A stretch of DNA of 64,000 nucleotides from Gammaproteobacteria bacterium (lineage in GTDB: Bacteria; Pseudomonadota; Gammaproteobacteria; CBDBNL01; JAAOII01), in the NCBI GenBank assembly GCA_965209035.1, contig OZ242372.1, positions 1,536,001 to 1,600,000 on the forward strand, read 5' to 3'. Every line of letters begins with the position of its first letter. Within the stretch, counting starts at the first letter, position 1. The notes under the pieces were generated by a model. That model saw nothing but the letters and a program-made list of their open reading frames with translations. It ran no database searches and was not told the DNA's origin. The position numbers and the translations under genes were made by a program. Shown here piece by piece: positions 1 to 64,000 of the stretch.

Positions 1-2
1 GC

Positions 3-794
3 GAATTCGGCATGAGCGCGATCATGAACGGGATCGCCTTACACGGCGGGCAGATCCCTTACGGCGGAACATTTTTAGTTTTTTCCGACTATGCCCGTAA
101 TGCGGTGCGTATGGCTGCTTTAATGCGGCAAAGGGTGATTTTTGTTTATACGCACGATTCCATTGGTTTGGGAGAAGACGGCCCCACCCATCAGCCCGTG
201 GAACATTTAGCAATGCTGCGCGCCACGCCCGGTCTTAATGTTTGGCGTCCTGCGGATGCCGCCGAAACCGCCGTCGCATGGGCACAGGCACTTCAAACCG
301 ATGGTCCCAGCGCATTAATTCTATCCCGTCAATCCGTTGCCCCGCAACTCCAAACACCGAAGCAAATGGCAAATGCCGCCAAGGGCGGTTATGTTCTGAT
401 TTCCGGCGGCAGTGTTCCCGACGGCAAGCCTCCCGCCTTGTTGGTGATTGCCACGGGTGCCGAAGTGGGGTTGGCGCGCGCGGCTATCGAGAAGCACAAT
501 GCCGGTTCGGATCAACTCGTCCGATTAATTAGCATGCCCTGTTGCGAAGTATTTAACCGGCAGTCAGGCCGCTATCGGCACAGTGTGTTGCCGCCGGAAG
601 TTACCCGACGTCTGGCAGTGGAAGCCGCTTCCCCGCAGTCCTGGAATGCATACGGTTGTTATCCCGAAGCCGGCGGCGACACAGTGTGTATGACCGACTT
701 CGGGGCATCCGCCCCGGCATCCGACCTGTTTCGCCATTACGGCTTTACCGAAAAAAACATCCTCCGCAAAATCCGCCAACTGCTGCGTCCTTAA
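3..794 (+). CDS. tkt: Transketolase, C-terminal part (gene starts before window)
   Basis: EFGMSAIMNGIALHGG..YGGTFLVFSDY, THDSIGLGEDGPTHQPVEH, FGASAP motifs; frame open from window start. Confidence 0.97.
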   Translation, partial: EFGMSAIMNGIALHGGQIPYGGTFLVFSDYARNAVRMAALMRQRVIFVYTHDSIGLGEDGPTHQPVEHLAMLRATPGLNVWRPADAAETAVAWAQALQTDGPSALILSRQSVAPQLQTPKQMANAAKGGYVLISGGSVPDGKPPALLVIATGAEVGLARAAIEKHNAGSDQLVRLISMPCCEVFNRQSGRYRHSVLPPEVTRRLAVEAASPQSWNAYGCYPEAGGDTVCMTDFGASAPASDLFRHYGFTEKNILRKIRQLLRP

Positions 795-1174
795 ATAAAG
801 ATTATTAGTTATTCATTAAAGGATAACTGCTTTTGCTTTTCTTCTTAAAGAGAATCTTTGAGAACTGCGGCTTTACCGAAGAAAACATCCGCCGCAAAAT
901 CCACCAACTGCTGCGTCCTTTAAAGGTTGTTAAGGGATAACTGTTTTTGCTTTTATTCTTAAAGAGAATCTTTGAGAACCGCGGCTTTACCGCAGAAAAC
1001 ATCCGTCACAAAATCCGCCAACTGCTGCGTCCTTTAAAGGTTGTTAAGGGATAACCGCTTTTCCCTTTCTTCTTAAAGAGAATCTTTGAGAACTGCGGCT
1101 TCACCGCAGAAAACACCCGCCGCAAAATCCGCCAACTGCTGCGTCCTTAAATAAAGGTTATTAGTTATTCATTA
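740..1174 (+). repeat. Four imperfect tandem copies of the tkt 3' end (~114-128 bp unit)
   Basis: cggctttaccg..aaaacatcc..caaaatccgccaactgctgcgtcctt begins at 740, 868, 982, 1096. Confidence 0.95.
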
Positions 1175-1362
1175 GGCGCATCGGACAGGAAGCGCCGCGG
1201 TTACTTTCTTATCGGATCTTTTATCAGGGGGCTGGATGAGAAAGCGTACGGACTGCTTGCCAAGAAAATAGACGTGAGCAAGATGTTTGAGAAACTCCTC
1301 GCTGACGGGACACTTCGCCTGCCGGGAAAAAACGATGTCCGATAGTGCAAAATAATATTAAT

Positions 1363-1518
1363 ATGAACGAGCAAGAAAGGGAGCAGGCAAAGAAGAAGGC
1401 GAGAGCATTCTTAATCAAATGGGGGTCGATTATCATCATCACTCTTCTGATTGCTTACTGCGACCAGACGAGGTCACAAGAGACGCCCGCACCGGCACAA
1501 CAAGAAACTGAATTATGA
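1363..1518 (+). CDS. Small 51-aa single-TM protein (not in ORF track)
   Basis: ATG1363..TGA1518: MNEQEREQAKKKARAFLIKWGSIIIITLLIAYCDQTRSQETPAPAQQETEL. Confidence 0.5.
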   Translation: MNEQEREQAKKKARAFLIKWGSIIIITLLIAYCDQTRSQETPAPAQQETEL

Positions 1519-1578
1519 AATACGAAGAATTTAAGGATAACAAAGGATAACCGCTTTAATCGGAGCAATCGCGCACAC

Positions 1579-2067
1579 TCAGCGAATGTTCACCCGTGTC
1601 CCGGCCGGCACCAAGTCATAGAGTTGAATGATGTCGCGATTGGACAGCCGTATACAACCAATGGAAGACGGCTTGCCGAAAGGGGTATCGTCCGGCGCGC
1701 CGTGAATGTAAATATATCTTCGCATCGTGTCTTTGTTACCCAGACGGTTGTAACCCGGCTCGCAACCGCACAGCCAAAGAATCCGACTGAGTATCCAATC
1801 CCGCCGCGGATGCTTCCGGGCGAGTTGCGGACTGTAAACTTCCCCGGTCCAACGCCTGCCGACCAGAACCGCACCAAGTGGCAAGCCACCGCCGTACTTG
1901 GCGCGCACCCGATGCAGCCCCAAAGGCGTTTGGTAGGAGTTCATCTTGTTTCCCGTCCCCAAAGATGCAGTGGAAACGGCACACTCAAAAACCTTGCTAT
2001 CCGCGTCAAGCAATGTCAATTCTTGCGTTGGTATCCTTATGAGGATCTGTTTGTTTGTTTGTTTCAA
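1579..2067 (-). CDS. L,D-transpeptidase (YkuD family)
   Basis: VSTASLGTG..TPLG, IYIHG..GKPSSIGCIRL catalytic H/C motif. Confidence 0.92.
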   Translation of the reverse strand: MKQTNKQILIRIPTQELTLLDADSKVFECAVSTASLGTGNKMNSYQTPLGLHRVRAKYGGGLPLGAVLVGRRWTGEVYSPQLARKHPRRDWILSRILWLCGCEPGYNRLGNKDTMRRYIYIHGAPDDTPFGKPSSIGCIRLSNRDIIQLYDLVPAGTRVNIR

Positions 2068-2362
2068 TTTTTTAAGAGATACTTATATTTTGGTTGAGTT
2101 TCTCTTATTTTATACGGACGGGCATGGATGGAGAACTCCGGATACCGCTGTTTGTTCCGGACAAATACTCACTGTCGACTATTTGACAGGAAGGCGGGTG
2201 AAATGTATTGAAAATAATCCGGAAGTACTAACTTGTTGACATTCTTGATAAGGGTTTGTTTGCAAAGGGTGTTTGCCCGTTCTTTGCGGGCGGAATTTTG
2301 TATAATTAAAGTACAATTAACAAACAAAAAACAGGGTTATCATCAATACGGCAATCGGGCAA

Positions 2363-3148
2363 ATGGCAATCAGACATATTATTTCTTTCGTTGTTCTAAC
2401 GCCGCTTTTTTTCGGGCTGGCGGGTATTTTGTTGGGTGCGGTGCTCATGCCATTTTTTCGGAGAACGGGTGTTGCCATGGTTTTGTTTTTCGCTTCGGCA
2501 TTGTGGTTTTTCAGTTTGGCGCCTGTTTCCTCTTATCTGCTAAGTTCCTTGCAAGAGGACTTACCGACTATGCCGTCCCCGGCATATCAGGTAGACTACT
2601 TGGCTGTGTTGGGGTCTGCGCATTTGGAAAACAGCGAGCAATCGCCTCATCTGAACTTGGATTACGCGGCCCTGACCAGGCTACTCAAGGGAGTGGAACT
2701 GCTTGAAAAGCAAGAAACGGCGTCCCTTTGGTTGGGAGGCTGTCGGCAAAATACTACGGCGACATCGCATCATGATATGCTTTATGCCGCCGCCGTAAAC
2801 TTGGGCGCGGACCCCGAAAGGATTGTGCACTCCAAAGCCGGTTGCAACACCCGTGCGGAGGTACTTGCCCTGCGGCAGGAAGTGCCGCCCGGTGCGGACA
2901 TCGTGATCATCAGTTCCGACTTTCATTTGAAGCGCGTATCCGTTTGGGCGGAACATTACGAATTGCTCCCTCTTTATATTCCGGCGGTGGCGCGCGGAGA
3001 ATCGGGCGAAGGCCGCCTTGGAGTAGAGTCCTTTTTGCCGAGTGCCAAATACCTGAACGATAGCGCAATAGCGTGGCACGAATATTTTGGTATTGTCCAT
3101 GCGAGATTATCTATTTTGGCCGAAGACTGGTTTGGTATCCGAGTTTGA
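2363..3148 (+). CDS. YdcF/ElyC/SanA family (DUF218) envelope protein
   Basis: N-terminal TM helices, VLGS, NTRAE, IISSDFHLKR, HEYFG motifs. Confidence 0.85.
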   Translation: MAIRHIISFVVLTPLFFGLAGILLGAVLMPFFRRTGVAMVLFFASALWFFSLAPVSSYLLSSLQEDLPTMPSPAYQVDYLAVLGSAHLENSEQSPHLNLDYAALTRLLKGVELLEKQETASLWLGGCRQNTTATSHHDMLYAAAVNLGADPERIVHSKAGCNTRAEVLALRQEVPPGADIVIISSDFHLKRVSVWAEHYELLPLYIPAVARGESGEGRLGVESFLPSAKYLNDSAIAWHEYFGIVHARLSILAEDWFGIRV

Positions 3149-3735
3149 CAGTCCGACGAGCCCGGCGATCCCGTGCCATACGCGTCAGCAAGACGGAAGG
3201 GATTATCCGGATGCTCAGGCGAGGCGGTATTCTTGCATACCCGACCGAGACAGTCTGGGGTCTCGGTTGCGACCCCGCCCACCTTGGCGCGGTGTGGCGA
3301 CTGCGCGCACTCAAGCAACGGCAGGCGCACAAGGGGTTTATTTTGGTGGCGGGTTCTTGGCGTCAGTTTGCCGGCTATTTTCCGAACATTGGGCAAGATA
3401 AGGTGGATAAAGTTTGTTTGCGTCGGACACAACCGGTGAGTTGGGTGCTGGCGGATCGGGACGGCAGCATTCCCGCAGCGGTCAAAGGGGGGACCCAAAA
3501 TGTCGCATTGCGTATCAGTGCCCATCCGGATGTGACCCGGATCACCGGCCGTCTCGGGAGGCCCATTCTTTCCACTTCCGCCAATCCGCCCGGTATGCGC
3601 TCGGCTCGAACGGCTGCCGATGTTGACCGATATTTTGGTACACGCATCGATGCTCTTGTTCCGGGTTTTTGCGGCTCTATCCCGCTTCCGTCGCAGATAC
3701 GCGAACTTGACAGTGACCGCATTTTAAGAAAATGA
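3145..3735 (+). CDS. tsaC: L-threonylcarbamoyladenylate synthase (Sua5/YrdC)
   Basis: AYPTETVWGLGCDP, K.R..HKGFIL, STSAN; upstream of hemF; start uncertain (TTG 3145 overlaps upstream stop). Confidence 0.92.
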   Translation: MTVRRARRSRAIRVSKTEGIIRMLRRGGILAYPTETVWGLGCDPAHLGAVWRLRALKQRQAHKGFILVAGSWRQFAGYFPNIGQDKVDKVCLRRTQPVSWVLADRDGSIPAAVKGGTQNVALRISAHPDVTRITGRLGRPILSTSANPPGMRSARTAADVDRYFGTRIDALVPGFCGSIPLPSQIRELDSDRILRK

Positions 3736-4664
3736 AAGAGTTTGAAAACGCATGTGCCGTTTTTGGCAAACTGCAAGACTCTCTGTGTTCCGCGTTTGAA
3801 GGCGTTGAAAAAGAACATTGTTTTGTCACGGACGACTGGCATTCGCAACTGGGTAAGGGCAGCACTCGGGTTCTGCAAGAGGGTGCTGTCTGGGAGAAGG
3901 CGGGCATCGGTTTTTCGAATGTGGCGGCGCAGGAACTGCCTCCTTCGGCTCGCGGCGGAAACTTGCAACCGGATGCCCCGGATGTCTCGGATGACCGGGG
4001 CTCGGACAAGACCTCATACAGGGCCTGCGGTGTTTCCGTGGTGATGCACCCGCGCAATCCCTATGTGCCGGCGAGTCATTTCAATGTCCGTTTTTTCACG
4101 GCACAAACCGCTGCCGGCATGAGATGGTGGTTCGGCGGCGGCTTTGATTTGACACCCTGCTATCCGGCACGGGAAGACTGCCATTTTTGGCACAGCAAGG
4201 CGCGCATGGTTTGCGAGGAGTTTGGTGCGGGTGTTTACGATGAATACAAAAACAATTGCGACAAGTATTTTTATCTTCCCCACCGCAAGGAAATGCGCGG
4301 CATCGGCGGGGTATTTTTTGATAATCTGTCCGCCCCGAACTTTGAAAGTTGCCTTCTTTTCGCGCGGCGACTTGGCGAAACCTATCGCGATGCGTATCTT
4401 ACTTTGGCGGAGAAGAACAAAGACCGCTCTTATGGCGACCGGGAACGAGATTTTCTTTGCCACAGACGCGGGCGTTATGTGGAATTTAATTTGCTATATG
4501 ACAGAGGGACGCGCTTTGGGTTGGAGTCCGGCGGCCGCGTTGAATCCGTCTTAATGTCCATGCCGCCTTTGGCGCGTTGGCATTACGGTGCCGCGCCGTC
4601 TTGCAGCGAGGACGAAGGTCGCCTTAAGTCTTTTTTACGCCCGCAGAATTGGTGTTCGGCGTGA
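3732..4664 (+). CDS. hemF: Oxygen-dependent coproporphyrinogen III oxidase
   Basis: HPRNPYVP..HFNVRFF, WWFGGGFDLTP, RRGRYVEFNLLYDRGT.FGL. Confidence 0.97.
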   Translation: MKEFENACAVFGKLQDSLCSAFEGVEKEHCFVTDDWHSQLGKGSTRVLQEGAVWEKAGIGFSNVAAQELPPSARGGNLQPDAPDVSDDRGSDKTSYRACGVSVVMHPRNPYVPASHFNVRFFTAQTAAGMRWWFGGGFDLTPCYPAREDCHFWHSKARMVCEEFGAGVYDEYKNNCDKYFYLPHRKEMRGIGGVFFDNLSAPNFESCLLFARRLGETYRDAYLTLAEKNKDRSYGDRERDFLCHRRGRYVEFNLLYDRGTRFGLESGGRVESVLMSMPPLARWHYGAAPSCSEDEGRLKSFLRPQNWCSA

Positions 4665-4736
4665 ACCGCAATCGCCGGCTTGATATGAGTTTCAAAAAAG
4701 TTACCAAAAAGTTACCAAAAAATTGAGGCAAAAGAA

Positions 4737-7550
4737 TTGATACAGTTTTTTACAGAGTTTGTTCCGGATCCGCTCTTTTTGTTTGTGGCGGCCGGCTTTG
4801 AGGGGGTGGTGCTGGCGATATTCGTGCCGGTGAGCCTGGAGATTATTTCAAAAACATCGGCAAAGTATAACTCGGATGTCGTTGTTCGCCTTTACAGACA
4901 GAGCCTCGTCCATCGAGCATTCCCTTTTCTTCTGCTCATGAGCATCTGCGGTATGTTGGTGATGCGCTTTTTTATGACCGAAGAATTGGGCGCGTCTCTC
5001 GGCGGCAGAATCATCATGTGGTCATTAATGTCTGTCACCGTCTGCATCATCTTTCTGCTCGGTTATCTCATTTATCGTATGGATCAATTTATTAGCAAAG
5101 ACACTGTCCCGTTGAACATGCTATTTAAGGATTTGAAACGATTTATGAAAATCAAAAACCCCGCCAAGGCGCGGCGTTTGTTGATAGAAACTATGAGCGG
5201 CATCGGCGACATCCTGACTTATCAGACCAGACGACAGAACAATCTTGCTCTTCTTGAAGAACTGCCAAAAATTTGGGGGACGATAGAGAAACTGTTGGAA
5301 CTGAAAAAGAAAGATGAGAAACAATTTTTCAATCTGGTGTATGACCCTGAATTCGCCGAATATTTGAATAAGCAACCGACTGCCAGGGAGCGGGCGTACT
5401 TTTGTTTTACCAGCCCCGACAAACATCTGGCGGGTTTTGCGGTGCCGGTTAATCAGTTGATCCGCATTTATAAGGTGGCGCTTGAAACCTCCAATACCGA
5501 GGTGGCGCGCAAATCTTTGGATTATTTGCATCTGATTTTGCAATCCTGCGTGACCGAAGATGGCAACGAATTTCTTGTGGAATGGATGCTTAAACGCATT
5601 AACGAATGCGTCAACCTGGGCATGCGTGCCGGCGAAGAGGCGGAGCGTCTTTCGTTGACCTGGTATCGGGACATCCTTTTTAGAGAGCCACACACAGGCA
5701 AAGGCGCGTTTCGCTTGGACTATTTGGAATTGTGTGAAAGTTACTTTGCAAAAATGCTGGCCGCGCTTGCCGCAATGGTTGCCCAAGGCTACGAGACATA
5801 TTATCGTAAACTCGCGGATGGCATGGCACGGGATTTTATTTTTCCAAACTATCAGCGCGGCAAACTTTGGGGCTATCATGACTTGTTGCGGCTTTCGGAC
5901 TACAAAGCCTATAAGGAAATCAACTTGAAGTACAGATTGCAATACAAAATTAGAAAACTCCTGCTATCCGAACATATGGTTCAGACCGAGGAAGATCTGA
6001 AATCCTGGGAGAACGACTTCCGGGAAATAAAGAAGATCATTGTGCCCGGCTTGCGGGACGAGTACAAGTCGGAGGCCACCGGATTGGAAAAGGCGATACT
6101 TTCTTATGTGACCGCCTATATGAAATACAAAAGACTGATGCGACTGTTTTACGCACTCGGCACCTATTGTGATCTGCGCGAGAGATACGACCTGATGTCC
6201 TATTTGTGGGAGGCGGGACAAACAGGCGAAGGCACTTACAGAATTCTGCCGCCGAGCCCGCAGGTTCTTATCAATGACTATTTGACTTATCCGGGTGTGT
6301 TGAATAAAAACTACTTTGGCGAATCCTATCAGGTGATGAGTGTGTATCGCAAAAGATACTATGTGCTTCTTCTGGCGCGGCTACTGGCGGATCAGGTGGC
6401 GCCCGATTACAGATTGCCGCCGCTCAGCCTGAATCAACTGCGTGACTTTCCGGCACTGATGGACGAATTGCTGGAGATCACCGGTCAACTCAAGGATGAG
6501 GCGCCGCAGCGTCTCCGGTTGCTTTGGCGATTGGCATTTGGCGGCTACCGGGATCCGGCGGAGTGGGCAAAAAAAGTCACCGATTATCTGCTGCTGGTAA
6601 AAAAGATTGCTGAAAAACAATTGACCATCAAGCAAAAAACGACTGAAATCAGCGTTAAACGCAAGGACGAGTTTCGGGTTGCGGTGATGCGAGGATTTAA
6701 AGACCAGTCTATTTTGCGAGAGCTCTTTCGTCAGTACACAAAGACATACGAAGATCGCACAAAAACGGCCGCCAAGAACGCGCCGAAGGAAAGTTTTGGT
6801 ATCCGCGAACTGACGAACAAGGATATTTTTTTCCAACCGAGCCAACTTATTTCCTCCGCCTGGAGTTACGGTAAGAACCTGGCGGACTCCGAAAACTTGT
6901 TCCTGTTTGGTCGTATTCAGAGTGAGTGCAAGCGCGCTTCTTTGCGAGGATTTGAACAGACACTGAAAAAAGCGGGCGCGCCGGCAGATGTCTTTATACT
7001 GGGCACGGTATTTACTCTGGAGAATTTCTTCGGCGGGGCGGAAAACTTCCGCCCCGCCGATCGGACAAGTTTGGAAACGGATGCCAAACGCAATCCCGTT
7101 GCCGCGGAGATTAAGAGTATCCCCGGCTATGCCGGCTCTTATTACTTGGACGAGCATGCTTTTCCCGTGTTCGTGTTTCAGCATCGAGGCAGTGCCAATC
7201 AGTTCTTGATTCTCAATCGTACGCGTTTGGGTAAGATGATGCAGTTTCCCGTCGCACCGGACGGGGCTCGGCATAAGCATACCAAACTGCTGGAAAACAT
7301 TTTTCATTTTGATGTTCGCAGTTTGTCCAAGGACCGCAAACTTCTAAAAAAATATACGGAAGCCCAATCCGCGGAATGGTTGCGGCAGCAGGGGGACAAG
7401 CCGGCACAAAAAGAGTATCTGCTTAAAAGAGCCCTGGTCATTTTTCAACAGAATCCGGGCTTTCACAAGGCAAAGGATTTCGTGGGCTTTAAGATGCTTG
7501 TCAAGCGTATGGAGGCATTTGAAGATTCCCCGCCCGGATTTTCCGTATGA
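4737..7550 (+). CDS. Large hypothetical protein, ~3 N-terminal TM helices plus long soluble region
   Basis: 937-aa ORF; hydrophobic segments in first ~115 aa; no recognised catalytic motif. Confidence 0.75.
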   Translation: MIQFFTEFVPDPLFLFVAAGFEGVVLAIFVPVSLEIISKTSAKYNSDVVVRLYRQSLVHRAFPFLLLMSICGMLVMRFFMTEELGASLGGRIIMWSLMSVTVCIIFLLGYLIYRMDQFISKDTVPLNMLFKDLKRFMKIKNPAKARRLLIETMSGIGDILTYQTRRQNNLALLEELPKIWGTIEKLLELKKKDEKQFFNLVYDPEFAEYLNKQPTARERAYFCFTSPDKHLAGFAVPVNQLIRIYKVALETSNTEVARKSLDYLHLILQSCVTEDGNEFLVEWMLKRINECVNLGMRAGEEAERLSLTWYRDILFREPHTGKGAFRLDYLELCESYFAKMLAALAAMVAQGYETYYRKLADGMARDFIFPNYQRGKLWGYHDLLRLSDYKAYKEINLKYRLQYKIRKLLLSEHMVQTEEDLKSWENDFREIKKIIVPGLRDEYKSEATGLEKAILSYVTAYMKYKRLMRLFYALGTYCDLRERYDLMSYLWEAGQTGEGTYRILPPSPQVLINDYLTYPGVLNKNYFGESYQVMSVYRKRYYVLLLARLLADQVAPDYRLPPLSLNQLRDFPALMDELLEITGQLKDEAPQRLRLLWRLAFGGYRDPAEWAKKVTDYLLLVKKIAEKQLTIKQKTTEISVKRKDEFRVAVMRGFKDQSILRELFRQYTKTYEDRTKTAAKNAPKESFGIRELTNKDIFFQPSQLISSAWSYGKNLADSENLFLFGRIQSECKRASLRGFEQTLKKAGAPADVFILGTVFTLENFFGGAENFRPADRTSLETDAKRNPVAAEIKSIPGYAGSYYLDEHAFPVFVFQHRGSANQFLILNRTRLGKMMQFPVAPDGARHKHTKLLENIFHFDVRSLSKDRKLLKKYTEAQSAEWLRQQGDKPAQKEYLLKRALVIFQQNPGFHKAKDFVGFKMLVKRMEAFEDSPPGFSV

Positions 7551-7723
7551 CGATATGACAACTTCGGCTGGCAGATTCCCTGTCCGGATTCTCCGTATGA
7601 CGATATGACAACTTCGGCTGGCAGATTCCCTGTCCGGATTTTCCGTATGACGATATGACAACTTCGGCTGGCAGATTCCCTGTCCGGATTCTCCGTATGA
7701 CGATATGACAACTTCGGCTGGCA
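7523..7723 (+). repeat. 4 x 50-bp tandem repeat spanning stop of 937-aa gene and start of pepP
   Basis: agattccc(t/c)g(t/c)ccggatt(t/c)tccgtatgacgatatgacaacttcggctggc at 7523, 7573, 7623, 7673. Confidence 0.97.
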
Positions 7724-9033
7724 CGGGCCGACAGCCGGCTGATGTTTTTGCCCGGCGCCGAAAACATATTCTTAGGGGGATGCCGCGCGAATCCGCGCTG
7801 TTGCTTCTCGGTGTGACCGCCGAACAGACCGGCGATGCGCCCGTGCGACAGAACAGCGACTTTTATTATTTGAGCGGGTTTAATCAGACGGATGCGACTC
7901 TGCTACTCGTCAAACCCCAAAAAGGAAAAAGCGTTGAGATCCTTTTTTGTCGGCAGCCAAGCACGGCGGATATTCTTTGGCGAGGACGGTATCTTGCGCC
8001 GACAGAGGCGGCGCATCTGCATCGGTTTTCGATAGGCTATCCGATTTCCGAGTTGCGACAACATCTGCGGCGGGTATCGGCGGGCTGCTTTTACTATCCG
8101 ATTGGTCGGGATTCCAAAACCGACGAATGGGTCACCGACATGGCAAAGAATGCGGTCGACGGTCCCAAATGTCTGATGGACAGCGGCCAACTGCTGGATC
8201 CCATGCGGCTAATAAAAGACCGCACGGAAATATTACTGATTAAAGAAGCATCCCGCATTTCCATGGCAGCCCATCGCAGGGTGGCGGATAACCGCAACAA
8301 CTATTCGGCGGAATACGAAGCCGAAGCGGATTTGCTACACACCTATCGGCGGATGAACGCTCGGGTGGCATTTCATCCGATTGTGGCGGGCGGGGCGAAT
8401 GCCTGCGTTCTCCACTATATGCAAAACGATCGTCCTTATGACAAAAAACAGGTGTTGTTGGTTGACAGCGGGGCGGAATACGGACGCTATTGCTCGGACA
8501 TTACCAGAACCTATGTTCCGTCCCCACCCCCGTCCCAGCACATCAAAAATCTTGGGGGCAGCATCGAGGACAACATCGAAGACAACCCCGGGGACAACCC
8601 CGTCGGAGCGATTCATCGAGCGGTTCTCCGTGCCCTGCGGGCCGCTTGCGCTGCCGCAAAAATCGGAGCAACGCTCGAGCGAGTGCATCTGAGCGCGGTC
8701 AAGTGTCTCATTGCCGAGTTGGGGTCTTTGGGAATTATTAAGGACACACCCGCCGTGGCTCTTGCCAAAGGCACATACAAACGATACTTCCCGCATCGGA
8801 CTTCTCATTGGATCGGTCTGGATGTTCACGATGTCGGCGCCCGACAAGCATTGAGACCCGGGATGGTGTTTAGTGTTGAGCCGGGTCTTTACTTTGCCCC
8901 GGATGACGAGACGGTCGCCCCCAAGTGGCGCGGTATGGGTGTGCGGCTGGAAGATACTGTCCTGATGACCGACAAGGGCGCGGAAAACTTGACGGCGGAA
9001 CTTCCTTACGGCGGCGACAGGCAGCCAAGGTGA
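7705..9033 (+). CDS. pepP: Xaa-Pro aminopeptidase
   Basis: RQNSDFYYLSG, LVDSGAEY..YCSDITRT, HWIGLDVHD, EPGLY, GVRLED (M24B). Confidence 0.93.
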   Translation: MTTSAGTGRQPADVFARRRKHILRGMPRESALLLLGVTAEQTGDAPVRQNSDFYYLSGFNQTDATLLLVKPQKGKSVEILFCRQPSTADILWRGRYLAPTEAAHLHRFSIGYPISELRQHLRRVSAGCFYYPIGRDSKTDEWVTDMAKNAVDGPKCLMDSGQLLDPMRLIKDRTEILLIKEASRISMAAHRRVADNRNNYSAEYEAEADLLHTYRRMNARVAFHPIVAGGANACVLHYMQNDRPYDKKQVLLVDSGAEYGRYCSDITRTYVPSPPPSQHIKNLGGSIEDNIEDNPGDNPVGAIHRAVLRALRAACAAAKIGATLERVHLSAVKCLIAELGSLGIIKDTPAVALAKGTYKRYFPHRTSHWIGLDVHDVGARQALRPGMVFSVEPGLYFAPDDETVAPKWRGMGVRLEDTVLMTDKGAENLTAELPYGGDRQPR

Positions 9034-9099
9034 AAGCGATGCCGTCTAGCCCGACTGGTTCGTCTAGCCCACATAGCCCACATAGCCCACATAGCCCAT

Positions 9100-10422
9100 A
9101 TGACGCCCGCAATCACGAACACCGCGAACACCATGATCACACATGATCACCACGAATACAAGGAGAAGCAAGTTTACGATATTTTAATTGCCGGCGGCGG
9201 TCTGACGGGGGCCGCAGCCTACTGTGCTTTGGCGACGGTTGTGCGAGAACAAAAACTCACGATGGCACTTTGTGAAAGGCATTCCGTCCATGCCAACGCC
9301 GCCGCACAGGATCAGAGAGTGCTGGCGTTGGGCCGCGGGGCGGTCAGTATCCTGCAAGAATGGGGGCTGTGGGAGCAGATCCGCGCATACGCGCACCCGG
9401 TTTCTTCAATGGCATTTTTCTTGGCAGACAGGACCACAGTCATTGACGCCCGCCAACTGGGTTGGGATGCCTGGGGCTGGACCATCCCGCATTCCCGGAT
9501 GATGCAAGTTTTAATGGAGCGGGTTGCCGCACTTGCCAAAGAAGACAACCGCTTGGATCTGTGCGCTCCTTTTTGCATAGAAGATTTTCAACTGACCGCC
9601 AACGGGATGCGGCTGACGGATAAGAAACGGCACAGTGCGCTCGCGGCACGCCTGGTGCTTTCGGCCGAAGGAGCCAAGGGTGTGCTTTCCGCGGGCATGC
9701 AAGTCAAGAGGACATTTTTACGCGAAGAATATCCGTCCGATGCCGCCGCAAAGACAGCCGTTTCGGCGGGCGTATCAGCCAAGGGCGTTTCTCCGAACAG
9801 CGGCTACTGGTTTTGGAATACGGACGGCGGCGGTGGTGTTCTTGCTCTCATCCCTTATAAAAATGCAGAGAACGAGGTTGCCCGAACATCGGTTTTTTTA
9901 CCCCCCTGGCAAAAAAAAGAGCAAGAGCAAGAGCAAGAGAAAGAGAAAGAGAAAGTGCAAACGAAACCGGATGATTATTTAAAGCATCTTACCCGTTTCA
10001 GTCGCGGGATGATTGATGACCTCACGAGCGAACCCGGTACATTTTTAATAGAATCTTATAAAACCGAAGAACGATTAAAAGGACCTCTTTTGTTGCTGGG
10101 AGACGCCGCCCATCGGATGACCCCCCTGGGCGGACAAGGTTATAATCTCACACTTTGGACTCTGGAAAAACTAAGACAGGCATTTGAACAACGCCCCGTC
10201 ACCGGGGAAAAAGAATTTCCGGCAAACCGCTCTTTCTTATTGGATTACATTATTCAAACCCAGCCGACCATAGACCGACGGTATGATCTCGTCCGGTTGG
10301 CGGCGGACGGTTTGGCGGATCGCCGCGCCGCTGTTGAAAAACTGACCCGGCTATTTTCCGGTCTGCCTTCGGTTGCCGCTGTCTGCTTGGACTTTGCAGT
10401 CGGGTTGGATGCCGACCTTTAA
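9100..10422 (+). CDS. FAD-dependent hydroxylase, UbiH/UbiF/VisC family
   Basis: DILIAGGGLTG, LLGDAAHRMTPLGGQGYNL; follows pepP as ubiH usually does. Confidence 0.8.
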   Translation: MTPAITNTANTMITHDHHEYKEKQVYDILIAGGGLTGAAAYCALATVVREQKLTMALCERHSVHANAAAQDQRVLALGRGAVSILQEWGLWEQIRAYAHPVSSMAFFLADRTTVIDARQLGWDAWGWTIPHSRMMQVLMERVAALAKEDNRLDLCAPFCIEDFQLTANGMRLTDKKRHSALAARLVLSAEGAKGVLSAGMQVKRTFLREEYPSDAAAKTAVSAGVSAKGVSPNSGYWFWNTDGGGGVLALIPYKNAENEVARTSVFLPPWQKKEQEQEQEKEKEKVQTKPDDYLKHLTRFSRGMIDDLTSEPGTFLIESYKTEERLKGPLLLLGDAAHRMTPLGGQGYNLTLWTLEKLRQAFEQRPVTGEKEFPANRSFLLDYIIQTQPTIDRRYDLVRLAADGLADRRAAVEKLTRLFSGLPSVAAVCLDFAVGLDADL

Positions 10423-10873
10423 TGGCTCTTTTTTGTCGGACTACATTATTCAAATTCAAGCCCAGCCGGCTATAGGCAGACCGGAGACCGCCGGTATGCT
10501 CTTGTCCGGTTGGCTGCGGACGGTTTGGCGGGTCGCCGCGCCGCTGTTGAAAAACTGACCCGACTATTTTCCGGTCTGCCTTCGGTTGCCGCTGTCTGCT
10601 TGGGCGGTTGGGCTGGGCGGTTGGGCTGGATGCCGACCTTTAATCGTTCTTTTTTATCGGACTACATTATTCAAATTCAAACCCAGCCGGCTATAGGCAG
10701 ACCGGAGACCGACGGTATGCTCTTGTCCGGTTGGCAGCGGACGGTTTGGCGGGCCGCCGCGCCGCTGTTGAAAAACTGACCCGACTATTTTCCGGTCTGC
10801 CTTCGGTTGCCGCTGTTTGTTTGGACTTTGCGGTTGGGATGGGCGGTTGGGCTGGATGCCGACCTTTAATGGC
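10225..10873 (+). repeat. Three degenerate tandem copies (~200-225 bp) of the ubiH-like gene 3' end
   Basis: cgccgcgccgctgttgaaaaactgacccg..ccggtctgccttcggttgccgctgt..ggatgccgacctttaat recurs three times, with small internal insertions. Confidence 0.95.
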
Positions 10874-10939
10874 GGCCGGAATTTTTTCTTCTCTTATATA
10901 AACTATAAACAGGCAGTATAACCAGCCCTTTGGCTGTTA

Positions 10940-11695
10940 TTAGCGGACTGTAATACCCGCCGAACGCATATGCTCTTTTGCTTCGCCGATAGAATAATGC
11001 CCAAAATGAAACATCCCCGCCGCCAGGACGGCATCCGCCTTGCCTTGTAATATCCCTTCCGCCAGATGTTGCGGGGTGCCCGCACCGCCGGAGGCGATCA
11101 CCGGCACCGGCACCGCCTCGCTGACGGCACGCACCAACGGGATATTAAAACCGCCCGATGTGCCGTCGCTATCCATGCAGGTTAGCAGAATTTCGCCCGC
11201 GCCCAGATCGCAAAGACGGCGCGCCCATTCGATGGCATCCAACCCGGTCGGCTTTCTGCCGCCGTGGGTGAAGACCTCCCATTTGCCCGTGCCGACCTGT
11301 TTGGCATCTATGGCGGCGACGATGCATTGGGTGCCGAAACTTTGCGCGGCCGCGCGCACAAACTCCGGGTTCGCCACGGCGGCGGTGTTGATGCTGACCT
11401 TGTCGGCGCCGACGCGCAGCAGGGCGCGAATGTCTGCCAGTTCGGAGATGCCGCCGCCCACCAGCAACGGAATGAATACTTGGGTGGCAATTCTGTCTAT
11501 GAGATCTACGGTCGTTTTACGGCCTTCGTGGCTGGCGGAAATGTCCAGAACAGCCAACTCGTCCGCATTCTGTTCGCCGTAGCGGGCGGCAACTTCCGCG
11601 GGGTCGCCGGCATCGCGCAGGTTTTGAAAACGCACCCCCTTGCGGACACGCCCGCAATCCACATCCAGGCAGGGGATTAATCGGCTTGCCAGCAT
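10940..11695 (-). CDS. hisF: Imidazole glycerol phosphate synthase cyclase subunit
   Basis: [35 protein letters not shown]. Confidence 0.98.
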
Positions 11696-11698
11696 CTT

Positions 11699-12448
11699 TT
11701 ATGTAGCCGCGGTTAACTGTAAGGCTTCTTTTAAGTTCAGGGTGTTCTCGTAAAGGGACTTGCCGCAGATAACACCCGCCACGATCTTTGATGCCAGCAA
11801 GGTTTGGAGGTCGGCAATTTTATGCACACCGCCGGCCGCGATAATAGGTAAGGACGACATCCCCCGCAGTCGGGCGAAAGGTTCGGCGCGTATTCCCGCA
11901 AGCGTGCCGTCGCGCGCAATGTCTGTCATGACCAGGCCGGCAAGGGGCGCGTCCGCGTATCGTTTTAGGATGTCGCCGACATCCGTTTCGGCTTTTTCCG
12001 TCCAGCCTTCAAGGCACAGTCGGTCGTCGGCAACATCCAAACTCAGATACACCCTTTGCGGAAACCTTGCCGCAAGTTGGCACACAGCCGCCGGATCACG
12101 AATCGCCCAGGTGCCGACAATAATGTAATCCGCCCCGCAAGTATCCAAGTAGTGCGCGGCGGTGTCCTCGTCGCGAATCCCGCCGCCGACCTGGACGCGG
12201 ACAGCGGACGGGTTGGCTTGGCGGTGTGCGCGTATGTGCCGCGTGAGACGACAAATCAGTTCGCGATGATTGCCGGTGCCGACCGCCGCGTTCAAATCAA
12301 CCAGATGCAAGCGGCTTGCACCCTCGCTTATCCAATGGTCGGCACAGGCAAACGAATCCGAAAAGTAGGTGTGTGCCGTCTCCATTTTCCCAAGTTTCAG
12401 ACGGACACATTTCCCGTCTTTAATGTCTATGGCAGGGATTACGAGCAT
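11699..12448 (-). CDS. hisA: ProFAR isomerase
   Basis: IPAIDIKDGKCVRL, LHLVDLN, QVGGGIR, TDIARDGTL. Confidence 0.96.
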   Translation of the reverse strand: MLVIPAIDIKDGKCVRLKLGKMETAHTYFSDSFACADHWISEGASRLHLVDLNAAVGTGNHRELICRLTRHIRAHRQANPSAVRVQVGGGIRDEDTAAHYLDTCGADYIIVGTWAIRDPAAVCQLAARFPQRVYLSLDVADDRLCLEGWTEKAETDVGDILKRYADAPLAGLVMTDIARDGTLAGIRAEPFARLRGMSSLPIIAAGGVHKIADLQTLLASKIVAGVICGKSLYENTLNLKEALQLTAAT

Positions 12449-12468
12449 ACGGGTATCTGAATTGCCGG

Positions 12469-13134
12469 CTATGCCGCGGCACCTTGCCAGCGGATGAAAT
12501 TCTTTAACAGTTGCAGACCGTCTTTGTGGCTCTTCTCCGGGTGAAACTGCACCGCGAAGATATAACCGCTTTGCACGGCGGCATCAAACTCCGTCGCATA
12601 AACACAGGTTCCCGCACGCAGGTCTCTGTCATCGGCTTCGCAGTAATAACTGTGAACAAAATAAAATCTGCTGTCTTGAGCAATCCCGTGCCACATATTC
12701 GTTTTGGGTGATTCCGAATGATCCGGATGCTTCGGCTTCGAATGACGAACACAATTCCAACCCATATGCGGAATTTTAAGATTGCGGTCGGTCGGTGTCA
12801 GCCGTCGCACTCTGCCGGCAATGATGCCGATGCCGCGCGTGGCGGTGTCTTCTTCATTTTCGCCAAAAAGTGCTTGCATGCCGACACAGATCGCCAAAAG
12901 CGGTTTCTCTTTGGCGGTTTGGCGAATTGCCGCATCCATACCCGTTTCCCTGAGTTTTTGCATACAATCGCGAATCGCCCCCACCCCCGGAAACACCACC
13001 CGATCCGCATTGGCGATATCGGCGGGATTCTGTGATGTCATAATGTGACTTTGCGGCGCCACATAACGCAATGCCTTGTCGATGGAATGGATATTGCCCA
13101 TTCCGTAGTCGGCTATGACGATCTGTTGCCGCAC
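12469..13134 (-). CDS. hisH: IGP synthase glutaminase subunit
   Basis: DYGMGN, PGVG, ICVGMQ, PHMGWN, YFVHSY, QFHPEKS. Confidence 0.97.
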   Translation of the reverse strand: MRQQIVIADYGMGNIHSIDKALRYVAPQSHIMTSQNPADIANADRVVFPGVGAIRDCMQKLRETGMDAAIRQTAKEKPLLAICVGMQALFGENEEDTATRGIGIIAGRVRRLTPTDRNLKIPHMGWNCVRHSKPKHPDHSESPKTNMWHGIAQDSRFYFVHSYYCEADDRDLRAGTCVYATEFDAAVQSGYIFAVQFHPEKSHKDGLQLLKNFIRWQGAAA

Positions 13135-14087
13135 TATTGCTTACCGCAAAGAATTTCCGCTTCGGTAATGGCGGCTGCCGCGGGATCCCCCGTGCCGTCC
13201 CTTGTCAGTTGCCGCATACCGGTCGGGCAGGTGATGTTAATTTCGCTGAGCATCCCGTCTATGATATCCAGTCCGGCAAGGAAGATCTCGCGCTCGCGGA
13301 TCATCGGCAGCACACGCTCGCAGATTTTTTTCTCCTTTGTGCCGAGTGCCTCCACTCGGTAGCCGCCGCCCGCCCCCAGATTGGAACGAAAGTCTCCCTG
13401 TTGCGGAATACGCACCAGCATTTCCGGGTGGGGTTTGCCGTTGATGAGCAGGACGCGCCTGTCGCCTTCTGTCAGCACCGAAGGCAAGTAGCGTTGTCCC
13501 ATGATCGGTCGGCTGCCGCCTTCGGTCATGCTTTGAATGAGCGAACGCAGATTCAGGTCATCCCGGTTGAGAACGAACACACCCTTGCCGATGCTGCCGT
13601 CCAGCGGCTTAAGCACACAGCCGCGATGTTTCCTATGGAATGCCGTCAACTCCGCTTCGTCTTTGGTGATCACATGTTCCGGCATGATGTCGGCAAAGTG
13701 CGTGGCAAAGATTTTTTCGTTCAGACTGCGCAGGCTGTCCGGCGGATTCAATATGAGCGGGCGATCCTTTTTGTGCAGGTCCAAAAAATGTGTGACATGT
13801 AAAAAATCGATATCCACGGGCGGTTCCAAGCGCAGAAAAATCAAGTCGTAATCGTCCGGTGTTGTGATGCGCGCCGCCTCGGTTTGAAGCCATTTTTTCG
13901 GGTCATCATAAACTTGCGTGCGCCGCGCCCGAAACATCACCTTTCCGTCGCGCACAAGAAGATCTGCTTTCTCCGAATAGTCCGTTTGCCAGCCGCGGGC
14001 TTGGGCGGCAAGCATCAAAGCCAGCGTGCTGTCTCCGCCGACATTAATGTTGGCAAGAGAATCCGAAATGAAGATGGCTCGCAGCAC
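13134..14087 (-). CDS. gshB: Glutathione synthetase
   Basis: DSTLALM..AQ.RG, NEK, KPLDG..GKGVF, GD.RVL, RSNLGAGG, EINITCPTG. Confidence 0.96.
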   Translation of the reverse strand: MLRAIFISDSLANINVGGDSTLALMLAAQARGWQTDYSEKADLLVRDGKVMFRARRTQVYDDPKKWLQTEAARITTPDDYDLIFLRLEPPVDIDFLHVTHFLDLHKKDRPLILNPPDSLRSLNEKIFATHFADIMPEHVITKDEAELTAFHRKHRGCVLKPLDGSIGKGVFVLNRDDLNLRSLIQSMTEGGSRPIMGQRYLPSVLTEGDRRVLLINGKPHPEMLVRIPQQGDFRSNLGAGGGYRVEALGTKEKKICERVLPMIREREIFLAGLDIIDGMLSEINITCPTGMRQLTRDGTGDPAAAAITEAEILCGKQ

Positions 14088-14156
14088 TGAGAGCGGTTTG
14101 GAAATTAGAGAGGTATTTTTTTTAGGCGGATGACGGGTGGCGAAACCGAAAAGCGG

Positions 14157-14723
14157 TTATTCCGCCCGCCCCAGATATTCGCCGCTGCGAGTATTCACCC
14201 GCACCTTTTCGCCGGACTGAACAAACAGAGGGATGCGGATGCGCGCGCCCGTTGCCAGAATTGCCGGCTTGGAACCTCCTTGAACCGTATTCCCTTTGTG
14301 GCCCGAATCGGTTTCCGCCACTTCAATTTCGATGATTTGCGGAGGATCCACCGAAATCGCTTTGCCGTTGTAAAGGAGAACCTGACAGACTGCTTCTTCC
14401 GTCAGCCATTGGGTCTCCTCTTTAAGGATATCGCCGGCAACGGCAAACTGTTCATAGGAACCGTCCGTTTTCATAAAATGCCACAGTACACCGTCGTTGT
14501 AAAGATACTGCGCGTCTGTCTGCACCACATCGGCCTTGTCTAACTTCTCGCCGGAACGCAAAGTTTTGTCAAAAACACTGCCGTTAAAGAGGTTGCGGAA
14601 TTTTAGCCGATACACCGCTTGGCCTTTCCCCGGCTTGTGGAACTCGCTGCTGATGACGCTATAAGGCACTTCGTCAATCAGAACCTTCACGCCTTCTTTG
14701 AGTTCGTTTGTTGAATATCGCAT
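14157..14723 (-). CDS. efp: Elongation factor P
   Basis: HKPGKGQA, KPAILATGA.IRIPLFV..GE.VRVNTR.GEY. Confidence 0.97.
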   Translation of the reverse strand: MRYSTNELKEGVKVLIDEVPYSVISSEFHKPGKGQAVYRLKFRNLFNGSVFDKTLRSGEKLDKADVVQTDAQYLYNDGVLWHFMKTDGSYEQFAVAGDILKEETQWLTEEAVCQVLLYNGKAISVDPPQIIEIEVAETDSGHKGNTVQGGSKPAILATGARIRIPLFVQSGEKVRVNTRSGEYLGRAE

Positions 14724-14788
14724 AATCTGTGTTGCTTTTCTTTTCCTTTATTTGTGTTGTTAAGGGTTGTTAAACTGATGCCCGCATT

Positions 14789-15613
14789 TTAGGATGCTCG
14801 CGCTCTGCCTTCGGTGTTACCCTCTTCGGCTTCTTCGAGAATCTGCGGGTAAGGAAAATCGTAACCCAGCAGTTGCTTGAGTATCGGCGTGGCTTTGTCC
14901 AGCACCGACTGTTTGACACCGCGCTTCTGATCTTCCATCGGCTTCACAAACTTCGGCAGATACTGAATCAGGACGCCGGTTCTGTCGTGATCGCTGTTGT
15001 TCGGCATCGCACCATGCCACGCCATACCGTAGAAGACCGCCACATCGCCGGGCTTGCCGGTAATCCGCACTGATTCGTTACGGAACTTTTTGGCATCCTC
15101 TTCGTCCGGATACTTGTTCCACTTCTGTGACCCCGGCAAGATGGCCGTGGCACCGCTGAGTTCCGTGAAGTCGTCCAGAATCACGGTCACCTGGCAGTTG
15201 AGCGGGAAACTCGGATTCATATTATGGGGGAAACTTTCGGGTTTATACATATCCCAGTAAGGATAGTCAATGTGCGGCTCCTGACCCGGACCGCCCGGCA
15301 GAATGCGGTTGGCGGCAATAGAGCCAAGGCAGAACTCCGTCCCCAGAAAGCCCTTCATAATTTCCACCACCTGCGGATGTTGAACCATATCCGCAAACAC
15401 ATCGCCCTTGTTGAGAAGGTTCCAGACCCGGCGTTGCAGTTTGGCCTTGCCCTCGTTGCCCCCTTGAAAGTGAGTGACCCCGCTCGCTTCCCGGTTGCTG
15501 TGCTCCATGATAATATCCCGCGCTGCTTTGACCTGTTGTGCGTCAAATAATTGCGGCAAAACAAAGAACCCCTTGCCCTCTGTCAATTCGTTAATGTAGT
15601 CCGGTGTGTCCAT
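14789..15613 (-). CDS. Phytanoyl-CoA dioxygenase (PhyH) family Fe(II)/2OG dioxygenase
   Basis: HxD (PHIDY), GAT.ILPGS, GDVAVF..MAWHGA..N.S..DR. Confidence 0.88.
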   Translation of the reverse strand: MDTPDYINELTEGKGFFVLPQLFDAQQVKAARDIIMEHSNREASGVTHFQGGNEGKAKLQRRVWNLLNKGDVFADMVQHPQVVEIMKGFLGTEFCLGSIAANRILPGGPGQEPHIDYPYWDMYKPESFPHNMNPSFPLNCQVTVILDDFTELSGATAILPGSQKWNKYPDEEDAKKFRNESVRITGKPGDVAVFYGMAWHGAMPNNSDHDRTGVLIQYLPKFVKPMEDQKRGVKQSVLDKATPILKQLLGYDFPYPQILEEAEEGNTEGRARAS

Positions 15614-15821
15614 AATTTTTCCTCTTATTTTTTGTTTAAATAAAAATGATTAGTTACTTTTATTTTACACTGATTTGGATATTGGGTGGCTGGTTGCGGC
15701 TTATATCTGTTGACCGGAGAATTTCGAAAAAGTTGGGCGTTTTATTATCTTCGTGTGAGATGCCTTCTAACGGATTTAGATACAAACATGAAAAATGTCT
15801 AGGAATATGAAATTATATAGT

Positions 15822-17636
15822 TCAGTAAATCACTTTCACGGTTTCTCTATTTAATCCTAATAAGTTTAGCCATTTTTCAAGATTGATATCCGCGTAGCCA
15901 TCAATATAAATGCGATGGTTTGCAAACTCCTTCAGTGAAGATTTACATTGACCCAGTACAAAATAAGAATTACCTACTTTGTATAGTAAGTCCTCTTCTA
16001 TTTCTTTTATTGATTCTGTAAGTAGCACTTCTCCAGATGCTGCCATCATGTTATAAAGAGTATCCGCTGGTGTAAAGCGGTTAATTTGTAACTTTAATGA
16101 TCCAGTATCTGCCTCTTGTAATTGAGGACGATCAATTAAGGAAAATACTTTATAATCGGTATCTAAATCTTCTGCCAACATACCGGCCTCCTTCAAAATT
16201 TTATGTCCCGCCCTTCTGACACGCTCTATACAAATAGAAGATATAAAAGGATCTAGTTTATTTGATATACAAAAATCGTGTGCCTCTTTGTTCTTTTGAG
16301 GGTCAATTTTTTCATCCGACTGCACCAAAATAAATTTACGGTTTCCTCCGTCTTCTTTGTTCTGTTTCATTACAGCATGGGCAGTTGTTCCACTGCCTGC
16401 GAAGAAGTCTAATATAAAAAAATCTTTGTCAGGAGTTGCTTTTATGAATTTTTTAATTAAGTCAACAGGTTTAGGAAAGTCCATGACCTTAATATTATCA
16501 AACAGTTTCTTTAACTTGTTGGTGGCAGTTTCTGTTTGATACGGTCCTAAGTGTGATGTTATAGGCAGATATGGATTTTGATACTCATGGGGATATTTTT
16601 TCTGTCTTGGTGTTCCTGACTTATCTTTTGGGAAAATAATTCGTTTTTCTTTGATCATCTTTTCTATACGTGATCTTGAAAGTGCCCATTTTTTATGAAA
16701 CTTATTACCAGTATCAGGATCAGTAATTGTAAATTCGGATCTCGTAGGTACTGTAGACTTCATATTATCCGCTTTCCAAGGGCCTTGGGGATCATTATCC
16801 GGATTTGAGAACCCGGTAAGGCCTCTGTCCTTTCCTACGAAATACGTGTTATTGTTTTTTGCATAGCACAAAATATACTCATGATTCGCAACAACACCAG
16901 TTTTTGGTGGAACGCCTTTGGGAGCAGTTTTGGTCACCCAAGTGAATGTTGTAATAAAATTGGGTTCTCCAAAAATTTCAGAACACATTAATTTTAAATT
17001 TGCCATTTCCTTATCATCTATAGAAATAAGAATAACCCCGTTATCTGTTAATAGCTCTCTTGCTAACTTTAATCTTGGGTACATTGCAAACATCCAGCCT
17101 GAGTGATTAAGAGAACCGAACATATTCTCAAAAAAATCTTGTGCCTCTGGGTCTATATCGTAATCTTCGATTAGCTGCTTTTCATTCACTTTAAAACTAT
17201 CTTTATAAATGAAATTGGCATTTTCGGTATTGTATGGAGGATCAATGTAGATCATCTGAATCTTGTTTGTATAATTTTGCCGCAATATTTTTAAGACATC
17301 CAGGTTATCACCGCGAATAATAGTATTTTTAGTTTTATCGAAGTTGCTTGATAGCTTTCGCTCTATTCTCAACTCTTTATTCGTAGAAATATCTGCTTGG
17401 GCATTTGCCAGACCCTTACCGGCAAAGTTCAATAAATATCCTTGTTTGGAAGATATAAGATTGTCTTGGCCTAAAAAGTCTTTTAATGCATCGACATCTA
17501 ATTTGTCATCTCCGTTAACCAACCCGGGAAGAATTTGACGAATCTGTTTGAGTTTGGTAACCTTATCATCGACAATAGTTTCTGAAGAATCTATGACCCC
17601 GTAACCGGCTTTTTTTGTACTTTTTTTATCTAACAT
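15822..17636 (-). CDS. mod: Type III R-M methyltransferase (Mod)
   Basis: GDNLDVLK, IYIDPPYNT, PKPV.LI, LDFFAGSGTT; overlaps res; AT-rich. Confidence 0.93.
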   Translation of the reverse strand: MLDKKSTKKAGYGVIDSSETIVDDKVTKLKQIRQILPGLVNGDDKLDVDALKDFLGQDNLISSKQGYLLNFAGKGLANAQADISTNKELRIERKLSSNFDKTKNTIIRGDNLDVLKILRQNYTNKIQMIYIDPPYNTENANFIYKDSFKVNEKQLIEDYDIDPEAQDFFENMFGSLNHSGWMFAMYPRLKLARELLTDNGVILISIDDKEMANLKLMCSEIFGEPNFITTFTWVTKTAPKGVPPKTGVVANHEYILCYAKNNNTYFVGKDRGLTGFSNPDNDPQGPWKADNMKSTVPTRSEFTITDPDTGNKFHKKWALSRSRIEKMIKEKRIIFPKDKSGTPRQKKYPHEYQNPYLPITSHLGPYQTETATNKLKKLFDNIKVMDFPKPVDLIKKFIKATPDKDFFILDFFAGSGTTAHAVMKQNKEDGGNRKFILVQSDEKIDPQKNKEAHDFCISNKLDPFISSICIERVRRAGHKILKEAGMLAEDLDTDYKVFSLIDRPQLQEADTGSLKLQINRFTPADTLYNMMAASGEVLLTESIKEIEEDLLYKVGNSYFVLGQCKSSLKEFANHRIYIDGYADINLEKWLNLLGLNRETVKVIY

Positions 17637-20512
17637 CCATTAATATTTTTTAATAATTGAGTTAGTTCTTCTTTGTTAATTCTTTTCTTGAATACCACTT
17701 CAACTGAATCATTTTGTTGGTTCACAGCCTCAAAAAATTTTGTGGCATACTCAATCTTTCTTTGCTCTTCATCTGGTATCCTGCTTTGACGATCGTATCC
17801 TTTGGTTTCGACAATTAAAAATAATTTCTTGCCCGAATCGCATCGAATATAATATGCAAAATCGGGACTATAAGATTTATAAGGTGTCGGGATGCTTATT
17901 TTTGGCAACTTTGCAAATACTACAATTTTTTTATTACCAATTTTCAGTGGCTCTGTCTTGGCAACTTCTTTTTCTATACTAGAATCATAGACGATCTTAT
18001 CATAAAGATAATTTTCTGCCGGATATTCGGTTTGCTGAGTTACGTATCTGCCAATTTGATGTGCATCTATTTTCTTTTTGCAAATTTTGTATTCTTCATC
18101 TTGATAAAAGATGTTTCTTGCGTTTATGAAAACTTCATTCTCAAAAGCATAACTAATGCTCTGAACAACTACCTTATGAATTTCATCCTTGAAAATTGTT
18201 GTTAACAACTGTTGTGCTCGGGTCGGGTCTTTTTTTATTTTTTCTTCGGATAACATATTAAACATTTCACAACAAAATCGTATTGGTAGATTTTCTCTTT
18301 TGGCAAAGTTACCAATAAAATTTTTGTAACTACTTCTTGTAAAAAAACGGGCATACCCGGTTGGGTTTTCTTCTACGGTTTCAAATCTATTTTTATTATG
18401 ATTATAGACGTGTCGCTTTATTTTCTTTTCCACAGGATGAACATCTTCTCTTTCAAAAGAGCTTCTAACCGAACGAATTAAAGATTTTTCATCAATATTG
18501 TGATACCGAATACGTGCTTTGCGAGTAATGGTTTCCCACAAACTTTCAAATTCTTTAAATTTTTCTTGTCTTATACCAACTTGATTTACTATTCTATTGG
18601 CATTTATTACAGGGAGGTCAACTGCTCTTTTAAATTTTTGTATCAAAACTTCATACATTTCTTTGCCAAAGAGTTTTTGCAAACGTTCTCCTTGTTCTTG
18701 TAAAAAGTCATAGATTGAATCGTTAATCTTCCATATTCCGTCTGCATTGCTGATAGGAGAAATAACATTGGCATCTTCTAAATAGACTATCAAACGACCT
18801 ATGTGAGATTCAGTTAATCCAATTGCTTTCAACATATTCCGGGTTAACTTTTGGTAGGTAATACTATTCCCAACAATCTCATTTTGTATTTCTTCCACAA
18901 AATTTTCTTCTTGACCGGACACAATGATATCTAACATATTGATGTTGTAAAAATTACTTTCATTATTTTCGCAATATCCAATAGTTTGTCGTTTACCTTC
19001 TTGATCGACTGCCAATCGTAATCCTCTGCCCACCTGTTGGCGGCGTGATGTTTCTTGATCGGTTGATGCCAGTTTACATATCGTAAAGATGTTAGGGTTA
19101 TCCCATCCTTCTTGTAAGGCCCAAACTGAAAAAATGAATCTTAAGGGTTCTTTCGTAGATAATAGTTTTTCCTTTTCATTCAAAATTAGATCAACTCCTT
19201 CGGATTCTTTTGTCTCTCTTGAACCCTTGTCACCTGAAAAATATCCTTCGTGAACTCGTAATTGATTATTATCGTTATAGTCTTTTTGTAAATAGTCACG
19301 ATAGGTAGAACTTAATTTTTTCTTTAAAACAACTTTTCTCTGTCTCTTATATTCTTCTTCAAAAATATTTTTGATGCGCGGATTCCCTCCTCTATAATCG
19401 GATATGTTTGGGATGAAAAAAAGAGACAGCGTTTTTATACCTTTCTTAAATAAAATTTCCTCTTTGTTGAAATGAATTTCTATGGCTTGTTTTACCATAG
19501 TATGAATAGACAAGTCATTTAATTGATAATCGTTGGAGCTTAAAGAACGCTTTGTTCCGTTACTTAAAAATACTTCTCTTTTTTTCAAGCGAACAACATG
19601 GAAATCGTGCTCTTTTTTACCTGTGAACACCTCTATATTCTCTTTGCATCTTATATCTCTTACAAATTCTTCACCATCTTTAAAAAAATGAATACAAAGT
19701 GTATTGGGGTTTTTCCCCTTGTAAAATTTAATGCCGGTTTCTCTGTCTATTATTGTGGACACCTTGATTTTTTTTACCAGATAGTCACGAAATGCAGTGA
19801 TGCTATCTAACATATAAACAACATTTGATAACTTGAAATCATTATCAGTAGGGAAAGTTGCCCCAAATCTCAAACACAAAGACTTGGAAAAATAACACTC
19901 ATAAGTATTAACGAAACTGGCTCCTTTTAACAAATGTGGTTCGTCAATAAAAATTACCGGACTGAGTTCACCAATTGCAGATAACGGTGATTTTTGTTCA
20001 TAAAGTAAACTCTCATTTCTACGCCTAAGTTTTCTATCCGCTTCATTGTTTCCTGTTATAGAAGCACTTGTTAATATTAAGACTGAAAATTCTTGTTTAT
20101 TACGGATATAATCCAATACCTGATTTAATCCACTCTTATCACCATAAATGTGCTTTTTGATGCGTACATGGTATTCATGAAAAAAGTAATCGGATGTTAA
20201 ATCAATGTTTTGAAGGATGCAACTCTTAATAGCAAGGCGTGGAACAAAAACAACAAACTTATTGATGCCGTAATTTTTATTCATTTCATACATAGTTTTT
20301 AGGTAAGTAAAGGTTTTACCTGTTCCTGTTTCCATTAGAACATCTAATCGAGATTTTGTACTTAAATGGCTTTCTGGAATATTTTCTTTTTGTTGTAATT
20401 CTTTGATGCTTTCTTTAAGAGATGAAAAATCTCTCAAATTATCCGTAGATTCAAGGATTTTCATAATATTGTTTACACAATCCTCTTGGTATTTTTGCTT
20501 TTCAAATAACAT
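17630..20512 (-). CDS. res: Type III restriction endonuclease (Res)
   Basis: METGTGKT, IDEPH, WALQEGWDNPN, QQVGRGLRL, C-terminal PDF..VETKG nuclease motif. Confidence 0.93.
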   Translation of the reverse strand: MLFEKQKYQEDCVNNIMKILESTDNLRDFSSLKESIKELQQKENIPESHLSTKSRLDVLMETGTGKTFTYLKTMYEMNKNYGINKFVVFVPRLAIKSCILQNIDLTSDYFFHEYHVRIKKHIYGDKSGLNQVLDYIRNKQEFSVLILTSASITGNNEADRKLRRRNESLLYEQKSPLSAIGELSPVIFIDEPHLLKGASFVNTYECYFSKSLCLRFGATFPTDNDFKLSNVVYMLDSITAFRDYLVKKIKVSTIIDRETGIKFYKGKNPNTLCIHFFKDGEEFVRDIRCKENIEVFTGKKEHDFHVVRLKKREVFLSNGTKRSLSSNDYQLNDLSIHTMVKQAIEIHFNKEEILFKKGIKTLSLFFIPNISDYRGGNPRIKNIFEEEYKRQRKVVLKKKLSSTYRDYLQKDYNDNNQLRVHEGYFSGDKGSRETKESEGVDLILNEKEKLLSTKEPLRFIFSVWALQEGWDNPNIFTICKLASTDQETSRRQQVGRGLRLAVDQEGKRQTIGYCENNESNFYNINMLDIIVSGQEENFVEEIQNEIVGNSITYQKLTRNMLKAIGLTESHIGRLIVYLEDANVISPISNADGIWKINDSIYDFLQEQGERLQKLFGKEMYEVLIQKFKRAVDLPVINANRIVNQVGIRQEKFKEFESLWETITRKARIRYHNIDEKSLIRSVRSSFEREDVHPVEKKIKRHVYNHNKNRFETVEENPTGYARFFTRSSYKNFIGNFAKRENLPIRFCCEMFNMLSEEKIKKDPTRAQQLLTTIFKDEIHKVVVQSISYAFENEVFINARNIFYQDEEYKICKKKIDAHQIGRYVTQQTEYPAENYLYDKIVYDSSIEKEVAKTEPLKIGNKKIVVFAKLPKISIPTPYKSYSPDFAYYIRCDSGKKLFLIVETKGYDRQSRIPDEEQRKIEYATKFFEAVNQQNDSVEVVFKKRINKEELTQLLKNINGC

Positions 20513-20535
20513 TGTTTTCTATTTTATAGTGCGCG

Positions 20536-20687
20536 AATTCAAACCACTAACGCAACACCTTTTGTTATATTGTATCCCTTGCCGCCAATTAATAAACCCG
20601 GAAAATCTTTTTGATTCCCGGTTGGCAAAAATTCCCGGCAAGGTTATGCCGGCACAAACTGAAGAATCTTCAAAAGATTCGGCATCT
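20536..20687 (+). repeat. Direct repeat copy 1 flanking orphan MTase
   Basis: aattcaaaccactaacg ... 40-bp identical core ggttatgccggcacaaactgaagaatcttcaaaagattcg (20642-20681 = 22254-22293). Confidence 0.9.
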
Positions 20688-20760
20688 CATTAATTTCACG
20701 GGAATGCTCTCTAACGACTTTGCACGCAAATACAAAACATACCCGGCAGGGTGGGTTCAT

Positions 20761-20909
20761 ATTAAAAGTATCCCGGCGTTCAAAACCAAACTCGTTGACC
20801 GGCCGGTTTGGTATAATTTCGAAAGTTCCCATCATGAGGCTCACAAACAACTCTCGTCGATCCAATTCGGACAACAACAGAAAAATACAAAACCGGTTGG
20901 GATGATACA
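20761..20909 (+). pseudogene. Decayed 3' end and right IR of the IS481-like element type seen at 48534-49837
   Basis: Translates IPAFKTKLVDRPVWYNFESSH..KQLSSIQF vs transposase MPAFNAKLIEWLAWYNLERPH..KQLSPIQF; ends gttgggatgataca vs gggtgggatcataca. Confidence 0.8.
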
Positions 20910-20955
20910 CAGAGATATTAAAACAATTTGAGACCTCTGTTAAGAAGCATATCAA

Positions 20956-22149
20956 ATGAAAAACATCCGGGTAGAAATTAAAGGTCAGGTCTTTACACCG
21001 GCAGAAATTGTGTTGCGTATGATTTCTTTAAGAAAGAACAAAGGCAATGTCCTGGAACCGAGTGCGGGAGACGGCGCTTTTTCAAGACATTTTAAGAAGG
21101 ATGTTGTAGTGTCTGTTGAAAAAGAGAAGGCGGTCATTAAAGATAAGGGAACATTAAATATGGACTTTTTTGATTTCCCAACAAAAGAAAAGTTTGATAC
21201 TATTATCGGGAATCCTCCGTATGTCAAACACAATAATATTGAAGGTGACACCTTGCGGAAATTGGATTATACTTTTTTTGACAAAAGAACCAACTTGTAT
21301 TTATTTTTCATTGAAAAATGCTTAAGACATTTGAGAAAAAAAGGGGAAATGATTTTGATTGTTCCAAGAGAATTTATTAACTTAACAAGCGCTAAAAAAT
21401 TGAATGAATTATTATGTGCAAAAGGAACAATCACCGATTATATCGACCTGGGGGATCAAAAAATATTCGCCGACGCATGTCCCAATGTGGCAATTTTTAG
21501 ATTTCAAAAAGATTGTTTTGACAGGAAAACAAACAGGAGTCTCACTTTTAATTGTATCAACGGCAAGATTTTATTTACAGGCTGCGAGAACAAGATGACT
21601 CTGGGCGAACTCTTTGATGTGAAGGTTGGGGCGGTGAGCGGTGCGGATAGTATTTTTACCGATGATAGCGGTAACGCTTCTTTTGTTTGTTCATATACGG
21701 CAAAAACCGGGAAAACCAAGAGAATGTTTTTTAATGTTAAGCATAGAAAACTTTCCTCCCACAAAGAAGCATTACTCAAAAGAAAAATTAAGAAGTTTGA
21801 TGAGAAAAACTGGTATATGTGGGGCAGAAATCATTTTATTTCCAATGAACCGAGAATATATGTAAATTGCAAGACACGCAATAAAACTCCTTTTTTTACA
21901 CACAGATCCGAATACTATGACGGCTCGGTTCTGGCTTTGTTCCCCAAAAGAGAGATGAACATAAAGAGATATATTGATATCCTTAATAAGGTTGATTGGG
22001 AAAAACAAGGGTTTGTTTGTAATGGCAGATATCTGTTTACACAAAGAAGTTTGACAAATGCTCTTATAAAAAGATCGCATGTGGGACCTGATGCCGGATT
22101 GTTCACGCAAAGAAGCTTAACAAATACTCTGTTCAATTCAAACCACTAA
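20956..22149 (+). CDS. Orphan N6-adenine DNA methyltransferase (gamma class, TaqI/Eco57I-like)
   Basis: GQVFTP, LEPSAGDGAF (motif I), IIGNPPY (motif IV), NLYLFFIEK. Confidence 0.88.
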   Translation: MKNIRVEIKGQVFTPAEIVLRMISLRKNKGNVLEPSAGDGAFSRHFKKDVVVSVEKEKAVIKDKGTLNMDFFDFPTKEKFDTIIGNPPYVKHNNIEGDTLRKLDYTFFDKRTNLYLFFIEKCLRHLRKKGEMILIVPREFINLTSAKKLNELLCAKGTITDYIDLGDQKIFADACPNVAIFRFQKDCFDRKTNRSLTFNCINGKILFTGCENKMTLGELFDVKVGAVSGADSIFTDDSGNASFVCSYTAKTGKTKRMFFNVKHRKLSSHKEALLKRKIKKFDEKNWYMWGRNHFISNEPRIYVNCKTRNKTPFFTHRSEYYDGSVLALFPKREMNIKRYIDILNKVDWEKQGFVCNGRYLFTQRSLTNALIKRSHVGPDAGLFTQRSLTNTLFNSNH

Positions 22150-22299
22150 CGTAATACTTTTCGCAACACCTTTTGCGATACTGCATTCCCAGCCGTTAAG
22201 TATTAACTCCCGGCAGATATTTTTGATTCCCGGTTGGCAAAAATTTCCGGCGGGGTTATGCCGGCACAAACTGAAGAATCTTCAAAAGATTCGACATCT
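22135..22299 (+). repeat. Direct repeat copy 2; supplies last codons and stop of the MTase
   Basis: Matches 20536-20687; aattcaaaccactaa encodes NSNH*. Confidence 0.9.
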
Positions 22300-22431
22300 T
22301 CTTATGCTTAGCATTTACTTGGCATTTTGAAAAAAACCCAAACAGAGACTCTGCCGCAGCTTGGGGGAATTTGTCCCGATTGTTTTTTCTAATTTCCGCG
22401 ACTATGGAACAATCCGACTACCGAACTGCCG

Positions 22432-23229
22432 TTACTTGATTTTCTTTTTGGGTTTTGAGCGCACTTTTTTTGTGCTTTTTTCTTCTTTCCCTTTTTTTAT
22501 TCTGGAGCGGACATAATGCCAAAGTTTGTTCGTGCTAGTCCCTCTGTCTAAGAAAATTGCTGTGATCCCAAATAACAGTAAGGCCATTGCAATTACTACG
22601 ACCAAAAGAATAATTGGATAAGCGAATCCTTGTCCCATGAATTTTTCAAGCGGTTTAAAGGAACTGTTGAGAGGACCCGGCGACTCTATCAAAAAGAGAG
22701 AAATGCCGAATATAATCAATGCTATAAAAATACCAATGAAAATAACAAAGTCTGAGTCTTTTAGAAAATCATGCTTTATCAATCGATCGCCGATCTTCGA
22801 GAACAATTTTCTTAATGAGAAGAACCCTACGCTCACCGCAAGACCTATGAAGACAGCCTCAAATAATAATCGCCGAATGCTGATATGACTAATATTATCC
22901 TTGTCTAATCGATCGGTTTCGCCCAGCCAATAATAGATGACTAACCCGGCTGCCACACCGCATGCAAGATGGAAAAATCGCTTTTCGGTATTGATGTACT
23001 TGTAGACACTTTTAAAATTTGTGAAACCGACGCTTATGAAAAAAGTAATCACTACTGTAAAGAGTATGGTAATGGTGATATAGTTTTTAGAGCCGATGTC
23101 TCCGAATAGTTTATCCAAAGACACATTAGAGATAGTAACGAACAAACCCGTAAAGGCGGTAACGACCAACAGTCCATGGCGCATCAAATTCAGCCATGCG
23201 GATGCTCGGTTTTTCTTTATCGGTGCCAT
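22432..23229 (-). CDS. Hypothetical multi-pass membrane protein
   Basis: 265 aa, ~6 hydrophobic segments, basic C-tail. Confidence 0.7.
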   Translation of the reverse strand: MAPIKKNRASAWLNLMRHGLLVVTAFTGLFVTISNVSLDKLFGDIGSKNYITITILFTVVITFFISVGFTNFKSVYKYINTEKRFFHLACGVAAGLVIYYWLGETDRLDKDNISHISIRRLLFEAVFIGLAVSVGFFSLRKLFSKIGDRLIKHDFLKDSDFVIFIGIFIALIIFGISLFLIESPGPLNSSFKPLEKFMGQGFAYPIILLVVVIAMALLLFGITAIFLDRGTSTNKLWHYVRSRIKKGKEEKSTKKVRSKPKKKIK

Positions 23230-23522
23230 TACAGAGGGTATTAGTATTGAATGCGAATGATTATTTTATCCGGTTGTAAGTTTCATAATGCAAAGCACAC
23301 CCTAACTGCCGGCAATCGTCAAGATTTCCGAGGGCATAACTCAAAGAAGAAAGTAATTCAATCATTGTTTTTTATTGATTTTTATTATACTGTCAAACTA
23401 AAAAATACGGTCGCTTTTTTGCGAAATTTTTATAAAGAGCAACTCCCTCATTAAAGCACCGGGTGCGAAGAGAACAGCACAGCAGCCGAACGAAAATATT
23501 CAAACAGCCGTTCACTAACATC

Positions 23523-23613
23523 CGGCATCTCATTAATTTCACGGGGTAATGAGGATGCTCCCCAACACTTGGCACGCAAATGCAAAACATACCGGGCAGG
23601 GTGAGTTCATACA
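23523..23613 (+). repeat. Dispersed repeat matching 20680-20761
   Basis: cggcatctcattaatttcacggg..gcacgcaaat(a/g)caaaacatacc(c/g)ggcagggtg(g/a)gttcata. Confidence 0.85.
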
Positions 23614-23753
23614 CTGTTTGCTTCTTTTTATATGGTTGTTTATAATGTTGATTATTGGCAGGTATTCGTTTGCACCCGATTGAATCGGAACCGATAAAGT
23701 ACCGCACCGGTTAATTGAATTTACAAAAACAAAATGGACGAGATAGCATTATT

Positions 23754-24380
23754 ATGAAGGAGTTATTTTCCACCCACTCGGATAAAATTAAGAGGGTGTT
23801 GCCTATTTTGTTTAAGATGGCCGATTTGGAATGCAGCAGAGGCGGTAAGTTGGGAATGGAAATTGGCAATATGCGCGAAAAAATTTTGATAGCCCTGTAT
23901 ATCCATGTGTTTGGCAAAGAATGCGTATCCTTACCGTCGACTACCAAACCGGAAACAGATATATATGTGAAAGACACACCGATTTCCATTAAAACAAAAA
24001 CAGGCCCCGGCTATTCGGGTGTCAAATTAAGTTGGACGGTAGACAGGATTAAGGCGGAAGAATTTTGTCGCACTTATTTTCCGACATCCAACATTTTGTT
24101 TGTTAGGATAGAACGGGGGAAGCCGGGCGATTTTTGCTATATTCCTTTGGAGGTGCAGTTGGATGTGTTAAAGGAAAAAGGAGTGAATGCTTATTTAAAG
24201 AAGCCCAAAGAAGGGACAAATCCGAGAGGTGTTGAAATCTCGGCTGCTTGCTTAAAATTCTTGAAAGAACATAAAAAAACACATTGTTTGGTGATTGATT
24301 GGACAAGTGATCGGATTCCGGGAGAAGAGGATCCCTTATATAAATATGAACATTGGTTGAAACTATGGCGCAATCTATAA
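23754..24380 (+). CDS. Type II restriction endonuclease, ThaI-like
   Basis: LP.LF.MA.LE.SRGGKLGMEIGNMREKILIAL, ETDIYV..PISIKT (PD-D/ExK-like), PK.GTNPRGVE; overlaps an MTase. Confidence 0.75.
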   Translation: MKELFSTHSDKIKRVLPILFKMADLECSRGGKLGMEIGNMREKILIALYIHVFGKECVSLPSTTKPETDIYVKDTPISIKTKTGPGYSGVKLSWTVDRIKAEEFCRTYFPTSNILFVRIERGKPGDFCYIPLEVQLDVLKEKGVNAYLKKPKEGTNPRGVEISAACLKFLKEHKKTHCLVIDWTSDRIPGEEDPLYKYEHWLKLWRNL

Positions 24381-25384
24381 AAACGAAGACAAGCAGTTTT
24401 GGCACTGTGAGTCGGCGCGGGCATGACTCCAAACCGTTTTACGCGAAACGCCTTTACGCCGAGTTGCCCAAGGCAAAGCAGCCTGATGCTTCCGATCCTT
24501 CCGGTGCTTCATTATTGGAAAAGACCAAGAAAAATATAAAGAGCACACGGAAAACAGTCGGAGGTAAGAGTCGGCAGCCGGCAAGTTCTGTTAAAAAAAC
24601 ACAACAGCTTCCCCAACCGCAGGATGTCGGTCGCATAGAAAAGGGGGCTCTTTATTGCCGGGACAGCCGCGATATGCGCGAGTTGGCGGATGAATCTGTG
24701 GGGCTGATGATTACCTCGCCGCCGTATAACGTCGGCAAGGAATATGATGAAGATCTGTCGCTGGGCGAATATACGAAACTGCTGCGGGATGTTTTTGGAG
24801 AAACTTGGCGTGTGCTGGAAGTGGGCGGGCGTGCGTGCATTAATATTGCCAACATCGGTCGCAAGCCCTATATTCCGTTGCATGCGATGATTATTGAAAT
24901 GATGCGGGATCTGGGTTATGTGATGCGCGGTGAGATCATCTGGGACAAGGACGCCAGTGCCGGCTCGTCCTGTGCTTGGGGCAGTTGGCGTTCCGCCGCC
25001 AATCCGGTTCTGCGGGATCTGCACGAGTACATTCTTGTTTACAGCAAAGAAGACCTTGCCCGTGCCCATTCGGGCGAATCTACGATTGGTAAGGAGGATT
25101 TTTTAATGGCAACCAGAAGTGTTTGGCGTTTTCCGGCGGCAAGTGCCAGGCGTCTCGGGCATCCCGCCCCTTTCCCGGAGGAGTTGCCGCGGCGCTTGAT
25201 AGAATTGTATAGTTTTAAGGATGACTTGGTGTTGGACCCTTTTGTCGGCAGCGGCACGACTTGTCTGGCGGCGGCGCGCGGCGACAGGCGATATGTCGGT
25301 TATGATGTTTCCGCGGAATATATTTCTTTGGCACAGAAAAGGCTGGACGAATGGGGCGAACAAGCCGAAATTGGGTTATACTAA
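24365..25384 (+). CDS. N4-cytosine/N6-adenine DNA methyltransferase (beta class)
   Basis: ITSPPYNVG, HPAPFPEELP.RLI, VLDPFVGSGTT. Confidence 0.92.
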   Translation: MAQSIKTKTSSFGTVSRRGHDSKPFYAKRLYAELPKAKQPDASDPSGASLLEKTKKNIKSTRKTVGGKSRQPASSVKKTQQLPQPQDVGRIEKGALYCRDSRDMRELADESVGLMITSPPYNVGKEYDEDLSLGEYTKLLRDVFGETWRVLEVGGRACINIANIGRKPYIPLHAMIIEMMRDLGYVMRGEIIWDKDASAGSSCAWGSWRSAANPVLRDLHEYILVYSKEDLARAHSGESTIGKEDFLMATRSVWRFPAASARRLGHPAPFPEELPRRLIELYSFKDDLVLDPFVGSGTTCLAAARGDRRYVGYDVSAEYISLAQKRLDEWGEQAEIGLY

Positions 25385-25441
25385 ATAGCGGGAAGAGACC
25401 CTTTTCCCTTTTTTAATGAGACTTTAAAACAATAACCATTA

Positions 25442-26779
25442 GTGGAAATGCAAATGAAAACAAACGCACAAATGAACGAACAGACGGCTGAAACAGCCGA
25501 TTACAAAATAGCAAACCCGGAACTTGCCGAATGGGGACGCAAGGAAATTGGGTTGGCGGAAATAGAAATGCCCGGTTTGATGGCACTGCGGGCGGAATAT
25601 GGCAATACCGCTCCGCTGAGCGGGGCGCGGATTACCGGTTGTCTGCATATGACCGTGCAGACGGCGGTTTTGATAGAGACGCTGCAACATTTGGGGGCGG
25701 AGATCCGTTGGTCTTCTTGTAATATTTTTTCCACCCAGGACGAAGCGGCGGCGGCGGTGGCGGTTGCCGGGACTCCCGTTTTTGCCTGGAAAGGAGAGAG
25801 CGAGGAAGAATACGAATGGTGTATTCGCAAAACCCTTGAAGGGCCGGGTGGTTGGAAGCCGAATATGCTGTTGGACGACGGCGGTGATCTGACGCAAGTG
25901 GTGCATCGGGACTATCCGCACTTGCTTAAAGAAATTCGCGGTCTGTCGGAAGAGACGACAACGGGCGTACGCGTTCTTTGGGAGATGGAAAAGAAGGGCA
26001 CCTTGGGTGTGCCGGCGATGAATGTCAATGATTCTGTTACCAAGTCCAAGTTTGATAATCTTTACGGTTGTCGGGAATCTTTGATGGACGGGATTAAGCG
26101 CGCGACGGATCTGATGATTGCCGGCAAGCGGGCATTGGTGATCGGTTACGGTGATGTGGGCAAGGGTTGTGCCCAGTCTCTGCGCGGCCTGGGGGCAATC
26201 GTGCAGATTGCGGAAATAGATCCCATTTGTGCTTTGCAAGCGGCCATGGAAGGTTACCGTGTTGTGCGTTTGGAAGATGTTGTGGAAGACACGGATATCT
26301 TCATTACGGCCAGCGGTAATATGCGGGTGATTGCCGCGGAGCAGATTTTGCGTATGAAGAATCATGCTCTCATCGGTAACATTGGCCATTTTGATACGGA
26401 AATAGAAATCACCGAATTGCGCGCGTATCCTTGGGAGAACATTAAACCGCAGGTGGACAAGGTGTGCTTACCCAACGGCAAGAATGTTATTTTGCTTGCC
26501 GAAGGTCGGCTGCTCAATCTTTCCTGTGCGACCGGCCATTCCAGTTTTGTGATGTCCACTTCTTTTACCAATCAGGTCTTGGCACAAATAGAACTTTGGA
26601 AAAATCATACCAAGTATGAAAAGAAGGTTTATACGCTGCCGCGTCTCTTGGACGAGAAGGTTGCCCGGTTACATCTTGACAAGTTGGGGGTTGCTCTGAC
26701 AAAGTTGACCAAGGAGCAATCCGAGTATCTTGGCATCCCGATAGACGGTCCTTATAAGACGGACGACTATAGATATTAG
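25442..26779 (+). CDS. ahcY: S-adenosylhomocysteine hydrolase
   Basis: [52 protein letters not shown]. Confidence 0.98.
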
Positions 26780-26814
26780 ATCTTAATCTCTAATCCTTAA
26801 TTCTCCCCGTTGGG

Positions 26815-27960
26815 ATGATCAAATCTGCGGAGGCTGCGGGCCTTTATTGTGTCGGCCATGCTTTGGTGGATTACGAGATCAAGGTAGAAGACCGCTATTT
26901 GGATCACCATAGTATTAAGAAGGGTCAAATGACCCTGGTGGACGAAGCGGCTTTTCGTTATCATCTTGAAAAAAATCTTTCCCATCTGGTTGTTGACCGG
27001 GCGGGCGGTGGCTCGGCGGTGAACAGTTTGGTGACCTATGTGAGGCTCGGCGGAACGGGCAGCCTGTGTTGCCAACTTGCGGCGGATGACGGCGGCGACT
27101 TTTTCAAACAAGAACTGGTTAACTTGGGTATTGCCGTTATCAATGGGCGGGATGAGCAAAATGGGCAGTCCGGACAAAATGGGCAAATCGGACAAAACGA
27201 ACCTGCGTCTCCCGTATCCGCAACCGCATCGGGCGCGCATCCCTCCGAACCTGCGTCTCCCGCCGGACCTACGGAAACTACAGGACCCACGGAACCCACA
27301 GGGCGATGCCTGGTGCTGATTACGCCGGATGCGGAACGCACTATGTTGACGCATCCGGGCATCAATCAAAGGTTAAACTCTCCGGCGAACTTGACAGATG
27401 CTCTTGCCACCGGTGCGCTTTTTTACGGGGAAAGTTACTTGGTTTCTGGCGACGCCCAATTTGAATGTTTGATGGAACATCTTCGGGCTTGTCGGGAATT
27501 GAAGATAAGAACCTCTGTGAGCATGTCCGATGTGAGTATGGTTGTCCACTTTCGGCAGCGGATGATCGCGGTTTTGGATTCCGATCCGGATATCCTTTTT
27601 GGCAATCGGGAGGAATTTGGCGAGTACACCGGCCAGAAGGATCCCGATAAGATGGCGGGCAAACTGGACGGCAAAGTGAACACTCTGGTGCTAACGGACG
27701 GGAAGCACGGCTCTTTTGTTTATCATGCGGGCAAGAAGATAAATGTGCCGGCATTGCGGACAGATGCCAAGGATACTCTGGGGGCGGGAGACGCCTATGC
27801 GGGTGCGTTCTTGTATGCAATGCAGGAACGAGGATGTGAGCCGGCCGCCGCCGCCGAGTTTGCCGCGGCCGCCGCCGGTCAAGTCGTTAGTCGTTTTGGT
27901 CCCAGGCTGAACATGACCGAATGCCAAGAATTAATATCTCAATTTTTTCCCTCATCTTAA
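26815..27960 (+). CDS. PfkB family kinase, probably adenosine kinase, with low-complexity insertion
   Basis: GHALVD, GGSAVNS, PDAERTM, DTLGAGDAYAGAFLY; adjacent to ahcY. Confidence 0.88.
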   Translation: MIKSAEAAGLYCVGHALVDYEIKVEDRYLDHHSIKKGQMTLVDEAAFRYHLEKNLSHLVVDRAGGGSAVNSLVTYVRLGGTGSLCCQLAADDGGDFFKQELVNLGIAVINGRDEQNGQSGQNGQIGQNEPASPVSATASGAHPSEPASPAGPTETTGPTEPTGRCLVLITPDAERTMLTHPGINQRLNSPANLTDALATGALFYGESYLVSGDAQFECLMEHLRACRELKIRTSVSMSDVSMVVHFRQRMIAVLDSDPDILFGNREEFGEYTGQKDPDKMAGKLDGKVNTLVLTDGKHGSFVYHAGKKINVPALRTDAKDTLGAGDAYAGAFLYAMQERGCEPAAAAEFAAAAAGQVVSRFGPRLNMTECQELISQFFPSS

Positions 27961-29470
27961 AAAAGTAGCGAATCACCGGCAGCCGTAAGCCCCGGCTCTT
28001 ATGGCATCCCGCCGGGCCGGGCTGAAGAAGCTCCTATCCACTTTCACTGACCGCCACAGGTTGCCCGGCTCCTTAGATTGTCCCTCATCTTAAAAAAGTA
28101 GCGAATCACCGGCAGCTGTAACCTCGACTCTTAGGTTATCCGTTGTTCGTTTCCCGGCCGGGGTTTGGTCTCGTCCGTTTTTTCCCTCACTTTATAAGAA
28201 GTAGCGAATCACCGGCAGCCGTAAGCCCCGGCTCTTAGGTTGTTCGTTTCCCGGCCGGGATTTGGTCTTGCACCACCGAGTTTGCCGCGGCCGCCGGTCA
28301 AGTCGTTAGTCGTTTTGGTCCCAGGCTGAACACGACCGAATGCCAAGAATTAATATCTCAATTTTTTCCCTCATCTTAAAGAAGTAGTGAATCACCGGCA
28401 GCCGTAACCTCGACTCTTAGGTTATTCGTTGTCCGTTTCCCGGACGGGGTTTGGTCTCGCCCGTTTTTTCCCTCATCTTAAAAAAGAAGTAGCGAATCAC
28501 CGGCCGCCGTAACCTCGACTCTTAGGTTGTTCGTTTCCCGGACGGGATTTGGTCTCGTCCGTTTTTTCCCTCACCTTAAAAAAGTAGCGAATCACCGGCA
28601 GCCGTAACCTCGACTCTTAGGTTGTCCGTTTCCCGTTTCCCGGGCGGGGTTTGGTCTCGTCCGTTTTTTCCCTCATCTTAAAAAAGTAGCGAATCACCGG
28701 CAGCCGTAACCTCGACTCTTAGGTTGCTCGTTGTCTATCTCCCGACCGGGGTTTGGTCTCGTCCGTTTTTTCTCTCATCTTAAAAAAGTAGCGAATCACC
28801 GGCAGCCGTAACCTCGACTCTTAGGTTATCCGTTGTCCGTTTCCCGGCCGGGGTTTGGTCTCGTCCGTTTTTTCCCTCATCTTAAAAAAGTAGCGAATCA
28901 CCGGCAGCCGTAACCTCGACTCTTAGGCTATCCGTTTTCCGTTTCCCGGCCGGGGTTTGGTCTCGTCTGTTTTTTTCCTCACTTTATAAGAAGTCGCGAA
29001 TCACCGGCAGCCGTAACCTCGTCTCTTAGGTTATCCGTTGTCCGTTTCCCGACCGGGGTTTGGTCTCGTCCGTTTTTTCCCTCATCTTAAAAAAGTAGCG
29101 AATCACCGGCAGCCGTAACCTCGACTCTTAGGTTATCCGTTGTCCGTTTCCCGGACGGGGTTTGGTCTTGCACCACCGAGTTTGCCGCGGCCGCCGCCGG
29201 TCAAGTCGTTAGTCGTTTTGGTCCCAGGCTGAACATCACCGAATGCCAAAAATTAATATCTCAATTTTTTCCCTCATCTTAAAAAAGCAGCGAATCACCG
29301 GCAGCCGGCAGCCATAAACCCCCGGCTCTTATGGCATCCCGCCGGGCTGGGTTAGGTTGGGCTGACCCGGGCCGGGCTGAAGAATCTCCTATCCACTTTC
29401 ACTGACCGCCACAGGTTGCCTGGCTCTTAGATTAGATTGCCCGGCTCTTAGATTGACCGTTTCCCGACCG
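27854..29470 (+). repeat. ~1.6-kb nested tandem array (12 copies of an anchor, ~95-105 bp core unit) derived from pfkB 3' end and flank
   Basis: gcgaatcaccggc anchor at 27968, 28101, 28204, 28387 (gtg variant), 28492, 28587, 28689, 28791, 28893, 28996, 29098, 29290. Confidence 0.97.
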
Positions 29471-29544
29471 GAGGAGAGGAAAGGAAAGGAGAGGGATGGG
29501 TAGTCCCTGCAGACAAGTTTTTTTATTTTGTATCGTCAGTTTCT

Positions 29545-29769
29545 TGTTAATGATTGTTGATAACTTGTTGGTAATCTGCCTGTAAGTTCCCGCTAAATTC
29601 TCAATAAGTTGTTTGGCATCTGTTATTATCTTGTTGGTAACTGCTTGGTTGTCTCTTTTTTGTGAACAGAAAATGTGCATTACCTGTTGATTAATTGTCG
29701 ATAACCCGTCTGTCTTTGTCGTCTTCTTGTGGATTAACAACTCTTTGGTTGTTTGTTACTTGTCGATAA
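29545..29769. promoter_or_regulatory. Cluster of DnaA-box-like 9-mers (candidate oriC / DARS / datA-like)
   Basis: TGTTGATAA 29555, TGTTGGTAA 29566 and 29632, TGTGCATTA 29674, TGTTGATTA 29685, TGTCGATAA 29696 and 29761, TGTGGATTA 29728; same strand, AT-rich. Confidence 0.55.
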
Positions 29770-29826
29770 CCCGGGGTTTTTCTTTATACTTTACTTGTTT
29801 TGCCTCTGTTTTGCCCCGTTTTGTCT

Positions 29827-29869
29827 TGCGGACCTGCGGACCTGCGGACCTGCGGACCTGCGGACCTGC
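29827..29869. repeat. 8-bp simple sequence repeat (tgcggacc)x5
   Basis: Direct reading. Confidence 0.95.
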
Positions 29870-29984
29870 AGACGAAAGGCGGGTGCGGGGAGTACGCTTA
29901 TGCGTCTATGCCGGGCACAGGCATCCCCCCTGTTTCCCGGCCCCCGGCGAGAAACAAGGGTGTTGTTTAAGAAGGTTAAAACTG

Positions 29985-32552
29985 TTAGAACAGTTCTTTC
30001 AGAGCCCGTTCTGTTTTCTCTTTTTGAGAGGAGTTGATTTGGTTTTCGGCTTTTATTCCCGCTTGTGTTGGGAACAGATAGTGATAGTTGACAAATTCCG
30101 TATTTTTTTGCGCGCGTTCTATAGATTTGTTCAGATGATCCGCGGGAACATATTCGGTGAACTTAATTCCCGGCGAGTTGGCGTTTCGCGGTGGTATGGA
30201 AACACTGAATTCCAACAGGTTTTCGGGCTTGGCAAAATCATAGGTTGAGACGCCGCGCAAAGCGGGGCGCATGAAGTCTATCCATATTGGCAAGGACGCC
30301 ACACCGCCAAATTCGCGCGGCCCCAGAGTGGCGGGTCGATCAAAACCAACCCAACTGACCGCAGCAAGACTCGGGTGGTAACCCGCAAACCAAGCATCCG
30401 CATATTCCTGCGTGGTTCCTGTTTTTCCTGCCAGATCTTCCCGCTTCAAAACACCGGCGGCGATGGCGGTTCCTCGTTTAACCACATCTTTGAGAACGGA
30501 ATGGATTTGATAATGGGTGGCAGGTTCCAGGACGCGTTGGACGAACTGTGTGTTGATATGCGGTTTACACGCATCACAACCCAACGCCTTGCGTTCTTTT
30601 GTCGATAAAAGATCATTAATTCCTTCGCTGTTGCATATTCGGCATTTTTTGCTACCGGGAGTATTCTGTCCGACATAGGTCGGAGTAACCGCTTGAGACG
30701 GATGTTGGTATAGAATTTCCCCTTCGCGCGATTCCACACGCTCTATGACATAGGGGTCTATCAGATAACCGCCGTTGGCAAAAACTCCGTAGGCTCTGAC
30801 AACTTCGTAAGGGGTGAGTCCGCTGCTGCCGAGCGCGAGTGAGGCGTCTCTCGGAAGATGCTGTTTGGGAAAACCGAATTTCTCCATAAAATTGCGCGTA
30901 TTGTCAACTCCCAGATCTCCTATCAGGCGTATGCTCACCAGATTACGCGAGCGATACAATCCTTGCCGCAACGGGATGTAGCCAAGAAAGCTGTCGCCGA
31001 CATTACTGGGACGCCAAACAAAATTGTCGGCTGCTTTGCCGACCAGGGGCGCGTCACGATAAATGTCGGCACCCGTATAGCCTTTTTCAAACGCATAAGC
31101 ATAAATGAAAGGTTTGATAGCGGATCCTATTTGACGCCTGGCTTGAATGGCGCGATTAAACTCGGAACGTTGAAAGTGGTAGCCGCCGACCATCGCAACT
31201 GTTTTGCCGTTGCGCGGATTCGTCGCTATGAATGCCCCTTCGGCTGCGGGCAATTGCGCGAGTTGAAAGGTATTTTTTGTGCCTCGCATTGGCGTTATTC
31301 TGACCATGTCGCCGACGGATAAAATGTCCGCCGCCGTTTTGGGCGACGGTCCCCTCTTCTGCACCGAGATGTAGGGAGCCGCCCATTTCAATCCTTTCCA
31401 GTCCAGATTAACGGCGGAGCCGTCCGACAGGATCACCGATACCGATTGTTCGCGCACTTCGCGCACAATAGCCGGCTCCAAAGAGCCGTCATAACTTGAT
31501 ACTTCCGCCAGGTTTTTCAAGATTTTTACATATGCGGGATTGTCCGGGTTGAACTGATCGCTCTCGGTCAGTTCTTCAAATTGTTGTTCGCTGCCGCGCC
31601 AGCCATGGCGTCTGTCATATGCAAGGATGCCGGCGCGCACGGCCAGGTTTGCCTGTTTTTGCAGATCCTTGCGGATGGTCGTGTAAACGCTGTAGCCGGC
31701 GGTATAAATCTCTTCTTGCACGATACCGTATTTTTTCGGCGCATCCAAAAGAGCAATGCGAGCCCTTTCCGCCGGATAGTTTGCTTCCACCGCGGTGGTG
31801 TAATCGTAAGGAGCCGCACTGAGCGGTTCCGCGACGGCGGACAGGTATTGACCCCGGGAAATATAACCCAAGTGGGCCATGCGGGATAACACCCAGTCGC
31901 GTCGTTCTTTTGCTCTTTTCGGGTTGGAAATCGGATTAAGACCCGAAGGCGCTTTGGGCAGGGCGGCAAGCATTGCATGTTGAGATAAAGAAAGTTTTGA
32001 AAGATCCTTGTTGTAGTAGGTCTGTGCGGCGGCGGCCATTCCATAGGATTTGAAACCAAGAAAAATCTTATTAATGTAGAGAGAGAAAATTTCTTCTTTG
32101 TTCAGAGTGCGCTCCATTTTGATTGCCAATAGTATTTCGTTCAGTTTGCGAATAATCGTTCGCTCTCTGGTCAGATAGTAGTTGCGCGCCACTTGCATCG
32201 TAATTGTGCTGGCACCTGTTTGATTTTTGCTTTGGGTAACCAGTTGTATGACGGCACGTGCCAAACCCCTGAGGTCCAGCCCAAAATGCCGAAAGAATCT
32301 GCTGTCTTCCGCGGATAGCAAGGCGTTGATTAGCGACTGAGGGACATCTTCAAAGTTAATCGGGGTGCGTTTGATTGAGCCTATTTGTGTGATGAGTTCT
32401 CCTTCGGCGGTCAGCATGCGCAGAGGTTGCAGATAACGGACATCGCGCAGTTCGTCCACATTGGGCAGACGCACAAACAAAATGATACAGAATAAAATGA
32501 TGGTTAAACTCAACCACATGACAGGGTAAAGAAAGAATCGTAAAAGCCTCAT
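29985..32552 (-). CDS. mrcA: Penicillin-binding protein 1A
   Basis: EDSRFFRHFG, GASTITMQVARN, RQIGSAIKP (SxxK), SRN, GKTGTT. Confidence 0.96.
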   Translation of the reverse strand: MRLLRFFLYPVMWLSLTIILFCIILFVRLPNVDELRDVRYLQPLRMLTAEGELITQIGSIKRTPINFEDVPQSLINALLSAEDSRFFRHFGLDLRGLARAVIQLVTQSKNQTGASTITMQVARNYYLTRERTIIRKLNEILLAIKMERTLNKEEIFSLYINKIFLGFKSYGMAAAAQTYYNKDLSKLSLSQHAMLAALPKAPSGLNPISNPKRAKERRDWVLSRMAHLGYISRGQYLSAVAEPLSAAPYDYTTAVEANYPAERARIALLDAPKKYGIVQEEIYTAGYSVYTTIRKDLQKQANLAVRAGILAYDRRHGWRGSEQQFEELTESDQFNPDNPAYVKILKNLAEVSSYDGSLEPAIVREVREQSVSVILSDGSAVNLDWKGLKWAAPYISVQKRGPSPKTAADILSVGDMVRITPMRGTKNTFQLAQLPAAEGAFIATNPRNGKTVAMVGGYHFQRSEFNRAIQARRQIGSAIKPFIYAYAFEKGYTGADIYRDAPLVGKAADNFVWRPSNVGDSFLGYIPLRQGLYRSRNLVSIRLIGDLGVDNTRNFMEKFGFPKQHLPRDASLALGSSGLTPYEVVRAYGVFANGGYLIDPYVIERVESREGEILYQHPSQAVTPTYVGQNTPGSKKCRICNSEGINDLLSTKERKALGCDACKPHINTQFVQRVLEPATHYQIHSVLKDVVKRGTAIAAGVLKREDLAGKTGTTQEYADAWFAGYHPSLAAVSWVGFDRPATLGPREFGGVASLPIWIDFMRPALRGVSTYDFAKPENLLEFSVSIPPRNANSPGIKFTEYVPADHLNKSIERAQKNTEFVNYHYLFPTQAGIKAENQINSSQKEKTERALKELF

Positions 32553-32626
32553 TTTTATATTGCGATGTGCGTTAGATCAATGCTCGTTAGATTTTAGTCA
32601 GTTAGTTAGATTGCTCTATTCGGCAC

Positions 32627-33430
32627 CTATTGGATTGGTGTCCGCAGGCGCCTTGCCGTCGTGTTCGGCTGCTTCTGTTCCCCGGTTCCGCCGGCTTGCG
32701 GCTGTTGTTTGATGCCAAGTTTTTCCATCAATGCCCGATAGGTTTCGCCGAGATCGCCAAGATCATAGCGAAAGACATCCTTATCAAAGCGGCGGCTTGA
32801 TTCTTTTCCCCAAAAACGACAACTGTCCGGGGTGATTTCATCTCCCAGAAAGAGGTCGTTTTTGTCTTGAGCCGGCCCCGGCCGAACACCAAACTCCAAC
32901 TTAAAGTCGATGAGATCTATGCCGTAATCCGCCAACAGAGGCATTAAGTGGCGATTGACTTCCAGACTGAGTTCCGTCCCTCTTTTTACCTGTTCCGGGG
33001 TTGCCAACTCCAAAAGTTTGATGTGCGAAGTATTGATCAGGGGATCACCGAGGCGATCGTCTTTAAGAAAATATTCGCAGACGGGTTGCTTGAATGCGGT
33101 TCCTTTTGCAATTCCCAAACGCTTACAAATACTGCCGGCGGCGATGTTACGGACAACGAATTCTATTTTCAGCATATTCAAGCGCACCGCCAAACTTTCG
33201 CGCTCGTTGAGTATCACTCGGTGATGCACCGGCAGTCCCGCTTTGGCAAGGCGCTCCATAAAATGCGCATTGATCCGATTATTGTAAATACCCTTCTTAT
33301 CGCAGGTTGCCCGTTTTTTGCCGTCAAATGCGGTTAACTCATCGAGAAAATGTAAAACAATGATCTTGGGGTCATTCGTTGCGAAGATACTTTTGCTTTT
33401 ACCGGTGTACAGGTGTTCGGTTTTTTGCAT
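32627..33430 (-). CDS. purC: SAICAR synthase
   Basis: LYTGKSK, EFVVRNIAAGS, KDDRLGDP, DFKLEFG, DEITPDSCRFW, DKDVFR. Confidence 0.97.
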   Translation of the reverse strand: MQKTEHLYTGKSKSIFATNDPKIIVLHFLDELTAFDGKKRATCDKKGIYNNRINAHFMERLAKAGLPVHHRVILNERESLAVRLNMLKIEFVVRNIAAGSICKRLGIAKGTAFKQPVCEYFLKDDRLGDPLINTSHIKLLELATPEQVKRGTELSLEVNRHLMPLLADYGIDLIDFKLEFGVRPGPAQDKNDLFLGDEITPDSCRFWGKESSRRFDKDVFRYDLGDLGETYRALMEKLGIKQQPQAGGTGEQKQPNTTARRLRTPIQ

Positions 33431-33434
33431 TTGA

Positions 33435-34061
33435 TTATTCTAATCCGATATAGTTGTCGCGCACCTTATTTAGTAACTCAAATCCTGTTTCGTTTATCAG
33501 TTTTGTGGCGGCGGCTTTTTCTTTTTTCTTACGCCTCTTAGGTTTGCCCGGCTTGCCTGTTGGTGCAAGTCCGTCAAGGTGAACGAAAATAATATTTCCA
33601 TCGGCTCGAACCCGGACTTCAAACGCTTCCAAGTTCGCATCCGCGGGTTCTTCTCGGCGGAAAATACTCGCTTCGGGTCCGGCAACAAACCCTTCGTTCT
33701 TAAGTGCGAGTTGAATATCATCAATATCTTCGGCAAAGATCGGCCGGATGAGCAGAGAGGGCCTTTTTTGAGTGCTGTATCCCAAACTGACGGACTGCAC
33801 GGATTGTTTTTTGTTTTGTTGAATTGTTTCGGTATATGGTTCCGGCGGCTCCCCGATGAAAGAAGGATGCGGTAACGGAATTCTAACAAAGATGACCTCG
33901 TCTTCGGCGGCATCTTTTGGCGCCAAGACATATTCGGAATCGGGGTTTTCTCCCGGTAGCGGCCGATAGTGCAGGTCCGGCGCACCCAAGAAGCCATCCC
34001 GTTTGGCGGAACACGCGACGATAGGAAGGATAACCAAAATAACCGGCAGAAGTTTTTTCAA
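33435..34061 (-). CDS. Lipoprotein in the bamC/nlpB position
   Basis: Signal peptide with lipobox IVAC; lies between dapA and purC. Confidence 0.6.
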   Translation of the reverse strand: MKKLLPVILVILPIVACSAKRDGFLGAPDLHYRPLPGENPDSEYVLAPKDAAEDEVIFVRIPLPHPSFIGEPPEPYTETIQQNKKQSVQSVSLGYSTQKRPSLLIRPIFAEDIDDIQLALKNEGFVAGPEASIFRREEPADANLEAFEVRVRADGNIIFVHLDGLAPTGKPGKPKRRKKKEKAAATKLINETGFELLNKVRDNYIGLE

Positions 34062-34093
34062 AATAAATTCTTAATGAATGCTTCTTATTCTTA

Positions 34094-34999
34094 TTAATGA
34101 AGAGGCGAAAGGCTGTTCCCTTCCATTTTCAAGGCGGTATTTACCCGAGGTTCGTGTGCCGCCGACAAGGGTGTCAGGGGCAAGCGCAGGAAGTTTTGGA
34201 TCATCTTCCTTTGCGACAGAGCATACTTTACCGGGATCGGATTGGCTTCCAAAAACAGAGTATCGTGCAGAAATGAGAGTTGTTTTTGCAGTGCGAGTGC
34301 CTCCTTCGTCTTGCCGGTTGTCGCCAGTTCGCAAAGGAGATGCATTTTCTTTGGTTCCACATTGGCGGTAACAGAGATGCAACCCCTTGCCCCGTTTAGC
34401 ATCAGGTCGCAACAGGTGATGTCATCGCCGGATAGGACCAGAAAATCATTGCCGCAAATATTATGGATGCTTTTGACGCGACGAATATCGCCGGTGGCTT
34501 CTTTAATTCCGATGATATTTTTGTGACCGGCAATGTCGCCGAGTGTTTCCGGCATGAGATCCGTAATTGTCCGGGACGGAACATTGTATACAATCTGCGG
34601 GATATTCACCGCCTCGGCAATGGCGGAGAAATGTTTTACCAGGCCGTTTTGTGTCGGCTTGTTGTAGTAAGGAACAATCAACATGACCGCATCCGCACCG
34701 CATTCCTTGGCATAAGTTGTCAGGTCTATCGCCTCTCGAGTGGAATTGGAACCGGTGCCGGCGATGACCGGAATCCGCCCGTTTATTCTGTTGGTGATAT
34801 GTGCGATGACTTGTTTGTGTTCCTCGTTATTCAGAGTTGGCGATTCCCCGGTGGTGCCGACGGCTACAATCCCGTCTGTTTTTTCATCCAGATGCCATTC
34901 CAGCAGGTTGTTCAAAGAGTCCCAGTCTATGGCTCCGCCTTCCAACATCGGTGTTACCAAAGCCACAAGACTGCCGCACAGATCGCGGTGATTGTTCAT
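34094..34999 (-). CDS. dapA: 4-hydroxy-tetrahydrodipicolinate synthase
   Basis: GTTGESPTL, PYYNKPTQ, YNVPSRT, IKEATGD, NPIPVK. Confidence 0.98.
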   Translation of the reverse strand: MNNHRDLCGSLVALVTPMLEGGAIDWDSLNNLLEWHLDEKTDGIVAVGTTGESPTLNNEEHKQVIAHITNRINGRIPVIAGTGSNSTREAIDLTTYAKECGADAVMLIVPYYNKPTQNGLVKHFSAIAEAVNIPQIVYNVPSRTITDLMPETLGDIAGHKNIIGIKEATGDIRRVKSIHNICGNDFLVLSGDDITCCDLMLNGARGCISVTANVEPKKMHLLCELATTGKTKEALALQKQLSFLHDTLFLEANPIPVKYALSQRKMIQNFLRLPLTPLSAAHEPRVNTALKMEGNSLSPLH

Positions 35000-35165
35000 A
35001 TTAAAATTTCAAACACTTTAATGAACGAGTGCCGAGCATTGTATTGTTGTGTATCCGCCGAAGGAACTTTTATTCCCTTCCCTGCCCTTTTCTTTTAAGG
35101 ATATTTGAGAAATCATAAGACCATTATAAGAATAATTTTAGTAAATCCTGTCTATAATAAACCTT

Positions 35166-35486
35166 ATGAGTTTATTGAACGGATTATCACCTCTTGCGAG
35201 TGTTCTTTTAATTTATGTTTTGACCGGTCTTGTTTTTGGCTTATTTTTTGTGTTGCGTATTGCCGGTTTGTTGGATGTGCATGCAAAAGGCGGGACTATC
35301 GGGTTTCGCTTAATGATACTGCCGGCAGCCGTTATTCTTTGGCCTCTTTTGTTGGGCATCTCTTCCTTTAAGGGCGGCTGTTATATGATCCGGAAAATAC
35401 GCAACATAATAGATGAGAAAAAAAAGAAAGGGAGAAGCCTAGAAATACAAGAGGAAATACAAGAGGAAACACAAGAGGAAAAATGA
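35166..35486 (+). CDS. Small membrane protein, gene 1 of redox module
   Basis: Two TM segments, GFRLMILP.AVILWPLLL; ATGA-coupled to next ORF. Confidence 0.7.
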   Translation: MSLLNGLSPLASVLLIYVLTGLVFGLFFVLRIAGLLDVHAKGGTIGFRLMILPAAVILWPLLLGISSFKGGCYMIRKIRNIIDEKKKKGRSLEIQEEIQEETQEEK

Positions 35487-35674
35487 AGTTTTATCACCGT
35501 AAAATCCATCTGTTTGTATGGTCTTTGCTCGCAGTGTTGTTTGCCGGCGTCTTGTGGGTGATGTCGGAAATTAACTTAATTTCCGAGGCAGTTCTTGGCG
35601 AGGATGCTCCCAATCTTCCCAAGGAAATGAATTTCAAAGGAATTTTGGAAGAAAGCAAAAACACCGGGTCATGA
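35483..35674 (+). CDS. Small single-TM protein, gene 2 of redox module
   Basis: HRKIHLFVW then TM; 4-bp overlaps on both sides. Confidence 0.65.
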   Translation: MKFYHRKIHLFVWSLLAVLFAGVLWVMSEINLISEAVLGEDAPNLPKEMNFKGILEESKNTGS

Positions 35675-36714
35675 GTGCGGATTATCAGGCCGTCGGCTGG
35701 AACAAGTTCAAGATCGGTTACGACCTTTTCATATTCTGTGCGGTCTTGTTGTACTTGGGCGGATTCATCATTGTCAGCATTGCCTTTTACAGATTTCCCC
35801 AAGAAATTAGCCCTCTCATCATCCTCATTCGCGCGTTTGGCACCTGTGCGTTTATTTTGTTACACTTTATTTTGCTCATAGGTCCTCTGGCAAGGGTTTC
35901 GTCACTTTTTAAGCCGTTACTTTACAATCGCCGCCATTTGGGCGTGACGATGTTCTTGATCGCCACCGCGCATATTTTCTTTGTTATGGTTTGGTATCAC
36001 GGCTATGGTGTTTTAATCCCACTCTTGTCCGTGTTTGTGAGTAATCCGAATTACTCGGATCTTGCCCGGTTCCCGTTTGAAATTTTTGGAGTGGCCGCTT
36101 ATGTGATCATTCTCGCGATGGCACTGACCAGTCACGACTTCTGGTTAAAGTTGTTCGGCGCGCCAGTCTGGAAGCTGCTGCATATGGGGGTTTATGTCGC
36201 TTATTTTCTCCTCGTATCCCATGTGCTGTTTGGTTATGTGCGAGCGGAGTCCTCCGTGGCGATGTTTTACACAGTGGCGGGCGGTGCCGGTCTGCTGGTT
36301 TTTGTCCATCTGCTGGCGGGAATAAAAGAAGCGATGGCGGACAAGCGGACGCGCGGCGAAGGAGAATGGACGCCTCTTTGTCGTGCCGATGCGTTGGAGA
36401 ATGAAAGGGGAATGGGGTTCACGCTGAAAAAAGGAGACAAGGTGGCGGTTTTTCGCTACGATAACCGTCGTATTTGTGCCGTTGCCAACGCCTGTGCGCA
36501 TCAAAACGGTCCTCTTTGCGAGGGCAGAATTATTGGCGGTAAAATTGTCTGTCCTTGGCATGGTTACGAATATGAGCCGGCAACCGGTTGCTCGCCGCCG
36601 CCTTTTACGGAACGCATCCCCGTTTACGAGGTGCGTATCCGGAAAGGGACAGTGGAAGTGCGCGACGAGCCGCTTCCTTTGGGGAGTAAAGTCAAGCCGG
36701 CGGTGATGCGTTAG
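35671..36714 (+). CDS. Ferric-reductase/MsrQ-like TM domain fused to Rieske [2Fe-2S] domain
   Basis: RRHLG, TSHD, WKLLH; Rieske CAHQNGPL..CPWHG. Confidence 0.88.
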   Translation: MSADYQAVGWNKFKIGYDLFIFCAVLLYLGGFIIVSIAFYRFPQEISPLIILIRAFGTCAFILLHFILLIGPLARVSSLFKPLLYNRRHLGVTMFLIATAHIFFVMVWYHGYGVLIPLLSVFVSNPNYSDLARFPFEIFGVAAYVIILAMALTSHDFWLKLFGAPVWKLLHMGVYVAYFLLVSHVLFGYVRAESSVAMFYTVAGGAGLLVFVHLLAGIKEAMADKRTRGEGEWTPLCRADALENERGMGFTLKKGDKVAVFRYDNRRICAVANACAHQNGPLCEGRIIGGKIVCPWHGYEYEPATGCSPPPFTERIPVYEVRIRKGTVEVRDEPLPLGSKVKPAVMR

Positions 36715-36743
36715 AAAAAGAGCGAATACCGATTAACGAACAG

Positions 36744-37658
36744 ATGAATCCAAAAGACGCTATTTCTAAAGGGCCTCCAAAGCCTCCAAAGCCTCCAAAG
36801 CCTCTAAAGCCTCCAAAGCCTCCAAAGGCAAAAAGGGAGCCGCAGCCGGCCAATCGACAGCAGCCGGTGCCGCGCAAGGACGCGCATGCGGATTTCTTTA
36901 TCGGTTACAAAAAAGTGCCGACCGCTTCCCGGCGCTTTTTCCTTCTTTCCATGCCGTTACTCCTTGCGGGAGGGACAGGTCTGGGGGTGCTATTGGCGCG
37001 TTCTCAGTTAAAACCGGATGCGACCAATTGGGGAAAAGAAGTGATTACTTTGGACGGGATGCTCGTCGCAGACCCCTATCCGCATCTGCTGGTTGCCAAC
37101 CCGAGTGCCGCCGCCGGTTATGATGCGGTGTTTTTGGTAAAAAGAGGGAAATACGGAGCCCAGGCACTGGCAACCGGGAAGACAGGTACTTGGGTGCGAA
37201 CCTCCGGCAAACTGATCAGTCGGCATGACACAGCGTCAAATTATATGTTGGAAGCAACAGACTTGCAACCTCTTGCGCAGTCTGCGAGAACCCCGCCGGG
37301 TGAGGCATCTTTGTTTTCCGACAAGACCTCGGATCTGGGTTTTCATACGCTGCGCGGCCGCATTATGGATAGCAAATGCTATTTCGGGGTGATGAAACCC
37401 GCCGAAGGAATTACGCACAAGGCATGCGCCGCGTTATGTGTTCGCGGGGGCATACCGCCGTTTTTCGTCCCATACGGCGAAGCGGCCGACAGGGTCATTG
37501 TGGTCGCGAATGAACAGGGCATTGCCGATTTTGAGTTTCTGTTGCCGCATATCTTGGATCCTGTGGAACTGCGCGGCAAGTTGGTGGCGGTGAACAATCA
37601 TTATCAGTTGCATGTTGCCGCCGCAGATATTCGGAGTTTGGTTTCTCTTAACTGCTAA
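36744..37658 (+). CDS. Membrane-anchored hypothetical protein with Cys/His motif
   Basis: RR + TM; DSKCYFGVMKP..HKACAALCVRGGIPP; N-terminal (KPP)n from 9-bp repeats. Confidence 0.75.
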   Translation: MNPKDAISKGPPKPPKPPKPLKPPKPPKAKREPQPANRQQPVPRKDAHADFFIGYKKVPTASRRFFLLSMPLLLAGGTGLGVLLARSQLKPDATNWGKEVITLDGMLVADPYPHLLVANPSAAAGYDAVFLVKRGKYGAQALATGKTGTWVRTSGKLISRHDTASNYMLEATDLQPLAQSARTPPGEASLFSDKTSDLGFHTLRGRIMDSKCYFGVMKPAEGITHKACAALCVRGGIPPFFVPYGEAADRVIVVANEQGIADFEFLLPHILDPVELRGKLVAVNNHYQLHVAAADIRSLVSLNC

Positions 37659-37941
37659 ATAACTTAATTAGCCGATCAGCCAAACCGCAAACCCTCTTTA
37701 TTAATTTTGCCCGGACGGGGCGGGTGAGGGTGAGGGACTGACCCGAGCGATGCTTTATTTAAGTGATATAAGTGATTTGGCGATTAACAACCGGCTGAGA
37801 ACAGGCGGTTAATGTTAACCCGGAAGCAAATCACGGACAAACATAAAATACGGAGAAACATCACCCATTACGCTGCCCTTAAAACAAAACAATGCTTTTA
37901 ATTTTGTGGGCGGGTGAGGGTGATTGGTGGGGCGATGTAGG

Positions 37942-38292
37942 CTACTTGTCAGCAATTTTGCGATAGTAGGATCTTATTTCTCCTACGAGCAAGGCGATCG
38001 CAATGAACAGCACCAAATCCTTAATAGACATCACTTGGGCGTCTTTTAACCAATGCATTCCTTTCGGTGCCAATTCATGGAAGATCCAAACACCTGCGGT
38101 TATGCCGTAAAGCACTGCCGCAAAGGATATCCCCAAGACAAAGATATAATGAAAACCCTCTTTTTTCTTGTCGGCTCTTTTTGCCTCCTTATCTTGGTGT
38201 TCCGGGTAGAGTAGCTTGCCGCCTCCATTTTTTGTGTCTTCTGCTTTCTTTTCAAGCAGGTTTAGTTTTTTATTTTGATTTTTGTTAGGCAT
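37942..38292 (-). CDS. Small 2-TM membrane protein, candidate toxin partner of Panacea antitoxin
   Basis: 116 aa; overlaps upstream DUF4065 gene by 8 nt. Confidence 0.65.
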   Translation of the reverse strand: MPNKNQNKKLNLLEKKAEDTKNGGGKLLYPEHQDKEAKRADKKKEGFHYIFVLGISFAAVLYGITAGVWIFHELAPKGMHWLKDAQVMSIKDLVLFIAIALLVGEIRSYYRKIADK

Positions 38293-38848
38293 TATTTTCT
38301 TGTTCGGCTATCTCCTCTAACCTTTTTTCGATGACATCATCAAAATGCTTTTTAATTTTCTTTGTTGGTATCACAGTTCCTCTTTCCCTCCTTTTATAAG
38401 TTTCCGCCCATGGCGTTCCGGGTTGATGTGTCAAAGACACAACCTCGCCAGCACTCTTACGCTTATAAGTATTCCAAACGACGGACAGTACTCTGCCTTC
38501 CGTCGTTTCCTCATTGACAGAACGGTATCTCAACTCTTCAACTTTTTCATCCCGGGATATTTCCAGACTGGGAACAAACTTCGTGATGGGTTTCCGCCCC
38601 CAATGTTGGAAGGCATGGTATACGGAAGGAATGACAGGACCAAACTTCCATGCCTGTAGGTCTTCCGCAATTAGTTTTTTGCCATCCATGATTGACAAAG
38701 CCCAACCATAACCAAAATAACACATCTTGACCAACCGGAGCAAATCAATATCAATATTTTGATCAGCCGCTTTCTTGATAAAGAAGTTTGCAATATGCTC
38801 CGATTTGTATGCGGAGATATGCTCTTTTATTTTTTGTTTCGTTTTCAT
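38285..38848 (-). CDS. Panacea domain (DUF4065/SocA-like) antitoxin
   Basis: IANFFI, LVKMCYF.YGW, QAWKFGPV.PSVY, LTHQPGTPW motifs. Confidence 0.88.
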   Translation of the reverse strand: MKTKQKIKEHISAYKSEHIANFFIKKAADQNIDIDLLRLVKMCYFGYGWALSIMDGKKLIAEDLQAWKFGPVIPSVYHAFQHWGRKPITKFVPSLEISRDEKVEELRYRSVNEETTEGRVLSVVWNTYKRKSAGEVVSLTHQPGTPWAETYKRRERGTVIPTKKIKKHFDDVIEKRLEEIAEQENNA

Positions 38849-39238
38849 AATTAATATATACCGGAGTTAAATTTAATAATAATTCAAGCAGCACCAAGAT
38901 TATACAGCGATATATTCCATTTATTCCTTTTTGCATTATCTCACCCGGTTTTGGAGGTTTTGGATTTTTTTATTTGTGTCCGTATGACCTTCAAACCGCC
39001 CCCAAACCAAACCCCGAACCGCCGAGAGTTGTTCCGTAAATATTAAGACATTAGAAGCCGTGGGGCTGAAGGCTGGGGAGTTGAGAATGAGTATTTGGAA
39101 TGAATAGAACAACTTGAAACTATCCCCCGCATCTTATCAAGCATCTTTTTGAGTGCGGTCAATTTTGCCCCGCCCTGGCCGCTTTGCCTGTTGTCCGGCC
39201 GCCGGCAACCTTGTTTTCTATTCTGTTACCTTACCTGC

Positions 39239-41537
39239 TTATCTGCCTTGCGCCGAGAGGCCGCCCGGCAGGCAATTCAGGACCGGGTATTGGCTGCTTG
39301 TGCCAAGATTCCAAACGCTGAAGAATCCATTCGGCAGGTCATCCGCGTCCATCACTTCCATCACTTCGCCAGTGTCCCGATTACACCAGATGCCACCCCA
39401 GTCGGCATAGATGCCTGTGAAAGTAATCGGCGATTGCAATTCCGTCGTGGTCTTACCCTTACCCAGATTAAGAGCACTCATAGACAGCATGGTGGTGTCC
39501 GTATCCCAGTAAGACGCATTGACGGTGGTGGCATCATCGGCGACGCCCACCAATCCACCCGGACCACCCAGCGAAGCATCGACAGTTGAAACCCGCCCGC
39601 CGGCAGTATAAGAATAGCGAATCGTCGCACTACTTCCATCCCCAACCAGTCCGCTAATCGCAGGTTCCCGAGTCCCGGCAACACTTCCGTTGCGCACATA
39701 AACATAGTAAATATGAGAATCCAGCCCATACCCCACCAGTCCGCCAATATTAATGTTCCCGGCAACATCCGTGCCGGACACACCGGCATAGCGAATAGTA
39801 GCGGACTGACCATTTCCAATCAGTCCGCCAATACGACCGTTCCCGGTAACATCCGCGTCGGACACACTGGCATAGCGAATAGTAGCAGACCGACCACTTC
39901 CAACCAGCCCGCCAATAGCGTTACCGTCACTGCCACCATAGTCCGCGAAAACAGTGATACCGGATACACGGGCATAGCGAATATTAGCAGACAGACCATC
40001 TCCAATCAGTCCGCCGGCAGCGCCTCCGCCTGAGCCGGAGGAAGCACTTCCGCCGGATACATTCGCATGGCGAATGTTGGCAGACGGACCCTGCCCAACC
40101 AGCCCGCCAACACTACCGAGCCCGGCAACATCTGTGCCGGACACTTCGGTATAGCGAATAGTGGCGGACTGACCATTTCCAATCAGTCCGCCCACTGCGT
40201 TAGCATTACCATCTATCACACTGCCACGAACCGACAGATTTTCATAACTGGCATTCCTGCCATAGCCTGCCAGTGTGCCCACATCACTACCGGCATTGAA
40301 TTTGATAGTCGCATCCCGGAGATGCAGATTTTGAAGACTGCCGTTGAACGCACCAAATAAGCCCAGCCCAAAGTTCCTACCGGACACAGAGATAAACAGA
40401 TCGGCAAGAGTATGATCCCGACCATCAAACACAGCCGCATACGACGTATAACTCCGGCACTTGACATTAAACTGGTCTTCGTTATTTATGTCAGTACAGA
40501 AGCCGATCGGTTGCCAGCCGCTGCCACTCGTCCAAAGAGCTTGATTGCCGCTGCTACCGCTACCCGTGGCATAGGATTCCCCATCGCTAAAATTGAGCGA
40601 GCGCGTCAGTTCGTAGCCCCGGCAGCCGTCCGGGACCGGACAGCCCTCGGCACCCACGGCGGTAATATCGGAAATATTCCCATCATCCTCCCCATCGCCA
40701 TTGAGATCATCGCGCAGTAGGGCTAATTGATCCAAATTGTGAATCTCGATCAAGCCGTTATTATCATCGTCCACATCCGCCGTATCAAGCGTGCCGTCAT
40801 TGTCATCGTCCAAATCCTCATCGCTATCCTGACAGCCGTCGCCGTCATGGTCCGTAGACGGATTGGAGGTCCAACCCGTATCGCCGCGCGGACAGTCGTC
40901 GGCAAGATCATTCAGGCCATCATTGTCATCGTCATCATCACAGGCATCGCCTAGCGGATCCGTATCGTTATTGAGTTGTCGGGGATTAGCAATGCCGCGG
41001 CAGTTGTCCACCGCATTCGGAACTCCGTCCCTGTCAGTGTCTCCCGTCGGGTTGCCACCTCCGGGTCCGGTCCTTGCCGGGTTCGCCGCCGTAACCGCAG
41101 CTGCGCGGCCACCCGTATAGAGCACCACAATCGTTAGATTGTAGGCGGCATCATGCATCAGCCCCTCAAGAGTGATGCTCACGCGTGCACCGGCCAAGGT
41201 GCTCACATCCGGTGCCGTCAAATTTTGCATGCCGGCGTCGCCCGCATCTTGCGTATTCTCCCAAGTAATATTGAAGCCGGCAATATTGGGTTGATTCGGA
41301 TTCTTCCAAGAGACGACAAGACTCGTGTTGGTATCTCCCGCCACAAACTCAATCTCGGCAACACCGAAATTATCGGGGGGGGGGGGGACTACCGCCGCCT
41401 CCGCTTCCGCCGCCGCAAGCGGCGAGCAAGACGGCCGACAAGCCGATGGTTAATAATAGGTTGCTGCCGCGGTGTGCCGTTTGGCCGGCTGCGACGATGC
41501 CGTTGCTACGGATAGCGTGTATTGCGAATATGCTCAT
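39239..41537 (-). pseudogene. GLUG/TSP3/FN3 lipoprotein copy A, out of frame at poly-C(13)
   Basis: Same ATG and LAAC lipobox as copy B; G13 at 41375-41387; span 2299 = 3n+1. Confidence 0.85.
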
Positions 41538-41603
41538 AATGAATGATTGATTGTTTTTATTAAAGATAAAATCATTTTTGTCTTTTTTTACCCGCTTATC
41601 TGC

Positions 41604-43895
41604 TTATCTGCCTTGCGCCGAGAGGCCGCCCGGCAGGCAATTCAGAACGGGGTATTGGTTTGCCGTGCCCAGATCCCAAACACGAACGAAGGGGGCACCT
41701 GGCCCGGTAGCGGTAGCATCTTCCATCTCGGCGTCCGTCCTTGGATCGCACCAGAAGTTGCCCCAGTCGGCATAGATATTGGCCGAACCATCCGCGGCGG
41801 CGGTAGTAAAATCGGTCGGCGATTGCAACTCGGTCGTGGTCTTACCCCTACCCAGATTACGGGCACTCGCAGACAGCATGGTGGTGTCCGTATCCCAGTA
41901 AGTGGCATTGACGGTGGTGGCATCATTGGCAAGGCCCACCAATCCACCCAGAGCACCCAAAGTACCGGATGCTGAAACCCGCCCGCCGGCGGCATAAGAA
42001 TAGCGAATCGTCGCACCCTTCCCCGCCCCAACCAGTCCGCCAACTGCATCATCCAGATTTGCGGTAACACTTCCGTTGTGCACATAAACATAGTAAATAT
42101 CAGAATTCTGCCCGTTCCCGATCAGTCCGCCAGTACTTTTACTCCCGGCAACATCCGCATCGGACACACCGGCATAGCGAATATTAGCATGCACTCCGTC
42201 CCCAATCAATCCGCCAGTACTAGCACCCCCGGCAACATCCGCATCGGACACACTGGCATAGCGAATATTAGAACGCACTCCGTCCCCAATCAGTCCGCCA
42301 ACAGAACTACCGGCAAGGTTACTAGCGTCCGCGAAAACAGTGATGCCGGCTACACGGGCATAGCGAATATTAGCAGACTGCCCAAACCCAACCAGTCCGC
42401 CGAGATTACCTCCGCTTGCGCCGCTGGAAGCACTGCCGCCGGATACATTCGCATGGCGAATTTTAGCAGACTGACCATGCCCAACCAGCCCGCCAACACT
42501 ATTGACCCCGGCAACATCTGTGCCGGATACTTGGGTATAGCGAATAGTAGCAGACTGACCATCTCCAATCAGTCCGCCCACTCCGCTAGCAGCAGGACTA
42601 CTTATCACACTGCCACTAACCGACAAATTTTCATAATGGGCATTCCTGCCATAGCCTACCAGTGCGCCCACATCATCGGCACCGAAATTGATAGTCGCAT
42701 TCCGGAGATGCAGATTCTGAAGTCCGCCGTTGAATGCACCAAATAAGCCCAGCCCGTAGATCGGACCAAACGCAGAGATGAACAGATCGGCAAGAGTATG
42801 ATCCCGACCATCAAACACAGCTGCATACCCGGTGCAAACATTATTGTCAGTACAGGAGCCGATCGGTTGCCAGCCGCTGCCACTCGTCCAAAGAGCTTGA
42901 TTGCCGCTGCTACCGCTACCCGTGGCATAGGATTCCCCATCGCTAAAATTGAGCGAGCGCATCAGTTCGTAGCCCCGGCAGCCGTCCGGCAGCGGGCAGC
43001 CCTCGGAGCCCACGGCGGTAATATCGGAAATATTCCCATCATCCTCCCCATCGCCATTGAGATCATCGCGCAGTAGGGCTAATTGATCCAAATTGTGAAT
43101 CTCGATCAAGCCGTTATCATTGTCATCCACATCCGCCGTATCAAGCGTGCCGTCATTGTCATCGTCCAAATCCTCATCACTATCCTGACAGCCGTCGCCG
43201 TCATGGTCCGTAGACGGATTGGAGGTCCAACCCGTATCGCCGCGCGGACAGTCGTCGGCAAGATCATTCAGGCCATCATTATCATCGTCATCATCACAGG
43301 CATCGCCTAGCGGATCCATATCGCTATTGAGTTGCCGGGGATTAACAATGCCGCGGCAGTTGTCTTCCGCATTCGGAACTCCGTCCCTGTCAGTGTCTCC
43401 CGTCGGGTTGCCACCCCCGGGTCCGGTCCTTGCCGGGTTCGCCGCCGTAACCGCAGCTGCGCGGCCACCCGTATAGAGCACCACAATCGTTAGATTGTAG
43501 GCGGCATCATGCATCAGCCCCTCAAGAGTGATGCTCACGCGTGCACCGGCCAAGGTGCTCACATCCGGTGCCGTCAAATTTTGCATGCCGGCGTCGCCCG
43601 CATCTTGCGTATTCTCCCAAGTAATATTGAAGCCGGCAATATTGGGTTGATTCGGATTCTTCCAAGAGACGACAAGACTCGTGTTGGTATCTCCCGCCAC
43701 AAACTCAATCTCAGCAACACCGAAATTATCGGGGGGGGGGGGGGGACTACCGCCGCCTCCGCTTCCGCCGCCGCAAGCGGCGAGCAAGACGGCCGACAAG
43801 CCGATGGTTAATAATAGGATGCTGCCGCGGTGTGCCGTTTGGCCGGCTGCGACGATGCCGTTGCTACGGATAGCGTGTATTGCGAATATGCTCAT
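41604..43895 (-). CDS. GLUG/TSP3/FN3 surface lipoprotein copy B, in frame, poly-C(15)
   Basis: LAAC lipobox, GGGS-PPPPP linker, FN3-like domain, DxDxDG Ca-binding repeats, VGGLIG repeats; G15 at 43731-43745. Confidence 0.9.
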   Translation of the reverse strand: MSIFAIHAIRSNGIVAAGQTAHRGSILLLTIGLSAVLLAACGGGSGGGGSPPPPPDNFGVAEIEFVAGDTNTSLVVSWKNPNQPNIAGFNITWENTQDAGDAGMQNLTAPDVSTLAGARVSITLEGLMHDAAYNLTIVVLYTGGRAAAVTAANPARTGPGGGNPTGDTDRDGVPNAEDNCRGIVNPRQLNSDMDPLGDACDDDDDNDGLNDLADDCPRGDTGWTSNPSTDHDGDGCQDSDEDLDDDNDGTLDTADVDDNDNGLIEIHNLDQLALLRDDLNGDGEDDGNISDITAVGSEGCPLPDGCRGYELMRSLNFSDGESYATGSGSSGNQALWTSGSGWQPIGSCTDNNVCTGYAAVFDGRDHTLADLFISAFGPIYGLGLFGAFNGGLQNLHLRNATINFGADDVGALVGYGRNAHYENLSVSGSVISSPAASGVGGLIGDGQSATIRYTQVSGTDVAGVNSVGGLVGHGQSAKIRHANVSGGSASSGASGGNLGGLVGFGQSANIRYARVAGITVFADASNLAGSSVGGLIGDGVRSNIRYASVSDADVAGGASTGGLIGDGVHANIRYAGVSDADVAGSKSTGGLIGNGQNSDIYYVYVHNGSVTANLDDAVGGLVGAGKGATIRYSYAAGGRVSASGTLGALGGLVGLANDATTVNATYWDTDTTMLSASARNLGRGKTTTELQSPTDFTTAAADGSANIYADWGNFWCDPRTDAEMEDATATGPGAPFVRVWDLGTANQYPVLNCLPGGLSAQGR

Positions 43896-43961
43896 AATGA
43901 ATGATTGATTGTTTTTATTAAAGATAAAATCATTTTTGTCTTTTTTTACCCGCTTATCTGC

Positions 43962-46377
43962 TTACCTGCCTTGCGCCGAGAGGCCGCCCGGCAGGCAATT
44001 CAGAACGGGGTATTGGTTTGCCGTGCCTAGATCCCAGACACGAACGAAGGGGGCACCCGGCCCGGTAGCGGTAGCATCTTCCCTCTCAGCGTCCGTCCTT
44101 GGATCGCACCAGAAGTTGCCCCAGTCGGCATAGATATTGGCCGAACCATCCGCGGCGGCGGTAGTAAAATCGGTTGGCGATTGCAATTCCATTGTGGTCT
44201 TACCCTCACCCAGATTAAGGGCACTCGTAGACAGCATGGTGGTGTCCGTATCCCAGTAAGTGGCATTGACGGTGATCCTATCGGCAGCACCCACCAACCC
44301 ACCCGGACCACCTAAGCTATTGGAGGTTGAAACCTCTCCGCCGGCGGCATAAGAATAGCGAATCGTCGCCTTACCTCCATCCCCAACCAGTCCGCCGATC
44401 GCATCATCCCGAGTTCCGGCAACACTTCCGTTGTGCACATAAACATAGCGAATATTAGCAGACTCACCAAACCCAACCAGTCCGCCAACATTGGAATTCC
44501 CGGAAACATCCGCGCCGGACACACCGGCATAGCGAATAGTAGCATTCTCTCCTCTCCCAATCAATCCGCCAACACGCTCATTAACTCCGGCAACATCCAC
44601 GCCGGACACACCGGCATAGCGAATATTAGCAGACGGGCCATTCCCAACCAGTCCGCCAACATTGGAATTCCCGGAAACATCCGCGCCGGACACACCGGCA
44701 TAGCGAATAGTAGCATTCTCTCCTCTCCCAACCAGTCCGCCAACATTAACACTCCCGGAACTCCCAGTGACATCCGTGCCGGACACACCGGCATAGCGAA
44801 TATTAGCATGATCCCCAAGCCCAATCAGTCCGCCGGCAAGTCCGCCGGCAACCCTTCCGCCGGATACATTCGCATGGCGAATTTTAGCAGACGGACCATT
44901 CCCAACCAGTCCGCCAACAAAGCCAACCAGTTCGCTAACCTGTCCGGCCCCGGCAACATCTGTGCCGGACACACGGGCATAGCGAATAGTGGCGGACTGA
45001 CCATCTCCAATCAGTCCGCCCACTCTGTCAGCATTAGGACTACTTATCACACTGCCACGAACCGACAGATTTTCATAATGGGCATTTCTGCCATAGCCTA
45101 CCAGTGCACCCACCCCATCGAAACCGAAATTAATAGTCGCATTCCGGAGATGCAGATTCTGAAGACTGCCGTTGAATGCGCCAAATAAGCCCAGCCCGAG
45201 TATCCTGATCGTAGAGGGCCCAGAGATGAACAGATCGGCAAGAGTATGGTCCCGACCATCAAACACAGCCGCATACGACACATAACTCCGGCATCTGACC
45301 ACAAACAGGTTTACGACATCTACGGCAGTACAGGAGCCGATCGGCTGCCAGCCGTTGCCACTGCGATTTGTCCAAACAGCTTGATTGTCGCTGCTACCGC
45401 TACCCGTGGCATAGGAATCCGCATCGCTGAAATTGAGCGAGCGCATCAGTTCGTAGCCCCGGCAGCCGTCCGGGACCGGACAGCCCTCGGCACCCACGGC
45501 GGTAACATCGGAAATATTCCCATCATCCTCCCCATCGCCATTGAGATCATCGCGCAGCCGCGCCAAGTCATCCAATGTGTAGATTTCTATCAAGCCGTTA
45601 TCATTGTCATCCACATCCGCCGTATCAAGCGTGCCGTCATTGTCATCGTCCAAATCCTCATCGCTATCCTGACAGCCGTCGCCGTCATGGTCCGTAGACG
45701 GATTGGAGGTCCAACCCGTATCGCCGCGCGGACAGTCGTCGGCAAGATCATTCAGGCCATCATTATCATCGTCATCATCACAGGCATCGCCTAGCGGATC
45801 CGTATCGTTATTGAGTTGCCGGGGATTAACAATGCCGCGGCAGTTGTCCGCCGCATTCGGAACTCCGTCCCTGTCAGTGTCTCCCGTCGGATTGCTACCC
45901 CCGGGTCCGGTCCTTGCCGGGTCCGCCGCCGTAACCGATGCCGCGCGGCCACCCGTATAGAGCACCACAATCGTTAGATTGTAGGTGGCATCATGCATCA
46001 GCCCCTCAAGAGTGATGCTCACGCGTGCACCGGCCAAGGTGCTCACATCCGGTGCTGTCAAATTTTGCATGCCGGCGTCGTCCGCATCTTGCGTATTCTC
46101 CCAAGTAATATTGAAGCCGGCAATATTGGGTTGATTCGGATTCTTCCAAGAGACGACAAGACTCGTGTTGGTATCTCCCGCCACAAACTCAATCTCAGCA
46201 ACACCGAAATTATCGGGGGGGGGGGGGGGGACTACCGCCGCCTCCGCCACCGCCGCAAGCGGCGAGCAAGACGGCCGACAAGCCGATGGTTAATAATAGG
46301 ATGCTGCCGCGGTGTGCCGTTCGGCCGGCTGCGACGATGCCGTTGCTACGGATAGCGTGTATTGCGAATATGCTCAT
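43962..46377 (-). pseudogene. GLUG/TSP3/FN3 lipoprotein copy C, out of frame at poly-C(16)
   Basis: ATG at 46377; G16 at 46215-46230; span 2416 = 3n+1. Confidence 0.85.
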
Positions 46378-48533
46378 AATGAATAATTGATTGTTTTATT
46401 AAAAGATAAAATCAGCATAGTTAATATTTTACCATATTTCGGCGAGACTAATGCAAAGACCAGGCAAAGACTATGCAAAGACTAGGCAAACATCCGTTCC
46501 GCTTGTCGGTTATTGTTTACTGCCGTTGTTGTGCCGGGCTGAGGGGAAGGCAGTTCAAGGCGGGGTATTGGTTGGCCGCACCCAGATCCCACAGACGAAT
46601 GAAAGGGGCACCGGGGCCGCCGGCATCTGTGGTTTCCCGGATCTCGAGACTAACCGGATCACACCAGAAGTTGCCCCAGAGTGCGTAGATGTTGTCCGTC
46701 CCGGTGAAGTTAGTCGGGGTCTGCAGCTCCGCAGTTGTCTTCGCCGCCGTTCCTGTCTTCCCCACATGAACACCTCCCGACACTAGCGACTGCCTTGTGG
46801 TTTGCGTGTCCCAATAGGATGCGATGAATAATGTTGTCGTTATGAAAAGGGCGGAATTACCGATCAAGCCGCCGGTAAATGCATTGCCTGAGATCTCGCC
46901 ACTGGCCACATAGGAATAACGACCTTCAGACATGCTCCCGATGCCGGACAATCCACCCACCGATCGAAGAAAAACAGAAATGCGACGACCTCCAAGACCA
47001 CCAACACTGCCACGGACCACATAGGAATGACGAACATCGGCACCTATCCCATTACCGAGCACCCCGCCAATAAACGTACCACCATGCGCATCAAGGGCTG
47101 TAATATTCGCATCGGACACGGACACGGCACGAATCGTCGCACCCTCTCCATCGCCGACCAGACCGCCGAGACGATTGTCACCGGCAACAGTCACATCGGA
47201 CACAGCCGCGGCATGAATCGTCGCACGCCGTCCATCGCCGACCAGACCGCCGACACGATCATCATCGGCACTGGCATGGTCATCAGCGGCACGCACAGTC
47301 GCATCGGACACGAAGGCGGCCCGAAGCGTCGCATCCCGTCCATCGCCGACCAGGCCGCCGATCTGATCATCACCGGCAACAGCCGCACCGGACACGGATA
47401 CCGCACGCATCATAGTATCCGCACCGGACGCATCGCCAACCAGACCACCGACAGAATCCGCGGACGCACTCATGATCACTCCCCCGATAACCGACAGATT
47501 CTCATAACGAGCATTGCGGCCATAGCCCGCCAGCAGACCCACATCATTGGCGCCGCCACTGACATTCGCATTTCGGAGATGCAGATTTTGGATAGTGCCA
47601 TTGAACGCACCAAACAAGCCGATGCCATTGACGGTATGATTGACAGAAATGAACAGATCGGCAATGCGATAACCGCCGCCGTCAAACACAGCCGTCCAAG
47701 GAGTGCAAGTATTCCGGGCGGAGCAGGAGCCGATCGGCTGCCAGCCGCTGCCGCTGCGATTTGTCCAAGCAGCCTTATTAGCACTGCCCGGCAAATAGGA
47801 AGCCGCATCGCTGAAATTCAGCGAGCGGGTTAACTCATAGCCTGCACAGCCGTCCGGGAGCGGGCAGCCCGCGGCACCCACAGAGGTAATCTCGTCAATA
47901 TTCTCATCATCATCTCCATCGCCGTCCAGATCATCGCGCAGTAAGGCTAACTGGTCCAAGCTGTGAATCTCTATCAAGCCGTCACCGTCATAGTCCAAAT
48001 CATCCGCATTCGCCACACCATCACCATCAATATCGTCCGGATCCGTTCCGGTGATGCCTTCAACCGAAGTTGAAGCCACCGAAGTGCCATCCGCATAACG
48101 CACTGTAACTGTGATGCGATAGGTGGCAGCATAGTTTAGATTCGTAATCTTATATGTATTATCCGAAGCACCCGCCACAACATTCGCCAGGGAATCAGTA
48201 AGTTCCATTTCTCCTCTATCGGTCGGATCGGCATCATCGCCAACATTGATCCAATTAATATTGAACCCGCTGATACTCTCCCGGTTTGGATTGGTCCAAC
48301 TCACGATAATATTATTCCCACTGACCATGGTTCGGATACCGGAAACAGCCAGAGGATCGGGAGGAGGAACAATAGGGTTATCGATATCATCCGGATCCCG
48401 CCCGGTCGTGACTTGAACCGAACCCAAAACTACGGGATCTTGACCCTCATAACGCACCGTCACTGTGATTTTGTAAGTAGCCGCATAGGTTAGATTCGTA
48501 ATCTTATATGTATTATCCGAAGCACCCGCCGCA

Positions 48534-49837
48534 TGCATGATCTCATAAAGGTTCTGGACTCTGAGTTTGGTATTGTGCGTCCTCAGATCAAGCAGCCGGA
48601 TGTTCTGTCGGACGGGTCGAAAATAGATCCGGCAACGGGTCTCCGGTATGTGGAGCTAGATGAATGAAACGGGCAAGAAAGATGGATAGCTGTTTTGCTC
48701 TCACCGCCGCAGACAGCGGAGGCTTGTTGTTGATAAAACTGTCTAGGTGTATCCGCTGGCAAGACGGTACGGTGTGCGAGAGCGGCTGCACCGCGGAGGT
48801 GATTTGAAATGAGAGGAACACGTTTACGCTACATTGGTTATCGCGTGCGCGGTTTCAATAAAATGGTGGTTTTAGCAAACAAATATTCAAACATGTCTAA
48901 AACCACCAAAATCAAACTGGACACCTTAGCGTTCGCGCGCAAACATGGTGTCGCGGCGGCGCTGGATCATGCCGGGATCAGTCGTGCTACATTCTACGAG
49001 TGGCAGCGGCGTTTCCGTGAAGGCGGGGTCGATGAACTGGCGAACAACTATGGGTATCAGCCCAAGCGGTCCAACACCTGGCCACCGGCACTGATTACCA
49101 AGATCCGATCTTGGCGACAACAGCGTCCGAACATCGGTGCCGGTAAACTGGTCTGCTTGTTACCCGAATGGTGTCAGCAGCGCGGGCTGCCGCTGCCCAG
49201 CCAATCAACGCTCTCTCGCATCATTGCCGATGACCCGGATAAGATGCGGTGCAAACCATCGCGGTCCGTGCCGAAACGCCTGCGGCAAGGTGCTCCGCGC
49301 GAGCGCAAGGACATCCGCTTTGTTGCGGGCCGGAGAGGTGAATGTGTTGCCTTTGATACGCTCGTCCGCATCGTCGATGGCCGGCGCTTTTATTGGCATG
49401 TCGGCATTGATCTATTTTCCCGCTTCTCACTGGTCAGTGTCGACACCTCGGCTGCTTCGGCCAGTTCCGCCCGGCTCTTTACCGCCATGCAAAACATACT
49501 CGGCACTCGGATCGAAAAAGTCCTCACCGATAATGGCAGTGAGTTCGCCAAAGACTTTCACCGGGTCGTGACCGCAAACGGCAGCACCCACTGGTATACT
49601 TATCCAAGGAAACCGCAAATGAATGCACACTGCGAACGGTTTAATCGCACTCTCTGGGAAGAGTTCGGTTGTCATATGCGGCATCTCTTGGTTAAGGATA
49701 TGCCGGCATTCAACGCCAAACTCATCGAGTGGTTGGCTTGGTATAATCTGGAACGTCCCCATTATGCTCTCAAACAACTCTCGCCAATCCAGTTTTTGCA
49801 AAAACAAAAAAAGTCCAGAAATGGGTGGGATCATACA
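48534..49837 (+). mobile_element. IS481-like insertion sequence (1304 bp), 5-bp TSD CCGCA
   Basis: IRL TGCATGATCTCATAAAGGTTCTGGACT vs IRR(rc) TGTATGATCCCACCCATTTCTGGACT; CCGCA at 48529-48533 and 49838-49842. Confidence 0.92.
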
Positions 49838-49864
49838 CCGCAACATTCGCCCGGGGAGGATTAA
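48809..49864 (+). CDS. DDE transposase (HTH + rve integrase core)
   Basis: GISRATFYEW HTH, VLTDNGSEF, PQMNAHCERFNRT, YNLERPH. Confidence 0.93.
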   Translation: MRGTRLRYIGYRVRGFNKMVVLANKYSNMSKTTKIKLDTLAFARKHGVAAALDHAGISRATFYEWQRRFREGGVDELANNYGYQPKRSNTWPPALITKIRSWRQQRPNIGAGKLVCLLPEWCQQRGLPLPSQSTLSRIIADDPDKMRCKPSRSVPKRLRQGAPRERKDIRFVAGRRGECVAFDTLVRIVDGRRFYWHVGIDLFSRFSLVSVDTSAASASSARLFTAMQNILGTRIEKVLTDNGSEFAKDFHRVVTANGSTHWYTYPRKPQMNAHCERFNRTLWEEFGCHMRHLLVKDMPAFNAKLIEWLAWYNLERPHYALKQLSPIQFLQKQKKSRNGWDHTPQHSPGED

Positions 49865-50478
49865 ATTCCTCTATGCCGCCATCGCTCGCATTGGCAACAT
49901 TTGAGTTCACAACCCAATTAATATTGAACCCGGTGATATTATCCTGTTCCGGATTGGTCCAACTCACGGTAATATTATTCCCACTGGCAGTGGCTTCGAT
50001 ACCGGAAACAGCCCGACCATCACCGCCGTCGGAACCGCCGCCGCCACAAGCGGCGAGCAAGACGGCCGGCAGGGCGATGGTTAATAATAGGATGAATAAT
50101 ATTGTGCCGCGGTGTGCCGTTCGGCTGGCTGCGGTGATGCCGTTGCTACGGATAGCGTGTATTGCGAATATGCTCATAATGAATAATTGATTGTTTTATT
50201 AAAAGATGAAATCAGCATAGTTAATATTTTACCCTATTTCGGCGAGGCTAGGCAGGGGCTAGGCAGGGACTAGGCACTTGCTATGAACCGGAGGACTGCG
50301 TGTGTGGGGGTGGTGACGGGGGCTTTTTGCCCCCGTATCTTGTTTGAGTGTCCCCCGATGTGACTGTTATAACAGTTAAGGGAACCTTTAATTAATGCGT
50401 TGCGTTATATCCGTCCGCAATACTTCCGAGAAAATCATGCCGGGATGGGCTTTTTGTCATCCGCTTCAAAATCTCAGT

Positions 50479-52800
50479 TTATCCAATTTGGCGATTAACC
50501 GAAAGGCGTAGTTGTTGCAGATTGCGTTTCTTTAGGATGCTCGGCACGGATCCTTTGTTTCCCGGCTTACTCAGGCGGGAATTCCATTTTGTCCATTGCA
50601 GCACACTCTCGCCGTTTTCCGTAATCAGAACTGCGTCGCCGGTTTGTAAGATCAGAGTTTGGCGCAAGGTGTCGCCCTTGCTCAACTTCATCAAAGTGTT
50701 TCCTCTGCCGGCCTTCATTTTGGGGATCTGTTGAATGTCCGCTACGATCACGCGCCCCTTCGCGGAAAGACAAAGAACATAGATCCCCGCGATCTTCGCG
50801 GTCCCCGCGGTTTTTGCTTCTTTGTTGGGAATCGGCAGCGGCTGCACCAATCCGGCGTTGTTCTTAATCCTCATCACCAACTTGCCGCGCTTGCGTCCTT
50901 TCGCCAGCATATCACCGTAGTTGGCAATAAAAGCATGGCCGGTTTTTGACACCAGCAGAAAGTTTTCCGCCGCCGTGGCAAGGGCCGCTCCCGAAATGGT
51001 CACCCCGTCGGCGATATCCAATCGGCTGCTCAGCGGCTCGCCCAGGCCGCGCGCCGAAGGCAAGTCGGCGGCCGGGAGTGTGTATGCCCGCCCGCTGTTA
51101 TCGAAAAACAAAGCATATTGGTCGCTATATCCCTCTGTCGCGCCGAGCAGGCTGTCGCCGTCGCGATAGGAAAATTCTTCCGCCTTGAGTTCGTGTCCTT
51201 TTGCCAGCCTGACCCAGCCTTCCGTTGATACGACCAGGGTAACCGCTTCTCGCCCGATCGTCTGTTCCTGTTTGAGTATCCGGGCTGCCGGCGCTTTGTC
51301 TTTCTCGGCAAACTGTGTTCGGCGAGCATCGCCAAATTCTTTTTTGATCCGCTTTAAGTCGTCTTTCATTTGTTTGGTGATCTTGTCTTCGGACTTTAGA
51401 GTGGTCTCCAGATAGCGTCTTAGGTCGGTTAGTTTTTCTTCTTCGCCCCGAATCTTCTCTTCTTCCAGTTTTGCCAGATGGCGTAACTTGGTTTCCAAAA
51501 TGGCTTCCGCCTGGACTTCGGTAAGCGAGAATTTTTTGATTAGAATCGGTTTGGGATGGTCGTTGTTGCGGATGATTTTAATCACTTCGTCCAGATCCAG
51601 GTAAACTCTCAGCAATCCTTCCAATATATGCAGCCGGGCAAGAATTTTATCCAGTTGTGCTTGCATCCGTTTTTTGACGGTCTCCCGGCGAAAATCCAGC
51701 CATTCAAACAGGATGCTGTCCAAGGATCTTGTTTGGGGTTTCCCCCCGGTGCCGATGACATTGAGGTTGACGCGGACGCTCTTTTCCAGGTCGGTGGTGG
51801 CAAACAGATGTGCCATCAGGCTATCCGGCTCCTTGCCGCGGCGCATGAGGATCACTAAATGAATCGGGTTTTCGTCGTCCGACTCGTCGCGCAGGTCCGT
51901 GATCATAGGAAGTTTCCGGTTCTGTATCTGCTGCCGTATTTGTTCCACGATGCGCAACACCGAGGTCTGCGGCGGCAAATCGGTGATGATCACTTTTTGT
52001 CCTTCCTGTTTGTATGCGGCGCGCACCTGCATATTGCCTCTGCCGGTCACATACATTTCTTCCAGTGCCTGCTCCGAAGACACAATAATACCGCCGCAGG
52101 GGAAGTCGGGCATGGGCATCATTTTGCGAATCTTTTGAATCAGTCTTCTTGTCTCCTGTGTTGTTTGCGGCCGCTTTTTTTGGTCTAATAGGAACCTGCA
52201 AACTTCCGTTATTTCGCTCAGATTATGCGAAGGGATATCCGTTGCCATGCCAACGGCGATGCCGGAGGCTCCGTTTAGCAGAAGGTTTGGTACCTGTGCC
52301 GGCAGCAATTTCGGCTCTTGCATTGTATTGTCAAAGTTCGGTTGCCATTCCGCGGTTGCCTGCTCCAATTCGTTGAGCAGAAGTTCCGCATAGGGGGTGA
52401 GCCGCGCTTCGGTGTAACGCATGGCGGCAAAAGATTTGGGGTCGTCAGTAGATCCCCAGTTTCCTTGCCCGTCAATTAACGGATATCTGGTGGAAAACTT
52501 TTGCGCCATCAAAACCATAGCCTCGTAACATGCCACATCTCCGTGCGGATGATACTTGCCAAGGACATCGCCAATGGTGCGCGCCGATTTCTTGTATTTT
52601 GCCCCTTTGGCGAGTCCCAGTTCGGACATTGCGTAGATGAGCCTGCGTTGAACCGGTTTTAAGCCATCGGCAAGTTGCGGCAGTGCTCGATCCAGAATAA
52701 CAAACATCGAGTAGTTGAGGTAGGAACGCTCCACATAGTCCGCCAGATTTTCGAGTTCCGGCGGGCGATGTTTTGGTTCTTTTTTTGCTTTGGTTGCCAT
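50479..52800 (-). CDS. parC: DNA topoisomerase IV subunit A
   Basis: [43 protein letters not shown]. Confidence 0.96.
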
Positions 52801-52902
52801 ACTTTCTGTGCTTTCTGTGCTTCCGATACTTTCGCGCTGCTTTCGCTGCTTTTTTTGATGCTTCCGGGCGGGCGGTACTAGTGCGGTCTGTGTTCTTTCT
52901 TC

Positions 52903-53718
52903 TTAAGAGGGCGGATTGAGCGCATCCGCATAGGATGCCATCTGCCGCATCAGCGGTTCGTTCGGCTGCGTTTTGCCTCTGCTTTCTCTGCTTTCCCTGA
53001 TTGTCTTGATCAAGGCACTGCCAACCACAACCCCGGCTAGGGCGGGGATCTTGGCGAACTCGCGGACATTGTCGGGTGTCTTGATGCCAAAGCCGGCGAC
53101 AACCGGCAGCGAGGGCTGCAAGAGTTCAAGATGTTCGCGCACCCGGCTCGGCTCGGCCGCGGTTGTGCCGGTGATGCCGGTGATGGTTACATAATACAAA
53201 AAACCGCGCGCATGCGAAGAAATAAGAGTTAATCGCTGCGGGTCGGTGGTGGGGGTAATCAAACGCACTTGGCACAGATCTTCGCCGCAGGCGGCGCGCA
53301 GGTCCGCATCTTCTTCCGGCGGCAGGTCCACCACAATCATTCCGTCCGCGCCGGCCCGACGAATGTCCCGGGCGAAGTGTTTCAAACCATAGCGAAACAC
53401 CGGGTTGTAGTAACCCATCAGAATCAAGGGAGTATCCGGGTTGGCAGCGCGAAACTTCGCGATCATTTCCGGCACCGAGCGGATGGAGAAGCCTAATGCC
53501 AAGGCTTCTTTGCCGGCGTTGCGAATTTCGCCGCCGTCCGCGGCCGGGTCGCTAAACGGAATCCCCATTTCCACCAGATCGGCGCCGTGTTTCGGCAGTT
53601 GGCAGAGAAGACGCAAACTTGTTTCTTTGTCGGGATAACCCGCCATCAGAAAGGGGATCAGCGCGCGCCGGCCGCTTTTCTTTAACCGGGCAAAAGTATT
53701 CTCTATGCGTTGATTCAT
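52903..53718 (-). CDS. trpA: Tryptophan synthase alpha chain
   Basis: EMGIPFSDP.ADG, MGYYNP, VDLPPEE, GITG, GFGI, VVGSA. Confidence 0.96.
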   Translation of the reverse strand: MNQRIENTFARLKKSGRRALIPFLMAGYPDKETSLRLLCQLPKHGADLVEMGIPFSDPAADGGEIRNAGKEALALGFSIRSVPEMIAKFRAANPDTPLILMGYYNPVFRYGLKHFARDIRRAGADGMIVVDLPPEEDADLRAACGEDLCQVRLITPTTDPQRLTLISSHARGFLYYVTITGITGTTAAEPSRVREHLELLQPSLPVVAGFGIKTPDNVREFAKIPALAGVVVGSALIKTIRESRESRGKTQPNEPLMRQMASYADALNPPS

Positions 53719-54692
53719 ACCACCTCGGCTCTGAGCAGATCGTGCATATTCAACGCGCCCGCCAGTTCGCCTTCTTTGTTGAGAACCGGCAGTGCGCTAA
53801 TCTTGTGCGTGTCCATAATTGCCAATGCTTCGGCCGCCAGGGCGTCCTCGTGAATTGTGCGAAAATCTTGCGTCATTGCATCGGCAATCAGGACGCTGTG
53901 GACATCCTTGCCCTGATCCAACAAGCGGCGCAAGTCGCCGTCGGTAAAAACCCCGACCAGTTCTTCTTTGGCATTTACAACGGTTGTCATGCCCAGTTTC
54001 TTTTCGGTCATTTCTATCAGGGCGGCGGCAAGATTCATATCCTCTCTCACCTTCGGCAGATTGACACCGCTGTGCATAATATCTTTCACTTTAAGGAGCA
54101 GTTTCTTGCCCAGCGCGCCCTTGGGATGTGAGAACGCAAAATCATCGGCGGTGAAGCCGCGCGCCTCCAACAAGCAAATTGCCAAAGCGTCTCCCATCAC
54201 CAGAGATGCGGTTGTGCTTGATGTGGGCGCAAGATTCAGAGGGCAGGCTTCTTTTTTAATGCCGACATGAAGATGCACATCCGCCTCCTTTGCCATAACG
54301 GAATGCGGGTTGCCGGTGACGGAGATCATTTTGACACCGAGCCTCTTGATGAGGGGCAGCAGATGCACCACTTCTTCGGTTTTGCCGGAATAAGAAAGCA
54401 GCAGCACCACATCGCCGGTGGCGATCGTCCCCATATCGCCGTGACCCGCTTCGCCCGGATGCACAAAAAATGCCGGCGAGCCTGTGCTGGAGAAGGTTGC
54501 CGCCATCTTGCGGGCGATATGACCGGATTTGCCCATCCCGATGACAACAATTTTGCCGCGGCATTTCAAAAGAATTTTGCATGCCCGGACAAAGTCCGCA
54601 TTGATCACCTTTTCTTGTTCCCGAATTGCCTCGGCTTCTATTTGCAAGGTTCTCTTGCCGATTTCAATGATATCGGCTTCTTTAATTTTCAT
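53715..54692 (-). CDS. kdsD: Arabinose-5-phosphate isomerase (KpsF/GutQ, SIS+CBS)
   Basis: GMGKSGHIA, HPGEAGHGDMG, EACPLNLAPTSST, HP.G.LG, TDGDLRR. Confidence 0.95.
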   Translation of the reverse strand: MKIKEADIIEIGKRTLQIEAEAIREQEKVINADFVRACKILLKCRGKIVVIGMGKSGHIARKMAATFSSTGSPAFFVHPGEAGHGDMGTIATGDVVLLLSYSGKTEEVVHLLPLIKRLGVKMISVTGNPHSVMAKEADVHLHVGIKKEACPLNLAPTSSTTASLVMGDALAICLLEARGFTADDFAFSHPKGALGKKLLLKVKDIMHSGVNLPKVREDMNLAAALIEMTEKKLGMTTVVNAKEELVGVFTDGDLRRLLDQGKDVHSVLIADAMTQDFRTIHEDALAAEALAIMDTHKISALPVLNKEGELAGALNMHDLLRAEVV

Positions 54693-54695
54693 TTC

Positions 54696-55202
54696 TCAGC
54701 GAGAGCGGTTCATTTTTTCAAAATACTTCTGGTGATATTCTTCGGCATTATGGAAGTCCCCCGCCCGGGCAATTTCCGTTACAACCGGGCGGCTGTGCCG
54801 GTCGGCAATTGTCTGCCGAGATGCTTCCGCCTGTTCTTTTTGTCGCGCCGATGTGTAAAAAATTGCGGAACGATACTGGCTGCCGACATCCGGGCCCTGA
54901 CGATCTTTGGTTGTCGGATCATGGCATCCCCAAAAAACACCGAGCAGTTTCTCGTAAGACACTTCGGCGGGATCATATTCAATTTTGACGGCTTCCGCAT
55001 GACCGGTTGTGCCGTCGCACACTTCCGCGTACACCGGGTTTTTGGTCTTGCCGCCGGTATAGCCGACAAGCGTTCCCGTAACACCCGGCACCTTGTCGAA
55101 AAGATCTTGGATATGCCAGAAGCACCCCGCGGCAAAGATGGCTGTTTCTGTCTCTGCTCCTGTTCCCGCCCCTGTCCCGGCTTCGTTTTGTTTTAAGTTC
55201 AT
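54696..55202 (-). CDS. msrA: Peptide-methionine (S)-S-oxide reductase
   Basis: [34 protein letters not shown]. Confidence 0.96.
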
Positions 55203-56974
55203 AATTGTATTTTAGAACTTTTTTGTGATTCGGACAGCCCCGTATCCAAACTCTTTAACTCTTCGTTTAACTTTTGCAAGACACCTCGCAAGGATTCGGT
55301 TTTTTCCGCATCGCCTTTTGTTTCCCATTTTGCAATTGCCTGTTTGGTCTTCTCCGCTTGCACTTGCAACATCGCAATTTTACGCTCTCGTGCCGCCTTC
55401 TCATCCGCAGGCACTTTTTTGGTGCCGCCGGCGCCGGCGATCTTGGCGGTGCCGGCAGGATCCGCGGCTTCCCGTAATCTTTGCCGGCGTTCCAATCGGC
55501 GCTGCTCCAACTGCCGGGCTTCTTCTTCCGTGCGTTTTTTGTGATCTGTGAACCGTTGGCGGGCTCGGTCCGCTTTCATTTGACGCTTGTTCTCGGCTTT
55601 TAATTCTTCCTTCGCAAAGATATAATAATCGCTCAGCGGGATCTTGCTCGGGCAAACATAGTCGCAGACGGCGCACTCTATACAGTCATCCAGATGATGG
55701 TCCTCCGCGGTTTCCAATTGATCCGCTTTAATCAGGCGGTACAGAAACTGCGGTTGCAACAGAACCGGACAGACCTGTTCGCACAGACCGCAGCCGATGC
55801 ATTCCCGATGTGTATTGTCCGGCCTGACCTCGTCGGCAGGGCGCATCAGCAAAAAACAATTGGTGCCGGGGCTGATCGGCATATCAGTATCCGTCACCGG
55901 ATAATTCATCATACCGCCGCCCATCAGTAGTTTTTTGTCACGCCAATCGGACTGACCGGTTGCATCCAGCAAATCCTTCACAGGCATCCAAAGAGGAACC
56001 CGATAGTTGCGCGGCTGCTCGGCCGCATTGCCGCTGATTGTCACGATGCGCTCGTTCAAAACCTCGTTGTATAGGACCGCCCGCCGGATAGCGCAAACGG
56101 TGGCAACATTCAAACAGAGAATACCGACATCCGCGGGTAATTTTCCTTGCGGGACTTCCAGGTTTAACAGAACCGAAATTAACTGTTTCTCGCCGCCTGT
56201 CGGATAGACGGCTTCAATTTCCCGCAAGGCGATCTTGGGGATGGCGGTGGATTTGGGTTTGGATGTAGATGCCCCTTGGATATTTTTTTTCAAAGATTGT
56301 TTCACCGCCCGGATTGCCGAGATCATATTTTCTTCTATGCCGATGATAATCTTTTTGGGGCGCAACATTTTGGCAAGCACCAGTATGCCGCCGAGCAGTT
56401 CGTCGCTCCTTTGCTCCAACAGACAATGGTCGGCGGTGATATAGGGCTCGCATTCGGCCGCATTGATGATCAGAGTATTCGGGGTCTTGAATGAGCGAAT
56501 CTTAATAAGAGTTGGAAAGCCGCCGCCGCCCATACCATAGATGCCGGCCCGGGCAATTCGCCGCATCAGCTCGTCCGTCTCGCATTCTTCCCAATGTTGT
56601 GCGCCTTGGGGAGGATCTTCCCGCAGATGTTTGCCGTCGCTTTCCAGCACCAAAGTCGGACTGCGGTAGGGGACTCTGCCGGAGATGAGAATCTCTTTTT
56701 CGGCGACGATCTTACCGGAATCCGGCGCGCGAATTTGCCGTTCATCGGAGACTGTGGGGATGTTGAGCAACTGCCCGCCGCGCACATGATCGCCGACCGA
56801 AACCGACATCCGATGGAGTTTGCCGTTGCGACTGCGATAGGGGATATGAAAGACTTTTGCCGATAAGCGAACGAGCGGGTTTTGCAGTGAAATGTCTTTG
56901 TGCTCCGGCGGCTTAATGCCGCCGTGCAGTCCGCCGCCGAGTCCGAGCAGGCTAAGCGGTGGCATCTGTGGCAA
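55199..56974 (-). CDS. rsxC: Rnf/Rsx electron transport subunit C
   Basis: [39 protein letters not shown], two CxxCxxCxxxCP motifs. Confidence 0.94.
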
Positions 56975-57518
56975 TCAACAGCGGGTTTTGCACGGGGCGA
57001 GACGGCGGGATATGGACGGCAAAGGATTCGGTTTCCACCATATCTATACAGTCAACCGGGCAAGGATCCACGCAGAGGTCACATCCCGTACATTCGTCCG
57101 CGATCACGGTGTGCATTTTTTTTGCCGCCCCCACAATCGCATCCACCGGGCAGGCACGAATGCATTTCATGCAACCGATGCACTCGTCTTCGCGAATGAC
57201 CGCCACTTTCGGCGGCGCTTCTTCGCCGTGTTCTCCGTCCAAAGGCAAAGGATCCTTTCCCAGGAGATCCGCCAGAGCGGCAATGGTGGCGGTTCCTCCG
57301 GGCGGGCATTTGTTGATGCGGTCGCCGCCGGCAATGGCCTCCGCATAGGGACGACAACCCGGATAACCGCATTGTCCGCACTGTGTTTGCGGTAGCAGGG
57401 CATCAATTTTGTCTACGGTCGGATCGCGTTTGACGCGCAAAAAAAATGCCGCCGTCCCCAACAAGAGGCCGATGAGCAACGAAAAAAGAATTAAAGCAAG
57501 TAAGGAGGCAAACGACAT
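56952..57518 (-). CDS. rsxB: Rnf/Rsx electron transport subunit B
   Basis: [47 protein letters not shown]. Confidence 0.96.
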
Positions 57519-57552
57519 TTCCTGCTTTTTATTATAAAGACGGGCAATCCGT

Positions 57553-58149
57553 TTGCCACTCTATAAAATGAGGAATATGCGACTTCTTTTTGGGCGGATG
57601 TTTCTTCGGATGTTTTTTCGAGTGCTCCTGCGGATGGTATGGATCATTGTTTTCACAATATCTCCCGTTATGGCGGATGATTGGGGTTTCGGCGTCCAAG
57701 CCGGGGCGGATGACGGTGCTTTGAGTTTAAATTACGCGGTGCGGGATAGCGAGAAGAGCCTGCGCGAATGGACGCTCGGATATCGCGAATACACGCGCAG
57801 ACATGCCGCCGGACACACCGAGGAAAACGGCAGAGGATGGGGATTGGGCTTTTCTTGGCGTTATTATTTTCCAAAGACCGCGCCGTTTTTTCTCGGAGTC
57901 CGCCACGATTGGTGGGTGATGCAAGTTGCTTGGGAGGAGGATGCATCCCCGGGGCGGGGCGAAGCGGAAACGGGAAAGACCGATGTTCATATATTGCAGC
58001 CGGCTCTGATTCTCGGCTGGACACCGGCAACGGCAAAAGTTTCCGCGGACTTTTACTTTCTCGGCGGCTATGGTTTTGTTGCCGCCGCGCGGGGCGAGAG
58101 CGTTTCGCAAGTTCCCGCTTTATCTTTTGGCGTGGCTTTGCGCTTCTAA
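57553..58149 (+). CDS. Putative small outer-membrane beta-barrel protein
   Basis: Signal-like N-terminus, amphipathic aromatic strands, terminal Phe; start uncertain. Confidence 0.6.
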
Positions 58150-58229
58150 AGCCGCGGTCCCGCTTTTTTGGAGAGGGTAATAGATTGTTGTCAAAGAATA
58201 CCAAGGAGGCAATATCGCTTGCAAAGAAG

Positions 58230-58238
58230 TGGTATAAT
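58230..58238 (+). promoter_or_regulatory. Extended -10 promoter element for tRNA-Leu
   Basis: TGGTATAAT (TGnTATAAT) 11 nt before the tRNA. Confidence 0.6.
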
Positions 58239-58249
58239 TTTTGAAGGTT

Positions 58250-58333
58250 GCCGAGATGGTGAAATTGGTAGACACGCTAGCTTCAGGAGCTAGTGGGAGT
58301 AATCCCGTGGAGGTTCGAGTCCTCTTCTCGGCA
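58250..58333 (+). tRNA. tRNA-Leu(CAG), CCA not encoded
   Basis: Acceptor GCCGAGA/TCTCGGC, anticodon arm CTAGC-TTCAGGA-GCTAG, long variable arm, GGTTCGAGTCC. Confidence 0.95.
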
Positions 58334-58486
58334 GGTCGTGATTTTTGAAAGAACAGGCGTTGGCTCGTTAATTTGTGGCGACCGGGGCCGGGGGACCGAG
58401 GGACCGGAGGCCGGACCGGTAAGAGAGCAAACAGACATTTATATGGTTATTATTATGATAGAAAATAAAAGGACAGAAAAAGAAAA

Positions 58487-59731
58487 ATGGACAAAGATAA
58501 ATTGTATGAGACGGCGTTGGATTATCACAAAAGAAAACCCGCGGGTAAGTTGGCGATCAAACTGACAAAACCCACCAATACTTCGCAAGACCTTTCTCTT
58601 GCCTACAGCCCCGGGGTGGCAGCCCCTGTGCTGGAAATTGCAAAGGATAAAATCAATGCGTATGAGTACACCGCCAAGGGAAACCTGGTTGGCATCATCT
58701 CAAACGGCAGTGCTATTCTCGGGTTGGGAAACCTGGGGGCACTGGCTAGCAAGCCGGTCATGGAAGGCAAGGCGGTACTTTTTAAGCGTTTCGCTGACAT
58801 AGATGCGTTTGATCTGGAAGTCAACGAATCGGACCCGGATAAGTTCATTGAAATCGTGCATTCCTTAGCGGACTCGTTTGGCGGTATTAATCTGGAAGAC
58901 ATCAAGGGACCCGAATGCTTTTACATAGAAAAGAAACTGCAATCTTTGTGCGACATACCCGTATTTCACGATGACCAGCACGGAACGGCAATTGTCACAC
59001 TGGCGGCATTGTTGAACGCGTTAAAAATTCAAGGCAAGAAGTTGTCATCTATAAAGATAGTCTGTCTGGGGGCGGGTGCCGCCGCGATTGCGACCATAGA
59101 ACTTTTAATTCATATCGGGGCAAAGAAAAAGAATGTTGTTCTGGTGGACAGCGGCGGCGTGGTGTATCACGGGCGTTCCAATGTTTCCGCCACCAAGGCG
59201 CCGTTCGCTTTGCGGACCGATGCCCGAACTCTGGCGGATGTGTGCGCGGGCGCGGATATCGTTTTGGGTTTTGCCAGAGGAAATATGTTGACACCGGATG
59301 ACTTGAAGTCCATGGCGGCCAAGCCGATTATCTTTGCTTGCGCGAACCCGGATCCGGAAATTAAACCGGAGCTGGCGCGTGCGACACGCTCGGATGTGAT
59401 TATTGCAACAGGCCGCTCGGATTATCCGAATCAGGTGAATAATGTCCTCGCATTCCCTTATATTTTTGCCGGAGCTCTTGCTACCAGAGCGAGTCGGATT
59501 AACACGGAAATGAAGGTTGCCTGTGCGGAAGCGATTGGCAAACTCATATACGAAGAAACGCCCGCCTCGGTGAAAAAGTTGTATAAAAAAGAGAATCTGG
59601 TGCCGGGGCCGGAGTACATCTTGCCAAAACCGATGGACCCGAGATTGTTGGAGACGGTCGGTTCGGCGGTTGCCGAGGCCGCCATTCGGACCAAGGTGGC
59701 TCGTGTTTCTGTTGCAAAAACGAGGAAATAG
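58487..59731 (+). CDS. maeB: Malic enzyme (MaeB-type N-terminal domains, no PTA domain)
   Basis: LSLAYSPGVA, KPVMEGKAVLFK, INLEDI, FHDDQHGTA, ATGRSDYPNQVNN. Confidence 0.92.
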   Translation: MDKDKLYETALDYHKRKPAGKLAIKLTKPTNTSQDLSLAYSPGVAAPVLEIAKDKINAYEYTAKGNLVGIISNGSAILGLGNLGALASKPVMEGKAVLFKRFADIDAFDLEVNESDPDKFIEIVHSLADSFGGINLEDIKGPECFYIEKKLQSLCDIPVFHDDQHGTAIVTLAALLNALKIQGKKLSSIKIVCLGAGAAAIATIELLIHIGAKKKNVVLVDSGGVVYHGRSNVSATKAPFALRTDARTLADVCAGADIVLGFARGNMLTPDDLKSMAAKPIIFACANPDPEIKPELARATRSDVIIATGRSDYPNQVNNVLAFPYIFAGALATRASRINTEMKVACAEAIGKLIYEETPASVKKLYKKENLVPGPEYILPKPMDPRLLETVGSAVAEAAIRTKVARVSVAKTRK

Positions 59732-59914
59732 CATTCGGTTTGACCGACCGTGAAATTGAAATAAAAAGGTCTCGCGGGACCGCCTGGCTCTGAATAGCCC
59801 GGCGGTCAGTGCATCCGCACATCCGCACATCCGTGCAAGGGATAAAAACCGCTATTTCGGGAGCAAATGCAACTTTCCGAACTTTCCAAATTTTTTGATG
59901 CTACATCCGATGCT

Positions 59915-60020
59915 CAATGATAATTCACTCCGATCAATTTTGAGAAGACCTCGGCGGGTGTTTTAATCCGAGTCGCTTGTGCGCTCGGCGGTTAATTCGG
60001 TGAATGATAATCTGCGAATA
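59915..60020 (-). pseudogene. IS30-family transposase C-terminal remnant
   Basis: Minus strand reads RINRRAHKRLG / 1-nt deletion / KTPAEVF, resembling the IS30 tail LNxRPRKxLGxKTPxEVF. Confidence 0.6.
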
Positions 60021-60270
60021 GTCATTTCAAACTTCCCCGTTGTGTGCGCAAACAGTTCGTGTAGGTTCGGTTCTTAATAGAAAGAGCCCAAAGCCGGGCG
60101 AGATGATATACAAAGACCCCCCCAAGTGAGTGGATGCTACTTTATTTGGCAATCACCGGGGATGCGGCCTGCGGACACAGTTAGGTACTTGGCAGGCTAT
60201 TAAAAGTTCAGGCTATTGGAAATTGAATGAGGTGTGTCATCTTAGTAACCTTGGCAATCTTAACTTGGTT

Positions 60271-60325
60271 AAAAAAAAGGGGGACCGAATCACGCATCGC
60301 GTTGCGATGCACTCAACGATCCCCC
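60271..60325 (-). terminator. Long hairpin plus U8, probable terminator of the gshA-lolB transcript
   Basis: GGGGGATCG..GCATCGC-AAC-GCGATGC..CGGTCCCCC-TTTTTTTT on minus strand. Confidence 0.7.
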
Positions 60326-60503
60326 GCAGCGGAGGCTATGTTCCCCTATTATACGCAATTAAGAGAGAATGATCTCTTTTTTCTTATTATATGTCTTTTT
60401 TTTAATTTTTTTAATTTTCAAAATATGAGAGAGCGGATCTTCATTTTGGGCTTATTACTCTCTTTTCCCCCTCTTTTCTCTTTCTCCCCGCCTCAATATT
60501 ATT

Positions 60504-61007
60504 TTATGTTCTTTCCAAAATGGCAAGCGTAACGCGGGACGGAGGCTTTTGGGCGCGAATGAGACGGGGATAACCGTTTTTGTATTTCAGATAGACAATT
60601 TCCCAGCCGTTCTGTCGGATTGAGACAATCTGTCCGCGTGCGTTACGGTTCATTTCGGCGGGGAAGGCGGGATGCGGACTGATATGGATCCAATATTCCA
60701 AATAGGTAAGCGGGAAGTGCCGCAGGTCGACTCTTGCCGCAAAGTCTGCGCGGACAGCCAGAGTTCGGTTTTCACCCGAGCGTCTCATTCTTGCCAATTC
60801 GCTACCCGCGGAAAGAACCGCGACATAATCGGCGCCGGACTGTTCCCATAGCAGGTCGGCACTTCCTCCTTTGCCGGCATGGTTGTAGCCGATACGCATC
60901 TTCTGGCGGAAATCGGTTTTTTGATGATGAACCGGTTGCGGTAAAGAGGCGCATGCGGCGACCAAGAAGAAAATGGGGATCAGTTGGAAGAATCTTGGCA
61001 GGTGCAT
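60504..61007 (-). CDS. lolB: LolB-like outer-membrane lipoprotein
   Basis: Lipobox VAAC, GGSA.LLWEQ..Y, PL.YL.YW, IRQNGWEIVY. Confidence 0.65.
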   Translation of the reverse strand: MHLPRFFQLIPIFFLVAACASLPQPVHHQKTDFRQKMRIGYNHAGKGGSADLLWEQSGADYVAVLSAGSELARMRRSGENRTLAVRADFAARVDLRHFPLTYLEYWIHISPHPAFPAEMNRNARGQIVSIRQNGWEIVYLKYKNGYPRLIRAQKPPSRVTLAILERT

Positions 61008-61177
61008 CGATGCTTGGATGCTTGGGGGCTTGATGGCTTGGGGGGCTTGGGCCTTGAAAGTGAGAAGTCGGATGTTTGGGTTGAATAGCACGCAAATCTT
61101 ATTTTGGAGGCTGTGGAGGCTGTGGAGGCTGTGAAAGCTGCGGAAAAATGAGCCGGCGGATGTCGGTCGTCATGTGA

Positions 61178-62845
61178 TCATGCTCTCGCTTGCGAATCCC
61201 TCCCCGTAGCCGCCGCCGTATTATTCTCATCCTTATCCCCGCCCCCCGTATGAGCAACATAATTTTGAATAAAGCGGTCAAAGTCGGCGGGATTGTTGCG
61301 AGGGTGCAAGGCAAGGAGTTTTTTTTCTTCTTGTAAGGAGTGCCGGGCTTCCGCAGGCAATTTTTCCCGCAGGGCGGGATCCTGTGGAAAAGAATCGTAA
61401 TATTTTTTGTGGCGGTCTTTTAGCAGAATACCGGCTTCCAGGAATTCCAATTTGTCTGTGCGAATCATATGCATCAGTTGTTTGGCGGGGTGTCGGCTCG
61501 GGTCTTCGGAACGAGAGCGGACAGATGCCAAACTTTCCGAATAAGGTTTTGTGTTGTTTTGCGGTCCCGTTTGATCCATGATTTCGGCAAGGGGAGATAA
61601 CTCGTCTAAAAAGTGCTCCGTTGCCTGTTTAACGGATGTCGGCTTTTGATCCTTGATGAAAATAAACCGCTTATCCGGTTCCAGATTGTTTTGGGTGATT
61701 TGCGTTTCCGTGTGTGTGATTCTTTCGCACTCGTCGGTGTCGATGGGCGGGGAATCTTTTAGAACACAATAGGTCATTAATAGTTGAAGAAAACGGATGT
61801 GCCGGACACCGATGCCCGCGGGTAAGAAAGGGTCTATATCCAGGTTGCGAATCTCCACATACTCCACGCCGTGTTCGCGCAGCATATCTATGGTTTTTTT
61901 CTCGGATGTTCTGGTGGACTTGGGACGCACCGAGGCATAATATTCGTTTTCTATTTGAAGGATGTTGGCGTTCAACTGTTGGTATTCTCCGTCCGCTCCT
62001 TTAATTCCGGCCGCCGCATATCGGGGGTCTTCTTCGCCGAGCATTTTGCCGACCGCTTCCAGGTAGTGTTCCAAACTGTTGAAGCAGATTTTCATGATCT
62101 TGGTATTTTGGTTGACATAGCCCAAGGAACTCATTCGCAAACAGGAAGAATGCGGCCGGGCAAGAGTGCGTTTGCCAAACGGGCGCAAGAAGGAGGGCGG
62201 GGCGGTGCCGTCCAAAAATGAGTTGTCCAATGCGGGCGAAGCGCCGAACAAATAATTGATCACCCAGATGATGCGCAGATAGTTACGCATCAGATGAAAG
62301 TACAGTTGGTTGGGTGACAGGGTTTTGCCGCTGAGTTCGCGATGCAAGTCAAAGAATGCCGGGCGGAAGGAAAAATTGAAATGAATTCCCGCAATGGTTT
62401 GCATGCGTTTGCCGTATCTGAGTGCCAGGCCGCGTCGGTAGATATGCCGCAGGCGACCGGCATAGGAATCCCCGTATTTGGCGATTTCTGTTTTTTCGAT
62501 ATTATCCATGGCCGGCGGCATAGAAAAGGGCCACATCTGTTCGTTTTGCCGGTTTAGAATTTCCGCAACGAAGGCATGGGTTCCCTCAAGAAAACGAATT
62601 AATGCTTCCGCGTTCGCGAAAGGCGGGGTGGTGAACTCCAACAGGGACTCGGCAAAATCCGTGGTGATGAACGGATGGGTCAGGGGCGAACCCGCCGCCT
62701 GCGGATGCGGCGATTTTGATATCCAACAGTCGTTTTGAACCCGCATGGTTTCTCTTTCCAAACCGCACAGGAATAGTTGGTCCGCGGTGACGGCGGTGCG
62801 GCGGCCGCGCCACTTGGAGAGGAGACTGTGATAGTGATCTGCCAC
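61178..62845 (-). CDS. gshA: Glutamate-cysteine ligase
   Basis: GLERE, ITTDFAESLLEF.TP, YG.RMQTIAGIHFNFS, LQIENEYY..VRPK, YVEIR.LD. Confidence 0.96.
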   Translation of the reverse strand: MADHYHSLLSKWRGRRTAVTADQLFLCGLERETMRVQNDCWISKSPHPQAAGSPLTHPFITTDFAESLLEFTTPPFANAEALIRFLEGTHAFVAEILNRQNEQMWPFSMPPAMDNIEKTEIAKYGDSYAGRLRHIYRRGLALRYGKRMQTIAGIHFNFSFRPAFFDLHRELSGKTLSPNQLYFHLMRNYLRIIWVINYLFGASPALDNSFLDGTAPPSFLRPFGKRTLARPHSSCLRMSSLGYVNQNTKIMKICFNSLEHYLEAVGKMLGEEDPRYAAAGIKGADGEYQQLNANILQIENEYYASVRPKSTRTSEKKTIDMLREHGVEYVEIRNLDIDPFLPAGIGVRHIRFLQLLMTYCVLKDSPPIDTDECERITHTETQITQNNLEPDKRFIFIKDQKPTSVKQATEHFLDELSPLAEIMDQTGPQNNTKPYSESLASVRSRSEDPSRHPAKQLMHMIRTDKLEFLEAGILLKDRHKKYYDSFPQDPALREKLPAEARHSLQEEKKLLALHPRNNPADFDRFIQNYVAHTGGGDKDENNTAAATGRDSQARA

Positions 62846-62857
62846 GGGTTTACTTAA

Positions 62858-64000
62858 TCAAAGAACACCGAGTATCTCGAATGCTATCACAGAGAAGATC
62901 GCTAAGGTGGCAATGTAAAACAAGCGTTTATAAAAAACAAGTTTCCGTCGCATTTTTTTTATTTTGGGTTCTTCGCGCCTCTTTGTCAGTTCTCGTCGCG
63001 TGCTTTGCTCCAACAAAAAAAGCGAGTTTGCCGCCAGATCCGGTAACCGCAACAAGAGTTCGGGATACAGGCGGCGGATTTCGCCGAACAGATGTTTGGG
63101 GCCTGTTTCTTGTTTCATCCATTCCGTGAGGTAGGGTTTTGCCGTGTCCCAGACATTCAATTGCGGGTAGAGTTTTCTGCCGAGACCTTCCACATTGATC
63201 AGGGTTTTCTGCAGCAGCAACAGTTGCGGCTGCACTTCCATGTTGAATCGTGCCGCCGTGTACAACAGTCTGGTGAGGACCTTGCCAAAGGAAATCTCTT
63301 CCAAGGATTTGGCAAAGATCGGCTCGCAGACACTGCGCACCGCCGCTTCCAATTGCTCTATCCTGGTTTCGGGAGACACCCAGCCGCAGTTAATGTGTAA
63401 GGCGGCAACGCGGCGATAGTCTCGGTTAAAAAAAGCAAGAAAATTAAGTGCCAGGTATTTCTTGTCGGTGTCCGACAGGGAACCCATAATGCCGAAGTCC
63501 ACTCCTTTGTAAACGGGGTCTTGCGGGTTGTCCGTGCCTACAAAGATATTGCCCGGGTGCATATCCGCATGAAAAAACGAATCACGAAAGACCTGCATAA
63601 AAAAAATGTTCACTCCTTTTTCCGCCAGAACGCGCAGGTTGACACCTCGCCGTTTGAGTTCGTCCACTTCGTCTATGGGAATTCCGTCCATGCGTTCCAT
63701 CACCAGCACCCTGTCGCCGCTATAGTCCCAGTAAATTTTGGGGACGATTAAGAGTTCGGAATCCGCAAAATTGCGCGCAAGTTGAGTTGCATTGGAGCCT
63801 TCCAGTTGCATATCCAACTCGCCGGCAAGTGTGTGTTCAAACTCATTGATGACTTCCCGCAGTCTCAGGCGTTCGCCGCCCTTGAGAATATTGGTGATCA
63901 CGAATGCGACAAAGCGAAGCAAACGAATATCCTTGGCGATGGCTTTTTGTATGCCCGGCTTGATGACCTTGATGACAACTTCTATATTTTCTTTTTTTAA
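62858..64000 (-). CDS. ubiB: Ubiquinone biosynthesis kinase UbiB (5' part beyond window)
   Basis: VVIKVIKPG, FFHADMHPGNI, DFGIMG, VQPQLLLLQKTL..EGLGR; frame open to window end. Confidence 0.96.
   Translation of the reverse strand, partial: LKKENIEVVIKVIKPGIQKAIAKDIRLLRFVAFVITNILKGGERLRLREVINEFEHTLAGELDMQLEGSNATQLARNFADSELLIVPKIYWDYSGDRVLVMERMDGIPIDEVDELKRRGVNLRVLAEKGVNIFFMQVFRDSFFHADMHPGNIFVGTDNPQDPVYKGVDFGIMGSLSDTDKKYLALNFLAFFNRDYRRVAALHINCGWVSPETRIEQLEAAVRSVCEPIFAKSLEEISFGKVLTRLLYTAARFNMEVQPQLLLLQKTLINVEGLGRKLYPQLNVWDTAKPYLTEWMKQETGPKHLFGEIRRLYPELLLRLPDLAANSLFLLEQSTRRELTKRREEPKIKKMRRKLVFYKRLFYIATLAIFSVIAFEILGVL

Follow-up and report, generated by a model that had tools for sequence, protein, structure and literature searches.

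Phase variation by changes in repeat length is a textbook mechanism that is known mostly from mucosal pathogens. A stretch of 64 kb from an uncultured gammaproteobacterium (positions 1,536,001-1,600,000 of OZ242372.1; hereafter, the window) carries four related lipoprotein genes, three of which contain a long poly-C tract near the 5' end, and raises the question of whether these genes are switched on and off through the tracts, or whether the tracts reflect gene decay or misassembled run lengths. The initial annotation had read the tracts as slipped-strand ON/OFF switches, and this reading is supported by the placement of long runs in the genome, by their repeated gain, by the pattern found in a sister genus and by tract lengths in contigs that are not multiples of three. 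It appears likely that slipped-strand mispairing at the tracts provides phase variation of a diversified repertoire of surface proteins, much as in opa and hpuA of Neisseria; the system is real, belongs to a known type of contingency locus and is probably functional. The host genome (G000; 2.24 Mb, 2 contigs, 92.7% complete) was compared with a genome of a sister genus in the same family (G001) and with further relatives (G002, G003, G005 and the only 72% complete G004). The host ParC was placed in a long-branched gammaproteobacterial group with 15 database proteins, one of them labelled 'Candidatus Portiera sp.' at 54%, and separate from 82 other rows.

All four genes are encoded on the minus strand. 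Copy A (39239..41537) comprises a leader, lipobox, FN3, TSP3-like acidic repeats, a GLUG beta-helix and a C-terminal cap, and goes out of frame at a C13 tract (41375..41387). Copy B (41604..43895) is intact and encodes a 763-aa lipoprotein in which a C15 tract (43731..43745) reads as five prolines, and copy C (43962..46377) is out of frame at a C16 tract (46215..46230); as assembled, B is ON and both A and C are OFF. These tracts are poly-C on the coding (minus) strand and are the sole C/G runs of 8 or more bases in the window, and the positions, lengths and frames initially assigned to them were exact. Translation from the shared start ends after 55 codons in A and C and continues for 763 in B. 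Beyond the tract, A remains open for 711 codons and C for 750, in agreement with the more than 700 first reported, and both align to B without stops. Like contingency loci, A, B and C each carry a 5' coding repeat whose length sets the reading frame.

Copy D was described as tractless and split by an insertion sequence, as is indeed the case. Its 5' part (49838..50177, minus strand) encodes the leader, the lipobox and the first half of an FN3 unit, and its 3' part (46517..48533, minus strand) two further FN3-like units and a beta-helix. Between them lies a 1304-bp element (48534..49837, plus strand) with a 5-bp target duplication and a transposase ORF (48809-49864), which we take to be of the IS481 type from its rve/HTH domains and TG...CA ends. 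The combined length of the two halves of D, minus one duplication, is divisible by three, and the element therefore inserted into a gene that was still intact. Twenty full-length copies of the element, at 94% or more identity, are found in G000; head-to-tail pairs occur at two sites (G000:C1:1176729-1179330 and 679332-681934), and an end-to-end joint with five letters in between is present in contigs of three sequencing runs. From base 250 on, the body of D is 88-100% identical, in 250-nt tiles, to that of a tract-bearing gene elsewhere (G000:C1:48393-50743; L165), which joins an A/B/C-type leader with a C25 tract to a D-type body. This chimera, itself out of frame, indicates that a leader can be transferred, together with its switch, from one body to another.

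The same signal peptide and LAAC lipobox, followed by Gly and with no Asp at +2, are found in all four copies, as had been noted, which by sequence makes them bacterial lipoproteins, i.e., substrates of Lgt and LspA. Family leaders are long genome-wide, with the frame open for 34-169 codons upstream of the lipobox Cys, and similar leaders are seen in database homologs. The GLUG/TSP3/FN3 domain assignment held for GLUG (PF07581; 30.4 bits, cut-off 20.5) and fn3 (over its cut-off) in copy B, but in the same copy TSP_3 reached only 22.5 of the 25 bits required, and copy D matched fn3 alone. A family profile does match COMP and thrombospondin-2 at E 1e-20, and A, B and C contain four DxDxDG motifs each. 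The predicted structure of B without its leader (pLDDT 82.7, pTM 0.69; 50-row alignment) starts with an FN3 sandwich, followed by an acidic segment of low model quality and then a capped beta-helix, and on this model copy B is assigned to the GLUG-motif right-handed beta-helix proteins.

The best fold match of this model is the N-terminal beta-helix of a streptococcal IgA1 protease (6xja, 773-1086; Z 25.1, rmsd 3.1 over 270 residues, 16% identity), which is also matched by profile at E 1.2e-9; BACOVA_03286 scores Z 22.0, and polysaccharide enzymes rank behind at Z 19 or less. Foldseek by itself gave weak beta-helix and FN3 matches only, and the ESM Atlas only leads below 0.9 (fn3 and GLUG clusters). 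The M26 IgA1 metalloproteases and BACOVA_03286 (6xja, 7uvk, 3n6z) are alike in beta-helix fold and sequence, but the tract genes have no middle or C-terminal protease domain and carry the helix alone on a lipid-anchored FN3/TSP3-like stalk. In the IgA1 protease, according to the accessible text of its description, the beta-helix domain lies apart from the HEMTH active site (PMC7695701). A role as M26 IgA1/Zmp protease was rejected, since HEXXH is found in none of the 11 tract-gene frames and the likeness is confined to the N-terminal helix.

Divergence among A, B and C is unevenly distributed. DNA identity is 94-100% over the first 200 columns and drops to 68-91% in most of the helix. The dN/dS comparison downstream of the tract, which the initial annotation had proposed, found stop-free bodies with values of 0-0.58 outside the beta-helix (0-0.40 in the FN3 and TSP3-like parts, 0.43-0.58 in the cap) and 0.86-1.05 within it. 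Across 8 helix rungs the GGLxG frame is nearly fixed, position +5 agrees in 2 of 24 pairs and position +7 in 4 of 22. The copies thus combine a constant stalk with a variable tip; they had been called interchangeable but are not simply so, as they share the stalk and diverge in the beta-helix. The variable helix is most likely a non-catalytic binding surface, putatively displayed outside the cell. The presence of LolB, and of GspD over its cut-off, in G000 points to a possible route by which the proteins would become exposed. A search for the Slam exporter matched in none of the 6 genomes, though its control likewise matched nowhere.

The array described as four paralogs does consist of four genes, but these are only 4 of about 83 family genes in the genome. 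In G000, 90 frames match the family, 83 of them with at least 400 codons, for a total of 252 kb or about 11% of the genome. Copy B has matches at 35-93 sites in every one of four genomes from the host's own family, compared with 0-2 sites in 26 further genomes, and G001 holds at least 150 family modules. In five named sponge-type or unclassified genomes, four had no family match and one a weak match. Relatives were found in none of 605 candidates from JGI metagenome contigs and in none of 473 from viral contigs, and four of four metagenome pattern matches were unrelated. Giant multi-module family frames of 3843 codons (G000:C1:1702396-1713927) and 7296 codons (G001, near C1:570000-586000) were also seen.

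With long runs defined as those of 11 or more bases, the distribution of C/G runs in G000 is discontinuous: counts for lengths 6 to 10 are 444, 43, 20, 5 and 1, and are followed by 18 runs of 11-25, where geometric extrapolation, depending on the ratio used, predicts 0.02 to 3.8. Runs of A/T end at 10, though they are far commoner at 7. Of the 17 long chromosomal C/G runs, 11 are located in the 5' windows of family genes, which make up 1.43% of the chromosome (binomial p 6e-17, which overstates the significance, as near-copies do not count as independent), and none in the family bodies, which make up 10.6%; runs of 4-7 are not enriched in these 5' windows. On a leader tree of 74 genes (9 of the 83 lacked a matched lipobox and were excluded), the 11 tracts require 6 changes, at least 5 of them forced by strong branches. 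The tracts are of three types, namely poly-C after the linker, poly-G directly after the Cys and poly-C before the lipobox. The remaining seven long runs comprise one in a type ISP-like restriction-modification (R-M) gene, one in frame in a gene on the second contig (C2) and five between genes or at gene ends. In the R-M gene, a C25 run (G000:C1:1841581-1841605; L164) followed by (CA)4 splits the frame between its DEAD and helicase C parts. Below the threshold, a G10 run (G000:C1:1518462-1518471) lies just upstream of a methyltransferase-like frame, its motif recognized by eye.

Four of the 11 tract genes in G000 are in frame and seven are out, and ten are intact to the C-terminal cap. Such genes could also be expected from neutral decay, in which a Gly/Pro linker drifts to pure G or C runs and slippage then kills redundant copies, OFF genes being young pseudogenes. 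Family copies do decay, as is seen from copy D, disrupted by its insertion, from C1:1185604, where a second frameshift accompanies that at the tract, and from gene fragments, and Gly and Pro codons abound in the linkers. Only 11 of the 83 family genes (approx. 13%) bear a tract and about 70 have no switch; most copies, and all of those in G002 and G003, are tractless, which fits decay as well. However, codons are mixed in 62 of 66 family Gly runs and in 99 of 103 non-family Pro runs, tracts also occur in the leader before the lipobox, a part that does not encode the linker, as well as in the R-M genes of three genomes, and six of the seven OFF genes in G000 are without a second lesion. Neutral decay is consequently considered unlikely. 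Against switching itself stand the small share of family genes with a tract, the decay of single copies such as D and C1:1185604, the tractless families of G002 and G003 and the 5 of 18 long runs in G000 that lie between genes or at gene ends.

Slipped-strand switching is further supported by the sister genus. G001 has 44 long runs, all of which were read; 34 are at the heads of lipoprotein genes (32 with a family HMM match, 2 by lipobox alone), 7 in R-M genes, 1 in the leader of a secreted protein, and 2 are unassigned. The R-M genes concerned (L125, L136, L138, L142, L150, L153, L154) encode an HsdS, four type ISP enzymes and two methyltransferases, and their C/G runs are 16-32 long, five being out of frame. 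The repeats fall on surface and R-M genes more often than chance would allow. Given the number of family modules in G001, most of them have no tract there either. Among paralog pairs with flanks at least 90% alike, tract lengths differ in eight of eight, e.g., 26 and 11 with identical 60-nt flanks, or 36 and 18. Of the other relatives, G002 and G003 have no tract on the family (0 of 6 and 0 of 4 runs, respectively), though both carry it, and G004 has no long run in its 72% complete sequence. G005 has a single long run, a C25 (L093:1501-1525) in the leader of a lipoprotein that carries a LamG domain and belongs to a different family. A GT11 glycosyltransferase gene carries C12 in G002 (L158:2971-2982) and C11 in G003 (L112:1501-1511), and in G002 a C16 (L159:3059-3074) splits a type ISP gene. 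Loss of mismatch repair as the cause of the runs was ruled out, since MutS and MutL are whole in all six genomes of the order, which indicates that there is no general mutator state.

Long-read consensus sequence errs most at homopolymers, and an assembly of 2 contigs suggests long reads; the runs could, therefore, be real but assembled about one base off, with all copies in frame and the tract a constitutive poly-proline spacer. The share of tract genes in frame, 4 of 11 in G000 and 15 of 34 in G001 (31 called by script, with 14 ON and 17 OFF, and 3 by eye), fits such error and switching alike. Logan contigs of four sequencing runs (X1-X4) were compared over window positions 45300-52800, which include tract C, copy D, the insertion and parC. 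X1 to X3 stem from one sample, perhaps the assembly's own, with no library on record, and contigs of this kind drop minor forms. Over tract C, the contigs of X1 and X3 are ungapped (16) and that of X2 is three bases shorter (13), and all three show the A/B-type linker; since flanks are shared, a mixed path among copies is possible if the contigs are built, as we assume, from 31-base words. A word of that length spans the whole run, so that both out-of-frame lengths, 16 and 13, exist in the reads. In the second sample (X4), depth was zero at the tract, and related DNA elsewhere, parC included, was covered at approx. 1-11x and was mostly 90-99% alike.

Had the true lengths been 12, 15 and 15, the 15 path would dominate, but the contigs among those listed kept 16, 13 and 16. 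Among shorter homopolymers, 320 runs of 7-10 are situated in long frames that remain intact and 20 may mark breaks, of which 18 were inspected and mostly look like junctions between neighbouring genes. Moreover, differences of 15-18 bases between near-identical paralogs in G001 exceed a one-base error, and runs of 12-25 would slip even if they were in frame. An error in assembled length is thus regarded as improbable.

A further alternative is that slippage by RNA polymerase or the ribosome yields some in-frame protein from every copy, such that tract length would tune the amount of product rather than set it ON or OFF. Slippage during transcription is known mainly from A/T runs, which argues against this alternative, as those of G000 do not exceed 10 bases. 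In addition, the tracts of A, B and C stand behind the lipobox, and a wrong-frame stop follows right after. In G001, many tracts precede a possible second start, as tuning would allow: of 26 tracts that precede the lipobox, 20 are followed by an in-frame ATG or GTG, which makes their ON/OFF assignment uncertain, and they may act through a leader frame instead. As in A to C, the five G001 tracts downstream of the lipobox (2 ON, 3 OFF) constitute simple frameshift switches. Ribosomal shifting has been raised for a lipoprotein gene with G10 in Mycoplasma agalactiae, according to the part of that report available (PMC2824730). Overall, tuning of this kind is judged very improbable, and ON/OFF switching remains the preferred reading.

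If the tracts are ON/OFF switches, replication slippage would add or remove bases in the poly-C run, and one length in three would join the lipidated leader to the body to give the full lipoprotein, the other two giving a 55-residue stub. The full product would consist of a membrane anchor, an FN3 and TSP3-like stalk and a beta-helix tip with variable loop positions, which would be exported by Lol and then probably by type II secretion. Cells of a clone would differ in which of the 11 switchable members of the family of about 83 genes they make, with about 70 others unswitched, and switching would vary what a host or phage sees. We infer the reversibility of switching, the surface display, the binding role and the selective agent alike.

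Independent switching of the four copies, as first proposed, is doubtful, since A and B show no promoter-like box of the type seen before C and D. An extended -10-like box (TG-N-TAAAAT) lies upstream of copy C (46426..46434, minus strand) and a TAAAAT box upstream of copy D (50226..50231, minus strand), both read by eye and the former absent from the site list of the promoter scan. By eye, no TAAAAT box precedes B or A, both of which begin 66 bases after the previous stop, and A and B may depend on the promoter of C. The terminator scan of the window listed no terminator-like sites on the minus strand in the C-B and B-A gaps. Together with the presence of Rho in the genome, this suggests that expression of B and A could be reduced whenever copy C is OFF. 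Counts in the promoter and terminator scans were no higher than in shuffled sequence (15 vs 10.9 and 10 vs 10.5, respectively).

Several known systems resemble this locus in part. The opa genes of Neisseria form a multigene family of up to 12 integral outer-membrane proteins with a CTCTT pentamer in the leader (PMC5354566). As far as the available text goes, both are surface multigene families with conserved and hypervariable regions in which a 5' coding repeat switches each gene. Unlike Opa, the proteins described here are beta-helix lipoproteins, their repeats are mononucleotide runs of C or G at several positions, and approx. 13% of some 83 copies are switchable; the family is not Opa and only works like it. 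The lipoprotein gene hpuA is set ON or OFF by a stretch of 7-19 G residues within its coding sequence (PMC3352162), and in this the accessible account matches A to C. However, HpuA as described there is an unrelated, single-copy haemoglobin-receptor partner of a TonB-dependent transporter, and no such partner gene adjoins the array. Paralogous surface lipoproteins with 5' poly-G of up to 13 have been reported from M. agalactiae (spma/P48-like) and M. bovis (P68) (PMC2824730). These are wall-less pathogens, the spma runs lie in the 5' UTR, and the text available mentions no GLUG beta-helix; by comparison, the longest runs here are 25 in G000 and 38 in G001. R-M and surface genes are among the classes listed for phase variation in Neisseria in the text seen of PMC5953494, and the lipoprotein and R-M genes that bear runs in G001 match these classes.

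In the literature searched, which covered few subscription papers, no description of phase-variable switches on GLUG proteins was found, in line with the initial annotation. The probable switches described here sit on an undescribed, hugely expanded lipoprotein family of an uncultured gammaproteobacterial lineage, and their tracts are very long. We tentatively consider a two-tier variable coat, which is less likely than not to prove correct, in which 80 to at least 150 beta-helix modules diversify at fixed loop positions and a leader-and-tract switch that is portable, repeatedly arisen and recombinable would be laid over them. Such a coat could take up to 2^11 states in this genome and up to 2^34 in that of the sister genus, which would match the antigenic variation of pathogens in scale; with restriction systems switched by the same device, the driver would then be suspected in phage or in innate host recognition. 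Two of the genera carry switches on the family and a third does not, which provides a ready contrast. As the switch state can be read from DNA, existing reads would allow selection by a host or phage for the ON or OFF state of individual surface proteins to be studied in nature without culture.

Elsewhere in the window, a Panacea/SocA-like antitoxin gene (38285-38848, minus strand) follows directly after copy A and is itself followed by a gene for a small membrane protein without a Pfam match (37942-38292, minus strand), the two possibly forming a toxin-antitoxin pair. A type III-like res/mod pair and two further DNA methyltransferases (15822-20512, 20956-22149 and 24353-25384) have no long run. 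The window also holds an ORF of 937 aa without a Pfam match (4737-7550, plus strand) and one tRNA (58250-58333, plus strand), its sole Rfam match.
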